A stretch of 64,000 bases of DNA, taken from NCBI GenBank assembly GCA_001789205.1, contig MFYT01000019.1, positions 1,811-65,810 on the forward strand. The letters run 5' to 3'. Each line of letters starts with the position of its first letter. Position 1 is the first letter of the stretch. Of this stretch, positions 1 to 64,000 are shown piece by piece. The position numbers and the translations under genes are program-made. Under the pieces are notes generated by a model. It was not told the origin of the DNA. It ran no database searches and saw nothing but the letters and a program-made list of their open reading frames with translations. This DNA is from Candidatus Raymondbacteria bacterium RIFOXYA2_FULL_49_16 (GTDB lineage Bacteria > Fibrobacterota > OXYB2-FULL-49-7 > XYB2-FULL-49-35).

Positions 1-1837
1 AGAGGCGCGTGTAATGGTCTCCGTCGTTTGAGATCAGATATGTTTTTCCGCTCTGGCCGTTGAATGTGACCCAGTCTGTGTCGTTCAGGGAATGGGAATG
101 TGCTTGGGCAGGCGCACCGATAATGATGGGGGTGGCCGTACCCCGGCTGTTGTCCGGTTCGTAGGCATCGGGAGCCTGTCCGCTAATGGCGAAATAGTTG
201 CTGAATCCATAGATGCTGGCATTGCTCTGGTCAACAATCCTGATCCGATAATTACTACCGGTGGCTAATCCCGCGGGTATTGACCAAGAATACGTACCAT
301 TGTTGTTAAGGTATGACGAATAGATCGTGGTCACGTATGAGGTGTCCTTGTATAGATAGAGGTATACATAGTCGCTGAACATAACGCTATCAGTGGTCCA
401 CTGGAGGTCGTAGGTTGAACTGGTTGCCCAGACTGTCATTGTATCGGGTGCCGCGAACGAGGCCAGATCAAGGGAATCGGCGTCCACGATGGATAAGGTA
501 TAGCTGCCGTAGTATCCGGAAGAATAAGGCAATATACGAATAGTGTAAATTATCGTGCTGTCACAGGTCCAGATGAGATAGGGGGTGGCATCATAGGTGC
601 CGCCGTAAAATGAATATGATGCCGAGGCGCTTGTTCCGCGGTAGAGGCTTACCCATGTCTGGAAGGTACCCTCGTTTCTGATATAGTATGTTCTTCCCTT
701 AGTGGGATAAAAGGAAACCCAGTCGGTATCCGCGTACGTCAGCGTATGGCTTTGCACCATGCCATCGGTGGAGAGCGAACTTGCCGAGGTACGGCTGTTG
801 TCGTTCTCATAGACATCGGGATCCAGGCCGCTCAGATAAAGGGTGTCGCTGAAGGCGAATAAGCCTGCATCATAGTAACTTTCAATTTTGATGCGGTATT
901 TTCCCGAGGCAAAATACGAGGGAATGGTCCATGTCTGGATATTGTCGTTGGAGGTTCCAGAAGCAATGGTATATACCTGAGAGTCTGCGCTGGTGAACAG
1001 GTAGATATTGATATATACGCCGGGTGAACCAAGCGATGTCCATTGGATCGAATCATAGACCCCTGCGGTCAGGGTGTCGCTGGAATCGGGAGAGGTTATA
1101 GCAAAAGCGCCCGAATACTGGGAACTAATGGTAAAGGCTGGGCTGGTCCCGGAAATGCCGGGATCGTAGTAGCTTTGCACCACAATGTGATAGTCGTTGC
1201 CCGATCCCTGAGGTGTTGTCACGGTCCATGAATATGATCCGGTGTTTGAGCTGTAATATGTTGATGATGAGATACGATAGAGGGAGTCCTGGCCTTTATA
1301 AAGGAATAGACGCACATAGGAACCCACGGAATCGGTGGCGGTCCACTGGATGGAAAGGGAGGAGCCAATGGTGACATTAGTTGCAACCGTGGGAGATGTT
1401 ACCGAGATGATGCCGAAATAGCGTGAGTAAATTCTAAAATTGGGACTGAAATCATATTTTGTTGTATCGTAGTAATTAGTGATTTTTATCTGGTAGAGCG
1501 AGCTTGAACTGACAGAGGGAAGATACCAAAGATACAACCCGTCATTCAATGTACCGTTGATAATGGTTGTCACAAGTGAATCATTCCGATAGAGCGAAAG
1601 CGTCACATATGTTGACGTGTCCTGCGCAACCCAGGTGAGTGTCAGGGAACTGTCGTTTCGCACAGAGGTGTAATATCGCGGATTGGAAAAGGCAGCCACT
1701 CCATTTGTCGTATTACCATGGTCTGTGGTATCAATACTATTTGGTCCGGTTGGCGAAGCGCTGTCTTTAACGCACTGGGTCAGGAACAAAGCGCAGAAAA
1801 GAGCCAGACACAAACAAAATAGGCGGAACAATTTCAT
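1..1837 (-). CDS. Large Ser/Thr/Tyr-rich lipoprotein with repeated Ig-like (Kre9/GPI-anchored-like) and PPC-like modules; 3' end runs off the window
   Basis: Not in the ORF track. Hand translation from ATG 1837 (RBS GGAGGA at 1841-1846) is open to base 2: MKLFRLFCLCLALFCALFLTQC (lipobox-like), repeats of I.W......V.L.LY....N.G.Y.W..P....Y.I.I, and two PD.YE.DNSR..A motifs followed by DTDWV.F. Confidence 0.85.
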   Translation of the reverse strand, partial: MKLFRLFCLCLALFCALFLTQCVKDSASPTGPNSIDTTDHGNTTNGVAAFSNPRYYTSVRNDSSLTLTWVAQDTSTYVTLSLYRNDSLVTTIINGTLNDGLYLWYLPSVSSSSLYQIKITNYYDTTKYDFSPNFRIYSRYFGIISVTSPTVATNVTIGSSLSIQWTATDSVGSYVRLFLYKGQDSLYRISSSTYYSSNTGSYSWTVTTPQGSGNDYHIVVQSYYDPGISGTSPAFTISSQYSGAFAITSPDSSDTLTAGVYDSIQWTSLGSPGVYINIYLFTSADSQVYTIASGTSNDNIQTWTIPSYFASGKYRIKIESYYDAGLFAFSDTLYLSGLDPDVYENDNSRTSASSLSTDGMVQSHTLTYADTDWVSFYPTKGRTYYIRNEGTFQTWVSLYRGTSASASYSFYGGTYDATPYLIWTCDSTIIYTIRILPYSSGYYGSYTLSIVDADSLDLASFAAPDTMTVWATSSTYDLQWTTDSVMFSDYVYLYLYKDTSYVTTIYSSYLNNNGTYSWSIPAGLATGSNYRIRIVDQSNASIYGFSNYFAISGQAPDAYEPDNSRGTATPIIIGAPAQAHSHSLNDTDWVTFNGQSGKTYLISNDGDHYTRL

Positions 1838-1905
1838 ACGTCCTCCGGAAAATGATTATATACTAATATATATTCAAATCCGGAGAAAAGCCAATGGGAG
1901 TGTGC

Positions 1906-2598
1906 CTAACTTCTCCGGCCAAAAACGCCTGCGCGCATGAGGTAGTAGAGAAGCGTCAGGATTGAGCTGACCGCGGCCGCAAGATAGGTGAGAAAAGCGG
2001 CATTAAGCACTTCACCCGCACGCGCGGCCTCGCCCTGGCTTACCACGCCGTACTCGACCATGTGTTCTTTTGCCCGTTTAGTAGCGTCCCATTCAACCGG
2101 AAGGGTCACAATGGAAAAGACCACGGCAGCGGAAAAGAGAAGCGCGCCAAAGAGAAAGAGCGAGCCTGATTGCAGAATGAGGCCCAGCATAATGACCGCG
2201 TACGACAGGTAGGAACTGATGTTTGTGGCTGGGACCAGAGCGGTGCGCACATACATCCAGGAGTAGCCTTGCGCGTGCTGGAGCGCATGGCCGGCCTCGT
2301 GGCAGGCAACGCCGATCGCTGAAAGGCTTTTGCTGCCATAAACATCGGGCGAAAGACGCAGGACTTTTTTCGCAGGATCATAGTGGTCTGAAAGAAAACC
2401 AGTTACCTCTTCAATTTTAACATCGGTTATTCCCGCGCCTCTGAGCAGTCGGCCCGCGGCCTTTGCGCCGGAAAGACCATTTACAGCGGCAACCTGCGCG
2501 TATTTGGCAAAGGTCGCCTTGGTCTTAAACGAGGCATAGAGCGCCAGGGCGAGCCCCGGTAGGGCAAACACAAGATAGAGGGGATCGAACATGAACAT
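1906..2598 (-). CDS. Membrane neutral zinc metallopeptidase (YugP/Zn_peptidase_2 family)
   Basis: LSDHYDP..K.LRLS, HEAGHA zinc motif, TLPVEWDA..RA, AA.LTY.AA; RBS GAGGAGG. Confidence 0.9.
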   Translation of the reverse strand: MFMFDPLYLVFALPGLALALYASFKTKATFAKYAQVAAVNGLSGAKAAGRLLRGAGITDVKIEEVTGFLSDHYDPAKKVLRLSPDVYGSKSLSAIGVACHEAGHALQHAQGYSWMYVRTALVPATNISSYLSYAVIMLGLILQSGSLFLFGALLFSAAVVFSIVTLPVEWDATKRAKEHMVEYGVVSQGEAARAGEVLNAAFLTYLAAAVSSILTLLYYLMRAGVFGRRS

Positions 2599-2719
2599 AC
2601 GTGTGCCTCCTCAATAGACCTATAATTTAAAAAAAAACATAGTGCAGTATCCATAGCCCATCCATTAAATTGTACACATCACTGCATATCAACTATTTTA
2701 TCCTACTAAGGAGTCTTGT

Positions 2720-4282
2720 ATGAACACAAAATCAATAAAATTCAGATTATTATCGGCGTTTTTCATTATCGGATTTGTCTTTGTCCTTTTCATGATTATC
2801 GCCATCCCCAACCGCACCAAGGCCACGGCTGAAAAGGTGATGGCTGAAAACGTCGAATTTATCGTTAAATTGCTTTCCGACAATCTGGCCCTTGGCATGC
2901 AGACGCGCGTTCTCGACGAAGGCGCTTCACTCCAGCAGACCCTTGATCTGCTCAAGGGCGGCATGGTGAGGTCTGTGGCAATTCTCGACGAAAACAACGC
3001 TTTTGTGACAGGGCTCAACGCTGACAAGGCGTTATTTATAGTTGATACTGTGGTAAATACGGACACGCTGCTCATGGTGCGGCGCACCATGAAAGACAGC
3101 GACGGCAAGGTGCAGGGGTCTGTGGAAATCCATTTTTCAAAAGATTCCTTTGTGTCGAGTATCAAGCGTTTCATGGCCTTTATCTGGATTGCTGGCATCA
3201 TGACCCTGGTCCTTGTGCTGGTCGCAGGAACAGTGCTTTCAAACCGGATTATCGGGCCGCTCAACAACTCCATCAGCATGCTTCAGGACATTGCTTCGGG
3301 CGAAGGCGACCTGACCAAGCGGCTGCGCCTGGCATCGGAAGACGAAGTCGGCGTGCAATCGCTCTGGATGAACCTCTTTATTGAAAAACTGCAGGCCATG
3401 ATACGGGAGATAAAAGCCAATGCCGATGAACTCAACGTGGTGTCTCTCCAGCTTGCCTCAACGTCGTCCGAAACGAGCGGCCTGGCCCAGAACATGAAGA
3501 CCAAGGCAGGGCAGAGCGCTTCCATAATGGACATGATGTCCGGGTCGCTGCGGAACATCATGCAGTCGGCGAATGATTCATCGGCCTCGGTAAAATCCAT
3601 AGCCCTTTCCATAGAAACCATGTCTCAGGCAATGGACGAGGTTGCGCAAAACTGCCAGCAGGAATCAAAGATCGCCAAAAAGGCCGATGAAATGGCGCGG
3701 AACGCCCGTGAAAAGATCAAGGCGCTTGAGGAGGTCACCCGGCAAATCGGAAAAATCACCAAGTTTATCCAGGACATTGCTGACAAAACCAACCTGCTTG
3801 CGCTCAACGCGACCATTGAGGCTGCTTCCGCAGGCAAGGCGGGCCTGGGGTTCGCGGTTGTGGCCAAAGAGGTGAAGGAACTTGCCAAGCAGACTTCAAA
3901 GGCCACCAGCGACATTAATACCCAGATCCAGAACATCCGGGGAACGGTTGAATCCACCATTACCGAGATCGGCGGCATTGCCACCATTATCAACGAAGTG
4001 AATACTATTTCCCAGACCATTGCCGCTGCCACAGAGGAGCAGTCTGCCACCACACAGGAAATTTTGCGTAATGTGCGCGACACCAGCAGCAGTACCGAGA
4101 ACATGAAGGGAACCTGCAAACAGAATGTGGACACTATTTCCCAGATTTCAGCCAATATTTCAGAAGTGAACACGTCGGCTGACAAAACCGAACAGGGTGT
4201 TCAGAAGAACAGGGAAAATATCATTAGCATGACCGGTACGGTCAATAATCTGCATAAATTGGTTGGAAAATTTAAGACATGA
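2720..4282 (+). CDS. Methyl-accepting chemotaxis protein (2 TM, small periplasmic domain, HAMP, MCP signal domain)
   Basis: [17 protein letters not shown]; [34 protein letters not shown] signalling hairpin; RBS AAGGAG. Confidence 0.95.
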
Positions 4283-4295
4283 TCCCCCTTTGCAG

Positions 4296-4340
4296 GGGCG
4301 TCATTCTGCAATGCTGGCCTGCGTCTTTTGAATGACGCCC
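4296..4340. terminator. Inverted repeat between convergent MCP and TonB receptor genes, possible bidirectional terminator
   Basis: GGGCGTCATTC (4296-4306) / GAATGACGCCC (4330-4340), 11-bp perfect stem; no clean U-tract. Confidence 0.45.
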
Positions 4341-4361
4341 GTACATCAGGATTTATGCATT

Positions 4362-6437
4362 TTACAATCCCAAATCATACGATAATTTCAGGGTGAATTC
4401 GCGCGAGGGACCAGGATGCGGTGGCAGGTCACTGTCCACTACATAATATGGCTGAAGATAATCGTATTTTTGCCCCAGAATGTTATACACGCCGATACCC
4501 GCAGTCAAATTGTTCGTCAGCAGGTTTTTATACTGCACGAAGATATTCGTTATTAATGACGGTTTTTCTTTGTCAATAATTCCGTTGCCAAACGAGCCGA
4601 ACCTTTGTGAAATGTATATAAGCGAAGGGTTAATGGAGAGGGAGCCTCGGAGCCAGCATCCATTGAGCGTCAATTTGTGCTGTGGTAATCCAAGGACCAT
4701 GTTTTCCTTTCCCGGTACTTCATATGAGGGCACCTTGTTTTTATCAAAAAAATCGAATTTATCTGTAATATGCGGGTTGGCGTAAGAATATGTCACGTTT
4801 CCATATCCCCAACCGTATTTAATCCTGTATTCCAACTCAAAACCCGTACTCCCAGATCTTTCCTGATTTTCGTACCATTCAACGTCGTTCCCGTCGTTGT
4901 CAGAATAGTAGAAATAAATAATGGGATCGGTGATCGTAATGTCAAATACATTCAAAGTAAGGAACATATTGTCTGTTGGACGCGCACCGAGTTCCACTTC
5001 GAAAACAGTGGTGCGTTCTGGCGTAATCTCTGTGCCGTCGGGCGAAGGCAGGTTCATGTTTTCGATGCCCGGCGCCCTGAATGCCCTGCTGAAAATGGCC
5101 TTGTAGTGCCATTTTTCAAAGGGGCCGGTAATGCCCAGGCGGGGTGAAAAGGCAGTGCCAAAGGCACTGTGGCCGTCGATGCGGCCGCCGGCGACCAGGT
5201 TTGTGTGCGGTAGCTTGAGCAGGCCCTGGGCAAAACCCGACACATTGTAATATGAGATGTTCTTCTCATCGTTGCCAAAGACCGATTCTGGATCATCGAG
5301 CCGGTCTGTGGCGTAATCATAATAACCTTCGGCGCCCGCCACAATGTTCAGCTTTTCCGAATAATCATAGTTGGCAATGGTATTTCCTGAAAAGCGCAAT
5401 GCGGACCGGTCGTAGGGATAGCGTTCGTCAAGAAAGTTGTATGGAATCTGGTATTTAATATTTACCTTGGGCGTGACGGTGAGGTTGGAAAGGGCCGCAA
5501 TATCGTACTTTACCTCTCCATAATAGCCATCGAACGAGTTGTAGACAGGTGTTTCACCGTCAAAGTAGTCGGACGTGCGTGTGGCATAGCGGTCATAGAT
5601 GAGACGGAGGCTCAGGTCTTTGATATTCACGTTGGCATTGACATTGCTAAAGGTCTCTTTTGCCGCGTCGCTTTCCGGACCATAGTAATAATCCGAAGCA
5701 TCGATATAAGGGCGGTCGCTCCGGTTTGCCATGCCTGCTGTGCCGGTAACGGAGAAATCAACATTGGTAAAGAATTTTCCAACACCAAAATTGACAGCAG
5801 TACGTCCAAAGTCGTTGGCCATGGTGCTTGCGGATACGCTTGCTGAGACTCCGTTCAGGTCGTCTGATTTTTTCGTGATAATGTTGATGACACCAAGTTC
5901 GGCAAAACCGCCATACACGCACGAGCCGGGACCGCGGAGAATTTCAATGCGTTTGATGTTGGCCACGCCGTAATGGTTGCCGAATTGCAGGGTTGAATAG
6001 AGGAGTTCGTTCATCTCCTGGCCATCAATGAGAAGCAGGACTTTGCCTTCGTGGCCCCAGATGCCGCGCATGCCCGGCCCTATGGCGCCGTCGATATCGT
6101 ATCCGAACTCAAAACCGGGAACCAGCCGCAGGACGTCCATAAGCGTTCGCGCGCCGGAATTCCGTATTTCTTCTTCGGTAATAAGGGAGATGATGCCCGG
6201 CGATTCGCGTGTGTTCATGGCTTTTTTCGACGACACGGAAATTTTCATGTTCAGCAGGTCGTCGACCGAGACGCCCAGTTTGTCCGCAAGCACCATGAGG
6301 TCTTCGAGGGGCATTTCCATAAGCTGGGCATAGGTGAGTTTGGCAATGTCTTTTTCGGTCATGGTTGCTACGTCGAGCGCCTCTCCGGCAAAAACAAGAC
6401 AGGCTGCCACGGCTGCGAATGCGAGTATTTTTTTCAT
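4362..6437 (-). CDS. TonB-dependent outer membrane receptor
   Basis: Signal peptide; plug motifs (ITEEEIRNSGARTLMDVLRLVPG, IKRIEILRGPGS..YG...GVINIITK); FSPRLG, NILGQKY, C-terminal beta-strand LKLSYDL. Confidence 0.92.
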   Translation of the reverse strand: MKKILAFAAVAACLVFAGEALDVATMTEKDIAKLTYAQLMEMPLEDLMVLADKLGVSVDDLLNMKISVSSKKAMNTRESPGIISLITEEEIRNSGARTLMDVLRLVPGFEFGYDIDGAIGPGMRGIWGHEGKVLLLIDGQEMNELLYSTLQFGNHYGVANIKRIEILRGPGSCVYGGFAELGVINIITKKSDDLNGVSASVSASTMANDFGRTAVNFGVGKFFTNVDFSVTGTAGMANRSDRPYIDASDYYYGPESDAAKETFSNVNANVNIKDLSLRLIYDRYATRTSDYFDGETPVYNSFDGYYGEVKYDIAALSNLTVTPKVNIKYQIPYNFLDERYPYDRSALRFSGNTIANYDYSEKLNIVAGAEGYYDYATDRLDDPESVFGNDEKNISYYNVSGFAQGLLKLPHTNLVAGGRIDGHSAFGTAFSPRLGITGPFEKWHYKAIFSRAFRAPGIENMNLPSPDGTEITPERTTVFEVELGARPTDNMFLTLNVFDITITDPIIYFYYSDNDGNDVEWYENQERSGSTGFELEYRIKYGWGYGNVTYSYANPHITDKFDFFDKNKVPSYEVPGKENMVLGLPQHKLTLNGCWLRGSLSINPSLIYISQRFGSFGNGIIDKEKPSLITNIFVQYKNLLTNNLTAGIGVYNILGQKYDYLQPYYVVDSDLPPHPGPSREFTLKLSYDLGL

Positions 6438-6457
6438 GGTGTATGTCCTATACGAGG

Positions 6458-6958
6458 TTAGGATTCAATGGTTTTGCCCAGCTTAAAGAGCGCTGGTTTT
6501 GCCTTGAGACCGCTGGTTTTCAGACTTCCGGGATTTATCTCGAACCGGAGTTTACCGTCGACTTGTATCAGGTTGATGGCAGAACCTGCCTTGCCAAGAC
6601 CGTCCTTGTTGGTTACAATTAAGGTATTGCTCGGAAATTTTTGTATTGCCGCGCCCAACTGGTTGCTTTTGTCCGGGGAGATAAAGAGAAGGTCGCACTG
6701 ACCGACCTGGTCGAGTGAGGCGACTTTTTTAATGGTTATCTTGACGTCAGCTGATTTTTCCGCGATGATCTTGAGCTCATCGGTAATGGGGTCGTCGCCC
6801 AGGATAGTGATGGCGAATGCCGAGGGGGCTCCGGCCCATTCCACGTATTTAGTAAAATTGTACACCAGAAGAGCGCTGAATTTGGTGTCCTGCGCCAAGG
6901 TGTAATCTGGCACAGTGAGTGCCAGAAAAACAGCGATCAGAAACATGCTTTTTTTCAT
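6458..6958 (-). CDS. YfiR family (DUF4154) periplasmic protein
   Basis: Signal peptide; YNFTKYVEW, CDLLFIS, TLIVT, INLI..DGKLRFEIN......GLK...L..L signature. Confidence 0.85.
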   Translation of the reverse strand: MKKSMFLIAVFLALTVPDYTLAQDTKFSALLVYNFTKYVEWAGAPSAFAITILGDDPITDELKIIAEKSADVKITIKKVASLDQVGQCDLLFISPDKSNQLGAAIQKFPSNTLIVTNKDGLGKAGSAINLIQVDGKLRFEINPGSLKTSGLKAKPALFKLGKTIES

Positions 6959-7195
6959 GAAAGGTCCTTTGCGATGGGAAACAGGATAAGCCGTGAAAAG
7001 AATATATATTCAGAAAAAGAGTGAAAGCAAATGACAAAAAAGAAGGGGCATGCGCCGCGACGACAATGCGCTGATCCTAGAACCTGGCCAGTTTAAGACC
7101 ATTGACTGAAAAGCAATGTACGCTTCTTGTTGCGCGCTGCGTGGATATAAAATATTTTATCAACAATCGTATGGAATGTTTCTCCACGCTCAAAC

Positions 7196-7801
7196 ATGTC
7201 TCCGTTTTTCCCGGCGCGCTCAGCCTCATGGTTGGTCCTGTGCGGGGGCCTGTTTTTTCCCTGTATGGCGCAACTCGACCTTACCAGCGCGAACGTACTC
7301 GAGAGCATCCGTGTCAGCGGCCCAATGTTCCCTGACTGCGGACCGTGCACGACCAAGGTGATTTTCACCTTCAAGACCCCCTCGGTATCATTCCAGCATG
7401 TGAAAGGGTTCGGCTATGTGAATGTCGATTTTCCCAATGCGGTGACCGCGGAAAAGATGACGCCCATTCTCTATGCTTCGCCTGTTGAAGATATCGTGGT
7501 CTCGGTGAAAAAGGAGAGCCCCCAGCCCTTGGTGGTAAAAGAACACGATGTGATCAGCGTTGATGTGAAACTCGCTTCCGGCGTCCCAGCTGATTATACG
7601 ATTTTCAGGACACTGAACCAGGTGGCGCTTGTGCTTTCATGGGACGGCAACGAGTCCGTGTCGCAGGAAGAGAAGAAGCTACGGTCGTCCATCATCACGT
7701 ATGGCATTGTCGGTGTTGTGACCATCGGTGTTGTCATTGTCGTTGCCATGCTTTTAAAGTGGTCCCAGGACAATACAGGCGATGATATCCATATCAAATG
7801 A
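7196..7801 (+). CDS. Hypothetical exported protein with C-terminal transmembrane anchor
   Basis: 201 aa; N-terminal signal-like segment, beta-rich middle, hydrophobic IITYGIVGVVTIGVVIVVAMLL near the C-terminus. Confidence 0.65.
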   Translation: MSPFFPARSASWLVLCGGLFFPCMAQLDLTSANVLESIRVSGPMFPDCGPCTTKVIFTFKTPSVSFQHVKGFGYVNVDFPNAVTAEKMTPILYASPVEDIVVSVKKESPQPLVVKEHDVISVDVKLASGVPADYTIFRTLNQVALVLSWDGNESVSQEEKKLRSSIITYGIVGVVTIGVVIVVAMLLKWSQDNTGDDIHIK

Positions 7802-7913
7802 CGATACCCATATCAAATTATAGGTAATCTTTTTATAAGTAATCTTTCACTCGTCAAGCGCTTGCATTCCTACGGTTTTGAGGTTATATTATTATTATAT
7901 AAATTATATTAGT

Positions 7914-10900
7914 ATGAATTGCCGTATTGTTTTCTCTTTATTATCCGTTCTTTCTGCAGTACTGCTATTGCCCCTGTCTGCCTCTGCGCAGAGCTCAACA
8001 GCCCAGGTATGGGTGCGGCGCACCGTGGTGCCGTCGAGCATCAATTACGAAGGAGCGCCCGCGAACACGCAGGCGACCGTGAACTTGTGGTCGTGGGCAA
8101 GCGGCGATTCCGTGGCAGTGGGCAAACCCATTGACGTCATTTTTCTCACGGACAATGGTCCGAAGATCCAGTCGCGGCTCCCGGGCGACCCCCACAACTG
8201 GATCAGCCCGAACCGGATTGAGGGCGCCTACAACGCAAGCGTCAATTTTATCGATTCATTTTTTACGTCGAGTGAGAGGTGCGCCCTGCTGCGGTTCGCC
8301 TCAAACGTGGACACAGCGTTTTACTATACCACGAATTATCCCTATGCAAAAGGGCAGCTCGATTCCTCCCTGACCGGCGACGCGACCGAACAGGGCAATG
8401 CCATGTGGAAGGGCATCCTTGCATCGGCCCAGTACGCGGTCGCCAACCTCCGGCCGAATGTCACGCCGGTCATCATTGCCCTGACCACGGGCAACGACAG
8501 GAATTCCTATCAGCAGGGCCTGCCGCCCGGTGCCCTGGGCAACACTGAAGCGGAGGCGGTCGATTCAGTGCTTTCGTATCTTGAATCGGCCCGGGTCGCG
8601 GGTATTCCGATAAAGGTTTTTATTGTTGGCGTTGGCAGCGGCGTCAATGACAACGACGGCCTGATGACCATGATGGCAGATTCAGTCGGCGGCATGTACA
8701 TTCATACCGAAGACGGCATTGGTATTGATTCGGTGTTCCAGGACATCGGACAAAGACTGGTGGACATTGTCGGCATACGGGTTTCGCCGACCAAGCCCAT
8801 GTTCGTCGATGTGCTTGGACCGGGCATCCACTATGTGCCGGGGTCGTTTCTGCAGGTCGGCTCTCAAGGCGACCTCACGCCCGCATTCTCCGTTGACACG
8901 GTCAACGGCCTTACCCGGATAACCCTTGCGCTCGATACCATCAAACTTGGGCAGCTCTTCCTGGTTAGGTATAACATCACGGCAGCAGTCACTATTCTCG
9001 ATACCACCCATGCGGTTCTCACCCGGACCAACAATACGCAGCTCAATGACAGCGTCAATTACTCCCGCATCCAATATATGGACATCTTTGGAAGGGTCAC
9101 TGAAAAACCTATCCCTCAGAATTTTGTCCTGGTAAAAAGTGGTGTGTCGGCCATTCGGCTCTCCCTGAGTCCTGACACGCTTATACCGCCGTCATTGACC
9201 AAGGTGGTGCCTCTTGAATATACATCAACCGCTCCTGCGGTCTTTCCCGACACCACGCTCTATGCCTTGCTTGAGCTTGATATGACCGGTGAGGTTTTAT
9301 ATACGCCTGCCACTGTTACGTGGAACTTTACCCCTTTATCAGGCTGGACCGCTCCATTGCTCTATAATGTGCAGGACGACCAGCAGGGGATGGGCATTAC
9401 CGTACCTTTCGATAATGCGGGATTGTGCACATTAACCATTGAACTCACTATGCAGGGACTTATCTACCGCGACTATCTCATATTTTCAGCGTATGGTGAG
9501 GGCAGCGTGGAAAAGATTATAGGTGTTGCTATCGACGATGACACGCTAACCAGGCAATTTATCGACCCGCCGCGTCTTCTTATTGCGGGAAACAGGGCGG
9601 AATTGAACGCATATTCGCAACCGCTTTTTGCACGGGCAATTACTAATCATGGAAACATTCTGCCCCTTTCCGCATCGTGGTCTGCATCGGGTTTTTCAAT
9701 CTATCAATCGCAACTTGGGGCCGCGTTCACGGGTACGCACCAGCAGCGGACGTTCGGCATTTCCGTGGCAACAACCGAAACAGCCCAGTCCGATTCCGGT
9801 CTCATCACCATTGATTCGGGCGGCCTCTCCTTCTCGTTCACGCTGGCGATATTAGACACCTCGCATTATGATGTAGTCAATACCATAGCTATCTACGACA
9901 ATTATTATGCTGGAAACACTGATAGCATTGAGGCGCATTATTCGGGCCAGCAGTCTCAAGAGGTCTATTCTCCGGGATTGGGCGATTCCCTTACTTTCTG
10001 GCCATTGCTTTTTGACGCTAGCGGCACCCCGGTGCAATACATGGACGTGGCCACGGCGGTCTGGCAGCGCAACAACAATCCGCCCGTGACCGCCTCCTAC
10101 TATGTTGTCCGCGGCGGCGTTCCCATGCTTGAGGAACGGCTTACCGTCACTTTTGTGGGTCAGTCTGGCGATACCCTCACTGATACGGTGACCATACGCT
10201 GGGGTTATGGGAGTATCCGGCATATTTCCTTGGAAAGCAGACCGGGCCATATTGGCGATACGGTTTCGGCGCCGCTTACCGCACTGGTCATCCCGGCGAA
10301 CGCGGACACTATGCGGGGCATTTATGCCGTGGTGCGTGACGAATACGGGTATTGCGTGTACGATGGGAGCGATAACAATTTCACCGCATACGCAGCGTGG
10401 AGTGTGAGCGTGCCAGGTGTACTTACCTATATTGATATCCCGGCTGACACTACCAGTCTTGGTTGGATCCACCGGAAGGGGACCCCTGGATCCCAGACCA
10501 CCGCATATCTCGTTGCATCGGGGGTCAATCTTGTGGGGCTGTATAATCAGAAAGACAGCATTGCCTTGACACTACTCACTTATTCGTTTGATTCCCTGGT
10601 CATTCAGGCCTGCGCCTCACCCTCGCCCCTTATCGATACCACCGGGCATGTCTATGCGGTTGGCGAAGACATTCCTAAAAGCGCGCTGCTATTTCTTACC
10701 GCGGGTCAAGACACCTCGGTGGTGCGCGCAAGAATACGGCGGGACGATACCAATGCCTGGGTTTCCTGGCCGGTTTCCTGGCGTTTAACGGACATGTACT
10801 TTGTCGATGTTTCCGGCTTTCCTATTGATTCGCAGATGACCATTATTCCCATGCGTAATGTCACGCGTACCGGTATTATCGCTTACCTCGATTTTGGCGG

Positions 10901-13340
10901 GGGTATTATTGTGACAGACACGGTTTACTGTATGGTCGATATTTCATTTATCGATTCTTTTATTATGGTGTTCCCCGACTACCCGATAATCGCGGGCGAC
11001 ACCTTTTCTTTCACTATCATTGCCATAGACCAGAACGGGGACACGGTGAGGAACCCGGTGCGTCTGCCCAATGGCTATACGCTCTCCCTCAATACCCTGC
11101 TATTGCTCATGGGCGCTTCTGATACGCTGCTTTTAAACGACACCACAGCGGGCATCACAGACCCGTTCCTGAACGGTATTTCCATCAACAACGGTGTGTT
11201 GTATTTTGCCGGAGACAACCTGCTTGTCATCAGCTTCACCTATCCGACCAAGACCGGGACAGCCACTTATACCGATACTATCCGCATTTCGGTGCGGGCC
11301 GGTCCGCCCGACTCTATTGCTGTTATTCGTGAAAAGGACAGCACTCTTGCTGTGAGCGATACGCTCAGTTCGGTGCATACGGAAACATCCGATTCTGTGC
11401 TGTTTTATCAGATTGTGCTCTACGACCGTTTTGGCAATGCCATTCCCGCTTCCAGCGGTTTTTACGACAGCCTTGTGGTCACCGTGTCCGGCACGCTCGA
11501 TACAGCGGGTATTATTCGCGACGGCAATCGGATTGGTTATTCCGCGGCAAACGCTCTTGATGGCGCAAGCGGGACCATTACCGTGCGCTACACCGGGCCT
11601 TCGGCTGATATTGCCTACGCGTTCGATTTGCTGATTGTTCCTGTTGCACAGGTGCTTTTAATTGAGACGCACGAGTGGGTTCCTGACACAGTATCGGGCA
11701 TTGCTTTTATCCGCACGGTGCTCGATTCGGTTCTGGGCATTGATCCTGATTCCCTGTGGATTGCTTTACAGGCCAGAGGGTCTTCGCAGAACCAGGTATA
11801 TCTTGCTGCTTTGCAGGCCAATGGATACATGCCCTTCAGAGACGGGTATCTCGACTATTTGGATATTACCCTGAGCATGCCTTTTGCGTTTAAGAATACA
11901 TATATCAGCGCAATCAGATTCGACGCGCAAACCTATGATGGTCCTGACAGCGTAGTATGGCGGGTCTCTGATTTGGGCCGCACCATTCGCCTTCTTCCGC
12001 GCGGACCGGGCAATACACTCTGGCGGCTGTGGCTTATTACCAACGCGGGCCAAAGCGTGCATGCTCCTTTTGAGACAGGCTTGCTGCCTTCGGTCTCATT
12101 CGACAACAATGCCATACGGCAGGCGAACAGTCATACTAATTTTCCAGTACTCATCGGCACTGATGGTGATATCTATTCCACGGACATGGCGATTACCGTT
12201 GATTCAACACCGCCGGTCATTGCTGGGTTCAGATTCCAGAACAACGCCTGCAAGATCGGGGAGCCTGAGAACAGGATTTTCATATCTTTCAGCGAACCTG
12301 TTGCCACTGGTGCTATCTCGATTTTTTCCTCTATTACCGCGTTTACCATCGATTACCGGACGCGGACTGACAGCGGGTTCATGAGCACCGCGATTTTAGA
12401 GGCCAGCCCTTCGGGCAGGGTATACGACACGCTTGAAGCGTGGAGCTATGATGGCGACGCTGCATACACCATGACGTATGAAGCGGTTGTTAACAAGGAC
12501 TCAAACGCGGTCTTTATTCCGGGCATGACCAAGATCCGTTTTTCGGTCAAACCGGTCAATACCCAGTTTGCCGATGCCACGGGAAACCGCGGGTGTGTGT
12601 CCGCGAACCGGAAAGCGGTCCTTGTTTCTGACGGGCAGACAGACGCATATGTCTGTTCGCTTATCGGTACAACGATTATCTCGCGGTACGATGCCATGAC
12701 CTTTGCGTGGGGCGGCAGTACCGAGGGAGGCACGCCACAGGCTGTTCCGCTTTTCCATTTCTTCGGGTTTACGGTCAACATGCTGCAGATTGTTGCGGAC
12801 AACCCGCGTACCTTTGTAATCATTGATGACGCGGTAATCAGCGGTAGGCACTTTGTGGTGTGCGATTTTGACACTACCACACCGCTTATCGAGACCATGG
12901 TCAAGATCTACGATGTGTACGGTAACCTTGTGGCCTCGCCTGCCACAAACGCCGCCCTGAGCGCCTCGTTCACCGTGGGTTCTCTGCGCGAGTTTATGGG
13001 CTTTGGCGCCATTGAGAACGATCTGGCTACCCTTACCATAAGCGATATCGAGAAGTCCTATTCGATAACCGAGGCTGTTTCGCCTTCAGATCCTGACACT
13101 TTACGGCCCATATATCCCACAACCCTTTCGCTGGGCTACGATTATCTTTCAGGGCGCTGCGGTCCAAGCACAGGGCGTGATTTGTGCATGCCTGCGTGGA
13201 ACTGTTTAAACGCCAAGGGCAGGCTTGTGGCTCCTGGCGGATATGTGGGAGCGCAGGACATCAGGACCGGCCGTATTGTAACCGAGGCAGTCAAAAAGAT
13301 CCTGGTTACCAGCGGCTCTACCCGCAAATCAAGCTACTAA
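7914..13340 (+). CDS. Giant secreted/surface protein: N-terminal VWA domain, Ig-like repeats, FlgD/T9SS-like C-terminal sorting domain
   Basis: Probable start ATG 7914 (MNCRIVFSLL... signal peptide ASA|Q); VWA-like IDVIFLTD, ALLRFA, VIIALT.G, IKVFIVGVG; C-terminal VKIYDVYGNLV...WNCLNAKGRLVAPGGY. Confidence 0.85.
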   Translation: MNCRIVFSLLSVLSAVLLLPLSASAQSSTAQVWVRRTVVPSSINYEGAPANTQATVNLWSWASGDSVAVGKPIDVIFLTDNGPKIQSRLPGDPHNWISPNRIEGAYNASVNFIDSFFTSSERCALLRFASNVDTAFYYTTNYPYAKGQLDSSLTGDATEQGNAMWKGILASAQYAVANLRPNVTPVIIALTTGNDRNSYQQGLPPGALGNTEAEAVDSVLSYLESARVAGIPIKVFIVGVGSGVNDNDGLMTMMADSVGGMYIHTEDGIGIDSVFQDIGQRLVDIVGIRVSPTKPMFVDVLGPGIHYVPGSFLQVGSQGDLTPAFSVDTVNGLTRITLALDTIKLGQLFLVRYNITAAVTILDTTHAVLTRTNNTQLNDSVNYSRIQYMDIFGRVTEKPIPQNFVLVKSGVSAIRLSLSPDTLIPPSLTKVVPLEYTSTAPAVFPDTTLYALLELDMTGEVLYTPATVTWNFTPLSGWTAPLLYNVQDDQQGMGITVPFDNAGLCTLTIELTMQGLIYRDYLIFSAYGEGSVEKIIGVAIDDDTLTRQFIDPPRLLIAGNRAELNAYSQPLFARAITNHGNILPLSASWSASGFSIYQSQLGAAFTGTHQQRTFGISVATTETAQSDSGLITIDSGGLSFSFTLAILDTSHYDVVNTIAIYDNYYAGNTDSIEAHYSGQQSQEVYSPGLGDSLTFWPLLFDASGTPVQYMDVATAVWQRNNNPPVTASYYVVRGGVPMLEERLTVTFVGQSGDTLTDTVTIRWGYGSIRHISLESRPGHIGDTVSAPLTALVIPANADTMRGIYAVVRDEYGYCVYDGSDNNFTAYAAWSVSVPGVLTYIDIPADTTSLGWIHRKGTPGSQTTAYLVASGVNLVGLYNQKDSIALTLLTYSFDSLVIQACASPSPLIDTTGHVYAVGEDIPKSALLFLTAGQDTSVVRARIRRDDTNAWVSWPVSWRLTDMYFVDVSGFPIDSQMTIIPMRNVTRTGIIAYLDFGGGIIVTDTVYCMVDISFIDSFIMVFPDYPIIAGDTFSFTIIAIDQNGDTVRNPVRLPNGYTLSLNTLLLLMGASDTLLLNDTTAGITDPFLNGISINNGVLYFAGDNLLVISFTYPTKTGTATYTDTIRISVRAGPPDSIAVIREKDSTLAVSDTLSSVHTETSDSVLFYQIVLYDRFGNAIPASSGFYDSLVVTVSGTLDTAGIIRDGNRIGYSAANALDGASGTITVRYTGPSADIAYAFDLLIVPVAQVLLIETHEWVPDTVSGIAFIRTVLDSVLGIDPDSLWIALQARGSSQNQVYLAALQANGYMPFRDGYLDYLDITLSMPFAFKNTYISAIRFDAQTYDGPDSVVWRVSDLGRTIRLLPRGPGNTLWRLWLITNAGQSVHAPFETGLLPSVSFDNNAIRQANSHTNFPVLIGTDGDIYSTDMAITVDSTPPVIAGFRFQNNACKIGEPENRIFISFSEPVATGAISIFSSITAFTIDYRTRTDSGFMSTAILEASPSGRVYDTLEAWSYDGDAAYTMTYEAVVNKDSNAVFIPGMTKIRFSVKPVNTQFADATGNRGCVSANRKAVLVSDGQTDAYVCSLIGTTIISRYDAMTFAWGGSTEGGTPQAVPLFHFFGFTVNMLQIVADNPRTFVIIDDAVISGRHFVVCDFDTTTPLIETMVKIYDVYGNLVASPATNAALSASFTVGSLREFMGFGAIENDLATLTISDIEKSYSITEAVSPSDPDTLRPIYPTTLSLGYDYLSGRCGPSTGRDLCMPAWNCLNAKGRLVAPGGYVGAQDIRTGRIVTEAVKKILVTSGSTRKSSY

Positions 13341-13403
13341 AACCTCTATTCTGTTGGCAATACGATCAAGACCAAAGCAATAACCCTGGTCACATAACAG
13401 CGC

Positions 13404-14492
13404 CTACAGCACAGTTTTTGCCCGCAATATCTCGCTGACAATTTCAAGCTTTTGGGGGCATCTGGCCTCGCACTCTCCGCATTCCGTGCATTTGTCAATA
13501 TCGGCTCTGAATATCCAGTTGTTGTTCAGCCAGGAGCGAAGGTCTTTCTTTTCCATGCCGTAGCGCTGAAAATCGCGCATGGATTTCATAAGCTTGTGCG
13601 GCTCAAAGGTGTGCGGGCACTCTTTGCAGTATTCGCAGCTTGTGCAGAATTTGCCTTCGGTGAATTTGATTGCGTCCATCTTTTTTATCAGGTCCTGCCT
13701 GAACGCGTCATCAAGCCTGTCGGCCCTTTCAAGCGCTATCAGGTTCTCGTCCACCTGATAGGACCGTGACATGCCCGTGATGCAGGTGGTGATGTTTTGG
13801 TTGGCCACGAGGAACCTGAGCGCGCCGTACCAGGGATCGCGGCCCGCACTGGTCAGGAAATCAAAAGCCGGGTCCTTGCCCATGCCAAAGATGCCGCCAG
13901 CCAGGGGGTTCATGATGATGACGCCCACGCCTTTTTTCGCCGCATAGGCGATCTGTTCCTCTTCCTCGCGGTTCATGAGATTGTATGATACCGTTGCGCA
14001 GAGAAAGACCCCTGAGTCGATCGCGGCCCGAAAGACATCGGGCTTGCCATGAAAGGTGAAGCCCAGGCCGTGTTTAATCACCCCTTCTTTCATGGCCTTT
14101 TGGACCCCTTCAAGCATGCCGCCTTTCTTCAGTACATCGCGGAGTATTTCGTGGGTTTCGCAATTCCAGACCTGATAGAAGTCGAGATAGTTAAGACCGG
14201 TCTTTTTCAGCGCCTGGTCTATGGAGGCGCGCACTGCGTCGGCCGATGGAGCGCTCATCCAGTTCGCTTTTGACGAGAAATATATTTCATTGCGTCTTTT
14301 TTTAATTGCCCGGCCCAGCCATTCTTCGCTGTGTCCATTGATGTATCCGGACGAGGTATCGACATAATTAAAACCCGCGTCAAGGCCCCGCTGTATGGTG
14401 TTGTGGCAGTCCTCCTCAGTTTCCCAGCGCATGCCGCCAAAGCTGAAGATGGAAAGCCGTATGCCGGTGTTTCCCAGCGGCCGGTATATCAT
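13404..14492 (-). CDS. Aldo/keto reductase with C-terminal 4Fe-4S dicluster domain
   Basis: YRPLG.TG..LS..SFGGMR, NYVDTS.GY, MNPLAGG; CTSCEYCKECP and CTECGECEARCPQ. Confidence 0.92.
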   Translation of the reverse strand: MIYRPLGNTGIRLSIFSFGGMRWETEEDCHNTIQRGLDAGFNYVDTSSGYINGHSEEWLGRAIKKRRNEIYFSSKANWMSAPSADAVRASIDQALKKTGLNYLDFYQVWNCETHEILRDVLKKGGMLEGVQKAMKEGVIKHGLGFTFHGKPDVFRAAIDSGVFLCATVSYNLMNREEEEQIAYAAKKGVGVIIMNPLAGGIFGMGKDPAFDFLTSAGRDPWYGALRFLVANQNITTCITGMSRSYQVDENLIALERADRLDDAFRQDLIKKMDAIKFTEGKFCTSCEYCKECPHTFEPHKLMKSMRDFQRYGMEKKDLRSWLNNNWIFRADIDKCTECGECEARCPQKLEIVSEILRAKTVL

Positions 14493-15691
14493 GATTGTCT
14501 CCTGGACTGGATGTTTCTTTTTACCACAGGGGGAAGTATTTTCAGAAAAGCGAGAAAGCAGGCGCGGTAGAATTTCATCTCGTTAAACTGGTCCGCGGTT
14601 CCGAACGCGGCGTTGACCGAGGCAAAGAGCCGGTCGATCTCGTCATCGCGCAAGGAATAGAAGAGTTTTTGCGCCCTGCGCTGCCATTTGAGGATCCAGC
14701 CGTATTTTTTTGTATAGATCTGTTCGTATACATGGCATTTATGCGTCTTTCCCTCGTTGATCAGTCTCAGCAGGGTTTGCACATAGAGATCAGCGTCCTC
14801 CATGCTGTTCATGATGCCGCCGCCGGAAAAGGGGTTTGCGTGGTGGGCCGCGTCGCCAATGAGCGTCACGTTGCCTTTGACGAATTGTTTCAGACCGCCG
14901 TCGATGGGAATACCGCCCGCGACGGTCCGCACAATACGCGCATCGGGCAGATAATCGCGCATGAACGCATCGAGATACGTTTTGGGAGAAGCAGCCGTTC
15001 CCGCGCCTGCCCGGATGAGCGCGATGCCAACATTCGCCTCGCTGTTTCCTTTGGGGAAGATCCATATGTATCCATGAGGGGCGACTGCGCTGCCTACATG
15101 GAAGCCGATAGTGTCGTCCCTGCCCGAATATTGGTTGACGCGGTATTCGACGCATGAATAGATTTCCGGAAGCTGGCAGATTGTGGGCAAACCAGCCATG
15201 CGTCCTACCGACGATTCCGTGCCATCAGCGCCTATGACAAAATCGCACCCTATGGACCGCACCCGTGTTGCGGTTTTCACTGAAGCGTGGGTCGCCCTGC
15301 CTGTGTTGTCGAACGAGAGGCCGCAGACTTCAGCGTTTGTGATGGCCTGCGCGCCAGCGGCAGCGGCGTTTTCAAAGAGCATGCGGTCAAAGATGCTCCG
15401 ATCGAGCATGATGGGCGAACGGGGCACGCTGCGGCAATAGGCAATGCGGCTCGGGCCCATGACCATGCATTTTTCAATGGTCGCGGTGATGAACGCGGAA
15501 TCGGGTGCAATGAAACGGGCGAGGTCGTCGCGGTATCCGGCAAGCTCCGCGCAGCGGACCGGCAGGCCCACGTGCGTGCGCTTCTCGCAGAGAAGCACGG
15601 ACATGCCTGCCTGGGCGGCCCGCAGGGCGGCGACCGAACCAGCGGGTCCGCCGCCCGCTATCACAATATCGTATTTATCCTTGAGGTTCAA
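14489..15691 (-). CDS. Geranylgeranyl reductase family FAD oxidoreductase (DGGR-like)
   Basis: GGGPAG FAD motif, G.PVRCAE, GADG..S.VGR, P.GYIWIFPKG, GDAA...NPFSGGGI; TTG start overlapping the ferredoxin gene. Confidence 0.88.
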   Translation of the reverse strand: MNLKDKYDIVIAGGGPAGSVAALRAAQAGMSVLLCEKRTHVGLPVRCAELAGYRDDLARFIAPDSAFITATIEKCMVMGPSRIAYCRSVPRSPIMLDRSIFDRMLFENAAAAGAQAITNAEVCGLSFDNTGRATHASVKTATRVRSIGCDFVIGADGTESSVGRMAGLPTICQLPEIYSCVEYRVNQYSGRDDTIGFHVGSAVAPHGYIWIFPKGNSEANVGIALIRAGAGTAASPKTYLDAFMRDYLPDARIVRTVAGGIPIDGGLKQFVKGNVTLIGDAAHHANPFSGGGIMNSMEDADLYVQTLLRLINEGKTHKCHVYEQIYTKKYGWILKWQRRAQKLFYSLRDDEIDRLFASVNAAFGTADQFNEMKFYRACFLAFLKILPPVVKRNIQSRRQS

Positions 15692-15878
15692 GCGTCAGCG
15701 CCTCCGTGGGACAAAAGAGGATGCAGCGGCCGCATCCAGTGCATTGTTCAGGATCAATCAAAAGGGTCAGGTTGTCCATGCGCATGGCGTTTTCAGGGCA
15801 GACGGCAACGCATCCTGCGCATGAACAGCAACGCACTGCAGTGGCACGGGCGCTTTTCCCGGTACGTACGTGAATCAT
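15675..15878 (-). CDS. 2x[4Fe-4S] ferredoxin
   Basis: CCSCAGCVAVCP and CTGCGRCILFCP motifs in 67 aa. Confidence 0.9.
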   Translation of the reverse strand: MIHVRTGKSARATAVRCCSCAGCVAVCPENAMRMDNLTLLIDPEQCTGCGRCILFCPTEALTLEPQG

Positions 15879-15912
15879 AAACGGAAAAGATACTTTTTTT
15901 AAAGAGGCAGTG

Positions 15913-17244
15913 TCAGTATTTCAACTTGCGGTCGAACCCGAAGAAGACCTTGAACTTAAGCATGCTGAAAAAGAGGTCGGTATTTGAAATGGTCTCAACC
16001 TGGCGTACTTCCTTGACCCGGAAGGGTATTGCATAGGCTACCAGAAACCGGAGGATCGAGGAGATCAGGAAGAGCATGAGGAACTTGTTCCCGAAAAGCG
16101 CCGGGACCTTGGTCGAGAAATAGCCGCCAAGGCTGGCGCCGAAAAAGAGAAAGACGCCGTTGAGCACGTTGAAATACGCAATGCACCGTGTGCGTTTTGC
16201 AGGCGAGCAGGCGTCAAAAATAAAATTAGAGGCGCTCAGGCTGAATCCTGACCAGGCAAACCCGCCCAGTATCTGGACGAGAACCAGCAGGACCGGGTTT
16301 TTAATGAACAGCCAGAAAAACGGGGCTGCCGCAATAAGGCCTGAAGTCCACCGGATGACCCTGATGGTGCCTATTTTATCGGCAAGCCGGCCCCATCGGG
16401 TAATCATGAGCAGGGTAATGATTGTGGGCGTTGAGACAATAATGATGTATGTCTGGTAGCTGAAATGCAGATCGTTGAGCATATAGACCGCGAAAAAGGG
16501 GCTGCAGAAACTGACCGCGAATGTCATGCTCGCGACAAAGAGGACAAAACGGGCGAAGTTGCTTACTCGCACGCGTTTGAGGAAATCGACCAGGTTGAAA
16601 TAGTCCTCGTGCGTGGGTTTGCAGGGGGGCTCGTACATTTTTCCCAGGAAATAGCGCGACACTGTCCTGAAAATAGCGGCACAGGAAAAGATGATGGAAA
16701 ATCCCAGGAGCGCCATGTCCTGCTTTTTGGCAAAACTGATGACAAAGCTGGCACCAAACATTGCCGCAATGGTGATAAAACCGAACAGGCGGGCGCGCCA
16801 GCCGAAATACTCGCCCCGTTTTTCCGGCGGCACAAGGTCTGACATGAGACTGCCCCATGCTGGCGCGGCAAATGCGCCGAACGTGCCGAAAAGGGTGACT
16901 AGCAGAATGGTAAGCGGTGTTGAAATCAGTTTTGCCCAGATGAGCAGGGGAATGCACGCAAGGGCAATGACCTGGAGCGTAATAAAGGAGGTTACTACCA
17001 GCCTGCGCGATCCCACCCGTTCCGTAACATCTGCGGAAAAAAGCTGGAGCAGGGCGGCTGCCAGGCTGGGAATGGCCGCGAGAAGCCCCACCTCGCGCGG
17101 TCCTGCGCCCAACACCAGGATAAATGGGGTAAAGTATTCCATGGTAAACCCGGCCATGCACGAGCCGAAAATACCGTCGTATATGGAATAGATGAGGCTT
17201 CGTTCAACTACGTTCTTTGCCTTGCGCAGGCTGAGCTGGAACAT
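15913..17244 (-). CDS. MFS transporter
   Basis: About 12 hydrophobic segments; WGSLMSDLVPPEKRGEYFG and WGRLADKIG MFS motifs. Confidence 0.9.
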   Translation of the reverse strand: MFQLSLRKAKNVVERSLIYSIYDGIFGSCMAGFTMEYFTPFILVLGAGPREVGLLAAIPSLAAALLQLFSADVTERVGSRRLVVTSFITLQVIALACIPLLIWAKLISTPLTILLVTLFGTFGAFAAPAWGSLMSDLVPPEKRGEYFGWRARLFGFITIAAMFGASFVISFAKKQDMALLGFSIIFSCAAIFRTVSRYFLGKMYEPPCKPTHEDYFNLVDFLKRVRVSNFARFVLFVASMTFAVSFCSPFFAVYMLNDLHFSYQTYIIIVSTPTIITLLMITRWGRLADKIGTIRVIRWTSGLIAAAPFFWLFIKNPVLLVLVQILGGFAWSGFSLSASNFIFDACSPAKRTRCIAYFNVLNGVFLFFGASLGGYFSTKVPALFGNKFLMLFLISSILRFLVAYAIPFRVKEVRQVETISNTDLFFSMLKFKVFFGFDRKLKY

Positions 17245-17254
17245 GGGTTCCCAT

Positions 17255-17311
17255 TAAAATAATAAATCCTCCATTCCCATTGCTTCAGGAAACAGCATGG
17301 GAATGGAGGAT
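17255..17311 (-). terminator. Intrinsic terminator after the lipoprotein gene, just upstream of the MFS gene
   Basis: 15-bp perfect inverted repeat ATCCTCCATTCCCAT (17266-17280) / ATGGGAATGGAGGAT (17297-17311), followed on the minus strand by TTATTATTTT. Confidence 0.7.
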
Positions 17312-17340
17312 GTCTCTTGCCAACTACGCGATAGGCCGGG

Positions 17341-17955
17341 CTATTTTTTCTTTTTCGGTTTTTCGGTTTTTGCCGCTTTCGCGGGTTCTGCCATTTCTTT
17401 AATGAGCGACTCAGCCCTGCCAACGGCTGCCACTATCTGTTCCTTCACAGAAGCGATCTCGCCGTTTTCGAATGAGGCCTTCAATGATGCCAGGCCATTT
17501 TCGAGATCATTGACCGCGCTTTCTAATTTTTCAGCAGCGTCCTTCATTTTCTTGTTTTTTGACACTTTGTTCAACGCTGCCTTGGCCTCCGCGATTTTGG
17601 CTTCCTGCTTTTTAATGAGCGCCGCAACCTCGGCCTTCATCGCTTCCTTGTTTGCCGCAGCAGCAGTAAGGGCTGCCTCAGCGGACTGCATGGCGCTGGC
17701 AAGGGATTTTTTCGCCGCTTCGTAGTTTCTTCCCAACACGAATTTCGCCTTCTGTTTTTCGATTTCCGCGAGCGCGGCCTTTATTGCGTCGCTTGCCGCG
17801 GAGAATTCCACGGGAGCGTATTTCCCGGCTTCTCCTGCCTGGGCGGTCTCAACGGCCTTTTTCGCTTTCTCGACATCCTGGTCCGGGGCCTTTGCACATC
17901 CCGACATCAGGGCTGCAGCAACGCCTGCTGCGACAATGGCGTTCGTGAATCTCAT
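17341..17955 (-). CDS. Helical Ala/Lys-rich lipoprotein (DUF4398-like)
   Basis: True start ATG 17955 with RBS GGAGG; lipobox LMSGC; A..A.A.KYAP.EF..A motif; coiled-coil character. Confidence 0.8.
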   Translation of the reverse strand: MRFTNAIVAAGVAAALMSGCAKAPDQDVEKAKKAVETAQAGEAGKYAPVEFSAASDAIKAALAEIEKQKAKFVLGRNYEAAKKSLASAMQSAEAALTAAAANKEAMKAEVAALIKKQEAKIAEAKAALNKVSKNKKMKDAAEKLESAVNDLENGLASLKASFENGEIASVKEQIVAAVGRAESLIKEMAEPAKAAKTEKPKKKK

Positions 17956-18267
17956 ACAGAAACCTCCGGTTAATTGTGGAAATTTTGGAAAATAAAAAGG
18001 AGAACTGTCTTGTGAACAGCGTGCGGAACCAGCACAACAGTGTGCGCCCATACACGTAACTCGCTTCTTGGTGCAATAACGGGCAAGGATCGCTATGTTG
18101 GGCAATAAATTAATATTATTTCTTGCACTGGCGCAAGGCCTCTGCGAACAAGAACCGTGAAACGAGCAAGGTTCTTCAAGATTATCAGGCGCCGAACATG
18201 CGTAAATCTGTACTTTGGGTTGATTTGTTAATTATATTTGATGTGGGTTTAACGACCCAATATACCC

Positions 18268-18615
18268 ATGGATATTACCACTTATTCCGTCGGCGGATAC
18301 GCCGTCATACTTATTAGCGAATCAGTCCGCAAGTACGAGGATGTTGTTTTTATCAAAAAAAAGATCAATGAGATTGTGGACAATGGCCAGATGTTTATCG
18401 CCATCAACCTTTCCAAAGTCGATTATATGCACAGCTTTTTCATCAAGATACTCACGTCCAGCTACAAGAAGCTGGTGAAAAGCGGCGGTGATATTGTGCT
18501 CATCGGGCCCAATGAATTCATCAGGAACCTCATCAATCTTCTCAATATCCATAAATACATCACTGTCTTCGAGAACGACGAAAGCTTCAGGGAATTCGTC
18601 AAGACCCATACCTAG
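18268..18615 (+). CDS. STAS domain protein (anti-anti-sigma-like)
   Basis: IAINLSKVDYMHS, GGDIVLIGPN..IRNLI.LL, typical STAS size. Confidence 0.85.
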   Translation: MDITTYSVGGYAVILISESVRKYEDVVFIKKKINEIVDNGQMFIAINLSKVDYMHSFFIKILTSSYKKLVKSGGDIVLIGPNEFIRNLINLLNIHKYITVFENDESFREFVKTHT

Positions 18616-18636
18616 GCGCCCGGCATATTTTCCATG

Positions 18637-19311
18637 TCAATTCCACGACCCTAGCGCTTTTTCACGCGAGGGGTAGATGGTCACAAAAGGCGATGAAATA
18701 TGTTTTTCGCACGCCTGGAGGGTCGCGGCGTCGGAACAGAAGATGCGTACGCGTCCCTTTGACTGTTCAACGATTTTCTGGAGGCGCTTCACGATAGGTT
18801 CAGTGATTGTGCATGCGGATACAAACCTGCTGATATCTATGAGGGTTTTGAATTCGTCGTTGAGAATGGTGTCGAGTGTGGTGATGTAGGTTTCGCAGTC
18901 TGTGTTTTCAGCTGGAAAGTCGCTGAATTTGAACACGCCCACGTTCTGAAAAAGGTCAAAATCCAGCTTAAGTGAAAGGGTCTCTTTTTTTTGACGCTCG
19001 GGCTGCTTATACGGTATCGAGGGCGCGTGCACTGTGAAGAAATTGACCAGACTGGTAGTTTCAAGCACCTTCAGATTGTCTTCGGACACATTATCGAGAA
19101 TTATGGCCCTGCCGTTTTCTTCGGCCATGTTGTGCAACTTAATGAGCGCGCCAATGGTCATACTATTCAGGAGAATAAGGTCCGCAAGATCTATCCGCAT
19201 GTTGCCGCTTTTCGATGAAGTCAGAAACTGAACGCCCATTTCGATTAATTCATTAGAATTGTAAAAGGTTATTTCCGCGGGCAGTTTGTAACTGAATTCG
19301 TTATCTGGCAT
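18637..19311 (-). CDS. Tandem STAS domain protein
   Basis: IDLADLILLNSMTIGALI...ETTSL (STAS1) plus a second degenerate STAS (LIDISRF...GRVRIFC...IYPSREKAL). Confidence 0.75.
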   Translation of the reverse strand: MPDNEFSYKLPAEITFYNSNELIEMGVQFLTSSKSGNMRIDLADLILLNSMTIGALIKLHNMAEENGRAIILDNVSEDNLKVLETTSLVNFFTVHAPSIPYKQPERQKKETLSLKLDFDLFQNVGVFKFSDFPAENTDCETYITTLDTILNDEFKTLIDISRFVSACTITEPIVKRLQKIVEQSKGRVRIFCSDAATLQACEKHISSPFVTIYPSREKALGSWN

Positions 19312-19535
19312 GGAGTTATCCTTTATTAAACAGATTATTAATTTAGTTAATACCCGTGTTTTATGTCAAAATATTTGCAGATGTGACAGGTTTTGTCATA
19401 TCTGGGTGTTATATTTTTAGTGCGATCTTCGAAACGATGAGCGCAAGAACAAACAAGTTCTTTGATATTCCAGTCCGGTCCGTCCCATAAGCAAAACAAT
19501 TGTATTACGTATATACCAAACTTAGGAGTTTTATT

Positions 19536-19811
19536 ATGAAGACGAACATCGAACTTACCGCCATTAAAGTGTATCCTTTCAAACAAGCAAAGGGAAAGAT
19601 CAAAGGGTTTGTGCAGGTTGTGCTGAACAACGCGCTCAAGCTCAACGGTCTTAAAATCGTGGAAGGGGAAAACGGCCTCTTCCTGAGTTATCCGTCTGAA
19701 AAGGGAAAGGATGGCAACTACTACAGCATCTACAATCCCATAACACGGGAGAGCAGAACCGAGATCCAGGACGCTGTCCTGGCGAATTACGAGGCAGCGG
19801 TTTCGGCCTAA
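19536..19811 (+). CDS. spoVG: SpoVG family nucleic-acid-binding protein
   Basis: IKGFVQVVLN..L..GLKIVEGENGLFLSYPS.K.KDG.Y..I..PIT.E.R..IQDAVL..Y; RBS AGGAG, start ATG 19536. Confidence 0.92.
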   Translation: MKTNIELTAIKVYPFKQAKGKIKGFVQVVLNNALKLNGLKIVEGENGLFLSYPSEKGKDGNYYSIYNPITRESRTEIQDAVLANYEAAVSA

Positions 19812-19913
19812 AAGCGCACGCTTTTATCGGAAACCAGTGAAAAGCGGGACGGGCCGGGTTGGAACCAAAGAACCAATGAAAAAACCATATGTAACGACCA
19901 AGGAGACGATATC

Positions 19914-20204
19914 ATGGAAAACGCAGTACTCGATATTACCGAACTCAGGATTTATCCAACAAAAAAAGAATCCGCTGTCAGGGCATTCTGCACAGCCACC
20001 TTCAACCACGCGCTATGCGTATCAGGCATCAGGATCAAGGAGGGAAAAAAGGGCGTCTATGTCGCCTTTCCCCTTTCCACAGGCGCAAATGGCAAACGGC
20101 ATCCGATTGTGTTTCCCGTGACCGGCGAAGCCAGGCGCGAGATTTCCAACAGGATTTTGGCCACGTACGTCATCAACCACTGTGTTGATGATTATACGCT
20201 GTGA
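19914..20204 (+). CDS. spoVG: Second, divergent SpoVG family protein
   Basis: ITELRIYP, RAFC..TFN..L.V.GIRI.EG.KG.YVAFP, IVFPVT.EAR..I...IL..Y; RBS AAGGAG. Confidence 0.85.
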   Translation: MENAVLDITELRIYPTKKESAVRAFCTATFNHALCVSGIRIKEGKKGVYVAFPLSTGANGKRHPIVFPVTGEARREISNRILATYVINHCVDDYTL

Positions 20205-20234
20205 AATATATCTTATACCTTAGGAGGGCATGCC

Positions 20235-20597
20235 ATGTCAAACCTGAGGATTGTCGAACATAAGACCGGGCCAGCGGGTAATCTGATTGTCCTGCGAATA
20301 GAGGGGAGCATTGATCAGGCAAACATCGACCAGCTTCAAAAAACCATTGCACGGGTGGTGGCCGGGGGGTGCGCCAGGATCATCGCCAACTGTGAAAAGC
20401 TCTCCTTTATCTCCAGCTCGGGCATTGGGGTCTTTATCGACCTGAAGGAGGTTTTGGGAGAGAAAAATGGCGAACTGGCCTTTGCCGCGGTCACGTCCAA
20501 ATTCCTGAACATCTTTCATAAGGTCGGCGTGGACGAGCTCTTTACCATGTTTCCCGGAGAAAAAGAGGCCCTCAGCCATTTTAACCAGGGCGCTTAG
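20235..20597 (+). CDS. Anti-sigma factor antagonist (RsbV/SpoIIAA-like STAS)
   Basis: VLRIEGSID, IIANCEKLSFISSSGIGVF (phosphoacceptor Ser region), F..E.EAL. Confidence 0.9.
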   Translation: MSNLRIVEHKTGPAGNLIVLRIEGSIDQANIDQLQKTIARVVAGGCARIIANCEKLSFISSSGIGVFIDLKEVLGEKNGELAFAAVTSKFLNIFHKVGVDELFTMFPGEKEALSHFNQGA

Positions 20598-20603
20598 CGT
20601 TTC

Positions 20604-21002
20604 ATGAAGCGGTCATTTCCCTATTCACTCGAATCCCTTGCGGCGGTGCGTCAGCTTGCCGCTGATTTCTGCTCCAACAGCGCCATCAACGAATTGGTGT
20701 GCGGTGAAATGGAGCTTGCGCTCAACGAGGCATGCACCCATATCATCAGCCACCGCGGCAGCAGCACCCAGCCGGACGAAACCTTCCACGTGACTCTTGC
20801 CACTGTGGGCGCCATGCTGGTCGCGTCTGTATCATTTCCCGGCAAACGATACAATTTTATGCAACCAACCAATACGGCGCGCGCCAAAGGACCGGCCATG
20901 AGTCTCTTTGCCGCCTATGTGACCCGGAAAATGGTGGATATGGTCATGTATAATTATCTTCCCGGCAATATTAACGAGCTCCGGCTCATCAAGAACCTGT
21001 AA
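20604..21002 (+). CDS. RsbW-like HATPase_c anti-sigma factor, degenerate ATP site
   Basis: ESLAAVRQ...ELALNEACTHII.H...MVD.V.Y.Y..G..NELRLIK fold; N-box and G-box residues substituted. Confidence 0.78.
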   Translation: MKRSFPYSLESLAAVRQLAADFCSNSAINELVCGEMELALNEACTHIISHRGSSTQPDETFHVTLATVGAMLVASVSFPGKRYNFMQPTNTARAKGPAMSLFAAYVTRKMVDMVMYNYLPGNINELRLIKNL

Positions 21003-21011
21003 GGAGCGCGC

Positions 21012-22505
21012 GTGCCTGTTACTGAAAAAAAACAGCTCGAAAGCCTGTTGCAGGCAAGCGCGGCGCTCCATTCATCCATAGATCTGCCTGAACTTTTACG
21101 TAAAATGATCGACCTCATTTCCGGGGTTCTCGAATGTTCTGGCAGTTCCATCTATGTTTTTGACCAGGCAAAGGGCGAACTAGTGCTTGAGGCTGATACC
21201 GCGGGCAAGGACCTCAATCTCAAGATCGAGGCTGGACCCCGGGTATACGCCGCAGGCGTAGGCGTGCCGGTCCATGTGCGCGATTCCCGGACCGACAAGC
21301 GGTGGGAGGCGTTGGCCCAGGGCGATGAAGGACCGCAGAGCGTGCTCTGTGTTCCCATGCAGTTCAACGGCCAGTCCGTAGGGGTCATTGAGGCCACGGA
21401 TAAAAAGGATGGCGGGCAGTTCGACTACGATGATCTGCAGCTCTTCCAGGGTTTCGCTAATATCTGCGGGGCGGCCATTATAAATGCGCGGCGTTTTTCC
21501 GCGGTCTCGTCCGAAAACAGGAAGCTCAAGGAGACACTCGCGGGCAGCGTGGTCAACCTGATCGGCAATTCAACGGCCGTGCAGAAAATAACCAGTGTTA
21601 TCAAAAAAGTGGCGCATGTCGATTCCATTGTGCTCATTACCGGCGAGAGCGGCACGGGCAAGGAGATCATTGCCCGGAGCATCCATGCGCTTTCGGACCG
21701 CAAAGACAAGCCCTTTATTCCGGTCAACTGCGGTGCTGTGCCAGAGAACCTCCTTGAGAGCGAGCTCTTTGGCCACGAAAAAGGCGCTTTTACAGGCGCA
21801 GACCGCCAGCGCGCGGGCATTTTCGAGGAGGCCGAGGGCGGCACAGTGTTTCTCGACGAGATCGGCGAGACCTCGCTCACTACCCAGGTGAAGCTGCTCA
21901 GGGTGCTCCAGGAGGGCGCCTTCAAACGCGTGGGCTCTAACCGGGAAATAAAGTCGAATGTGCGTGTCATCTCAGCCACCAACCGGAAGCTTGAAGAGCT
22001 GGTCGCTGAAAAAAAATTCAGGGAAGACCTCTATTACCGGATCAATGTTGTGGCCATTCCTGTGCCACCCCTGCGCGAGCGCATGGACGATCTGCCGGTG
22101 CTGGCCGGGTATTTTTTAAAGAAATCGTGCGAAAAGCTCAAAAAGAACAGTGCGGGCATTTCACCAGCGGTCATGCGCCTCTTTTTTTCCTATGAATGGA
22201 AGGGAAACGTGCGCGAATTGGAAAATACCATTGAATCCGCGGTTGCCATGAGTGAAGGTTCCTTCCTTGAACCCGGCGACCTTCCCGTCCGCTTTTCAAG
22301 CGCACTGAGCTCTGCGCCTGGATTCATGTCGCTTGCCCATCTCACGTACGACGAGGCAAAGGACGAGTTTGAAAAGCAGTATTTTTCAGGCCTGCTCCAG
22401 CTCCACAATGGCGATGTGCACAAGGCCGCTGAACAGTCGAAGGTGAGTGAGAAATCGATTGTACGCAGACGCCAGAGATTTGATATTTCCAAGAACAAAG
22501 AGTGA
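21012..22505 (+). CDS. GAF-domain sigma54-dependent transcriptional activator (bEBP, Fis-type HTH)
   Basis: GAF (SVLCVPM..GVIEA..K..F...DL); Walker A GESGTGKE, ESELFGHEKGAFTGA, Walker B VFLDE, FREDLYYR, W.GNVRELEN. Confidence 0.95.
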   Translation: MPVTEKKQLESLLQASAALHSSIDLPELLRKMIDLISGVLECSGSSIYVFDQAKGELVLEADTAGKDLNLKIEAGPRVYAAGVGVPVHVRDSRTDKRWEALAQGDEGPQSVLCVPMQFNGQSVGVIEATDKKDGGQFDYDDLQLFQGFANICGAAIINARRFSAVSSENRKLKETLAGSVVNLIGNSTAVQKITSVIKKVAHVDSIVLITGESGTGKEIIARSIHALSDRKDKPFIPVNCGAVPENLLESELFGHEKGAFTGADRQRAGIFEEAEGGTVFLDEIGETSLTTQVKLLRVLQEGAFKRVGSNREIKSNVRVISATNRKLEELVAEKKFREDLYYRINVVAIPVPPLRERMDDLPVLAGYFLKKSCEKLKKNSAGISPAVMRLFFSYEWKGNVRELENTIESAVAMSEGSFLEPGDLPVRFSSALSSAPGFMSLAHLTYDEAKDEFEKQYFSGLLQLHNGDVHKAAEQSKVSEKSIVRRRQRFDISKNKE

Positions 22506-22506
22506 C

Positions 22507-22541
22507 AAAAAAAGGTGGCATGGGGATTGTTACATGCCACC
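22507..22541 (-). terminator. Intrinsic terminator of the matrixin gene
   Basis: GGTGGCATG (22514-22522) / CATGCCACC (22533-22541) with A7 on the left, i.e. a U-tract on the minus strand. Confidence 0.75.
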
Positions 22542-22563
22542 CGGATGCGCGCGGTCTTCTCCG

Positions 22564-25053
22564 TTATTTCATCAGATAGAGTTTGCCGATCGCCGTTGTT
22601 GCGTCCGCAGCATACCGCACCAGATAGATACCCGATGCAACGGCTCTTCCCTGCGCGTCTTTTCCATTCCACATCGCACGGTACGCGCCCGCGCTGGCCA
22701 ATGTCTTTGCCAGCGTTGTGATATGCCTGCCGTGCAGGTCAAAGATCGCTATTTCAATGTTCTGTTTTTTCTCCACTTCATACGCAATGGTCACCATGGG
22801 GTTAAAGGGGTTGGGCGAGAGCGAGGTAATGGCCGTGGTCATGGCGCGTGCGGGTGTTGGCGACCGTTTTTCAATGGCAATTACGCTGTTCTCCAGTTCA
22901 TTGAACTTTGCCAGTAATAGGGACGATCCGATGTCCGGGGTCGCTGTTGAGGCCGGGTTTTTCGGCGCAAGTGTAATGGCAAAAAGGCCAGCGGACCCGT
23001 CAATAGGTTCTGTGCCTGCAAAGGCCATGCGAATGGACGTGTTCCGGGTGTTATAGGCGCAGGTAAAGCCAATGAGCGCGGCAAGAGGCTCCACAGAGAC
23101 CAGATTGTATTGGGCCGCGTCAAACGCCATTGTCAGTTCACCGGAATAGACCCCCGCCATGTTTTCAGCCGCAATAGAGGTCGTAAAAACATTCTGCAGG
23201 TCAATGGCGGTCTCCGTGGTACGGGAGAAGGAATCGAGCACAACCTTGGCAACCGATCCGGCAAAGCGTTTTGACGGCGCAGGGTCATTGCTGTTTTGCC
23301 GGTTACCGCTTACATCGCCGATCAGAAGCGCCTGTATCTGCACATTGTGGATGGGCGCGGTCAGGGACTGGATGATGGTTGTTTCCGGGGTAACTATCCA
23401 ACGGCCCAGCAGCGTATTGTCGTCAACGCCCACCAAGTACCTGAGTACCAGGGCAGCGTCAAAGGCGGTGATCATTTTATTGCCATTGACGTCAGCGGCC
23501 GTGGTTTGTCCGGCAAAGTCATTCAGGGTCTTGAGCCCCACCAGAGACCTGAGAATGAGCGAAGCGTCATAGGCTGATATGCCATTTGCTATATCACCAG
23601 AGTCCTTGGCGGCAATGAGCCTGAAGGGATCGGTCACTGTCCGGGGGAGGCTGGGGAAAACAAAGGAGCCAGCATTGTCCGAAATGGCCTTTGCAAGCGT
23701 ATCGCCATTGGAGCGCAGCACAACCAGGCGCGCATTATCCACGCCTTTGCCGTTTGCCTTGTAGGTCACAGTACCGTCCACGCTGTAGTCAGGACTGGGT
23801 GCGCATTCCATGGAAATGGTCCCGGCCTTTGTTCCGGCAACAGGATCACCGTCGTTGAATACCGCCTTGGTAATCCTGAATACGATGTCTTTGCCGCATG
23901 CGCTTCCAGGAATGACTGTGCGGATGGTGAAAAGCGGCCCTGTGCCTTCGAGCGGCTGCGTCTGGGCAAAGGCGATCTTGATGGATCCGGACGTGAGATT
24001 TTTCGCAATGGTAGCGCTGGCAATGATCGATCCGGCGGTATCGATGCCGATCACCGTTGCTTCGCTTGCGGTATACGTCAGTTCAATGTTGCCAGAAACA
24101 ATCGCATAGCCGTCGGTAGGGGTCACGCTGACCGGATAGTCGAGTGTGTCATTGGCCGAGACATTCGTATCGTTCGTGAATACGACAAGGTCAGTAACCG
24201 TGATCTGCCAGGCCTGACGCGCATAGGCGCCGTATCTGTCATACGCGTCAGCCACAACTGTATGCGTCCCAATGTCGAGGAATTTTGGATACCAGGTAAT
24301 AAGCCCGGTAAGCGAATCAATCTGCATGTTCAGGGGTTTTGTTGGCAAACGGTATTTAATAGTGTCATTGTCAGCATCTGTTGCAGTGATACGGTATTCA
24401 TATTTGAGTCCCGCAATGGCTTCTTTTATAGGCGCAGAGGAAATCTGCGGGGCATGGTTGTTGGACCCTGTTCTCGGATAGAGCGCGGTAATGCCAAGGC
24501 TGTCGTCAGTCGCAAGATGGCGGTGCGACGTGTCGCCTTTTGACGCATAGGCATACATGACCGCTTTGGTCACGCTGGTGTGGCCAAGACCAAGCGCATG
24601 GCCTATTTCATGCGTGGCAATGTGGCCCACGTCCATTTTTCCGGATTCCGCGCTGGTCGACCACTGGAAATCACGGCCGTTGAAGATAATATCAAAATCA
24701 GAAAGGGCTGAGCTGCTATACCAGTAATAGCACACGGCAATCACGTTGCCGTCAAAGGGAAAACCGCTGCCTTCTTCCCATTTGAGTATATTTGCTTTGT
24801 CGGGCGCCACGCTCTTGGAAGCTGTTGTTCCCACGTATTGCGTGCGGATGGCTGTTCCGGGCGCTTCGCTCCAAACCGAAAAACCCCGGTGAATCGCGTC
24901 GAATTCATTGGTCACATCAGGCGTGCCTTCTTCGTTTATGCAGTATTTCACCTCAGGGTTTGTTCCCTGCCATTTGGGGCCAAGGAACACATAGGAAAAG
25001 CACCAGGTGCACAAGAAAAGAACTGAAAGAATCAGAGTATGAATGGTTTTCAT
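22564..25053 (-). CDS. Matrixin (M10) metalloprotease with He_PIG Ig, cohesin, dockerin, cohesin-like and FlgD/T9SS-like C-terminal domains
   Basis: HEIGHALGLGH plus AVMY Met-turn; NHAPQI..DAD.D....W.P Ig; IKIAFA..GTGPLF cohesin; ISAYDASLILR / ADVNGNKMITAFDAALVLRY dockerin; PNPFNP...IFDLHGR...WNGKD..G..VASGIY. Confidence 0.9.
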   Translation of the reverse strand: MKTIHTLILSVLFLCTWCFSYVFLGPKWQGTNPEVKYCINEEGTPDVTNEFDAIHRGFSVWSEAPGTAIRTQYVGTTASKSVAPDKANILKWEEGSGFPFDGNVIAVCYYWYSSSALSDFDIIFNGRDFQWSTSAESGKMDVGHIATHEIGHALGLGHTSVTKAVMYAYASKGDTSHRHLATDDSLGITALYPRTGSNNHAPQISSAPIKEAIAGLKYEYRITATDADNDTIKYRLPTKPLNMQIDSLTGLITWYPKFLDIGTHTVVADAYDRYGAYARQAWQITVTDLVVFTNDTNVSANDTLDYPVSVTPTDGYAIVSGNIELTYTASEATVIGIDTAGSIIASATIAKNLTSGSIKIAFAQTQPLEGTGPLFTIRTVIPGSACGKDIVFRITKAVFNDGDPVAGTKAGTISMECAPSPDYSVDGTVTYKANGKGVDNARLVVLRSNGDTLAKAISDNAGSFVFPSLPRTVTDPFRLIAAKDSGDIANGISAYDASLILRSLVGLKTLNDFAGQTTAADVNGNKMITAFDAALVLRYLVGVDDNTLLGRWIVTPETTIIQSLTAPIHNVQIQALLIGDVSGNRQNSNDPAPSKRFAGSVAKVVLDSFSRTTETAIDLQNVFTTSIAAENMAGVYSGELTMAFDAAQYNLVSVEPLAALIGFTCAYNTRNTSIRMAFAGTEPIDGSAGLFAITLAPKNPASTATPDIGSSLLLAKFNELENSVIAIEKRSPTPARAMTTAITSLSPNPFNPMVTIAYEVEKKQNIEIAIFDLHGRHITTLAKTLASAGAYRAMWNGKDAQGRAVASGIYLVRYAADATTAIGKLYLMK

Positions 25054-25065
25054 ATGTTCCTCCTT

Positions 25066-25617
25066 TTACCGTGAGGCCCTGTATTCGAGCACTTTTACCT
25101 TGAACTGGTCGAGTGGCAGGTTGTTTCCGGTCTCGACTGGCGTGGTGTCAGCGGTACGTTTGTAGAGGACCACCTTGCCGTCAATTTCCTGGGCGACCCG
25201 CTGAACACCCGAGGCGTCTTTGTATATCTTGTATTTTCCCTGGTAAAGGCCGATGGTCTGCCAGGTTCCCGGCATGGAGGGGTCTTTACGCAGGAAAAGG
25301 ATATTGTCGTCACCAACTTTGTACGTCGTGGTCCCTTCAATCTCCATGGTAACAACACCGACCTTGCCGCCGGGCTGGGCCAGGATAATTTCATTGTCTT
25401 CCTTGTCGCTGATCAGGTCATCGACAATGTTCGCCCGTATGTAGGTGACAATCTGGGTGTTGTCCTTTGTCCACTGGGTCACTGTGCTGGTCACTTTGGC
25501 CTGCACAATCATTTCCGACTCTGTTGACAATTCATCGAGTCCGGCAATGAACATGCTGGTGGCATGGATCCAGGGAACGCAGGCGATCGCGAGCAGCGCG
25601 CATAGTATGGTCTTCAT
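25066..25617 (-). CDS. Secreted OB-fold/NTR(TIMP-N)-like protein
   Basis: Signal peptide IHA|TSM; LDEL...SEMIV.AKV......W....IVT.....PGGKVG....EG...Y.VG...ILFL...GLYQGKY pattern; fold call is by eye. Confidence 0.7.
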   Translation of the reverse strand: MKTILCALLAIACVPWIHATSMFIAGLDELSTESEMIVQAKVTSTVTQWTKDNTQIVTYIRANIVDDLISDKEDNEIILAQPGGKVGVVTMEIEGTTTYKVGDDNILFLRKDPSMPGTWQTIGLYQGKYKIYKDASGVQRVAQEIDGKVVLYKRTADTTPVETGNNLPLDQFKVKVLEYRASR

Positions 25618-25808
25618 AATAGCCCCTTTTTTGAATGGGTACCTGATTTTATATGATATACATAAAGAAAATAGGCTGAACTGGTAATAAAAATGGTTAT
25701 AAAGAGCATGGAAGCCTGAAAAATTTCAGTGCTGGCATGCATTTTAAGCGCAATGCCAAGAGTAAGAGCTGCGATACAATTCAGGGCGAACATTGTTTGT
25801 ATAAACAT
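25614..25808 (-). CDS. Small two-TM membrane protein (64 aa)
   Basis: Strong RBS AGGAGG before ATG 25808; two hydrophobic segments; stop overlaps the next start (ATGA). Confidence 0.55.
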   Translation of the reverse strand: MFIQTMFALNCIAALTLGIALKMHASTEIFQASMLFITIFITSSAYFLYVYHIKSGTHSKKGLL

Positions 25809-25932
25809 TCCAGGCCTCCTTCGTGCGAGTCGTGTATAGCAAGCCAAATGCCTATTGGAAACCTTCCCCTGGTTTTTTTTGAAAATCATATGAATAGCTG
25901 TTCTCTGGTTTTTGCACGCGGCTATTTATAAA

Positions 25933-25976
25933 GACAGACCTGTCCTTTGGCCAAAGAAAGGAAGGACAAATTTGTC
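25933..25976. promoter_or_regulatory. Pair of palindromic GACA-N4-TGTC sites, putative bEBP enhancer (UAS)
   Basis: GACAGACCTGTC 25933-25944 and GACAAATTTGTC 25965-25976, 32 bp apart, upstream of a -24/-12 element. Confidence 0.55.
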
Positions 25977-26029
25977 CCAGGATTATTGTGCTATCGGCAT
26001 AACCAACTGATTTTCAATGCCATATGATG

Positions 26030-26045
26030 CGGCATTGTGTTTGCG
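26030..26045 (+). promoter_or_regulatory. Putative sigma54 (-24/-12) promoter
   Basis: CGGCAT-TGTGT-TTGCG fits TGGCAC-N5-TTGC with exact GG-N10-GC spacing, just upstream of RBS GGAGG and ATG 26067. Confidence 0.6.
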
Positions 26046-26066
26046 AAACCAGTGGTGGAGGCACAC

Positions 26067-26444
26067 ATGACAATGAACTATGAGACAATGACAGTGACCA
26101 TGCGTGAAATCGGGTATCTTTCGGTAGTGGAATTCATCGGAAAACTCGACAACAGGAACCTGAATAGTGTCAATCGTCTTTGCATCCACCTGATGACAAA
26201 ACAGGTCAGTGAATTTGTTTTTGATCTTTCAAAGGTCCTGGATATCTCAAACGCGGTCATGACAATGTTTGTCAATTTCGGCAGGAAAATCCGTGAAGCC
26301 GGAGGCAGGTTCTTCATTATGAAACTGAATCCGCACATTGCTGATAAAATCGCCAGGGTAAAGGAACACGAGGACAAAATCGGCTATTTTGCCGACGAAG
26401 AAGAGGCGGAGGATTTTATCCTTCACGACAACAAGTATCTGTAA
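26067..26444 (+). CDS. STAS domain protein
   Basis: VVEFIGKLD, FVFDLSKVLDISN, GGRFFIM, F.DEEEAE; RBS GGAGG. Confidence 0.85.
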   Translation: MTMNYETMTVTMREIGYLSVVEFIGKLDNRNLNSVNRLCIHLMTKQVSEFVFDLSKVLDISNAVMTMFVNFGRKIREAGGRFFIMKLNPHIADKIARVKEHEDKIGYFADEEEAEDFILHDNKYL

Positions 26445-26467
26445 CAGGACAATCAGGAGCAGACGCG

Positions 26468-26691
26468 ATGGAATACACCAGTTTCCCCAATGTGCTGATT
26501 GTTGACCAGTACTTTCTCATGCGCAAGACCGTGTGCAGTTACCTGCATGGACGTTTCGCCTGTCATGAAAAATGACCATGAACGATACACTGCGCGCCAT
26601 TCCCCTGTATATCGATGAAGATGCATTCAGGGCCCGCGCATGTAAAGGCGCTGGGCTAGGCATGTTTTATCCGAATCTCAGAAGTGTCTAG
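26468..26691 (+). pseudogene. Truncated CheY-like receiver domain remnant
   Basis: RBS AGGAG; MEYTSFPNVLIVDQYFLMRKTVCSYL...stop at 26573-26575; another frame gives DTLRAIPL, resembling the receiver beta4 region. Confidence 0.5.
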
Positions 26692-26699
26692 ACACGCGT

Positions 26700-27674
26700 C
26701 TATTGTTTGTACCTGGAAAAATCACCGAATACCCGCACTCCCAGCGTATCATCCACGGTCATCGCGGCTTCCACAAGACCTGCCAATTCATTTCTGATGA
26801 ATATCGCTGTTGAAAAGGCGTCGGCCCGTATTGGGTCTTTGCATATGACCGTGGCGCTGATTGTTCCCTGTGCAGGGTATCCTGTGGCAATGTCAAAAAT
26901 GTGGTGATAGCGGGTTTTTCCATCAAGAAAGAAACGTTCATAGTCGCCTGATGTGACAATGGAGGTGTTGGAGAGGCGCACTGTTGCTATGACCGAATCC
27001 TGGTTGCGGGGATGGCGGATGCCAATGACCCACTCTTCGTTGCCGGGTTTCGGGTCTCCGCAGACAATGTCGCCGCCCGCATTGATCATGAATGAAGAGA
27101 TCCCTTGCGCCTTGGCGATTTCCGCCATTTTTTTCAGGGCATATCCTTTGGCAATGCCTCCAAGATCAATACGTATGGCCGTATCGGCGAAAAAGAGGGT
27201 GTCTTTGCGTACTGATACATTGCGAAAATTGACATGCGTAAGCGCTTGGTTAATCAAGGGATCAGCAGGGCGGGCAGGAGTAAGGTCAGCGCCAAAGCCC
27301 CAGAGCCATTTTACCGGTCCAATGGTACAGTCAAATATTCCTTTTGTTTCAGAGCCGATGTCCAGGGCTTGCTGCACGAGCGCAACGACTTCAGGGAGCG
27401 TCTGGATCCACTGTTTGTTTGTCCGGTGGTTTATCTGCCAGACCGCGCTTCCTGCAACGTGTGCGCCAAAGAGCTGTTCAATTCGCTTTGCCTCCTGGGC
27501 AAGCGCGTCCATGGCATGGTTTGCCGCCTTTGTCGAGGGTGCGTAAAGAACAACCTCCACCATGGTATCCATGGCGAAAAAGTGCTGTTTGTGCCGTTTT
27601 AGACCCTGAGAACAGGAAAAAAGGAGAAGACCGAGACAGAAGATCATGGTCCAACGTCCGGCAAGGAGGCGCAT
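26700..27674 (-). CDS. apbE: FAD:protein FMN transferase (ApbE) lipoprotein
   Basis: Lipobox LFSC; AMDT, FDCTIGP..LWGF, DLGGIAKGYA, NAGGD, TSGDYERF...RYHHI.D..TG.P, ADAFSTA. Confidence 0.93.
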   Translation of the reverse strand: MRLLAGRWTMIFCLGLLLFSCSQGLKRHKQHFFAMDTMVEVVLYAPSTKAANHAMDALAQEAKRIEQLFGAHVAGSAVWQINHRTNKQWIQTLPEVVALVQQALDIGSETKGIFDCTIGPVKWLWGFGADLTPARPADPLINQALTHVNFRNVSVRKDTLFFADTAIRIDLGGIAKGYALKKMAEIAKAQGISSFMINAGGDIVCGDPKPGNEEWVIGIRHPRNQDSVIATVRLSNTSIVTSGDYERFFLDGKTRYHHIFDIATGYPAQGTISATVICKDPIRADAFSTAIFIRNELAGLVEAAMTVDDTLGVRVFGDFSRYKQ

Positions 27675-27739
27675 ATTAAATAAACATACTATTTTTCACC
27701 TTTGACTATAAATAATAGAATAACGTATCTTTTCCCACT

Positions 27740-28831
27740 GTGAAAAGCCCTGTCTTTGACCTCTACGACCGCCAGGCCATGGCCAAAGCCCTCGATCTTG
27801 CTCGTTCGGTAAAAGGGGCGACCGGGGACAATCCTGCCGTGGGAGCGGTTGTGTATAAAAAAGGCGCTATTCTGGGCATGGGCCGCACCCATATGCCCGG
27901 CCAGGATCATGCTGAAGCTGAAGCGCTCTGGCGTGCTGGAAAGAGCGCGCGTGGAGCAAGCCTTGCGGTTACCCTTGAACCCTGCTGCATCCATGGCCGC
28001 ACTTCGCCCTGCACACATGCCATTATTGCCTCTGGCATCAAACGGGTTGTTGCAGCGCTCAAAGACCCCAACCCCCTTATTCATGGCCGGGGCTTGCTCG
28101 CCCTTGCACGCGCGGGTGTTCGCATCGAATGCGGCTTAGGTGAAAGCGAAGCAATGGTGATAAACGAGGATTTTTTCAAATATATTACCACAGGAATCCC
28201 CTTTGTCGTTGTCAAGGCCGGCCTTACGTTAAACGGGCTCATTGCGGCTGATTCTCGCCATTCACGCTGGATCACTTCTGAAGAGGCCCGGCAACTGGTG
28301 CACGAGTTGCGTGCGCGTACCAACGCCGTGCTTGTAGGGCTTTCCACGGTTTTAGAGGACAATCCCAAGCTCACAGTACGGCATGTGGAAGGCCGCAACC
28401 CAATCCGTGTGGTGCTCTCGCATGGGCCGGACATTCCTAAAACATCGTATCTGGCTAAAACCGCCTCTGACATACGAACCATAGTTGTTACCCCGCGCGC
28501 ATTGCGCACGCGTTGTTCCAACGCTATTCAATACATAGATCTTGGCGCGCGCACGTCACGGCTTCCCATTCGCCAGGTTTTGCGCAGGCTTGGCGTTGCG
28601 GGCATCAAGAGCGTTCTGGTCGAGGGCGGCAGTGAAATATACACATCGTTCCTTGAACAGCGATGCATTGACATGTTCCAGCTTTTTTTTGCACCCCGGG
28701 TGCTGTCAAGCGGCATTCCCTTTGTTCACGGGCAGCGGACCCTTTCTGTACGTGAATCCCTGAATCTAAGGGATGTGACAATCAGGCAGCTTCAAAACGG
28801 GTTTATGGTAACCGCACGGCCGGAGAGATAA
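27740..28831 (+). CDS. ribD: Bifunctional riboflavin deaminase/reductase RibD
   Basis: NPAVGAV, HAE, TLEPC..GRT.PC, DPNP, SRWIT, DNPKLTVR, VLVEGG. Confidence 0.96.
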   Translation: MKSPVFDLYDRQAMAKALDLARSVKGATGDNPAVGAVVYKKGAILGMGRTHMPGQDHAEAEALWRAGKSARGASLAVTLEPCCIHGRTSPCTHAIIASGIKRVVAALKDPNPLIHGRGLLALARAGVRIECGLGESEAMVINEDFFKYITTGIPFVVVKAGLTLNGLIAADSRHSRWITSEEARQLVHELRARTNAVLVGLSTVLEDNPKLTVRHVEGRNPIRVVLSHGPDIPKTSYLAKTASDIRTIVVTPRALRTRCSNAIQYIDLGARTSRLPIRQVLRRLGVAGIKSVLVEGGSEIYTSFLEQRCIDMFQLFFAPRVLSSGIPFVHGQRTLSVRESLNLRDVTIRQLQNGFMVTARPER

Positions 28832-28833
28832 GC

Positions 28834-29466
28834 ATGTTTACCGGAATAATCGAGGAAACCGGCAGCATACGCGGGATAACCAGGAGCGGTTCTGGCGCGC
28901 GTATCGATGTGGCGTGTTCCACGATTCTTGCAGGACTCAAACAGGGCGATTCAATCGCTGTTGACGGGGTCTGTCTGACCGCCGATAGCCTCTCTAGCGC
29001 GGGTTTTTCAGCCATGGCCAGCCGCGAAACCCTTGAACGAAGCACGTTCAAGACCGCCCGACCCCAGGCTGCGGTCAATCTTGAAAGGGCCATGGCAGCC
29101 ACAGGGAGATTTGGCGGCCATTTTGTACAGGGCCATGTTGATGCAACAGGAACCATTGTCCGCGACTCACGCGATGGCGGCGCACTCTACCGGACCATAC
29201 GAATAGACCAGGCGCTGGAAAAATACTGCATAGAGAAAGGGTCCATTGCCATTGACGGTATCAGCCTTACCATTGCCATGAAGAAAAACAACGAGATGAC
29301 CCTGGTGCTTATTCCCGAAACCCTGCGGCAGACCACCCAGGGATCCAAGGGCATTGGCAGTGCGGTCAATATTGAGATTGACTGTATCGCAAAATACGTG
29401 GAAAGCCTGCTGGAAGCGCGGCAGGGACCGCTCACAGAACACAAACTCCGGGAGCATGGCTTTTGA
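28834..29466 (+). CDS. ribE: Riboflavin synthase alpha chain
   Basis: MFTGIIEE, GDSIAVDGVCLT, VNLERA, GGHFVQGHVD, KGSIAIDGISLT. Confidence 0.97.
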   Translation: MFTGIIEETGSIRGITRSGSGARIDVACSTILAGLKQGDSIAVDGVCLTADSLSSAGFSAMASRETLERSTFKTARPQAAVNLERAMAATGRFGGHFVQGHVDATGTIVRDSRDGGALYRTIRIDQALEKYCIEKGSIAIDGISLTIAMKKNNEMTLVLIPETLRQTTQGSKGIGSAVNIEIDCIAKYVESLLEARQGPLTEHKLREHGF

Positions 29467-30659
29467 AAAACCCTTTTTCGCCGGTTGAACTGGCGCTCCG
29501 CGAATATCGCAGAGGAAACATTATCGTCATTACTGACGACGAAGACCGCGAAAACGAGGGCGACCTTGCCTGTGCCGCTGACGCCATTACCCCGGCAAAA
29601 ATAAACTTCATGGCAAAATACGGCAGGGGCCTCATTTGCACGGCCATGGCTGGAGACCTGCTCGACCGGCTCAACTTGCCCATGATGACATCCAATAACC
29701 AATCGACCTTTGGGACCGGATTCACCATTACCGTTGATGCGCGTACTGGCGTATCCACCGGCATATCGGCAAAGGACCGTGCGCATACAATTAAAGTCCT
29801 TATAGATCCCAAGTCCCGCGCGGCTGATATTGTGAGTCCGGGCCATACCTTTCCGCTGCGCGCGCGCGACGGCGGCGTGCTCATCAGAGCTGGCCAGACC
29901 GAGGCGAGCGTTGATCTTGCCCGCATGGCCGGCCAGACGCCTGCCGGGGTCATCTGTGAAATTATGAACGCTGACGGTTCCATGGCACGTTTGCCCGATC
30001 TTGCTAAATTTGTCAAAACGCACCGGCTTGCCATGATCAGCATCAAGAGCCTCATAGAATACCGTTTGCGGAATGAGAAAATCGTCAAACGCATTGCCGA
30101 ACCGGATCTTCCCACGAAATGGGGTGATTTCAAGCTTTGCGCCTACGAGGAGATCATTACGGGCGCATGCCATTTTGCCCTGGTCAAGGGAGATATAGAT
30201 CCCCGCAGGCCAGTGCTGGTGCGGGTCCATTCAGAGTGCCTTACGGGCGATATTCTCGGGTCTCTTAGGTGCGATTGCGGCCCGCAGCTCGATCTGGCGC
30301 TGCAGCAGATCGGCCGGCAGGGCGGTGTGCTTGTGTATCTGAGGCAGGAGGGACGGGGCATTGGTTTCGCGAACAAGATGCGGGCCTATGCGCTTCAGGA
30401 CAAAGGACTCGACACGGTCGAGGCCAATGTCGAACTGGGCTTTCCACCCGACAAAAGGGACTATGGTATTGGCGCGCAGATACTGGCTGACCTGGGCGTC
30501 TGTAAAATCCGGCTGCTCACCAACAACCCAAAGAAAATCTACGGTCTCGAAGGATACAATATTGAAATAGTCGAACGCCTGTCCATAAGGGTTACGCCGA
30601 ACAAGTCGAATAAAAAATACCTGAAAACGAAAAAAGAAAAACTGGGTCATTTGTTTTAA
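29463..30659 (+). CDS. ribBA: Bifunctional DHBP synthase / GTP cyclohydrolase II
   Basis: DDEDRENEGD, TGISA.DR, RAGQTEA; RVHSECLTGD..GSLRCDCG, QEGRGIG, LLTNNP.K. Confidence 0.97.
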   Translation: MKNPFSPVELALREYRRGNIIVITDDEDRENEGDLACAADAITPAKINFMAKYGRGLICTAMAGDLLDRLNLPMMTSNNQSTFGTGFTITVDARTGVSTGISAKDRAHTIKVLIDPKSRAADIVSPGHTFPLRARDGGVLIRAGQTEASVDLARMAGQTPAGVICEIMNADGSMARLPDLAKFVKTHRLAMISIKSLIEYRLRNEKIVKRIAEPDLPTKWGDFKLCAYEEIITGACHFALVKGDIDPRRPVLVRVHSECLTGDILGSLRCDCGPQLDLALQQIGRQGGVLVYLRQEGRGIGFANKMRAYALQDKGLDTVEANVELGFPPDKRDYGIGAQILADLGVCKIRLLTNNPKKIYGLEGYNIEIVERLSIRVTPNKSNKKYLKTKKEKLGHLF

Positions 30660-30668
30660 GGAGGAGCT

Positions 30669-31136
30669 ATGTCAGTAAAGATCGAAGGGAACATTACCGC
30701 GAAGAATGTGCGCATTGCGCTGGTAATCAGCCGGTTCAACGACCTGATCTCCCGTAAATTGCTTGAGGGCGCCCGAGACTGCGTTCTGCGGCACGACGGC
30801 GAGGAGAAAAACCTGACCGAGGTGTATGTGCCTGGCTCATTTGAGATCCCCCTGGCGGCGAAAACACTCGCCGCGAGTGGAAAGTACGATGCGGTCGTCT
30901 GCCTGGGCGCGGTCATCCGCGGGGCAACCCCCCATTTTGACATGGTCGCCCAGCAGGTCAGCCGGGGTATTGCCACCGCGTCGCTCGAGACCGGTATGCC
31001 GGTCATTTTTGGCGTGATTACCGCCGACACCATTGAACAGGCCATTGAACGCGCGGGCACAAAGGCGGGCAACAGGGGATGGGACGCTGCCCTTGCCGCA
31101 CTTGAAATGGCCGACGTCATGAAGAAACTGAAATGA
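30669..31136 (+). CDS. ribH: Lumazine synthase
   Basis: [38 protein letters not shown]. Confidence 0.97.
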
Positions 31137-31573
31137 AACGCAGACGTTTGGCACGGGAACTTTCACTTCAGGCCCTGTACAGCATCGATATAGCGCATGA
31201 GGGCCTGGAAAAGATCCTTCTGGACATTAAGGCGGACAAGGACCTCGACGCTGAGACGTGGGAGTACATGCAGCGCCTGTCCGCCGTGGTTGTTTCGCGG
31301 CGACAGGAACTCGACGACCTCATCCAGAAGCAGTGCGACAACTGGGAATTGGACCGCGTCGCGGTCCTGGACAAGAACATTCTGCGCATGGCCATTGCGG
31401 AAATACTTTTTTTTGAGGACATTCCGCCCAAGGTTTCAATAGACGAGGCCATTGAACTGGCGAAGAAATTCAGCACGGACAAATCGGGGCAGTTTGTAAA
31501 TGGCATACTCGACCCCATTGCGTTTAAAGATACAAAAAAGGAAACAACAGCAGGAGAAAGTCATGGTGTATAA
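31133..31573 (+). CDS. nusB: Transcription antitermination factor NusB
   Basis: RRLARE..LQALY, W.LDR...[24 protein letters not shown]. Confidence 0.96.
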
Positions 31574-34562
31574 CGAGAAAAAAGTCATCGGGATATTCGG
31601 GGCGCTGGTCTTCGTGTTTGCCCTCATTCCCTATTTGCTCACGGTCCAGCCCACGGTCCCCTTCTGGGATTGCGGTGAGTTTGTGGCGTGCGGTAATTCT
31701 ATGGGAGTGCCCCATCCTCCGGGAAGCCCATTGTTTGTCATCCTGGGACGGGTGGTCATCATGGCCCTCTCCTTTATCAAGGAGATCAGCCTGCGCATGA
31801 ATCTCATCTCGGTTTTTTCCGGCGCCCTGACCGCGCTCCTCATCTACCTTTCAGTCATCCGGATTTTCAAGATGTGGTTTAAGCCCGGGGACAACGCGAC
31901 CCTGTGGGAACGGCTCATTCCGGTCATCGGCGGCTTTGCCTCGGGTCTTCTCTGCACCTATTCCTACACACCATGGTTCAGCTGCGTTGAATCGGAAAGT
32001 TACGCGTTTACCATGCTCATCATTTTCCTCGAAGTGTGGCTGGCGCTCAAATGGTTTGATTTCAAGGGCACGGCTGATGGTGATAAAATGCTCATTTTTA
32101 TCACGTTTCTCGCCTATCTGGGCATTGGCTCCAGCCTGTACACCATGATCCCGGTGCCCTTTGTTTTCCTGTTTGTCGTCATGAACGAGCCGCAGAAATT
32201 GAAGCATTACCAGCTCTGGCTCGTCGGTTTCTGCATTCTTTCGATCATGTATTCCATCGCGAGCTTTCTCATCATTGCGCCAGTGCTTCTTGTCTACTGC
32301 CTGCTCTGGATATTCCTTGACAAGGAGAGCGCGAAATACATTAACGGCGTATTTATCGGCTTTTTCGGCCTGTGGCAGCTGAAGAACGCCCTTCCCCAGC
32401 AAAACGACGGGTTCGACGGCCTTGATTTTATCATGGGCCTTACCTATCTGGCGCTTGCCATTTTGCCTTTTATGGTGCAGGTCCAATCTAAAGTCCAGGA
32501 ACGGTCCAAATGGTATCTATGTTTCTGGCTCATATTTGCGGCAACGCTTGGATATTCAGTCAATTTTGTGATGCCGATCCGTTCATTCCTCGACCCCATG
32601 ATCGACGAAAACAACCCCGAAGTCGTCATTAAAGAACCCGGAGATATATTTAAAAAAGAAACGTGGAACCAGTTGTTCTATTTTCTTGAGCGCAAACAAT
32701 ACGGCGATGAGAGCATGGTCATGCGCATGTTTCACCGCCGCGGCACGCTATTTCACCAGTTTATCAACCATCGGAACATGGGTTTTGGCGGTTATCTGGT
32801 AGCGCAGCTCTATAATTTTGGCGACCTGAAGGAAGGATCAATTGAGCTGGGCGACAATGCGGGAAAGAGGGCCATTAAGCTTCTTCTGTATCTGGCGCCG
32901 CTTTTTCTGGTCATCTGGGCCGTTGCCTATATATACAAAAGAGAGCGTAAAGGGGCGGTGTTCCTTGGAGCGCTCCTTTTGGCAAATACTCTTGGACTTA
33001 TTTTTTACATGAATTTTGCCGATGGGACCCAGCCCGAAAACCGCGACCTTGTCCAATGGGAGCGGAATGGCCGTATGGGACCGCAACCCGAACCGGTCCA
33101 GCTTGAAGTGAGGGAGCGCGACTATTTTTATTCAGCGGGATATTTATTGTATAGCATGTGGGTGGGTATTGGCCTTGCGTGCCTGCTCCATTCCTTTGCC
33201 CAGAAATATCGTGGACGGAAGATGTTCTCTACGCTGGGGCCGCTCATTGCCGTACTTGTCATGGCGACACCCGCAATCCCGCTGTCCATCAACATGGGCT
33301 TGCGCACCAGGGCTGATAACTGGGTGGCCTACGATTATGCCTACAATCTGCTCCAGTCATGCGAACGCGATGGCATCCTTTTTACCAATGGCGACAACGA
33401 CACCTTTCCCCTCTGGGCACTGCAGGAGGGGTATGGCATACGCCGCGATGTACGGATTGTCAACTTGAGTCTTCTGAACACTGATTGGTATATAGCTCAG
33501 CTGTTCGACCACAAGCCGGTCATTACGATTCCCACAGTAGTGTTTGACGAATATTTCAGGCCGCAGCTCCTTTCAAAGGAGAATTTCGTCACAACCATCA
33601 ATCATCACAGAAACATGCTCCAGAAGCCCCAAAAGGTGGTGCTTTCCTCTTGGAAGCTTGAGGTGGAGGTCCCGGACATTAAAAAGAAGAATTTTTTCCG
33701 GATACAGGACTACATGGTCATGAATATTGTCCATGGAAACGCGGGAAAAAGGCCCATCTATTTTGCGGTCACTGTTTCCGAGGGTAATATGATGGGGCTC
33801 GAATCCTATCTTTCCATGGAAGGACTTGTGTACCGCCTTACCCAGGAACACCAGACATCGCGCATGAACATTGAGAGGACCTTATTCAACCTGGACAAGG
33901 TATACCGGTATACCTTCCTTGGCCGCAAGGGACTCTATCTTGGTCCGGACAACGAACGGTTACTTTCCAATTACGCGGCTTCTTTTATCGGCTATGTATA
34001 CGAGGAGCGCAGCAACCTGATGCGCCTCCGGCAGCAGGAAAAAGACCTGGAAAGCGGCATCAACGGGCTCAAGGCGGCCAAGAAGGTCGATGCGGCTGCT
34101 GTTGCGGCCAAGGAAAGCGAGCTTGCCGCAGTCCGTATACAAGCCGACAGCTTGTTCGCGAACATGCAGCGCGAGCTCGAACGGTGTATTTCAATCCTGC
34201 CCATGGATTGGCGTTCGCGTGTGCTCGCGGCGCAGATCTATGCCCAGGACAACAAGTACGACCTTGCCGAGGCAAAGCTCAAGGAAGGACTCAATCTTAA
34301 TCCTGATGAATTTGTCTATGTTTCGAACATGGGGCTCTTCCTGCGCGACATAGGCAAGGAAAAAGAGGCAATGCCCTATTTCGAGAAAGCGGTGAATGTA
34401 CTCGACAATGATCTTGCTAATGTCAAGCACCGTGAGACGCTTGGCATGGCCCAGGCTTTGGTTGATATGTATAAAAAAGAAGGCCAGAAAGAAAAGGCCG
34501 AAAACCTGGAGCAGAAACTGAACGCGGTGCGTTCCATGTATCAGCGGATGAGGTCGAATTGA
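31563..34562 (+). CDS. DUF2723 / TMEM260-like GT-C glycosyltransferase with C-terminal TPR-like repeats
   Basis: PFWDCGEF, HPPGSP, ESESYA, DENNP, RERDYFY, LFTNGDNDTFPLW..Q...G.R.DV...NLSLLNTDWY, EGLVYR; many TM segments; start ATG 31563 with RBS AGGAG. Confidence 0.9.
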   Translation: MVYNEKKVIGIFGALVFVFALIPYLLTVQPTVPFWDCGEFVACGNSMGVPHPPGSPLFVILGRVVIMALSFIKEISLRMNLISVFSGALTALLIYLSVIRIFKMWFKPGDNATLWERLIPVIGGFASGLLCTYSYTPWFSCVESESYAFTMLIIFLEVWLALKWFDFKGTADGDKMLIFITFLAYLGIGSSLYTMIPVPFVFLFVVMNEPQKLKHYQLWLVGFCILSIMYSIASFLIIAPVLLVYCLLWIFLDKESAKYINGVFIGFFGLWQLKNALPQQNDGFDGLDFIMGLTYLALAILPFMVQVQSKVQERSKWYLCFWLIFAATLGYSVNFVMPIRSFLDPMIDENNPEVVIKEPGDIFKKETWNQLFYFLERKQYGDESMVMRMFHRRGTLFHQFINHRNMGFGGYLVAQLYNFGDLKEGSIELGDNAGKRAIKLLLYLAPLFLVIWAVAYIYKRERKGAVFLGALLLANTLGLIFYMNFADGTQPENRDLVQWERNGRMGPQPEPVQLEVRERDYFYSAGYLLYSMWVGIGLACLLHSFAQKYRGRKMFSTLGPLIAVLVMATPAIPLSINMGLRTRADNWVAYDYAYNLLQSCERDGILFTNGDNDTFPLWALQEGYGIRRDVRIVNLSLLNTDWYIAQLFDHKPVITIPTVVFDEYFRPQLLSKENFVTTINHHRNMLQKPQKVVLSSWKLEVEVPDIKKKNFFRIQDYMVMNIVHGNAGKRPIYFAVTVSEGNMMGLESYLSMEGLVYRLTQEHQTSRMNIERTLFNLDKVYRYTFLGRKGLYLGPDNERLLSNYAASFIGYVYEERSNLMRLRQQEKDLESGINGLKAAKKVDAAAVAAKESELAAVRIQADSLFANMQRELERCISILPMDWRSRVLAAQIYAQDNKYDLAEAKLKEGLNLNPDEFVYVSNMGLFLRDIGKEKEAMPYFEKAVNVLDNDLANVKHRETLGMAQALVDMYKKEGQKEKAENLEQKLNAVRSMYQRMRSN

Positions 34563-34614
34563 CCTCACCCTGTCAGCCTTTTCAGGCTGACATCCCTTTC
34601 CTAAGAGGAGAGGG
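34563..34614. repeat. REP-like double-hairpin intergenic element
   Basis: CCTCACCC + TGTCAGCCT/AGGCTGACA hairpin + CCCTTTCCT/AGGAGAGGG hairpin. Confidence 0.5.
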
Positions 34615-34637
34615 AAAACAAAGGGATTCCATATTGT

Positions 34638-35390
34638 ATGCAGCCATTTTTATCCATCGTTATTCCCGCATACAACGAAGAACGCCGCATTGGCGCCTCT
34701 TTGGAAGCGATCAAGGCGTATCTAGCGTCAAAGGCCTGGAGGTATGAGATTGTCATAGCTGATGACGGATGCAGCGACAACACGGAACAGGTGGTCCGGT
34801 CAATCCTTGGCGCCAATGGCCCGCTCATTTACCTGAAGGGCGGGCAGAACCAAGGAAAGGGAAATGCGGTAAAAAGAGGCATGCTGGCCAGTACCGGTGA
34901 GTTTTCCCTGCTTACGGACGCCGACCTTTCAACTCCCATCGAAGAATTCGACAAATTCCTGGTGCACCTGACTTCCGCTGATTCTGTTGTTACCGGCACA
35001 AGAAAAACGATTGGCGCCAATGTAACCAAACACCAGGCATTTATCCGCGAGAACATGGGCAAATGTTTTACCCTATTCACCAATGTCATTCTGTCGCTTG
35101 GTCAGAGCGACTATACCTGCGGATTCAAGGTTTTTGGCCAGGCCGCGCGGCAGCGGATTTTTTCCGCAGCACGCATTGACCGCTGGGGGTATGACTCGGA
35201 GATATTTTTTCTTGCCAAGCTTTTTGGTTTCACGGTCACCGAAGTTCCCGTGGTATGGGCCAATTCGGAGGCGACCAGGGTGAACCTGCTCCTCGATTCC
35301 GCGCGGTCGTTCAAGGAACTATTCGAGATACGGTGGAATCAGGCAGGTGGGAAATACAAAGTAGGGCCGATCAGAAAGAATCTATGTTGA
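34638..35390 (+). CDS. GT2 polyprenol-phosphate hexosyltransferase (Dol-P-Man/Glc synthase-like)
   Basis: SIVIPAYNEE.RI, DDGCSD.T, N.GKG.AVK.G, DADLSTP, D.TCGFK.F, WGYD.E, EVPV.W. Confidence 0.9.
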   Translation: MQPFLSIVIPAYNEERRIGASLEAIKAYLASKAWRYEIVIADDGCSDNTEQVVRSILGANGPLIYLKGGQNQGKGNAVKRGMLASTGEFSLLTDADLSTPIEEFDKFLVHLTSADSVVTGTRKTIGANVTKHQAFIRENMGKCFTLFTNVILSLGQSDYTCGFKVFGQAARQRIFSAARIDRWGYDSEIFFLAKLFGFTVTEVPVVWANSEATRVNLLLDSARSFKELFEIRWNQAGGKYKVGPIRKNLC

Positions 35391-35637
35391 CCACATATAC
35401 CAATCCGTTCAACCTCTCTACGGCCATCACCGTGAACCTTGAAATGGCGTCGAATGTTAATATCGGAATTTTCAGTGTTAACGGGAGATTGGTCACCGAG
35501 GTTGCGAACAGGATATTATCATTGGGAACTCATACCCTCGTATGAAATGCAAAAGGTCTTTTCTAGCGCTTGCTATATCATCCGTACTCAGATTGGAAGG
35601 GGGAACTTTTTTCAATAGGGCTGTGCTTCTTCGCTGA
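35384..35637 (+). pseudogene. Orphan, disrupted FlgD/T9SS-like C-terminal domain remnant
   Basis: YTNPFNLSTAI...IGIFSVNGRLV..V....L..GTH.LV-TGA-NA (conserved Trp now stop), then frameshifted S.CYIIR...VLLR-stop. Confidence 0.7.
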
Positions 35638-35667
35638 CGTATCGACCTGTCGCATGCAGGGTATTCA

Positions 35668-36407
35668 TCATGGCTTTTTAAAGTGAAAGTTTGCCGTACA
35701 GGGCAGAACTTTCTGCAGTATAGCGGATTTTGAAAGAATGTAATAATAGATTGTTTTCAGTGGCACTCTCTTTGTCAATTTCTGGTTGAAGCGGATGGTG
35801 GCCTGGAGGCCCGATTCCCTGGCGATTCCGAGCAGCTTCTTATAGACAATGACATCTTCGGGAACCATGGACCTTTTCCTGTTCACGCGCGTGTAGGCAA
35901 GCTTATAGAACAATTGCGTCGTGGAGGGCTCGTGTAAGAAAAAGCAATGGCCGCCGCTACGTAAAACACGGGATATTTCTGCCATTGCTTTGCCAGCTCG
36001 GCAAAGTGATGGGCGGCTGCAAAACAGAAAACAACATCCATTGACGATGAGGCCTCCGGGATCTTGTATGATGTGCATGCATACGCATTGTCCAATGAGA
36101 CATTGAACACGTGCTCCCATTTCGGCTTCGATGCTATTGCGTATTCGCTGATGTTGGTCAATATGACCTTGAGATGCGGGAACACCTTCTTGCGCTCGCA
36201 GGATGCCCATCCCTGTCCGCCGCCAAGTTCCAGAACGGTTTCCTGCCGATTTGAAGTATTCCTTGTATCCGTCCAGGATGCTTCAAATACCCCGCAGTCC
36301 GTCATTTTATTTATTAAATTGTCAATAGGACCCGATTCCGGGCGTTCACTCGTCGAGTCTCTCCAGTAGGTGATCTCGGATAGCTCCCGTTCTTCCTGTG
36401 ATTCCAT
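35668..36407 (-). pseudogene. Class I SAM-dependent methyltransferase, frameshifted near 35995
   Basis: Frame 1: VLELGGGQGW, DVVFCFAAAHHF; frame 2 continues AMAEISRVLRSGG..FFLHEP. Confidence 0.8.
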
Positions 36408-36433
36408 TGGGGTGGTCTCTCCTGTGGTTTATT

Positions 36434-37339
36434 TCAGAAACATGAATAGCGGAATATTTCCCACGCTGCTCTGACTGATGAACGCAGGCTCCTTTTTGTA
36501 TGGCCGGAAGAAACCAGTGTTTGTGCAATCAAGTTCTGCAACCGGCGGCATTCCTGCTGCTCTTCGGCGGTTAGCCCCAGCCTTTGGATGTTTTCAAGCA
36601 CACAATGATACAAAGGCGCTCTGAGGTCCGGACGAAGTTTGGCGCTTATCCAGTCCGGGTTTCCCGTCAATACCTGCCATGCCTGAGAAACGGTTCCGCC
36701 GCGCGCATCATTGTTCCCGAAAAGGTTTCCTCCATGCTGCCGGTATCGTGTCAATGTTTCCGGAACATAGGTGATACCGGTTGTTTTCTCGGCGACCAGG
36801 GCAAGCCACCAGTCGTGGACCGGAAGCCCTTCGGGAAAAGGAAGGGCACGGTCCAGCAGCTCCCTGCGGAACATTGATGTGCAGCCGGTAACGGAATTTC
36901 TGAAAAGAAGTTTTTTAAACTCGGTCCGGGTCTGCTTATGGATCTGCCGACTGAAGGATGGGGCCACGATTGCGCCTTGATGATCAATGACGGATGCGTC
37001 ACTGTGAACAAGGCTTGCGTGTTTAATTCCCTGCAGAAGCCGTTCGACCTTGCCGGGTTCCCAGATGTCGTCCTGATCGCAGAGCGCAACATATTCACCA
37101 TGGCAGGACCTCAACGCGTTTTCGAAGTTCCAGGTCGCGCCCTTTTTTCCAGGATTCCTGATCACCGTGAGCGGTAGCCTGCCAGCATATTCGGCCAGAA
37201 TGTCCAGGGTCTTGTCTGTGGAACCGTCGTCCGAGGCTATGACCTCTGTCACTGGTTTTGTCTGCAGTACAAGGCTGTCGAGCAATTCCCGGATGAATCC
37301 GGCACCGTTGTAAAGGGCCAGGGCAATGGTAACGTTCAA
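36434..37339 (-). CDS. GT2 glycosyltransferase (rhamnosyltransferase-like)
   Basis: YNG..FI.E.LDS, DDGSTD, CDQDDIW, VTGCT, HDWW, YRQHG.N. Confidence 0.9.
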   Translation of the reverse strand: MNVTIALALYNGAGFIRELLDSLVLQTKPVTEVIASDDGSTDKTLDILAEYAGRLPLTVIRNPGKKGATWNFENALRSCHGEYVALCDQDDIWEPGKVERLLQGIKHASLVHSDASVIDHQGAIVAPSFSRQIHKQTRTEFKKLLFRNSVTGCTSMFRRELLDRALPFPEGLPVHDWWLALVAEKTTGITYVPETLTRYRQHGGNLFGNNDARGGTVSQAWQVLTGNPDWISAKLRPDLRAPLYHCVLENIQRLGLTAEEQQECRRLQNLIAQTLVSSGHTKRSLRSSVRAAWEIFRYSCF

Positions 37340-39292
37340 TTACGCCTCCGTGGAGCAGGCAATGCTGCGGTACAATTTCCGGTGATTCTCAGCCATATCC
37401 TCCATATCAAACAATCCTTGGATCCGGTCCCGGCCTGCACGCCCTATCTTGGCCGCTTTCTCGGGATTCTGAAGCACTTCTTCCAGATTTGCTACAAGGC
37501 CGTCAAGATCTCCTGATTTGAACAAATAGCCGCTCACCCTGTCTTCGACCAGGTCAAGGACGCCATTGACTCTACTGGCAATGACCGGAACACCGTACCG
37601 CATGGCATCGACCAAGGAAAAGGGCAGTCCTTCCCAACGGGACGTGATGACCTCCACCGTTGCTGTTGTTAACTTTTCATGGACGTTCGTTACATGGCCA
37701 GAGAATGTAATATGGTTTTCAAGCCCCATCGTATTCACGTCCGATTCCAATGCGCCCCGCAGCGGCCCATTGCCAATGAATTCAATCTGGAATTTGAATT
37801 TTTTTTCCCGCAGCCTGTTCGCGGCTTTGACAAGCAGTTCCGGGGCTTTTTGATATGACAGCTGGCCGACGTGGATGATTCTGGGTATTGGCGGTACAAC
37901 ACGCAGGCAGTCGCCTTTGGTGTCTGGTTTCCGTACTCCAAGATAAATTGTCAGGCAGTTCCGGGCAGTACAGATTCCTCTCGATATCAGTGTTTGTCTG
38001 TCCGTATTGCTTACAAGGACGGTCATCCGGACGCGCTGTGCCAGGATTTTCCATGCCATCCTGAAAAGCCTGAACAGCGCCTGGTTTTTCATGTCGATGG
38101 TATGGGGAGTGTGTATAAGGGGAAGCCTGAGCAGCGCCGATAGCGCGGAACCCCAGACCAATCCCTCAAACCCGTGCAGGTGCATGCAGCCGGAACGGAG
38201 GGGCTTTGCCCAGCGCCATGCTTTCCATAGGGAAAAATTCAATGTTTTTGATATGGGCACGGCAAGCACCGAGTCTACCCGGCCCTGCAGCCGTTCCCTG
38301 AGGCCGCTGTTCGATTTCTGGCAGATAAGGTCGAACCGGAAGCCGTTTCCTGCGTTTTCCACGATATCGCATACGGCCCTGCCCTGCCCGGAAAAACGGG
38401 GTTCGAAGACTACTAACAGGATTCTTACCGGATTGGTCATTGAACCCTGTCCGGATATGGCTCCTGTCTGTCCGCGAAGAAAAGCCATGGCGCCTTTTGC
38501 CATGTTTTTAAGCTTTGCAGCTTTTTCCCGCTCGAAACAGAGTATCTTCAGCGCTTCTTTGCATAGTACTAACAGCTGGTCAATGGAAAAGGCGGGAAAC
38601 TGTTTCCACCATTCGCGGATCAGTTGCAATCTGTTGCGTGTCTGGTAGTACCTTCGCACTGGCGAATGATGCGTGGTCACCGCACCCATCCACGTACGCT
38701 CCTGCATACCGAGCGAATGATGCAAAAACGCATGATTGTTTCGGATCACAGAGTATCCATGGTTGTTTAGACGCAGGCAATATTCGTGATCAACCATATC
38801 AATAAAAAAATCATCACGGAACCGCCCAACTTTCCGGTACGCTTCCGTATTCAGGAGATTTCCGGAGGTCATGACCGTGAGCAGGCGCTCATAGTACCTC
38901 GTCCGATCGTACGCAATCCCCATGGTTAATTGTAATGGAGCGCAGATTCCTACCGTGCAATAATCGGTGAGAACTTCACTGGCAGCCAGTTCCTCGATTC
39001 CGCCTTTCGGAAACCGGCTGTCCTGATCCATGGTCAGGACCCAGTAATATCCACCAGCATGCGCCATGTCCATGCCCTGGTTCAAGGCTGCGGCAAACCC
39101 GATATTTTTTCCAAGCCAGACATATTGAAGCTTGGGGCCAAGCGTCCGTACCGATGATGCAAACGCTGTGTTCTGGATTTCAGAATTATCAATAGCAAAG
39201 AGAGCTTCTGCCCAGTGAAGGTAGCTTTTTATATTATCGAGGACCTGGGCATCCGGGTGATAAAGAACCACGATGGCGGCTCCGGTAATCAT
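37340..39292 (-). CDS. Fused GT2 (RfbF-like rhamnosyltransferase) + GT4 glycosyltransferase
   Basis: N-half: YHPD, NIG.A.ALN.G, MDQDS, TSGNL, FIDMVDHEYCLR, R.YY..RN; C-half: G.LS.QK, G.G, SRWEGLP..L.DAM..G.PV. Confidence 0.88.
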   Translation of the reverse strand: MITGAAIVVLYHPDAQVLDNIKSYLHWAEALFAIDNSEIQNTAFASSVRTLGPKLQYVWLGKNIGFAAALNQGMDMAHAGGYYWVLTMDQDSRFPKGGIEELAASEVLTDYCTVGICAPLQLTMGIAYDRTRYYERLLTVMTSGNLLNTEAYRKVGRFRDDFFIDMVDHEYCLRLNNHGYSVIRNNHAFLHHSLGMQERTWMGAVTTHHSPVRRYYQTRNRLQLIREWWKQFPAFSIDQLLVLCKEALKILCFEREKAAKLKNMAKGAMAFLRGQTGAISGQGSMTNPVRILLVVFEPRFSGQGRAVCDIVENAGNGFRFDLICQKSNSGLRERLQGRVDSVLAVPISKTLNFSLWKAWRWAKPLRSGCMHLHGFEGLVWGSALSALLRLPLIHTPHTIDMKNQALFRLFRMAWKILAQRVRMTVLVSNTDRQTLISRGICTARNCLTIYLGVRKPDTKGDCLRVVPPIPRIIHVGQLSYQKAPELLVKAANRLREKKFKFQIEFIGNGPLRGALESDVNTMGLENHITFSGHVTNVHEKLTTATVEVITSRWEGLPFSLVDAMRYGVPVIASRVNGVLDLVEDRVSGYLFKSGDLDGLVANLEEVLQNPEKAAKIGRAGRDRIQGLFDMEDMAENHRKLYRSIACSTEA

Positions 39293-40227
39293 TCGACAAT
39301 CCTTTGCATGATCATGCCAAGAGCATAGCGCAGCCGGTGGATCAAAGGAAAGAAAGGATGTGCGAGAAATAAGTGGAGCTTTTGCAGCACCTGCACATCC
39401 GGTGAAACCATTTTCATGAAATCATCGATGAGTTTTCTGTCGCCCGCATTCAGAGACGCGCCAAAATGTTCATGAAAAGCTCGGACGTCTGAAATATTTT
39501 CATTGGTTATGGTCAATTTCCGGTACAGCTTATGTATGATTCCCCGGAGTAAGACTGCTCCCATTTGATTACGGGCATGCAACCTGTAGTACATGAGCGG
39601 TCGTGACACGTAGCGCCTGACGCCGAATGCCTCATTCACCAGCGCTAAATAATAATCGTGCATGTGAATGCCACTTGGAAACGGCACAGCCCGTTCAACC
39701 AGCATTCTGTTGAAAAGCATGTTTGATCCCTGAACATACCCGGAACAAAGCATTGTCGCCAATCCTGTTTTGCACGGCCGGCTGCCGACAAATGTGGTGC
39801 GTAAAACATTCAATCGCTCATCAGCGAGCATTGCATCGCCATGCACAATTACCGGAGTCCTTTTCCAGTCCGGTACCTTTTCTAGGGCCGTCTTTAACAC
39901 CAGTATCTTATAAGGAAACCAGACATCATCCTGGTCGCTGAACAGAAGAAGGTCGGCCGAAGAGCGAAGGACCAGTTCCTCGAAATTCCGGACGCTGCCC
40001 AGGCGTCCCTTGTTGTCCGATATCAATCGAATGCGGTCGTCCTGCGCGGCATATTCTTCAAGTATGGTAGGGGTTTCATCAATGGAACAATCATCGCGGA
40101 CAAGCAGTCGCCAATTCGTGAACGTCTGCCGGATAATCGAGTTCAGTTGGTCGTGTATATATGCTTCCCCGTTGCAGGTTGCCAGCAGAATATCAATATC
40201 AACCAACAGCGCTCCTTTTTTTCGCAT
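39289..40227 (-). CDS. GT2 glycosyltransferase (RgpB-like); true start probably near 40203
   Basis: DILLATCNGE, RDDCS.D.T, SDQDDVW, HDYY, YRLH..N. Confidence 0.88.
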   Translation of the reverse strand: MRKKGALLVDIDILLATCNGEAYIHDQLNSIIRQTFTNWRLLVRDDCSIDETPTILEEYAAQDDRIRLISDNKGRLGSVRNFEELVLRSSADLLLFSDQDDVWFPYKILVLKTALEKVPDWKRTPVIVHGDAMLADERLNVLRTTFVGSRPCKTGLATMLCSGYVQGSNMLFNRMLVERAVPFPSGIHMHDYYLALVNEAFGVRRYVSRPLMYYRLHARNQMGAVLLRGIIHKLYRKLTITNENISDVRAFHEHFGASLNAGDRKLIDDFMKMVSPDVQVLQKLHLFLAHPFFPLIHRLRYALGMIMQRIVE

Positions 40228-41572
40228 ATCGAGAAAAGACCACTAATGCCGCAAGGGTATATCCCAGAAAAAGGCAGCTGCTGAAACGGTTAAAAAATCC
40301 TGATGTTATGGAAATCATAAGGGTGTTGATAAAGGACAGAAAAATGAATTTGCCCCAGAATGCCCGGTTGGAATTTGGATCTTTGGATAAACGGTATGCG
40401 GAGACAAGGTACAATCCTGCAAATATGAAAAATAAAATGAGGCCGACGACCCCAGTATTATACAGGATATCCAAGTATTGATCATGGATTCCGTACCAAT
40501 CGTCGGTTTTGTTGAAAAAAGGCAGATAAAGATGCAATGGGGCTTTAAATCCATGACCGAATACGGACGTTTGTTGCAAAACCATTAAAGATTCGTAAAC
40601 GCGATATCCCATAGACGTGAATGGATTTATTAGTTCTGTTGGCTGGAGGTCCCCAAATCGTTGGGTTATGATACCCAAAACATCAATCCCAATTGTCACC
40701 TTGGCAATGAATACCGCACAGACAAGCATGGGAAGCAGCCAGGCAGCCTTCCGTATCAGTTTTAATTTGTTCGACGTCATCATGCTGATGTAGACGAGAA
40801 GGGCGACAGCAGTACCAATCCACATACCACGAGTTTGGTCTATGAGCATGGAGAGGCCAAGCATTGCTCCTGAAATTCCAAGGAAAATACGAACCTTTTT
40901 ATTTTTAAAATAGGTTAACCCGATAATGCAAATAAGGAAACATTGGGAAAAGAAAAACGAGAGGTGAATCAATTGCCTGGATTCAATGCGTGTGAGCCCC
41001 AGGATGAGATGCCGGTAATAGAACCCAGCGGAATTGAGTGCGCCGCCTATACTTGCCAATACAATAATGAAAAACAGGATCTGGATCATGCGTTTGTGGC
41101 GTATATTCGAGCGCAGGATAATAAAGAAAGTCAATAGGGCATAGGCATATTCTCGCAGTTCAAAGATTCCGTATAGACGTCCCATGTGGGTTGGCGCCTT
41201 GAAAAACAGCAGGAATTGGTAACCAAGAAAGACCATGAAGGCGATTAAAGCAGGGAAAACGGACAGATGGAATTCAAAGGGAGATTTTTTAAAGTTGAAA
41301 AAATAAACAATGATAAATAGAAGAACGATTGGGTCAATGACATGAACGATTGCCCAATAGAGGAAAACAGCGGGTAACTTCTCTATGGGCATTAAAAGTA
41401 TGAACGAGGCAAAAATATAGAGCAAGAACTTAAAAGGATCATTTAAAAAGAGCAGGCCTGCAATTGTTGCACATATGAAGACAGCGAGGCTGGGCGCCTG
41501 TAAATATCCCAAGAATCCCGCTACGATAGCGCTTATTACGCCCCAGAATCCAGGGGTGAGATGGTATAGCAT
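40199..41572 (-). CDS. O-antigen polymerase/ligase (Wzy_C) family membrane protein
   Basis: Over 10 TM segments; TRGMWIG, S...R......FGHG, HDQYL.IL...G.VG motif. Confidence 0.8.
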   Translation of the reverse strand: MLYHLTPGFWGVISAIVAGFLGYLQAPSLAVFICATIAGLLFLNDPFKFLLYIFASFILLMPIEKLPAVFLYWAIVHVIDPIVLLFIIVYFFNFKKSPFEFHLSVFPALIAFMVFLGYQFLLFFKAPTHMGRLYGIFELREYAYALLTFFIILRSNIRHKRMIQILFFIIVLASIGGALNSAGFYYRHLILGLTRIESRQLIHLSFFFSQCFLICIIGLTYFKNKKVRIFLGISGAMLGLSMLIDQTRGMWIGTAVALLVYISMMTSNKLKLIRKAAWLLPMLVCAVFIAKVTIGIDVLGIITQRFGDLQPTELINPFTSMGYRVYESLMVLQQTSVFGHGFKAPLHLYLPFFNKTDDWYGIHDQYLDILYNTGVVGLILFFIFAGLYLVSAYRLSKDPNSNRAFWGKFIFLSFINTLMISITSGFFNRFSSCLFLGYTLAALVVFSRYAKKRSAVG

Positions 41573-41590
41573 GGATACCCGCTGGTGGAT

Positions 41591-42793
41591 TTAAAAGTTT
41601 TGGGGCAGGCGCAGGATGCCGAATGACATTTCGCGCAATAGGACCGACATCCGTTTGTATTCATCAGGATTTACTGCCCTGTAGTTTACCATGAATGCGA
41701 TGAGAAGGATATAGCCGCAGGTCAGGAGTTCAACGACCAGTACCGAGACTGCGACTATTTTACGGCGTATGGGGCTTGCTTTTTTCTGCGGCACATAGGC
41801 TGTATGAAGAAGCTTGATCTGGGGCACGTTATTTGCCTCATTGTATTTTGCTTCTTCGTACATTTTGCATAAAAATAAAAACACTTCTTCCTGAATTTTT
41901 ACATTGCGTTTTAATTCAGCATATTCTTTCAGAATATTTGGAGCCTTTGCCATGGGGAACATGAATTCATTGTTGTCGGCCGAATGTATCTGATTAAGCT
42001 GCGATTTGATCTCTTCAATCTTGCTCTGCAGTTGCAGGATTGTCGAGTGGCCCGGAGGATATGTTTTACGGGCAAGGTTCAATTCAATCTCGGCCGCATA
42101 TTGTGTCTTTACCAGGGAGGCAATGTTGTCTATGGTCCCGCCGATTTGTGATTCGGGAAGCAAGGCTTTGTTCTGTGCCATGTAGATACTGAATTGAGTA
42201 GCCAGACTGTCCAGCCTGCTTTTTTCAATGGAAATCCGGGACTCAAGAAAAGTTTTCATCTCCCGGGCATGCCACGAATTCATCTGGCTGTTGATCTCGT
42301 TCATTTTTTTGAGCGCATAGTTTACCACGGCTGCTGCACGCTGAGGGTCCTTGTCAACAAAACCGACTTTCAGGGCTTTATTGTCAGTTTCTTCAATACC
42401 GTAAGACTTCAGAAACACTTTAATAACATCTTCGATTTTATAGTTTTTTGCTTTGTCGAATCCATAGACGTGAACCAGATTGAGCGTATCAATAGTTGAG
42501 CGTATGAGGGGCTGACTGAGAAGGATTTCTTTGACATCGCGAGCATCGCTGCTCAGGAGTGAACCGCTGCCTGAGAGGAGCTCCATTGCCTTGTCACCGC
42601 CTATAATATTCTCAAATAAACTACCGGATTTAGCATTTGGAAGAATGACCCCGAAGGCGTAATATTTTTTAGGAAGAATGAATGTGATGACAGAGGAAAT
42701 AAGAAATGAAATAATGAACATCCGGACCAGGAGCCATTTACGCTTAATAACCAGTTCAAGGATGTCTAAGATATTGATTTTAAATTCTTTCAC
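41591..42793 (-). CDS. Polysaccharide copolymerase (Wzz/GumC-like, no tyrosine-kinase domain)
   Basis: N-terminal TM then LPK.Y....ILP, coiled-coil periplasmic region, A.VP..K.SP.R before the C-terminal TM. Confidence 0.85.
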   Translation of the reverse strand: MKEFKINILDILELVIKRKWLLVRMFIISFLISSVITFILPKKYYAFGVILPNAKSGSLFENIIGGDKAMELLSGSGSLLSSDARDVKEILLSQPLIRSTIDTLNLVHVYGFDKAKNYKIEDVIKVFLKSYGIEETDNKALKVGFVDKDPQRAAAVVNYALKKMNEINSQMNSWHAREMKTFLESRISIEKSRLDSLATQFSIYMAQNKALLPESQIGGTIDNIASLVKTQYAAEIELNLARKTYPPGHSTILQLQSKIEEIKSQLNQIHSADNNEFMFPMAKAPNILKEYAELKRNVKIQEEVFLFLCKMYEEAKYNEANNVPQIKLLHTAYVPQKKASPIRRKIVAVSVLVVELLTCGYILLIAFMVNYRAVNPDEYKRMSVLLREMSFGILRLPQNF

Positions 42794-42849
42794 GGGTTCT
42801 TATAAAATAGTAATAGTACGGATAAAAGACAAGATTCATAACAATATTT

Positions 42850-44034
42850 TTATTCAGCGTCAGCAGTCGGTGCGGTCAGGATGGAAAATAGTCTTTTGGC
42901 AAGTGCAGACCCGGTATATACATTCTCAATCTGTCTGCGGTTACGCATACGGATTGATTCGGCCAGGATTTGATCGGTAAAAAGGGCGTTCAGGTGGTCC
43001 CGGTACTCTTTTTTTGATTCTGCTTTTAGAATCATCAGGTCTTCCAGTCCTTCGGCACCGAGCGGAGTGGATATTATGGGTCTTCCGAACGCAGCAGCCT
43101 CAATGAGTTTCGTCCGGAGCCCACGCCTGCTAACGATTGGATTAACAAAAACTGTAATAGACCGGTAAAAATCGGCAATATCGGGAAAATCTTCTATGCA
43201 CTCAATTTTGCCTTTGGAGGGGTTGTGATTGCGTATGGCATCAGGTATGTTTTTACCCCCAATAATTAATTCCAAGTCCGGCATTGATTCTGCAAGGAAC
43301 GGAAAAATAGCGCCCAGGAAGTGGTGCATGGCATCAGCGTTGGGGGCATGCAGGAAATTGCCGATGAAGCCGATTCGCTTCGCGGCAGGAGACAGGGGAA
43401 GAAGGGGATATTCCTCCAGATCAACGCCGTATTTTAGAACGCTGACCGTGGCTGCAGGAAAATATGATTTGATGATTTCTTGTTCCTGCGACGAAATTGC
43501 GATCCATGCGGTAATGTGTTTCAGCGCTTTCCTGTAGAATCTAAATGTCTGCCAGTACCGGATTTTTTTCAGGAATTTTAATACTATGGATCGTTGTCCA
43601 GAGGCGGTGTTTCTCAGGGTCTCCAGTATTAAATCGTCTTCGAGATAAACAGCCCTGTTGATCGCCTGTATCTGGGGAATGCACAAAAAACTGAGGGCAA
43701 GCGGATATGCGAGCAGCACGGCATCGAACGGACGATTGTTGAGGAACCTGTCAATTGATAGCCGGTTTTTTCTGACCAGCTGCTGAAAGTCGATGGGGGA
43801 ATAAAAAAACTTGTACGGCGCGGGAAGTGGCGGGTGGCACTGGGGAAGGAAAAGAAAGTTCTGCAGGCATTCTCCGCTTTTTTCAAAATCAGGTGCTTCC
43901 CCGGAGGCGTCGAGACAGATTGTATGCACATCGGCGAAACGGGAGAGTTCGTACACGAAAGAATAGAGCCTCTTTGCCCCGCCATATCGTGTTTCTTTGA
44001 ACAGCAATAATGAAGAGATAACCAGAATTCGCAT
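42850..44034 (-). CDS. GT4 glycosyltransferase
   Basis: FIGNF.H.PN.DA, G.RTKLIEA.A.G.PI.ST..G.EG. Confidence 0.88.
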   Translation of the reverse strand: MRILVISSLLLFKETRYGGAKRLYSFVYELSRFADVHTICLDASGEAPDFEKSGECLQNFLFLPQCHPPLPAPYKFFYSPIDFQQLVRKNRLSIDRFLNNRPFDAVLLAYPLALSFLCIPQIQAINRAVYLEDDLILETLRNTASGQRSIVLKFLKKIRYWQTFRFYRKALKHITAWIAISSQEQEIIKSYFPAATVSVLKYGVDLEEYPLLPLSPAAKRIGFIGNFLHAPNADAMHHFLGAIFPFLAESMPDLELIIGGKNIPDAIRNHNPSKGKIECIEDFPDIADFYRSITVFVNPIVSRRGLRTKLIEAAAFGRPIISTPLGAEGLEDLMILKAESKKEYRDHLNALFTDQILAESIRMRNRRQIENVYTGSALAKRLFSILTAPTADAE

Positions 44035-44200
44035 GGAGCCCCATCAGAAAAACATGTTCCGACAGTGATGAATAATTTATTAAAATAGTTAACCTCCTGC
44101 AAATATTTCAATGTTCCCGGCAGTTGGCGCTGTTCATTGACTTTGAATTTGAGAGCAATATATCTTTTTACGTGCAAAACCACCTGTTTAGGACAATTCA

Positions 44201-44857
44201 GTGACGTCTTACCATGAGCGAACCATACGGCGATTGAAGGCCCTGTACCGGAGCATGCGAAATATTGGTTTGTATGGGCGTTGGCGGCTGACGCGTCCCC
44301 CAGTCCCAGCCAATTCGGACGGTACAGTGCGGATCCATGTCGGGTGTGGTGACATAGATAGCCCCGGATTCATTAATGTTGACGCGCGTCCGTTGCGACA
44401 TGTGCATTATGTAAAAAGTGATCTCTCTGATTTTCATGAATTTAGGGATGGGATTGTCGATTTTATATACATGAGCCATATCCTTGAACACGTCAGGCAT
44501 GCTCAGCTGCTCAATGTGGTGTGTGAAATCCATCGCATACTCAAGCCCAAGGGCGTGTTCCGCATTTCTGTTCCAGACTTCGATCTGTTGAACGACATTT
44601 ACGGGAAAAACGGCCGCGATATCAGCGTCATCATGCAGCCGCTCATGGGAGGCCAGGATTATCCTGACAATGTTCACTACGCTGTCTTCAATCGTGTGTT
44701 TCTTGAACAGTTGCTGACGGCCGCCCGTTTTTCATCCGTGCGTTCGTGGGATCCCCTGGCGTGCAAAAACCATGATTTCACCGATTGCGCCACCTTCACC
44801 CTGTCCATTGGCGGAATAGCGTATCCCGTAAGTCTCAACATTGAAGCTGAAAAATAA
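44201..44857 (+). CDS. SAM-dependent methyltransferase (type 11-like)
   Basis: IHVGCG....GFINVD, SHILEH, EIHRILKP.G.FRISVPDF, SLNIEA.K. Confidence 0.85.
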   Translation: MTSYHERTIRRLKALYRSMRNIGLYGRWRLTRPPVPANSDGTVRIHVGCGDIDSPGFINVDARPLRHVHYVKSDLSDFHEFRDGIVDFIYMSHILEHVRHAQLLNVVCEIHRILKPKGVFRISVPDFDLLNDIYGKNGRDISVIMQPLMGGQDYPDNVHYAVFNRVFLEQLLTAARFSSVRSWDPLACKNHDFTDCATFTLSIGGIAYPVSLNIEAEK

Positions 44858-44861
44858 AACC

Positions 44862-45635
44862 ATGAATGGCGCGCAACCGTTGGTAAGCATAATAACCGCA
44901 TGCTTCAACGCACGTCCTACTATTGGACAGGCAATTGACAGCGTACGGTCGCAGACCTATCAGAACATAGAATATATTATCATTGACGGCGGCTCCTCCG
45001 ATGGCACGGTGGAAATAATAAAGGGCAACGCTAATGCTGTTTCCTTTTTTATCAGCGAACCGGACAATGGCATAGCCGATGCCTGGAACAAAGGCCTTGC
45101 CAGGGCAAAAGGGTCGATAGTGGGTCTTTTAAACGCTGACGATGCGCTTGATCCACGGGCTGTTGAGACAATCGTTGCGGGAATCGGGACAGATGAAAGG
45201 GTCGTCACATACGGAATTACAAAAATGTTTGAACATGCAATGACTGACGTTGTTTTTGAAATGAAACCGCAGTACAACAAGGAACGGCTGGAGTACGGGT
45301 TTGGTTTTATGCACACCAGCTGTTTCACCACCCGTATTGTCTACGATATTGTGGGCGGTTTTGACACTAGGTACAGGATTGCCATAGACACTGATTTCCT
45401 GCTGCGCTGCATCAGAGCCGGGATACCGTTCAAGCCCCTTTGCAATGTAGTGTATATGCGTTCCGGAGGCCTGAGCGACCACAGGGTCATAGCGGCGCGC
45501 ATTGAGTATTATGGGCAATTATTGCGGTATGGATATCCGCCCCTGCGGATCGGGATTGCGGCCGTACGTTTTGCCTATTTCGAGCTCCGCCGCCGGGTTG
45601 TACGGTTTCTCAAGCACGCCATTGGAAAAGCCTGA
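44862..45635 (+). CDS. GT2 glycosyltransferase (WcaE-like)
   Basis: VSIITA.FN, IDGGSSDGT, SEPDNGI.DAWNKG, LNADD; start ATG 44862. Confidence 0.9.
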   Translation: MNGAQPLVSIITACFNARPTIGQAIDSVRSQTYQNIEYIIIDGGSSDGTVEIIKGNANAVSFFISEPDNGIADAWNKGLARAKGSIVGLLNADDALDPRAVETIVAGIGTDERVVTYGITKMFEHAMTDVVFEMKPQYNKERLEYGFGFMHTSCFTTRIVYDIVGGFDTRYRIAIDTDFLLRCIRAGIPFKPLCNVVYMRSGGLSDHRVIAARIEYYGQLLRYGYPPLRIGIAAVRFAYFELRRRVVRFLKHAIGKA

Positions 45636-45642
45636 TATTACT

Positions 45643-47181
45643 ATGGAACCACTCAAGTCAAAGAGCGTTGTCACAAATATCAGCTACGCTGTCCTTGAAA
45701 AAACCCTGTACTCTGTTTCAACATTAATTCTGGTACCGATAGCCGTTAAACAGCTCGGGATGGATGTGTACGGGATCTGGGTGTTGTACTGTTCTCTCGC
45801 AGCCTTTTTTCTTCTGGCTCAATTCGGGCTGAGCACTTCGTTTGAACGGTTTATTGCCGCATATCGCGCATCAAACGACCATGAGAAACTGATGCGGGTG
45901 GTTGCAACCTCATTCTACTCCCTGTGTGTGATAGCGATAGTTATTTTTGCGGTATCGGCCTTATGTGCAGAACACGTCATTTCATGGTTTGCCGGAACGC
46001 AGGTATCGCGGTATCAGGAATTGCTGTTCATCTGGTTTATGGGGATCAACGCAGTCATGCTTGTGAATCAGATATTTATGGCAGTGCCGCGCGGCTATCT
46101 CAGGTACGATATATCGAGCTTCATAGGCATTGCCGCACGACTTGTGGAGACTGGATTGTCCATAGCGTTTTTACTGACCGGATCAGGGCTTGCCGCGTTT
46201 ATCTGGGGATTGGGTGCTTCGTGCGTTATTTCTACCTGTGCAGGGTTCTGGGTCACCAGCCGCACATTGGGAAAGTGGCCCATTGCGCCACGTATGTTCT
46301 CGGGGAGCATGTTACTTGAGCTGTACCGGTTCGGCATTTATACTCAGGCGTCATTTTTCGCCATGTGGGCGTCAGCAAATATGGATAAGCTGATCATCAG
46401 CAGGCTTTTTGGTTCATATTATGTCGGATTGTACGATATCGGCACGCGTATTCCTCTGCTGGTCAGGAATACATTCAGCCTGATATTCGCTGTTTTGGTT
46501 CCGCGCGCGTCCGAACTGTTTGCAACCGGCGCCAGGAATACTCTGCAGCGCATCTATCGGCACGGGTCGCGGTATCTGGCGATCCTCTCTTCGGCCGCGG
46601 CTGCGCTGCTCATTCCAACAGCGGGCAGTATACTCGAACTCTGGCTCCGGAAACCGGCTGACCGCCTGGAAATATTCGTGTTTCAAGCGATCATGGTCGG
46701 GGTTGCGGTCCAATTGACAGCAGGGATAGGCAGTTCGGTCATCCGCGGAGTCAATAAGCCTTATTTTGAAACGATCGCCAACACTGGCATGGCCTTAGTG
46801 AACGTTGTCTTTTCATTGTCCTTGTGCCTGCTCTATGGCATGAACGGTGTTGCGTGGGGAACCGTGTTGTCTCTTGTGGCAGGAACCATTTTCTTTGAGG
46901 TCCTCGTGAATCGTGAACTTCAGGTCGACCAAAGCTCTTTTTTTCTGACCGATATTGCGGTGCCGTTCTTGTGGAGCCTGGCGTGTACTGTCGCGGGTGT
47001 GTTTGTCTTTCCCCTCCTTTGCAGCCGATTCTTCATGGACGTGTCTCCGGTCATGGCTTTGGCAGCATCCGTCTGCGTGTATGGAGCGGCATTGTGCGGC
47101 CTGACAGCGGTTTTTTACCGGGTGATCGGATATGTCTCATTGGGCGAAATAATCGGGGTATTCCGGAAAAAAATATTATAA
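45643..47181 (+). CDS. wzx: Wzx-type oligosaccharide flippase
   Basis: About 14 TM segments; LG...YGIW, DKLII....G...VG.Y; start ATG 45643. Confidence 0.85.
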   Translation: MEPLKSKSVVTNISYAVLEKTLYSVSTLILVPIAVKQLGMDVYGIWVLYCSLAAFFLLAQFGLSTSFERFIAAYRASNDHEKLMRVVATSFYSLCVIAIVIFAVSALCAEHVISWFAGTQVSRYQELLFIWFMGINAVMLVNQIFMAVPRGYLRYDISSFIGIAARLVETGLSIAFLLTGSGLAAFIWGLGASCVISTCAGFWVTSRTLGKWPIAPRMFSGSMLLELYRFGIYTQASFFAMWASANMDKLIISRLFGSYYVGLYDIGTRIPLLVRNTFSLIFAVLVPRASELFATGARNTLQRIYRHGSRYLAILSSAAAALLIPTAGSILELWLRKPADRLEIFVFQAIMVGVAVQLTAGIGSSVIRGVNKPYFETIANTGMALVNVVFSLSLCLLYGMNGVAWGTVLSLVAGTIFFEVLVNRELQVDQSSFFLTDIAVPFLWSLACTVAGVFVFPLLCSRFFMDVSPVMALAASVCVYGAALCGLTAVFYRVIGYVSLGEIIGVFRKKIL

Positions 47182-47196
47182 TTTAGCGAGGCATTA

Positions 47197-47751
47197 ATGG
47201 AATCAGTCCTGAAAAGAATAGCAAAATCGGCCTGTTTTTATTTTGGAAATCATGTCATTGCCCATGTTCCTTTTTATTGGATCCGGCACTGTTATTACAG
47301 GAATATTCTGCGTATGCGGATAGGGCGCGGTTCTGCCGTGCATATGGGCGCCTTTTTCGTCTGGAACCATATAACCATTGGCGAAAATTCCATCATCAAC
47401 CGGCAGTGTTATCTTGACGGTCGCGTTGGCGTGGAGATCGGTAATAACGTGAGCATTTCACCTCAAGTCATGGTCCTTTCCCTCACACACGACAAAAATT
47501 CTCCATATTTTGCCACAATACCAGGCAAGGTTACCATAGAAGATTATACATGGATCGGGTCACGCGCGATAATTTTACAGGGGGTGACATTGGGGAGGGG
47601 GTGCGTTGTAGCGGCCGGCGCAGTGGTTACCAAGGATGTGGCGCCATTTTGTGTTATTGGCGGGATCCCGGCAAAACCTATTGGCACCAGAAACCCCAAC
47701 CTGGAATATACACTTAACTACCAACCCTGGTTTGATTCGGATATTTCCTGA
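47197..47751 (+). CDS. Hexapeptide-repeat (LbetaH) sugar O-acetyltransferase
   Basis: IG.NS.IN, IGNNVSI, TH, IED..WIG....IL.GV..G.G.VV.AGAVVTKDV, GG.PAK.I. Confidence 0.9.
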   Translation: MESVLKRIAKSACFYFGNHVIAHVPFYWIRHCYYRNILRMRIGRGSAVHMGAFFVWNHITIGENSIINRQCYLDGRVGVEIGNNVSISPQVMVLSLTHDKNSPYFATIPGKVTIEDYTWIGSRAIILQGVTLGRGCVVAAGAVVTKDVAPFCVIGGIPAKPIGTRNPNLEYTLNYQPWFDSDIS

Positions 47752-47762
47752 GATTACGGACG

Positions 47763-49319
47763 CTAATTCCTGAGCGTGGAGTAGAAGAGAACAGCTGTGG
47801 TGAGCACACCAGTCGTAAGCGTTAGAACATCCTTGAACCGGTTCCACGCATAGTTCGGCGGCATTTCGGGAGCGAAGATAATGTCTCCAGCGTTTATTCC
47901 CCCTGTTTTTTCACCTGCAACCCATGCGCCTTTTGATGCCCGGTAGATCCGTATGTGGGACTTGAACGCCTCGTTAGAAAATCCGCCTGCAGTATTGATA
48001 TAGTATGGATATTGTTTGCCCTCTTTAAATTTGACAAGGCCGGGATTGGCCACACACCCGATAACACTCACATCGTTTGTCTTCCACGGTATATACACAA
48101 CATCCTGATGAACAGCTGCCAGGGCATATTCGCCGCTGGTTTTGAAGAAAACATTATTGAAATCAGCATTGATTTTTTTTGCATTCATCAGGAACCAGTC
48201 TGTCAATTCTGCCTTGTAGCCTTTGTCGACTTCGAGCGAGAGGTTGGTGAATCGGTCCCTGCGTATATAGGCGATATTCACATCTCCATCCTCAAGAATA
48301 CCTCCTGCCATTTCAATGCATTTGGCAATGGATGTGCCTTTTTCAACAAGATATTGGCCGGGGTTTCGCACTCTGCCAGCCAGAGTGACTGTGATCTGTT
48401 CTTGCCAGTATGGAATACCGCCGACAACAATAGCATCCGCTGGTTGCATCTGATAGGCCTTGCATTCTTCCGGGTATGTGAGGGTCTGCGATTGCAGTTT
48501 CATACCATCGGCTGAATAGCTTGTAACGCGCATGTTTGATGAGTCAGCATCGGGTCTCAGGCCGCCGCAAAATCGGATAAAATCGAACAGAGATTCCCTG
48601 CGATAATCAGGACTGCCGTACCGGACAATGGACCCGCTTATGGTCACCAATTGGATACGGGGAGGTACAACAACCCGGTAACCTGAGAAAAGATAGGGAT
48701 TGTCCTGAACTACCCCATTATTAAGAAAATTCTCAAAATCGTATGATTGAGAAGCGCCATCAGGAGTGTTCACAATGATATTTCTGAAGGAACTTGACTT
48801 ATAATTCAGGATATCGATCGTTTTTGAGAACGCCTGTGACAGCACATCATTGAGCCGTACTGTAGACCGGAAGGTATACGAACCAGGCTTGTCAACTTCA
48901 CCGGAAACCGTGATGATCACGGATTTTACCTGGCTAAGTTCAATAATCACATCGGTATATTTTGTTTTTGATCTGATCAGGGCAACGACATCCTTTTTTA
49001 GTGTTCTAAGGTCCTTTTGTGTTGGAACAATCCCGATCTTTGGAAGCAGGAGGTTCCCTTCAGGGTCCACGGAGACCTTGAGGTCGTTCTCCTGGACATT
49101 GCCCCACATGACAATCCGGAATTCATCGCCAGGGCCGACAATATAGGTGCTGTCGGCAATTGGTTCGTGGACCATATTCTGCTGCAGGGTCTGATTTTTC
49201 TGGAAATCGCCAAGGGAACCGGGAAAGACCATGTCTGAAGATGAGAAATCGGATGGCATCATTCCTTGACCCGCAATGCCGCCAATAGCAATAGTGACAA
49301 ACAGAACAAATAATTTCAT
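47763..49319 (-). CDS. Polysaccharide export protein with SLBB repeats (Wza/KpsD-like)
   Basis: Y.VGPGD, V.PEG...LP.IG, V.GEV..PG.Y, G.V.NPG, AGG repeats; C-terminal helix. Confidence 0.88.
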   Translation of the reverse strand: MKLFVLFVTIAIGGIAGQGMMPSDFSSSDMVFPGSLGDFQKNQTLQQNMVHEPIADSTYIVGPGDEFRIVMWGNVQENDLKVSVDPEGNLLLPKIGIVPTQKDLRTLKKDVVALIRSKTKYTDVIIELSQVKSVIITVSGEVDKPGSYTFRSTVRLNDVLSQAFSKTIDILNYKSSSFRNIIVNTPDGASQSYDFENFLNNGVVQDNPYLFSGYRVVVPPRIQLVTISGSIVRYGSPDYRRESLFDFIRFCGGLRPDADSSNMRVTSYSADGMKLQSQTLTYPEECKAYQMQPADAIVVGGIPYWQEQITVTLAGRVRNPGQYLVEKGTSIAKCIEMAGGILEDGDVNIAYIRRDRFTNLSLEVDKGYKAELTDWFLMNAKKINADFNNVFFKTSGEYALAAVHQDVVYIPWKTNDVSVIGCVANPGLVKFKEGKQYPYYINTAGGFSNEAFKSHIRIYRASKGAWVAGEKTGGINAGDIIFAPEMPPNYAWNRFKDVLTLTTGVLTTAVLFYSTLRN

Positions 49320-49361
49320 GGTGTAAAATTTAATAAAACAGCATAACTTTATTCAATCATT

Positions 49362-50459
49362 TCAATTGCGCTTGAAAAGGGCGGCCAATTCCACATGAGG
49401 GGTCTGGGGGAACATGTCAAACCCCTGCAGGTCCTGAAGCGCGTATGCATCACTGAAAAACCGCATGTCATCGGCAAATGATTTTGGATTGCACGATACA
49501 TACACGATGGACTGCGGCGCGAGTTTCAGGATTTTTTTTATGATCTTGTTTCCCATGCCCGAGCGCGGCGGATCGCAGACAAATGTGTCAAACGACTCTG
49601 TCGTTGTCGCGAGCCACTCTTTGACCGGTGAACAGACAAACGAGCAGTTGGCAACATTGTTCTCCCGTGCATTTTCGTGCGCAAACCTGATTGACTCTGC
49701 CTCTGATTCCACGCCTGTGACATGGATACAATGGCTGGCAAGCACAAGACTGAGCGTGCCCACCCCACAGAAGAGGTCTGCCACGTTTCCGGAAACAAAG
49801 GGCGTAATATGTTCCAGTATTTTTCCAGCAACATGGGCGTTGTTCTGGAAAAAGGTGTTGGGCCCGGCCCGGTATAAAAGGCCCCCTATTTTTTCCGTAA
49901 AATACCCTTTTCCCATGGATTGTACTATGCGTCCAAAACTTGTTTCAGACAAGGTGTCGTTTACCAGCCAATTGACGGAAGTGGCAATACTGCAGGTCTT
50001 TTCCATGATCGGTACAATGTGCGGCTCTTCATTTGCCGTGACAAAACTGATCATAAGATCGTCTGTGAATTGGGTGACCCTGCAGACAATATAGCGCAAA
50101 TAGCCCATGTGTTTGAGATAATCATGGTCTTTTATATCGCCTTGCCTGAGCCATTCCCGGATTGCGCGCAATGCCTCAGAGACCTTTGGGTGCACCAGAT
50201 GGCAGTGTTCTATATCCACAACTTTATAGAACTTGCCGCGCTCTCGAAGCCCGATTTTCCCAAAGGCGCAGACAAAATCCATGCGGTTCCGGTACTCAAA
50301 GGCAATAGGCGAGTCTGCCACAGGCACGCTAAAGCCGAAGAGACGCTTTAGAACCTCCTCTTTTTGGCCAATCTGGCCTTGGGGATAGGGCAGGTCCTGG
50401 TATGCGCATCCGCCGCACAGGGGAAAATGGGAGCAGCGGGCTGGGATTGTGGTGTCCAT
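49362..50459 (-). CDS. rlmD: RNA (uracil-5)-methyltransferase, TrmA/RlmD family, lacking the TRAM domain
   Basis: CSHF..CGGC, YRNRM, FFQNN, DLFCG.G, DPPR.G, YVSCNP, DMFPQT.HVE. Confidence 0.85.
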   Translation of the reverse strand: MDTTIPARCSHFPLCGGCAYQDLPYPQGQIGQKEEVLKRLFGFSVPVADSPIAFEYRNRMDFVCAFGKIGLRERGKFYKVVDIEHCHLVHPKVSEALRAIREWLRQGDIKDHDYLKHMGYLRYIVCRVTQFTDDLMISFVTANEEPHIVPIMEKTCSIATSVNWLVNDTLSETSFGRIVQSMGKGYFTEKIGGLLYRAGPNTFFQNNAHVAGKILEHITPFVSGNVADLFCGVGTLSLVLASHCIHVTGVESEAESIRFAHENARENNVANCSFVCSPVKEWLATTTESFDTFVCDPPRSGMGNKIIKKILKLAPQSIVYVSCNPKSFADDMRFFSDAYALQDLQGFDMFPQTPHVELAALFKRN

Positions 50460-50519
50460 CTTGGCAAAAAAAGATAATTTATTGAACCTTTCCAGGACAG
50501 ATTAATATATTTATTGCAC

Positions 50520-51452
50520 ATGAAAAGCGTTTCCATTGTTATCCCCTTCCTTAACGAGTCTGAAAGTCTGCGCGAACTGTACCAGCGGATTACCGTTGTG
50601 GTCCGCGATAACAGCATCAACGAGTACGAGATCATTTTTGTTAATGACGGCAGTACTGATAATTCCCTCGATATTGTCCGCGCTCTTGCAAAGGACGACG
50701 CACAGGTAAAATGCATTGGCTTCAGGAAAAATTACGGCAAGGCGGCGGCGCTCTCCGAAGGATTCAAGGCTGCGCGGTACGGCTATGTTGTTACCATGGA
50801 TGCGGACCTGCAGGACGATCCCGCTGAAATTCCCGGGCTTATCGCGGAGATCGATACAGGGTTTGACCTTGTCTCGGGCTGGAAACGAACACGGCACGAT
50901 CCCGTGCTTACCAAAAACCTGCCGTCAAAGCTTTTCAACTGGGCCACATCGGTCACCAGCGGCGTCCGGCTGCACGATTTCAACTGCGGGCTCAAAATCT
51001 ATCGCAAGGAAGTGGTAAAGTCCCTCGAGTTTTACGGGGAAATGCACCGGTATCTTCCGGTCTTGGCGCATTGGAACGGGTTCCGCATTGGCGAGAAGGA
51101 AGTGCAGCACCATCCACGCAAATACGGGGTGACAAAATACGGACTAAACCGGTTTGTCAATGGATTTCTCGACTTACTCACCATCACCTTCCTGCGGCGG
51201 TACACGAAAAACCCCATGCACCTCTTTGGCCTGTTCGGCATTCTTTTTTCTCTCGTGGGGTTCTCCATTATCGGCTACTTTGGCGTCCAATGGATCGTTG
51301 AACGGGAACTCCATATCCGGCCCCTTTTACTTTTAGGCGTTGGCGCCATACTCATGGGCATACAACTTTTTTCCATTGGCCTTGTCGGCGAAATGATCAC
51401 CCACACTGGCAAGCGCGAAGAGTATCAGGTTGCGGAAAAGATAAATCTCTAA
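50520..51452 (+). CDS. GT2 polyprenol-phosphate glycosyltransferase (ArnC/GtrB-like) with two C-terminal TM helices
   Basis: SIVIP..NE, DGSTD.S, N.GK..AL..G, MDADLQDDP, D.VSGW, HD.NCG.K, GEMHR. Confidence 0.9.
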   Translation: MKSVSIVIPFLNESESLRELYQRITVVVRDNSINEYEIIFVNDGSTDNSLDIVRALAKDDAQVKCIGFRKNYGKAAALSEGFKAARYGYVVTMDADLQDDPAEIPGLIAEIDTGFDLVSGWKRTRHDPVLTKNLPSKLFNWATSVTSGVRLHDFNCGLKIYRKEVVKSLEFYGEMHRYLPVLAHWNGFRIGEKEVQHHPRKYGVTKYGLNRFVNGFLDLLTITFLRRYTKNPMHLFGLFGILFSLVGFSIIGYFGVQWIVERELHIRPLLLLGVGAILMGIQLFSIGLVGEMITHTGKREEYQVAEKINL

Positions 51453-51457
51453 AACGC

Positions 51458-52522
51458 ATGCCTGCCTCCACCCGGATCCTCGCCATTTGCCCTGTGGGAA
51501 TTGGTAATTTCCTGTTACTTACCCCTGCATTGCAGCACCTCAAGGCGTGTCTGCCCCAGTCGCGCATCACCCTTTTATCTCTCAAGGCCGGAATCTCACA
51601 GATTGCCGGACGATACGCGTTTGTCGATGATATTGTCACGCTTACTGTTGCCAAAAGCAGGTCACCGGTCTATGTCCTGGGTTTCCTGAAGAAGCTTTTC
51701 AGGGCATATGATATCTCCCTGGCATTTTTCCCGGCGAACAGGGCTGAATACAATCTGGTGCCCTGGCTGGCACGCATTAAAAAACGCATTGGGTTTCGCT
51801 ATGCGATAAAGGCAACTAAATCATTGGCCTTTTTAAATACAGATCTTGTGGTTCCGGATGAGAAGAAGCACGATGTACTTCAGAATTTCAGGCTCTTTTC
51901 CTGTCTGGGGTTGTCTGAGCCGGAAACCGTATCGCTTGTTCCTGTTCCCCTGACGCCCACTGAGGAGACATTTGGCATTACTTATGTTCGTTCGTGCGTT
52001 CCCAGCGGCAGTACACTCATTGGCATGCATCCGGGATCGAGCAGCGAACACGATATGGAGAAGAAACGGTGGCCGGTGGAGAGATTCGCCGCGCTCGCGG
52101 GTTTGATTTCAAAAGACCGGAACTCATTATATCTCATATTTGGCGGGCCCGAAGAGGAGGGGCTAAAACAAAGGCTGGCTGCGTTGATTGGAAAGAACGC
52201 ACACGTTGTCACGAGCCAATCGCTTTTTGAAACAGCGGCTGTGATTAAACAGTGCACGGCCTTTATCAGCAACGATTCGGGCCTCATGCACATTGCAGCC
52301 TCATATGGGGTAAAGACCGCGGGTATTTTCGGACCAACCGATGATACCCGTACCGCGCCATTTGGGCCGAATCATCTGGTCATCAGGGGAAGGTATGATT
52401 GTTCCCCATGCTGGACCATTGCGAATGCGGGCAAACGGGAGCAGTGCAGGTTCGGCGATTTCCGGTGTCTTCAGCGCCTGTCAGCGGAAGAAGTGTTCAT
52501 GAAGATCGGGCAGTGGCTTTAG
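51458..52522 (+). CDS. GT9 family (ADP-heptose-like) glycosyltransferase
   Basis: GIGN..L.TP, HPG, KRWP...F, NDSGLMHIAA, FGPT. Confidence 0.9.
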   Translation: MPASTRILAICPVGIGNFLLLTPALQHLKACLPQSRITLLSLKAGISQIAGRYAFVDDIVTLTVAKSRSPVYVLGFLKKLFRAYDISLAFFPANRAEYNLVPWLARIKKRIGFRYAIKATKSLAFLNTDLVVPDEKKHDVLQNFRLFSCLGLSEPETVSLVPVPLTPTEETFGITYVRSCVPSGSTLIGMHPGSSSEHDMEKKRWPVERFAALAGLISKDRNSLYLIFGGPEEEGLKQRLAALIGKNAHVVTSQSLFETAAVIKQCTAFISNDSGLMHIAASYGVKTAGIFGPTDDTRTAPFGPNHLVIRGRYDCSPCWTIANAGKREQCRFGDFRCLQRLSAEEVFMKIGQWL

Positions 52523-53390
52523 GATTGGGCGCTTTTCCCCACAGGAGTTTTTCACGCAAGACTTGGAAATACGTCACATTCTTTGGCGCGAGCAGCGTGG
52601 TATCGTGACGTGAACGGGTAATCCGCACCTCATCGCCGCAGCGCAGCGGCAGTCTCTTTTTTCCATCGATATTCAGATGCATGGCTGTTTTCTCGTCGTG
52701 CATCTTCACGGTCACCGGTTTCACGATCGAACAGACAATAGGTTTTTGCGTAAGGGAATGGGAGCAGATGGGCGTGATTATGACACTGTTGAGGCTTGGA
52801 TAGACAATGGGGCCGCCCGAGGCCATGGAGTAGGCCGTGCTGCCCGTGGGTGTTGCTACGATAAGGCCGTCACTGTTGTAGAATGACACCAGCTCTCTGC
52901 CGTAAAATACGGAAAGATTCAGGAGCTTGCCCAAGCCTTTGATCACCACGTCGTTGAGACAGATATCGCGGGCAGCCACGCGGCCTGAACGGACCAGTGA
53001 CACGTCGAACATTATCCGCTTCTCGCTCCGGTAACGCCCTTTCAGAATGTCCGAGAGCTGCTCCACGGCGCTGGCAGCGGCGATATCGGTCAAAAACCCG
53101 AGCCGTCCCATATTGATGCCGATGAGCGGTATCCGCGAGGTTGCCACAAGCCGGGCTGCGGAGAGAAAGGTGCCGTCTCCTCCCACGGAAACAAGCACGT
53201 CTATTTTTTTCAGGAATTCTTTTACTTCGGCGGTTTTTACCCGGGGGCCTGCAGGCAGGCTGAATATGCCCCGGTTGAAATAAAACGTATGGCTGTTGAA
53301 GGCGCTGTATGAGACAATCTCAGCAATAAGCTTTCGTACCTCTTTTGACCGTTCAAAGGCAATGATGCCGATGTTCGAGAGCTTCTTCAT
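52497..53390 (-). CDS. nadK: NAD kinase
   Basis: GGDGTFL, GIN.G.LGFL, LND, DGLIVATPTGSTAYS..SGGP, IDG. Confidence 0.96.
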   Translation of the reverse strand: MKKLSNIGIIAFERSKEVRKLIAEIVSYSAFNSHTFYFNRGIFSLPAGPRVKTAEVKEFLKKIDVLVSVGGDGTFLSAARLVATSRIPLIGINMGRLGFLTDIAAASAVEQLSDILKGRYRSEKRIMFDVSLVRSGRVAARDICLNDVVIKGLGKLLNLSVFYGRELVSFYNSDGLIVATPTGSTAYSMASGGPIVYPSLNSVIITPICSHSLTQKPIVCSIVKPVTVKMHDEKTAMHLNIDGKKRLPLRCGDEVRITRSRHDTTLLAPKNVTYFQVLREKLLWGKAPNPKATARSS

Positions 53391-54781
53391 TCCACGTTCC
53401 TGACAAGGTTTTCAAACTGAAAGTAAAAATCGGGCCAGTATTGGTCAACGGCCTCGGCATTGACAAGCGTGCTCTCGCCCTGGTTTTTGATCGCCGCGAC
53501 GGAAAAGGCCATGGCAATGGCAGGGTGGCCGCAGGCGTCGAATTCCGCGCCGTCGTATTCGCGCGCGCCTTCGATGACTATGCCATCTTCGATTTCACCG
53601 GTTTTGACGCCCATGGTCCTGAGGTTTTTCAGGGTCCCAGTAAAGAGATCCATGGGCCCCTGCCGCAGGAAATCAGCGTCGCGGATAATGGTTTGTCCCG
53701 TGGCATAGGCCGCGGCCACGCATACGAAGGGGAAGAGTTCGCCTATGCCTGCCATGAGTTCTCCGGAAAAGCGGCGGCCCGCCAAGGGCGCTGAACTTAC
53801 CTGGCAATCAAAGCGATCGCTGTCTTTGTGCTTTTCAGTTTGCAGCCGGCCGCCCATGCGCCGCAGAACGTGGATGAAAGGCGCGCAACCGCTGCTAATA
53901 CCTTTTACCGTGACCGTGCTATGACCGCACAGCGTAGCGGCAAGGAGAAATGGGGCAGCGCACACTGCTCCGCCCGTAAGGGTAAAATGGGCGGCAGTGA
54001 GTACAGGCTGTTCGCGCACGGTGATGATGCGCATGGACTTTTCGTCTGATTCCGCGGCCTTTTGTTTCTGAATGCGCCTGATGCGGCGTTCAAGTTCGTT
54101 GCCGTGGTCCTGCTCGTGCTCCTGTTCGGACTCTTCGTATGAGGCGCCCTGTTTTTGCACGGTGATTATTGCGCCGAATTTCTGCGCGATCGCTTCAGTC
54201 TCTCCGGGAAGGGGTGTGGTTTCAATAATCCGGTTTTGGCCGGACGCGGCGGCCATGGCGGCAAAGAGGCAGATGGTTTTCATTGTTTCATCGGGATGGT
54301 CGATCGCGCATTCCAGCGATTCGGGAGAGGAAGGGATGATTTCCAGTTGAAATGCGTTGTCCTGTTCCTTGAACTCAAAGGAAAATCCCGATGCCGACAG
54401 TTTTTTCAGGGCGTTGCGGAAGCGGCCGGTAATGGATGACGCGTTTCCCGAGATGCGCACGCCTTTCCGAAAAAAGAGGGGTGCAATCAGCTCGAGCGTT
54501 TCAGCGGAGGGGATGTTCTCGATCGCGGCCGGCAAAGAAGGGTCGCTGAAGCCGCCGGACCCCTGGACAATACAGGAACCGCCCTGGCGCGTGATGGCGC
54601 CGAACGAACGTTGGACAAAGGAAAAAAGCTCCTCAGCGGCCCCGCATTTGGGCGTGTTTTCAATGGTTGTTTCTCCCTTGGCAAAGAGGGAGAGCAGAGT
54701 GGCCTTCAAGAGCGCGGAGACCGACGCGGGCGGCTGGATCTCTCCGGATATGCCTTTTGCCTGATGGAAGGTGCGGTTCAC
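53387..54781 (-). CDS. EPSP-synthase (AroA)-fold protein with substituted active-site motifs
   Basis: Overall EPSPS pattern (GEI.PP, A.GET.I.N, L..MG, A.G.T.I..A..LR, L..MG....E..DG..I.G, IAMAF.VA, WPDF) but catalytic motifs absent. Confidence 0.75.
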   Translation of the reverse strand: MNRTFHQAKGISGEIQPPASVSALLKATLLSLFAKGETTIENTPKCGAAEELFSFVQRSFGAITRQGGSCIVQGSGGFSDPSLPAAIENIPSAETLELIAPLFFRKGVRISGNASSITGRFRNALKKLSASGFSFEFKEQDNAFQLEIIPSSPESLECAIDHPDETMKTICLFAAMAAASGQNRIIETTPLPGETEAIAQKFGAIITVQKQGASYEESEQEHEQDHGNELERRIRRIQKQKAAESDEKSMRIITVREQPVLTAAHFTLTGGAVCAAPFLLAATLCGHSTVTVKGISSGCAPFIHVLRRMGGRLQTEKHKDSDRFDCQVSSAPLAGRRFSGELMAGIGELFPFVCVAAAYATGQTIIRDADFLRQGPMDLFTGTLKNLRTMGVKTGEIEDGIVIEGAREYDGAEFDACGHPAIAMAFSVAAIKNQGESTLVNAEAVDQYWPDFYFQFENLVRNVE

Positions 54782-55059
54782 GCTACGGTCCTTTTCTCGA
54801 GCCGTTTGGTCTCGGCGATGATGACTGAAAAAACGCGGTTCACCGCGGCGCTGTCGAGCGGTCCCTTGTTGAGCGCGCGCATTGCCGTGAGTATGGCTTT
54901 CTCCCGTTTTTCATCTGATACGGCAAGACCGGTCTTCTTTTTTATTGCGCCGATGCGGCGGGCAATGCGTACGCGCGCGTTCAGCTGGGCAAGCAGGACC
55001 CGGTTAATGGCGTTGATTTTTCCACGCCATTTTTCGATTGAGTGTTGTGCGGTGCTCAT
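54778..55059 (-). CDS. AroQ-type chorismate mutase
   Basis: Start ATG 55059; R..I..I...L...LN.R...A..IG..K......D..RE..I pattern, GPL. Confidence 0.85.
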   Translation of the reverse strand: MSTAQHSIEKWRGKINAINRVLLAQLNARVRIARRIGAIKKKTGLAVSDEKREKAILTAMRALNKGPLDSAAVNRVFSVIIAETKRLEKRTVA

Positions 55060-55088
55060 GGTTTTTTGTCCATTAGAAAATACATAAA

Positions 55089-56060
55089 TTAAATGAACCG
55101 CAGCACCCTTTTCCAGTGGATAGCGTTGGTATCGGCTGACCAATAGACACAAGAGACCCTGCCCAGGATCCTGCGGCCGCTGATAGGGCCGAAGTAGCGG
55201 CTGTCGGGCCCTTGGTCCCAATTGTCGCTGATCAGGAAATAGCAATCGGATGTGACCGTGTATTCCCTGACCGGATGGCCGTCCATATAGAGCGCGCGCC
55301 TGAACCTATAGCTGGATGAATCATTCCGCGCCACCAGGAAGTTGCGGACATTGCGCAGTTCAATCCAGGTCATGGTATCAAAATTGAGACTGGCGTTTGT
55401 CCGGCGATACGAAGCCATGAGCTCAGCGAGCATGAGATTATCGCAGACCGCGCCGTTTACCAGGAGGTCGGTGGTGGTCGAAACGCGTACATCGGGGTTT
55501 TCCTGCCTGATGAGTGAGACCAGGCAGTCAAAGCCGTATAGTGAAAGGCTATCGGTACGCACCACGTCGTCTTTGGCGGGCACCGCGACCTTTTCAAGGT
55601 TGTCGCGCGGGGAATACCGGGCGTCGATCTGGAATTCGTCGCCAGCCAGGGCTGACGCGGGGAAGAGGTATTCAGCGCCGTTTATCCTGCATTTTTTCTT
55701 CGCGATTTCGACCATGTCCCCGGGTCCGGCAACACAGCGGAGCACGGAAAAGCGGCTGTTGTCATCGAGGCTCCTGAAGGCCACCACATCGCCCGGGGAG
55801 GGGTTTTTAATGGTGAAGGCGCGATGGCCGGTGCAGGGGACCAGAGGGCCATAGATGAATTTATTGACAAAGATGCGGTCGCCGGGCAGCAGTGTGTTGT
55901 CCATGACCGTGCCGGAAATGGAGAAAGACTGGAAAAGGAAGATCCGGAAAAGCGCCGCGACAACAACGACGCCGATGATGAATTCGGCAAGCTCGAGGGC
56001 CATGACCTTGAAGTCGCGGGGGGAGCGGGTGTCCTGGCCTGCCTCGTGAAAAGCGCTCAT
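55089..56060 (-). CDS. Signal peptidase I (S26)-like protein with both catalytic dyad residues substituted
   Basis: TM then F.I...M..TLL.GD.I.VNKF.YG, GDVV.F, RC...PGD.V.I, YF...DN.D...DSRYFG; directly after lepA. Confidence 0.82.
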   Translation of the reverse strand: MSAFHEAGQDTRSPRDFKVMALELAEFIIGVVVVAALFRIFLFQSFSISGTVMDNTLLPGDRIFVNKFIYGPLVPCTGHRAFTIKNPSPGDVVAFRSLDDNSRFSVLRCVAGPGDMVEIAKKKCRINGAEYLFPASALAGDEFQIDARYSPRDNLEKVAVPAKDDVVRTDSLSLYGFDCLVSLIRQENPDVRVSTTTDLLVNGAVCDNLMLAELMASYRRTNASLNFDTMTWIELRNVRNFLVARNDSSSYRFRRALYMDGHPVREYTVTSDCYFLISDNWDQGPDSRYFGPISGRRILGRVSCVYWSADTNAIHWKRVLRFI

Positions 56061-56061
56061 G

Positions 56062-57867
56062 CTATTCCTGTTCCCCTTTCATATTGAGCACCGCGAAAAA
56101 GGCCTCCTGGGGAATGTCCACGCTGCCCACCTGTTTCATGCGTTTTTTTCCTTCTTTCTGTTTTTCGAGCAGTTTCCGTTTCCGGGAAATGTCGCCGCCG
56201 TAGCATTTCGCGGTCACGTTTTTCCGGAGCGCCTTGACCGTTGTGCGGGCAATGATCTTTCCGCCGATTGCCGCCTGGATGGCCACCTCGAACATTTGGC
56301 GCGGAATAAGGTCTTTGAGCTTTATGCAGAGGGACTGTCCCCATGTGTACGATTTCTCCCTGTGGATGATCACGGAGAAGGCGTCTATGGGATCACCGTT
56401 GATAAGAATGTCGAGTTTGACCAGGTCGGATTCGCGATACTCGATGAACTCATAATCGAGCGATGCGTAGCCGCGGGACATGGATTTGAGCCGGTCGTAA
56501 AAATCGAATATGATTTCAGCAAGAGGGAACTCATAACTCATGCTGACCCTGGTTTTATCCAGGTATTCCATGGTGACATACTTGCCGCGCTTTTCCTCTC
56601 CCAGCTTCATGATGTTGCCCAAATATTCTGCGGGCACGATTATCTGCGCCGCGACAAACGGTTCTTCTATGTGGTCGATGACCGTGGGCTCCGGAAGCCT
56701 GCTGGGATTTTCAAGGAATTCGGGTTCTCCGGAGGTGCGGATCACCTTGTATTTGACGTTGGGGACCGTGGTTATGATGTCAACATCGAATTCGCGGTCC
56801 AGGCGTTCCTGTACAATTTCCATGTGCAGCAAGCCCAAAAAACCAGCGCGGAAACCAAAACCAAGGGCATTGGACGTTTCCGGCTCCCATGAAAGGGAGG
56901 AATCGTTCAATTTCAGCTTTTCCAGGGAGGCGCGCAGGTTTTTATAGTCGTCGGGATTTACAGGGTAAATACCCGCATAGACCATTGGTTTTATGTCTTT
57001 GTATCCGGGCAATGGTCCGTCTGCCCTGCGTTCCGCATGGGTCGCGGTGTCGCCTATTTTGATGTCCTGCACGTTTTTGATGTTACAAATGAGGTAGCCT
57101 GCTTCACCTGCTGCCAAACGGTCCTTTTTTATCCGTTTCATTCTGACGATGCCGAGTTCGTCGGCCCGAAACGCCTGGTCCTGGGCAAAGAAGTAGAGGT
57201 TGTCGCCCGTGTTCAGTGTCCCTTGGAAGACCCGTACAAACGCGACCGCGCCGCGGTATGCGTCAAAAACAGAATCAAAGATCAATGCCTTTAGCGGAGC
57301 GTCCGGATCGCCCAAAGGCGGAGGAACGCGTTCGATGACGGCCGCAAGCAGACCGGCCACGCCAGTGCCCTCTTTTGCGCTTATACGAAAGGGCTCGTGC
57401 GCATCGCCGAGAAGGTCTTTTATCTCACGGGCCACTTCGTCGGGCTGTGCGCCGGGCAAATCGATTTTGTTGATCGCGGGAATGATCGTCAGGTTGTGTT
57501 CCAGGGCAAGATACAGGTTTGAGAGTGTCTGGGCCTGAATTCCCTGCGCTGCGTCAACCACAAGAATGGCGCCTTCACATGCGGCCAGCGATCTGCTGAC
57601 TTCATAGGTGAAGTCCACGTGTCCAGGCGTATCAATAAGGTTGAGAATGTATTGATTGCCGTCCTGGGCCGTATAGTCCATGCGGATATAATGCGCTTTA
57701 ATGGTGATGCCGCGTTCCCGTTCCAAGTCCATGCTATCAAGGACCTGTTCCTTCATTTCGTATTTTGAAAGGGTGCCGGTTATTTCGAGCAAGCGGTCCG
57801 CAAGCGTTGATTTGCCATGGTCAATGTGCGCAATGATGCAGAAATTTCTGATGTTTGACTGGTGCAT
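56062..57867 (-). CDS. lepA: Elongation factor 4
   Basis: [63 protein letters not shown]. Confidence 0.99.
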
Positions 57868-57915
57868 AGAGAGGAAAAAATAATTAAATGCAGGGCCTGA
57901 AGTATAACACCATCG

Positions 57916-59022
57916 TCAGGAAGTCCATGGTGGCGCGGGTTTTTCGTGAAAGACCAGATATTTCAGTGGCCAGAATGAGCACACAAGAGCCAATCCGCCT
58001 GCAAGCAGGCGCGCGGGCACTGCGTCAAAGCCGTGGTTTTGCAGCAGGAGCGTTAGGTGGTGGCTTGCAAGGCAGCATAGGGCAAGTATGATCAATGCAA
58101 GGGCTGATGTTATGGGGGTGTTCCATTGGGCATTACGCCGGAAAATGACCGCGGACGCAATGCCATAGAGGAGAACGGCTGATCCGGCAAAGGCAATGGG
58201 GGCTGCCCAGGAAAGCTGGGCGCCCAAACCTGAAAGACCAAGGAAAAGAGCGCAATTGACCAGCGCCGCCAGGCACGAAACAGTGACAAAGGCCGCAAGC
58301 TGCAAAACAAACGGCGCAGTGGGAAGATTGTATTTCAAAATACAATATACTGCCCTGAAACCGTCTTTTAAGCCGATCTTTTTTCCCTGTGCATAGGTAC
58401 GGCCGTGGTAGGAGACGCCGATTTCGTACACGCGCAACCGTTTGTGCGCCACTTTTGCCACAATTTCAGGTTCGAACCCGAACCGGTTTTCGCTTAGGGT
58501 TATGCTTTGGATCACTTCGCGTTTAAAGACCTTGTAGCAGGTCTCCATGTCGGAAAGGTTGAGATCGGTAAGCATGTTGCTCAGAAACGTGAGGAGGCGG
58601 TTGCCCAAAGAGTGCCAGAAATAGAGCACGCGGTGGGCATCGCCCGAAAGAAAGCGCGAGCCAATGACCACTTCGGCTTGGTTGTTTCGCAGAGGCTCGA
58701 TCAACCGGACAAGGTCGCGGGGATCGTATTCGAGGTCCGCGTCGTGGACCGCCACAAAGTCGCCCGTGGCATGAGTAAAGCCGGTACGAAGGGCAGCCCC
58801 TTTTCCCGAATTTATTTCATGGCGTATCACGCGGATGTTATTGAAGGTCTGAGACAGGCTGGATGCTATGGCAAAACTATTGTCTGTTGATGCGTCGTCG
58901 ACAATGATAATTTCCAACTGTAAGTCTTGCGATGAGATGGTTTGAATACCTTTTGCGCAAGCCTCCAATGTTTTTTCTTCGTTGTAACATGGAATAATGA
59001 TACTCAGAAGCACGGATTTCAT
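57916..59022 (-). CDS. GT2 polyprenol-phosphate glycosyltransferase fused to a GtrA-like flippase domain
   Basis: IIPCYNEE, DD.STD, GKGAALR.G, DADLEYDP, GSRF, DMETCYK, RFGFEPE; four C-terminal TM helices ending KYLVF; start ATG 59022. Confidence 0.88.
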   Translation of the reverse strand: MKSVLLSIIIPCYNEEKTLEACAKGIQTISSQDLQLEIIIVDDASTDNSFAIASSLSQTFNNIRVIRHEINSGKGAALRTGFTHATGDFVAVHDADLEYDPRDLVRLIEPLRNNQAEVVIGSRFLSGDAHRVLYFWHSLGNRLLTFLSNMLTDLNLSDMETCYKVFKREVIQSITLSENRFGFEPEIVAKVAHKRLRVYEIGVSYHGRTYAQGKKIGLKDGFRAVYCILKYNLPTAPFVLQLAAFVTVSCLAALVNCALFLGLSGLGAQLSWAAPIAFAGSAVLLYGIASAVIFRRNAQWNTPITSALALIILALCCLASHHLTLLLQNHGFDAVPARLLAGGLALVCSFWPLKYLVFHEKPAPPWTS

Positions 59023-60668
59023 TGAGCGCCTCCATTGTTGGAAATCTGGCGGCATCCATCAGTCTGGCGAATGAATTTGCGGAGGATTACGGCATTGAAC
59101 TTTTTGGCTTCAGGTTCGACCATCACTTCGCACAATCCCGGTATGGTATTATTAAAGGTATTGATGATTATACGCCGACTGCTATCCGCCACTGTTATGC
59201 CGATACGTGGGATGACAAGATAGAACGTGTCATTGGGGGATGATTGGATGAAGGAATCTATTTTTGCCGGGGTAGCATACAGACCCCATGCCTCAGCGAG
59301 GATGTTGGGAGCGCCATTGGAAAGACATAAAATTTGTGTTCCAACACCCCAATCAGCCGTAATGAATGTCGTTCCTTTCGCATGTCTGCCCGCGAATTTT
59401 CCTAATTGCGTCAGGCTTGGATCCCAGCGAGGATCGGTTTTTCCATTTTTCAGTGCGAGATGCATGGAAGCAATTACTGGAATACGGAAAAGCAGCAGGG
59501 CGCATAGAAGGGTCAAAAAAAGAAGCGCGGCAAAGCGCATCCGGTGTATTTGTTTCAATGCTCCTTGGGCCAGAATAGCGATTCCCGCGTATTGATAGGG
59601 TGTAATAAGAATCCAGTGATGATATGAGGTTGTACGGGGCAACAGATAGAGACCTATGCCGGTCAGTATGAAGGAAATAAGGAAAAGCAAGGCGTCCTTT
59701 GAATATTGTTCCTCTTTTACCGTACACAGGCAGAGGTATGCACCTGCGATAAGCGTGCCAAAGAGCAATACCGATTCCACACACCGCGGAATTGGTGAGG
59801 GATTTGAACCAAAAATGAAAGTGGCGGTAAAGGAACCGTTCCCTAAGCCGAGAAGTTCCGTGATGTAGCGTATGATGCCGGGTTTTATCATGAGTATTGG
59901 ATCTTTTATGTTGTGCAGAGAGATCAAGTATCCCTTTAAAATCAGGGATCCCGCATTGAGTAAGATGAGCGAACCACTTCCGAGAAACAGTCCTCCCATA
60001 AAGACAAGAAGATACTTTCGATTACGAAACTTTTTTTCAAAAATTAGCAGGAACCCAAGCGGTAGAAGTAAAACACAGGAGGTCAGTTTTTCTACAATGG
60101 CGATGCCGCAGAAGAATGCGATAAAAAAGGTATAGTACGGCTTAATGGTCTTCTGCCGAATCGCCCGGATGGTCAGACCAATGATAATGAATCTCAAGGA
60201 GAGCGCCAAGGCTACGGGACCCCAGTCGTGTCTTGTGGAAAGAAGGACCATCGTGTCAGTCAGAACCAATGTGAAAAACACCAGTAACTCAAAGATGGAA
60301 AGATAGTTTGCGGTGAGCAAAGAGAACGCCAAAATCCCGGCCGCCACCATGGCGATACCTGTCAGCCGCCAGCTTCTGACCGAAAAAAGACCGTCGTTGA
60401 ATTTTAAGTATAAACCATAGAGCGCTGTCTTGAAGGCGGCATTGTAAGACATGTTCAGGGCCGGAAAATTGCCGGGGCCCAATGAAAAAAGAGTCTGGGG
60501 CTTTCCCACATACCAGAAGCTTGCCGTTGCTTGGAAGAGTTCGTCGTAGTACAGACCTTGACGTTCAATATGATGAGCAGATACAAAGCAGTATGCTATC
60601 GCACACATGATTCCCACGATAATGGCATTTTTCAGTCCGGCAGGTTTTTCAACAACCGTAGAGAGCAT
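59019..60668 (-). CDS. GT-C fold (ArnT/PMT-like) membrane glycosyltransferase
   Basis: TM1 followed by GLYYDE acidic motif, ..SWRL, about 11 TM segments, periplasmic C-terminal domain with DWG. Confidence 0.7.
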   Translation of the reverse strand: MLSTVVEKPAGLKNAIIVGIMCAIAYCFVSAHHIERQGLYYDELFQATASFWYVGKPQTLFSLGPGNFPALNMSYNAAFKTALYGLYLKFNDGLFSVRSWRLTGIAMVAAGILAFSLLTANYLSIFELLVFFTLVLTDTMVLLSTRHDWGPVALALSLRFIIIGLTIRAIRQKTIKPYYTFFIAFFCGIAIVEKLTSCVLLLPLGFLLIFEKKFRNRKYLLVFMGGLFLGSGSLILLNAGSLILKGYLISLHNIKDPILMIKPGIIRYITELLGLGNGSFTATFIFGSNPSPIPRCVESVLLFGTLIAGAYLCLCTVKEEQYSKDALLFLISFILTGIGLYLLPRTTSYHHWILITPYQYAGIAILAQGALKQIHRMRFAALLFLTLLCALLLFRIPVIASMHLALKNGKTDPRWDPSLTQLGKFAGRHAKGTTFITADWGVGTQILCLSNGAPNILAEAWGLYATPAKIDSFIQSSPNDTFYLVIPRIGITVADSSRRIIINTFNNTIPGLCEVMVEPEAKKFNAVILRKFIRQTDGCRQISNNGGAQ

Positions 60669-60684
60669 GGCCAACTCGATACAA

Positions 60685-61230
60685 TTAACGTTTCTTAATC
60701 AGATGCAGGAATTCGTCCCTGGTGGGATGATCGTCGTGGAAGCTGCCCAGCATGGCTGAGGTGAGCATGCGTGAGTTCTGTTTTTCCACGCCCCGCATCA
60801 TCATGCACAGGTGCTGGGCCTCGATGACCACGCCCACGCCCTCCGCGCCAATGGTGTCCATGAGAATACGGGCGACTTGCTGGGTCATGCGCTCCTGGAC
60901 CTGGAGCCTGCGGGAAAAACACTCGACCACGCGTACGATCTTGCTGACACCGTATATCTTATTTTTCGAGATATAGCCGATGTGGCATTTGCCGAAAAAG
61001 GGGAGCATATGGTGTTCGCACATGCTGTAAAACTCAATGTCGTCAACAATGATCATATGGTTGCATTGTTCGTGGAAAATGGCGCCCGATAAAATCGCCT
61101 TTGGGTCTTCCTGGTATCCCTTGGTGAGGAATTCATAGGTTTTTTTCACCCGTGCCGGTGTTTTCAAAAGGCCTTCGCGGTCCGGGTCTTCACCTATTTT
61201 TACCAGCAATTCCCGTATTATTTTTTCCAT
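60685..61230 (-). CDS. folE: GTP cyclohydrolase I
   Basis: GEDP.REGL.KTP.RV, SMCEHH.LPF.G, SK..R, RRLQVQER, HLCM.MRGV. Confidence 0.97.
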   Translation of the reverse strand: MEKIIRELLVKIGEDPDREGLLKTPARVKKTYEFLTKGYQEDPKAILSGAIFHEQCNHMIIVDDIEFYSMCEHHMLPFFGKCHIGYISKNKIYGVSKIVRVVECFSRRLQVQERMTQQVARILMDTIGAEGVGVVIEAQHLCMMMRGVEKQNSRMLTSAMLGSFHDDHPTRDEFLHLIKKR

Positions 61231-61290
61231 CGCATACCTTCTTTCAGCGCTGAATTGGTCTTTTTATCCGGGCAGATAATATACGAATTT

Positions 61291-61647
61291 TCATCCATGG
61301 CGTGCGCGCTCAATCGTGACTGCCACGCTTCTGGCAAAACGGAGCGCGCCTGGCTTGTCAACTGTTACCACGGCCTTTTTCACCCGGCGGTCTGCCAGGC
61401 AGATTCGCGCTATCCGGTCGGCGCAGTGTTCCACAAGGTTAAAACGCGTTGATTCCACCATGGTGATTATTTCGCGTTTTAATTTTTTATAATCCACGGT
61501 ATCGTCGATGTTGTCTGTCTTCCCCGGTTTGCGTAAATCGACTGACAGCGCGATGTTTATTACAATGCTCTGTTTTTTTCGTTGTTCTTCGGGGTAGATG
61601 CCGATAAAGGCACGCAGCGCAAGATCACGGATGATTATAGCGTCCAT
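61291..61647 (-). CDS. folB: FolB/FolX family protein (dihydroneopterin aldolase or triphosphate epimerase)
   Basis: IGI..EE...Q, D....VDY, F.LVE, VDKPGALRFA.SV. Confidence 0.8.
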   Translation of the reverse strand: MDAIIIRDLALRAFIGIYPEEQRKKQSIVINIALSVDLRKPGKTDNIDDTVDYKKLKREIITMVESTRFNLVEHCADRIARICLADRRVKKAVVTVDKPGALRFARSVAVTIERARHG

Positions 61648-62375
61648 GGTGTTCCTTGTTTAAAAAGGCGCAGCCCCTGATCGCAATACATGATCTGGCC
61701 GGTTGCCTCGGATTCAACAAGATACCGGAACGCCTTGAGCAGGCCGGCTATAGTACCCCAGGTTTGTCCCGGCCTTTTATTGAAGCGTGAGGGCAGGATT
61801 GCTCCGGGCGCAATAGCGTTTACCCTGACCTTTGGGGCAAAAAGCGCAGCGCATTCGACAGTAAACTCGCGCAGCAGGCGCTTGCTTATGCGATAGAGCT
61901 GGAAATTCCGGTTGAAACCATCGATGTTGGCGTCGAGAAGATTAATGATAAAGGAACGAGGCGCGAGGCGCGAGGCTGGAGACTGTTTGAAAAAACTGGT
62001 CGAGAGGATAAGCGGGGCAAAGGCATTTACTTGGAACATCTGCCAGAAGCCAGCCTCGCGCCTCGTTCCTCGCGCCTCGTTCCTCTGCAATAGATCTCCC
62101 TTCTCAAACACTGACGCATTGTTTACCAACCCAATCAACCGTACCGGCAGTTTCACGCATGCGCGGATGAGTTTGTCCGGGTTTTTTGACAAGTCAGCCT
62201 GGATTGGGAAAAAAGGAACACCGAGTTTGCGGACCTCGGTGCCAAGAGACAGGACCGCGGACCGGGATGTCCGAAAGTGGGCGATAACGGCGAATCCCAT
62301 GCGCGCACTTTCGAGCGCCAGTTCCCTGCCCAGGCGCTTTGCCGAGCCAGTGATGAGGATTGCGCGGGGTTTCAT
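61635..62375 (-). CDS. Pteridine reductase-like SDR (FolM/PTR1-like)
   Basis: ITGSAKRLG, ADL, LVNNAS.F, IIN.LD, YRISK, VRVNAIAPG. Confidence 0.82.
   Translation of the reverse strand: MKPRAILITGSAKRLGRELALESARMGFAVIAHFRTSRSAVLSLGTEVRKLGVPFFPIQADLSKNPDKLIRACVKLPVRLIGLVNNASVFEKGDLLQRNEARGTRREAGFWQMFQVNAFAPLILSTSFFKQSPASRLAPRSFIINLLDANIDGFNRNFQLYRISKRLLREFTVECAALFAPKVRVNAIAPGAILPSRFNKRPGQTWGTIAGLLKAFRYLVESEATGQIMYCDQGLRLFKQGTPWTL
61952..62084. repeat. Intragenic inverted pair of heptamer (CGAGGCG/CGAGGAA) tandem arrays
   Basis: AGGAACGAGGCGCGAGGCGCGAGGCTGG at 61952-61979; reverse-complement array CCAGCCTCGCGCCTCGTTCCTCGCGCCTCGTTCCT at 62050-62084. Confidence 0.85.
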
Positions 62376-62390
62376 GGCAGCGGCAATGGG

Positions 62391-63965
62391 TCAGAATTTC
62401 CTGTTTTTCTTGTACATGACCAGTTTGCGGCCGCTGTCGAGAAAGACGGTGCGGGTCATGCTCTCTTCAATGCGTTTGACGTTTTTCGCATGGTGTTGCG
62501 CGTACAGGGCGGTGTAGTCTTTAATGGTCTCGAACCGGTTGTCCACCACGACCACACGGACCTCCTCGTGTGTGCACTGCCAGGCAATGAAGAGGCCTGT
62601 GGATTCCTCGGGCGCGGTATCGTGAAAAAGATCGAGCGCCTCGAAGATGGCGTACTTTGTTTTTTTGATTTCGCTGTCCGCGAACCGGTTCGCATCCATG
62701 TCCTTGAGGACCTTTGCGATGAGGGTCTCGAAATTGAGAGGATGATCGGCCCTGAAGACGCGGATCTCTTTTCCCGGTATGAAATGGGGCGTGAGTTCAA
62801 ATTGGGTCAGAGCGTCAGAGTGGGTGACGTCAATGATGACCAGGGTCACATCGTCGTTGAATTCGTCATTGTTCTGGAACGATCGGGAGGTGCTTATGAT
62901 GTTTTTTTTCAGATCGTCGAGGGAAGCGTCTTTGTTCGCGAGAATGGTGTTTTTCAGGCCTTCGATGCCAAAGCGCTCCTTTGCCCTGTTTTGTACGTCG
63001 ATGATGCCGTCCGTATAGAGGACCAGGCGATCGCCTTTTTGAAGCTTGATTTCCTTTCCCTCATAGGTGCTATTTGACATCATGCCCAGAAAAAAGCCGT
63101 CAGTGTTCAATTCCTCGATTTTTCCGGTCGCCTGCCGCAGCAGCAGGCCTGACGGGTGTCCTGCCCATGAAAAACGCAGGGTATTGTTCAGGGAATTGTA
63201 GATAAGATAGGCGCCGGTGAGGTAGTGTTCCATGCGCAGGTTGCCGTACAGGTCGGTGTTGACCTTTTCAAACACATCGACCGTTGAGAGATTGCCTGGT
63301 GTGTGCATATAGAACGACATCTTGGACATGGCGCCAATAAGCGCCGCGGGAATACCGTGGCCTGCCACGTCGACCACAATGATGCCCCAGTGGTCTGTAT
63401 CAATAGGGATGAAGTCATAGAGGTCGCCGCCCACGTCCGCCTGTGATTTGTAGTAGACGTCCATGGCAAACCCGGGAATGGCGGGAAGGGTCTGGGGAAG
63501 CAGGGCTTCCTGGACCTTTTGGGCAACCATGATCTCCTTCATGATCTGCTCATAGGCCTCACGCAGCTTTTCCTTTGCCACTTCGCCCTCGGTAACATCG
63601 ACATAGTGTTCCACAATGGCATGGACTTCGCCGTTTTTATCGTACAGGGGGAAGTAGCGCATATCGTAGATATGTTCCTGATTATTGATTTTTTTCCTGA
63701 AGATGAGGCTGCCCTTCACTTTTTCGGCGAGGATTTTCTGGATGGGGCAGTCTTTGCACGAATCGCCGAACTGGTGGAATTTTTCGTAGCATTTCGCGCC
63801 GATGATGGTACGATAGTCGCCTTTGATCTGGTCCGCGGCCGCCTTGTTAAGACGCTGAATGGTATAGTCGGGCCCGATAATGATGATGGGGTCGGTAATT
63901 GAATCAAAAATGGTCTCGAGGTGGCGTTTTGCCGAAAGAATGGCTTCGTTGATTTCAACAGGCAT
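62391..63965 (-). CDS. PAS + SpoIIE (RsbU-like PP2C) phosphatase with degenerate C-terminal HATPase-like domain; start uncertain, the frame stays open to the window edge
   Basis: PAS (FDSI.DP, G.KCY.....C.DCP); VGGDLYD, DVAGHG.PAA, AGHP, YTDGI, DDVT; tail AIFEAL...V.V.V.D. Confidence 0.9.
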   Translation of the reverse strand: MPVEINEAILSAKRHLETIFDSITDPIIIIGPDYTIQRLNKAAADQIKGDYRTIIGAKCYEKFHQFGDSCKDCPIQKILAEKVKGSLIFRKKINNQEHIYDMRYFPLYDKNGEVHAIVEHYVDVTEGEVAKEKLREAYEQIMKEIMVAQKVQEALLPQTLPAIPGFAMDVYYKSQADVGGDLYDFIPIDTDHWGIIVVDVAGHGIPAALIGAMSKMSFYMHTPGNLSTVDVFEKVNTDLYGNLRMEHYLTGAYLIYNSLNNTLRFSWAGHPSGLLLRQATGKIEELNTDGFFLGMMSNSTYEGKEIKLQKGDRLVLYTDGIIDVQNRAKERFGIEGLKNTILANKDASLDDLKKNIISTSRSFQNNDEFNDDVTLVIIDVTHSDALTQFELTPHFIPGKEIRVFRADHPLNFETLIAKVLKDMDANRFADSEIKKTKYAIFEALDLFHDTAPEESTGLFIAWQCTHEEVRVVVVDNRFETIKDYTALYAQHHAKNVKRIEESMTRTVFLDSGRKLVMYKKNRKF

Positions 63966-64000
63966 TGAAGACCTTTCAGAAAACGTGGACAAAAAGGCCG

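Follow-up and report, generated by a model that had tools for sequence, protein, structure and literature searches.

The 64-kb window (the whole stretch of DNA analysed here) encodes a giant exported protein that is unusually rich in the tripeptide D-[ST]-[AILVMT], the acceptor sequon of general protein O-glycosylation in Bacteroidota (Table 1). The first-pass annotation had counted about 41 such sites by hand; translation gives exactly that number, and the examples quoted at the time are all present (GDTLTDTV at residues 753 and 757, PDSIA at 1133, KDSTL at 1142, SDTLS at 1149 and SDSVL at 1160). From the composition of the protein 10.05 sites would be expected, and a count of 41 was reached in none of 5000 shuffles (mean 10.07, sd 2.97). 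The von Willebrand factor A (VWA) domain is the sole Pfam domain across all 1808 residues, and a search of NCBIfam with the protein returned no match.

Paralogues of the giant protein, encoded on other contigs and 35–38% identical to it, have observed/expected (O/E) ratios of 3.4–4.0. Comparison with two of these shows that 16 and 19 of the 41 sites, respectively, are shared by position, where about one would be expected, and that aspartates within the motif are kept more often (0.46–0.61) than the remaining aspartates (0.33–0.41). The family is found in five of 21 genomes only, these being the genome studied here and four relatives from the same order, and the VWA protein can be considered an extreme case of sequon multiplication.

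Table 1 Features of the 64-kb window, with strand and the basis of each assignment
Feature	Position	Strand	Basis and details
Exported protein, C-terminal 612 aa of a larger one (Kre9/KNH-like Ig, Big_7), partial	2..1837	-	13 sequons, 4.31 expected; 0/2000 shuffles reach 13
MCP periplasmic loop (aa 30-149), two sequons (DTV 109, DTL 115)	2807..3166	+	membrane segments aa 10-29 and 150-169
Giant exported protein, 1808 aa	7914..13340	+	translation and motif count; 41 D-[ST]-[AILVMT] sequons, O/E 4.08
Predicted Sec signal peptide, ~25 aa, ending ...LSASA	7914..7988	+	read from translation, with signal-peptide heuristic; cleavage site predicted
VWA domain of giant protein (aa 98-267)	8205..8714	+	PF00092, 27.1 bits, cut-off 23.8
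Matrixin with T9SS C-terminal sorting domain	22564..25053	-	6 sequons, 4.06 expected
ApbE family periplasmic flavin transferase	26700..27674	-	PF02424, 254 bits; 5 sequons, 0.97 expected
TMEM260-like GT-C membrane protein, 999 aa, C-terminal TPR; candidate sequon-reading initiating enzyme	31563..34562	+	PF11028
GT2, 250 aa, directly downstream of the TMEM260-like gene	34638..35390	+	PF00535, 82 bits; resembles polyprenyl-phosphate sugar synthases
Surface-polysaccharide cluster: GT2/GT4 genes, GT9 and Wzy_C 40199..41572, Wzz-like 41591..42793, Wzx-like 45643..47181, Wza-like 47763..49319	36434..52522		Pfam matches
LepA, cytoplasmic comparator and phylogeny marker	56062..57867	-	3 sequons, 1.45-1.47 expected
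GT2 with GtrA/DPMS-type membrane domain (57916..59022) and 549-aa multi-pass membrane protein (59019..60668)	57916..60668	-	second pair

The motif had also been called frequent in the first lipoprotein of the window, the matrixin, ApbE and the periplasmic loop of the MCP. Measured against 2000 shuffles for each protein, this holds for the lipoprotein, which is partial, and for ApbE (observed count reached in 6 of 2000), whilst the matrixin shows no significant excess (457 of 2000). In the MCP, two of the three sequons do lie within the loop of about 120 residues, but the protein as a whole is not significantly enriched (3 against 1.90 expected, reached in 612 of 2000). LepA, for which about three motifs had been noted, has exactly three, again a non-significant number (356 of 2000). 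The TonB-dependent receptor, the YfiR-like and Wza-like proteins and two small lipoproteins of the window have none or one each.

Enrichment on exported proteins across the genome

Genes were called with our own ORF caller (4138 genes) and sorted into export classes by a home-made signal-peptide and membrane-segment heuristic that is blind to the motif and whose errors include some glycosyltransferases called 'secreted' and the giant protein itself called 'membrane'. The first-pass annotation had suggested comparing secreted with cytoplasmic proteins genome-wide against composition-preserving shuffles, and the outcome is strongly positive. Exported proteins (n = 984) contain 3577 motifs where 1518 are expected (O/E 2.36, z 51 against shuffles), with ratios of 1.85 for membrane (n = 1040), 1.25 for ambiguous (n = 952) and 1.21 for cytoplasmic proteins (n = 1162). 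In 100 shuffles of the whole set, the exported proteins gave 1521.6 ± 40.1 motifs with a maximum of 1610. The corresponding cytoplasmic figures are 815 observed against 673.7 ± 25.0, or 718 against 626.0 when 30 proteins with a T9SS-tail-like motif are left out, a small excess (O/E 1.16–1.21, z 3.5–5.6). Under a dipeptide-preserving null the sequon signal remains (1.45 versus 1.18).

The excess is broad. More sites than expected are found in 72% of 966 exported proteins, and O/E lies between 2.2 and 2.9 in every length class. At least one site is present in 81% of exported and 44% of cytoplasmic proteins; in Bacteroidota, by the figure given in the accessible part of a 2025 review (PMC12871550), about half of exported proteins have one. 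Within single proteins the signal leans, on thin data, towards the periplasmic side: in two-helix sensors (13 proteins only) the periplasmic loop has 17 motifs against 7.7 expected (2.20) and the cytoplasmic tail 14 against 12.4 (1.13), and in 480 membrane proteins, for which the topology is crude, the segments outside and inside differ only as 1.93 to 1.54.

Three other causes were considered and rejected. An origin in DNA-level or general amino acid composition is ruled out by the near-expected count in cytoplasmic proteins and by the agreement of the composition null with the shuffles. A domain-family or repeat artefact is ruled out by the O/E of 2.34 in those 372 exported proteins that have no paralogue and by the ratio of 1.52 that is left when the 200 largest contributors are removed. 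Nor is this an effect of the T9SS tail, as exported proteins with and without the tail give 2.33 and 2.37, respectively.

Residue rules and distribution among lineages

Aspartate is required at position −1 of the motif: in exported proteins, versions with glutamate (E[ST]x, 0.88) or asparagine (N[ST]x, 0.99) show no excess. Other controls gave 1.01 for the reversed motif, 0.93 for D[AG]x, 0.90 for D[ST] followed by any other residue and 0.55 for D[ST][DEKP]. Serine stands above threonine (2.64 versus 2.05). At the third position, alanine, isoleucine, leucine, valine, methionine and threonine are enriched 1.4- to 3.95-fold, leucine leading, then isoleucine and valine, then threonine, alanine and methionine, with cysteine, serine and phenylalanine following weakly; proline, aspartate, glutamate and lysine are depleted. 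Further along, at +3 to +5 from the aspartate, valine, isoleucine, tyrosine and tryptophan are favoured, as in beta strands. When all 8000 tripeptides are ranked by z, the top 13 begin with PNP, NPF, PFN and FNP, which derive from the secretion tail, and continue with DSL, DTL, PDS, DSV, WDA, DSI, DTV, DSA and DST. N-glycosylation sequons were looked at as well and are flat in exported proteins (N-x-S/T 1.05, [DE]xNx[ST] 0.83).

By these sequence statistics the enriched motif agrees with the Bacteroidota sequon at each of its residues. The two have in common the D-[ST]-[AILVMT] acceptor, an apparent confinement to non-cytoplasmic proteins, the failure of glutamate to replace aspartate and the avoidance of proline and charged residues after the serine or threonine. 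The third-position ranking and the slight preference for serine found here also agree with those described from Bacteroidota glycoproteomes in the available text of the 2025 review (PMC12871550).

A LepA tree places the genome and two relatives of the same order as sister to named Fibrobacter, Chitinispirillum and Chitinivibrionales (support 99/99) and apart from Bacteroidota, Ignavibacteriota and Chlorobiota, which bears out the earlier impression of a non-Bacteroidota member of the FCB group; in a LepA scan of named genomes the best matches are only 65–66% identical. The pool of four other Fibrobacterota samples stands at 463/195 (2.38) and has the same residue profile, and the signal extends to single samples of Gemmatimonadota and of an unclassified lineage. 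Non-Bacteroidia Bacteroidota samples are intermediate (166/100, 1.66). Myxococcales, Acidobacteriaceae, Nitrospiraceae, Latescibacteria and Longimicrobiales samples, pooled, show no excess (84/110, 0.76), and neither does one Bacteroidia sample with 93 exported proteins (113/129, 0.88), a sample from a clade in which glycosylation of D-[ST]-[AILVMT] is established for cultured members. The motif is thus 2.4-fold over-represented in this Fibrobacterota-related host as against 0.88 in that Bacteroidia sample, which indicates that enrichment is separable from possession of the system and is no proof of it; with a positive control at 0.88, enrichment was no longer used to call the system present or absent.

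A similar enrichment in Fibrobacterota, there called a sister phylum of Bacteroidota, is remarked on in one sentence of the 2025 review, in connection with its Fig. 2A (PMC12871550), and the Gemmatimonadota signal may already be in that figure or the supplement. Since the core idea is already present in that source, the value of this work lies in quantification, controls and an enzyme candidate: new here are the further samples (four Fibrobacterota, one Gemmatimonadota, one unclassified) and the candidate described below.

Candidate enzymes

The TMEM260-like protein of the window matches PF11028 almost from end to end (137.4 bits against a cut-off of 24.2, profile positions 1–177 of 179) and the solved structure of human TMEM260, a GT-C protein O-mannosyltransferase (9rql), with an E value of 2.2e-16. 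Its D36, H51 and D611 align with human D52, H67 and D441, and the motifs FWDxGE...HPPG and GDNDTFPLW are invariant in nine of nine bacterial homologues. Like the human enzyme (9rql/9rqm/9rqn), in which it serves to capture the acceptor, it has a C-terminal TPR region: TPR_8 and TPR_12 match residues 921–985, and TPR proteins in the PDB match residues 871–951. Unlike it, the bacterial protein is some 270 residues longer; moreover, the human enzyme reads a lengthy signature of IPT domains (P..P..GP..GG..T/S) rather than D-S/T-x, and its mannose is left unextended. To our knowledge, no bacterial member of the TMEM260-like family has a known activity. In the human enzyme D52 and H67 lie on the donor side, D441 is the catalytic base and the residues are essential; the sequon is read on an extended, unfolded peptide and the donor is a lipid-phosphate-mannose, all according to the portion of the preprint available (bioRxiv 10.64898/2026.03.17.711096). 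This is the kind of mechanism that a periplasmic D-S/T-x mannosyltransferase would need. The available text of the 2025 review gives mannose as the reducing-end sugar of Bacteroidota O-glycans and suggests homologues of O-mannosylation enzymes as a search target (PMC12871550). We propose the TMEM260-like protein as a candidate initiating enzyme.

All 21 Fibrobacterota relatives and all 151 Bacteroidota genomes sampled gave a gene of this family, whereas eight of the 151 gave no match to YfhO, the other GT-C family of interest. It is YfhO, rather than the TMEM260-like family, that a 2026 preprint proposes as the transferase, predicting it to be the Bacteroidota O-oligosaccharyltransferase; in the accessible part of the same preprint YfhO is said to be absent from Porphyromonas gingivalis (bioRxiv 10.64898/2026.07.27.740950), a species that, in the available text of another source, does glycosylate the motif (PMC8729774). 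The present genome also encodes two YfhO-like proteins, one above the cut-off (contig C12, 37.3 bits) and one below it (contig C15, 26.8 bits), neither gene adjoining the TMEM260-like gene. The synteny comparison covers four neighbourhoods and four further stretches. A YfhO gene directly follows the TMEM260-like gene in relatives G001, G003 and G008, and GT2 genes flank the TMEM260-like gene here, in G003 and in G009; in G003 an orthologue of the downstream GT2 comes after the TMEM260-like and YfhO genes. The best NCBIfam matches of this GT2 are partial and under their cut-offs (PgfS, ArnC-type and dolichyl-phosphate hexose transferase).

The presence of PF11028 or PF09586 was also tried as a predictor of enrichment and rejected, both being found in unenriched genomes: Latescibacteria have both families, Longimicrobiales the TMEM260-like family only, and the Myxococcales and Bacteroidia samples are likewise unenriched yet GT-C-bearing.

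The window encodes other proteins of potential interest. Its Wzy_C protein (PF04932, 49.9 bits; no match in NCBIfam) is a point of likeness to the PglL/PilO-type O-oligosaccharyltransferases of Neisseria, Burkholderia and Acinetobacter. PglL/PilO enzymes glycosylate many periplasmic proteins en bloc, and we know of no PglL enzyme with a D-S/T-x sequon. Given the Wzz/Wzx/Wza polysaccharide cluster around its gene, the Wzy_C protein is more simply read as a Wzy polymerase or O-antigen ligase. As far as the accessible text of the 2025 review goes, bacterial O-glycosylation has one known exception in its use of a sequon, the Bacteroidota motif (PMC12871550). The cluster as a whole is a possible source of an outer glycan, and the second GT2 with its 549-residue partner, for which Pfam, NCBIfam and PDB searches gave no match, is possibly another lipid-linked-sugar transferase pair.

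A probable O-glycosylation system and its possible initiator

The enrichment, its residue specificity and breadth, its restriction to exported proteins, its presence in other Fibrobacterota and the positional conservation of the sites suggest to us that the motif is glycosylated. We consider it probable that D-[ST]-[AILVMT] sites are the acceptors of a general, sequon-directed O-glycosylation on the periplasmic side that works as in Bacteroidota and is probably a homologous system, with selection having multiplied and kept the sites on most exported proteins. The first-pass annotation had supposed the same system to operate in this non-Bacteroidota FCB organism, and the statistics support it, given an enrichment that is specific both to compartment (2.36 in exported against 1.16–1.21 in cytoplasmic proteins) and to the motif, together with the Fibrobacterota placement in the LepA tree. 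In the Bacteroidota-type system, for which Coyne et al. in 2013 are reportedly among the primary sources, an O-linked glycan with a mannose–rhamnose–glucuronic acid core is carried on serine or threonine, and an LFG-type locus comprises metG, wzx and conserved terminal glycosyltransferases. The wzx-like gene of the window sits in the Wzz/Wzy_C/Wza cluster.

The motif might instead be a true modification site whose reader has no relation to the Bacteroidota system, whether through a convergent sequon or through another sugar linkage, phosphorylation or acylation. The Bacteroidota transferase is so far represented by candidates in the literature available to us, which leaves room for unrelated machinery, and the window offers further candidates in the Wzy_C protein and the GT2 paired with the 549-residue membrane protein. 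We nevertheless think an unrelated system unlikely, since the sequon is identical even in its lesser third-position residues, Fibrobacterota are, like Bacteroidota, members of the FCB group and share with them both proposed GT-C families, and the ratio of 1.66 in non-Bacteroidia Bacteroidota samples fits a single inherited system.

Less probable again is that the motif has been kept for a reason other than glycosylation, for example the structure of beta-rich extracellular domains, with their Asx/ST turns and calcium sites, or a periplasmic chaperone or protease that recognises the motif. The slightly raised cytoplasmic ratios and the beta-strand-like preferences at +3 to +5 lean this way, and the support for glycosylation is itself drawn from statistics on sequences. 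Against it stand the exported proteins of five other genomes and of the Bacteroidia sample, whose ratios mean that being exported or rich in beta structure does not in general bring an excess. The rules for each position (aspartate but not glutamate or asparagine, serine or threonine, the third-position set, proline and charged residues avoided) are those of the experimentally defined sequon, and the excess is equal with or without paralogues and across size classes. That the enrichment is an artefact of the gene calls, the export classes or the null model is very improbable. The calling and sorting rules are our own and make visible errors, but the single-protein result is independent of classification, the shuffle means reproduce the analytic expectation, seven other samples run through the same pipeline come out at about 0.6–1.0 and, the classification being blind to the motif, wrong assignments would weaken the contrast and not generate it.

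Returning to a periplasmic O-glycosylation of the Bacteroidota type, the TMEM260-like GT-C may, more tentatively, load the first sugar onto unfolded, Sec-translocated chains. The donor would be a lipid-linked hexose supplied by a GT2 such as the one encoded directly downstream, and extension of the glycan by a YfhO-type GT-C and/or a ligase would follow. A wider reading, on balance doubtful, is that the TMEM260-like family (DUF2723/PF11028) is the initiator of Bacteroidota-type O-glycosylation, a periplasmic, sequon-reading O-mannosyltransferase passed down through much of the FCB group and using a lipid-linked hexose donor from a neighbouring GT2, with the YfhO-type GT-C (adjacent in several Fibrobacterota) taking the next periplasmic step rather than initiating. 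If this is true, the system would be older than the split between Bacteroidota and Fibrobacterota and would reach at least some Gemmatimonadota, and the dense loading of sequons, at two to three times chance, would be a lineage-specific elaboration.

In the literature available to us, the Bacteroidota sequon is the only defined motif of bacterial O-glycosylation, and its transferase has been sought for 15 years. Another phylum in which the signal is much stronger would date the system before the Bacteroidota/Fibrobacterota split and would let comparative genomics narrow down the machinery. It would also imply heavy glycosylation of the enzymes secreted by fibre-degrading Fibrobacterota and of their giant surface proteins, with a bearing on protein stability, heterologous expression and proteomics.

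Sequon excess in exported proteins

The exported proteins of this organism carry a sequon-like signal: D-[ST]-[AILVMT], the O-glycosylation acceptor motif of the Bacteroidota, occurs in them far more often than their composition predicts, and this enrichment is real and very strong. The assembly (5.43 Mb, 112 contigs) yielded 4138 genes with a hexamer-trained ORF caller, and their products were classified without reference to the motif, on signal-peptide or lipobox features at the N-terminus and on hydrophobic segments, as exported (984, of which 860 plus 124 lipoprotein-like), membrane (1040), ambiguous (952) or cytoplasmic (1162). With expected counts computed from each protein's own composition, the observed/expected ratio (O/E) is 2.36 (3577/1518) in exported proteins and 2.84 in their lipoprotein-like subset, falling to 1.85 in membrane, 1.25 in ambiguous and 1.21 in cytoplasmic proteins. 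The first-pass annotation, which had claimed the enrichment, proposed comparing secreted and cytoplasmic proteins against composition-preserving shuffles, and the claim is borne out: 100 shuffles of every protein gave 1521.6 ± 40.1 exported sequons (maximum 1610; z = 51), and 673.7 ± 25.0 cytoplasmic sequons against 815 observed. The cytoplasmic total becomes 718 against 626.0 once 30 proteins with a secretion-tail motif, probably misclassified, are removed. A conservative, dipeptide-preserving null gives 1.45 for exported and 1.18 for cytoplasmic proteins.

The signal is widely spread. At least one sequon is present in 81% of exported proteins as against 44% of cytoplasmic ones, sites exceed expectation in 72% of the 966 exported proteins that are 80 aa or longer (more than twofold in 48%), and O/E is still 1.52 without the 200 largest contributors. 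Three possible artefacts were ruled out, namely protein size (exported O/E 2.2–2.9 across all length classes), T9SS-type tails (2.33 with the tail motif, n = 246; 2.37 without, n = 738) and gene families (2.34, 796/340, in 372 exported proteins without a paralogue at E < 1e-5; 2.36 in the 612 with one).

In the same exported proteins the control motifs stay flat: E[ST]x 0.88, N[ST]x 0.99, reversed motif 1.01, D[AG]x 0.93, G[ST]x 1.12, D[ST][other] 0.90, N-x-S/T 1.05 and [DE]-x-N-x-[ST] 0.83. The probability of A, I, L, V, M or T is 0.616 after D-[ST] and 0.396 after any other residue plus S/T. When all 8000 tripeptides were ranked by excess in exported proteins, irrespective of any motif, PNP, NPF, PFN and FNP came first (O/E ~6), the PNPFNP signature of T9SS-type C-terminal domains; next came DSL, DTL, PDS, DSV, WDA, DSI, DTV, DSA and DST. 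An NPFN or PNPF motif lies within the last 110 residues of 354 called proteins, which points to a very large predicted T9SS-type cargo set.

After D-S, O/E is highest for L (3.95), followed by I (2.57), V (2.52), T (2.19), A (2.12) and M (2.02), with C (1.57), S (1.51) and F (1.30) weaker and P, D, E and K at ~0.5; serine is favoured over threonine (D-S-x 2.64, D-T-x 2.05). This profile matches the one that a 2025 review of the Bacteroidota system draws from glycoproteomes: aspartate is nearly obligatory and cannot be replaced by glutamate, serine has a slight edge, and the third residue ranks L, I, V, T, A, S, M, while G, F and C are seldom seen there (PMC12871550). Membrane topology points modestly in the right direction, with the excess on the outer side: in 13 two-helix sensor-type proteins O/E is 2.20 (17/7.7) in periplasmic loops and 1.13 (14/12.4) in cytoplasmic tails, and for 480 membrane proteins a crude positive-inside assignment puts O/E at 1.93 on the outer and 1.54 on the inner side.

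The giant protein and other proteins of the window

A VWA domain (aa 98–267) is the sole recognisable domain of the giant exported protein. About 41 sequons had been claimed for it and exactly 41 were counted, including every example cited, against 10.05 expected; no shuffle of 5000 reached 41 (mean 10.07, sd 2.97). LepA has three, as in the earlier hand count, against 1.45 expected by composition (not significant). The motif had also been called frequent in four further proteins, each of which was shuffled 2000 times. Individual enrichment holds for the first protein (13 sequons, 4.31 expected, reached by no shuffle) and ApbE (5, 0.97 expected, six shuffles), and fails for the matrixin/T9SS protein (6, 4.06 expected, 457 shuffles). 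In the MCP, two of three sequons do lie in the periplasmic loop, but the whole protein is not enriched (1.90 expected, 612 shuffles). Five further exported or outer-membrane proteins of the window have 0–1 sequons.

Paralogues of the giant protein, encoded on three other contigs of the genome, are equally dense in sequons (O/E 3.4–4.0); relatives occur only in four genomes of the same order (the family in 5 of 21 genomes searched). Two paralogues, 35% and 38% identical to it, share the positions of 16 and 19 of its 41 sites, where independent placement would share ~1, and motif aspartates are kept more often than other aspartates (0.46–0.61 against 0.33–0.41). The sites therefore behave as selected features. 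The final 115 residues recur at 90% identity at the end of a separate 135-aa frame. A less similar version closes the paralogues too, and the segment may be a shared C-terminal module.

The window also contains a run of small regulatory genes, read from ORFs and N-terminal sequences. Two tandem ORFs in it we take to be SpoVG-like, followed presumably by a STAS-type antagonist, a small kinase-like protein and a 497-aa GAF/phosphatase-like protein.

Features discussed in the text (window coordinates unless a contig, C15 or C42, is named)
Feature	Coordinates	Strand	Remarks
First protein	2..1837		partial
Giant protein gene	7914..13340	+	1808 aa; N-terminus predicted signal-peptide-like
C-terminal 115 residues of giant protein	12993..13340
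Copy of the C-terminal 115 residues	C42:50662-51006
Small regulatory genes	18268..22505	+
Small regulatory gene region, opposite strand	18637..19311	-
SpoVG-like ORFs (assumed)	19536..19811, 19914..20204
Example of tail-motif protein	22564..25053	-	NPFN/PNPF
ribD to GT2 string	27740..35390	+
TMEM260-like protein gene	31563..34562	+	999 aa, multi-pass; PF11028 and C-terminal TPR repeats
GT2	34638..35390	+	250 aa; directly 3' of TMEM260-like gene
Wzx-dependent cluster	36434..52522
GT2 with GtrA/DPMS-type membrane domain	57916..59022	-	end overlapped by 4 bases by next feature
Multi-pass membrane protein	59019..60668	-	549 aa
YfhO-like gene, then directly RmlD gene	C15:10919-14244		RmlD (dTDP-4-dehydrorhamnose reductase): PF04321, 198.7 bits

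A TMEM260-like candidate and its neighbours

By sequence, the window encodes an intact homologue of an O-mannosyltransferase that reads a sequon; the gene has a lipid-sugar-synthase-like neighbour here and YfhO beside it in relatives. The 'TMEM260-like protein O-mannosyltransferase' domain (PF11028) is full-length (137.4 bits), and the protein aligns with the solved chain of human TMEM260 at E 2.2e-16. Residues D36, H51 and D611 fall on human D52, H67 and D441 in this alignment, and the FWDxGE...HPPG and GDNDTFPLW motifs are invariant in 9/9 aligned homologues (six Fibrobacterota, one Bacteroidia, one Chlorobium, one Gemmatimonadetes). In the relevant passages of the structure preprint, D52 and H67 lie on the donor side and D441 is the catalytic base, the donor is dolichyl-phosphate-mannose and the sequon is recognised on extended, unfolded peptide (bioRxiv 10.64898/2026.03.17.711096).

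The best matches of the 250-aa GT2, all sub-threshold, are polyprenyl-phosphate sugar synthases (PgfS, ArnC-type and dolichyl-phosphate hexose transferase). The order ribD-ribE-ribBA-ribH-nusB-TMEM260-like is common to this genome and its relatives and is conserved across several Fibrobacterota families, an odd housekeeping setting for a glycosyltransferase, with YfhO and/or GT2 added in relatives. A YfhO gene lies immediately 3' of the TMEM260-like gene in three of these (G001, G003, G008; 39–73 bits, above cut-off), followed in G003 by an orthologue of the window's GT2; in G009 three GT2 genes come after the TMEM260-like gene. The two YfhO-like genes of this genome are elsewhere, on contigs C12 and C15, the latter beside RmlD; according to the review, the core glycan of Bacteroidota has rhamnose as its second sugar (PMC12871550). 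Another GT2 gene in the window overlaps that of a 549-aa membrane protein for which sequence searches of Pfam, NCBIfam and the PDB gave no match, and the two look like an unclassified lipid-linked-sugar transferase pair.

PF11028 was found in 21/21 genomes of the Fibrobacterota set (this one included), 151/151 evenly drawn Bacteroidota and 24/30 named genomes, and among 14 controls in Bacteroides thetaiotaomicron only. All named FCB-group genomes have it except one 1.8-Mb Rikenellaceae MAG, as do one Moduliflexus and, weakly, one Myxococcales genome; the genomes of two Acidobacteria, a Paenibacillus, a Bacillota and a Nitrospiraceae gave no match. YfhO (PF09586) is present in 21/21 of the Fibrobacterota set (15 above cut-off), 143/151 Bacteroidota at E ≤ 1e-3 (111 above cut-off), 21/29 named genomes and, at E ≤ 0.001, three of the 14 controls; the Longimicrobiales genome gave no match.

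Counting against the enzyme assignment, both families also occur in genomes without enrichment, and these GT-C proteins could serve other acceptors. The sole published transferase prediction, in a July 2026 preprint, names YfhO; the same passages report it missing from Porphyromonas gingivalis and some Alistipes (bioRxiv 10.64898/2026.07.27.740950). Our literature search found no paper linking TMEM260, DUF2723 or GT117 with Bacteroidota.

Lineage distribution and a possible glycosylation route

The description of the host as a non-Bacteroidota FCB organism is upheld by a LepA tree, which is built on one gene and has some long branches in other parts. In it this genome and two same-order relatives form the sister group (99/99) of named sequences from Fibrobacter, Chitinispirillum, Chitinivibrionales and 'Fibrobacteres', and they stand separate from Bacteroidota, Ignavibacteriota, Chlorobiota, Gemmatimonadota and others. 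The same pipeline was run on samples of 54–357 kb from 18 other genomes; each genome is represented once, and related genomes are not independent. Exported O/E is 1.86, 2.21, 3.01 and 1.84 in four Fibrobacterota relatives (G001, G009, G007, G012; pooled 463/195 = 2.38, with the third-position profile of this genome), 2.65 (85/32) in one sample of a 'Gemmatimonadetes' MAG (G031), 1.93 (48/25) in one sample of the unclassified MAG RSWS12 (G037) and 1.66 (166/100) in three pooled non-Bacteroidia Bacteroidota MAGs. G031 and G037 keep the third-position preference. There is no exported excess in the Longimicrobiales (0.76), Latescibacteria (0.97), Myxococcales (0.63), Acidobacteriaceae (0.90) and Nitrospiraceae (0.69) samples; those of Flavobacteriales, Melioribacter and Chlorobium, with 4–12 exported proteins each, are too small to read. 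The excess is thus lineage-specific and no general trait of exported proteins.

A rumen Bacteroidia MAG (G021) likewise has no excess in 93 exported proteins (113/129 = 0.88; 0.96 under a species-level null), a result not easily squared with the review, which describes enrichment of the motif in nearly all Bacteroidota families (PMC12871550). As cultured Bacteroidia species nevertheless glycosylate the motif, enrichment reads as a glycosylation system combined with selection for many sites, and a lack of enrichment is uninformative about the presence of such a system.

The Bacteroidota-like system proposed in the first-pass annotation came through that annotation's own shuffle test and is the best available interpretation; we think it likely that the sequons receive O-linked glycans in the periplasm, as they do in Bacteroidota. 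A complete route is a good deal more doubtful: the TMEM260-like enzyme would put the first hexose on unfolded chains leaving Sec, YfhO and/or a ligase would extend it, and the outer glycan would perhaps come from a Wzx-dependent cluster such as that in the window.

Published work already contains a hint of the core idea. A remark on Fibrobacterota in the review, computational and without experiment, anticipates it, and the same source states that the Bacteroidota transferase, core flippase and ligase 'remain undiscovered', that the glycan has mannose at its reducing end and that it is worth seeking homologues of the eukaryotic O-mannosylation machinery (PMC12871550); full-text searches on Fibrobacter and O-glycosylation found nothing else relevant. 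What is added here are controls for the sequon excess, a signal that is stronger than in a Bacteroidia sample and also present in one Gemmatimonadota sample, and a concrete candidate enzyme that is open to testing.
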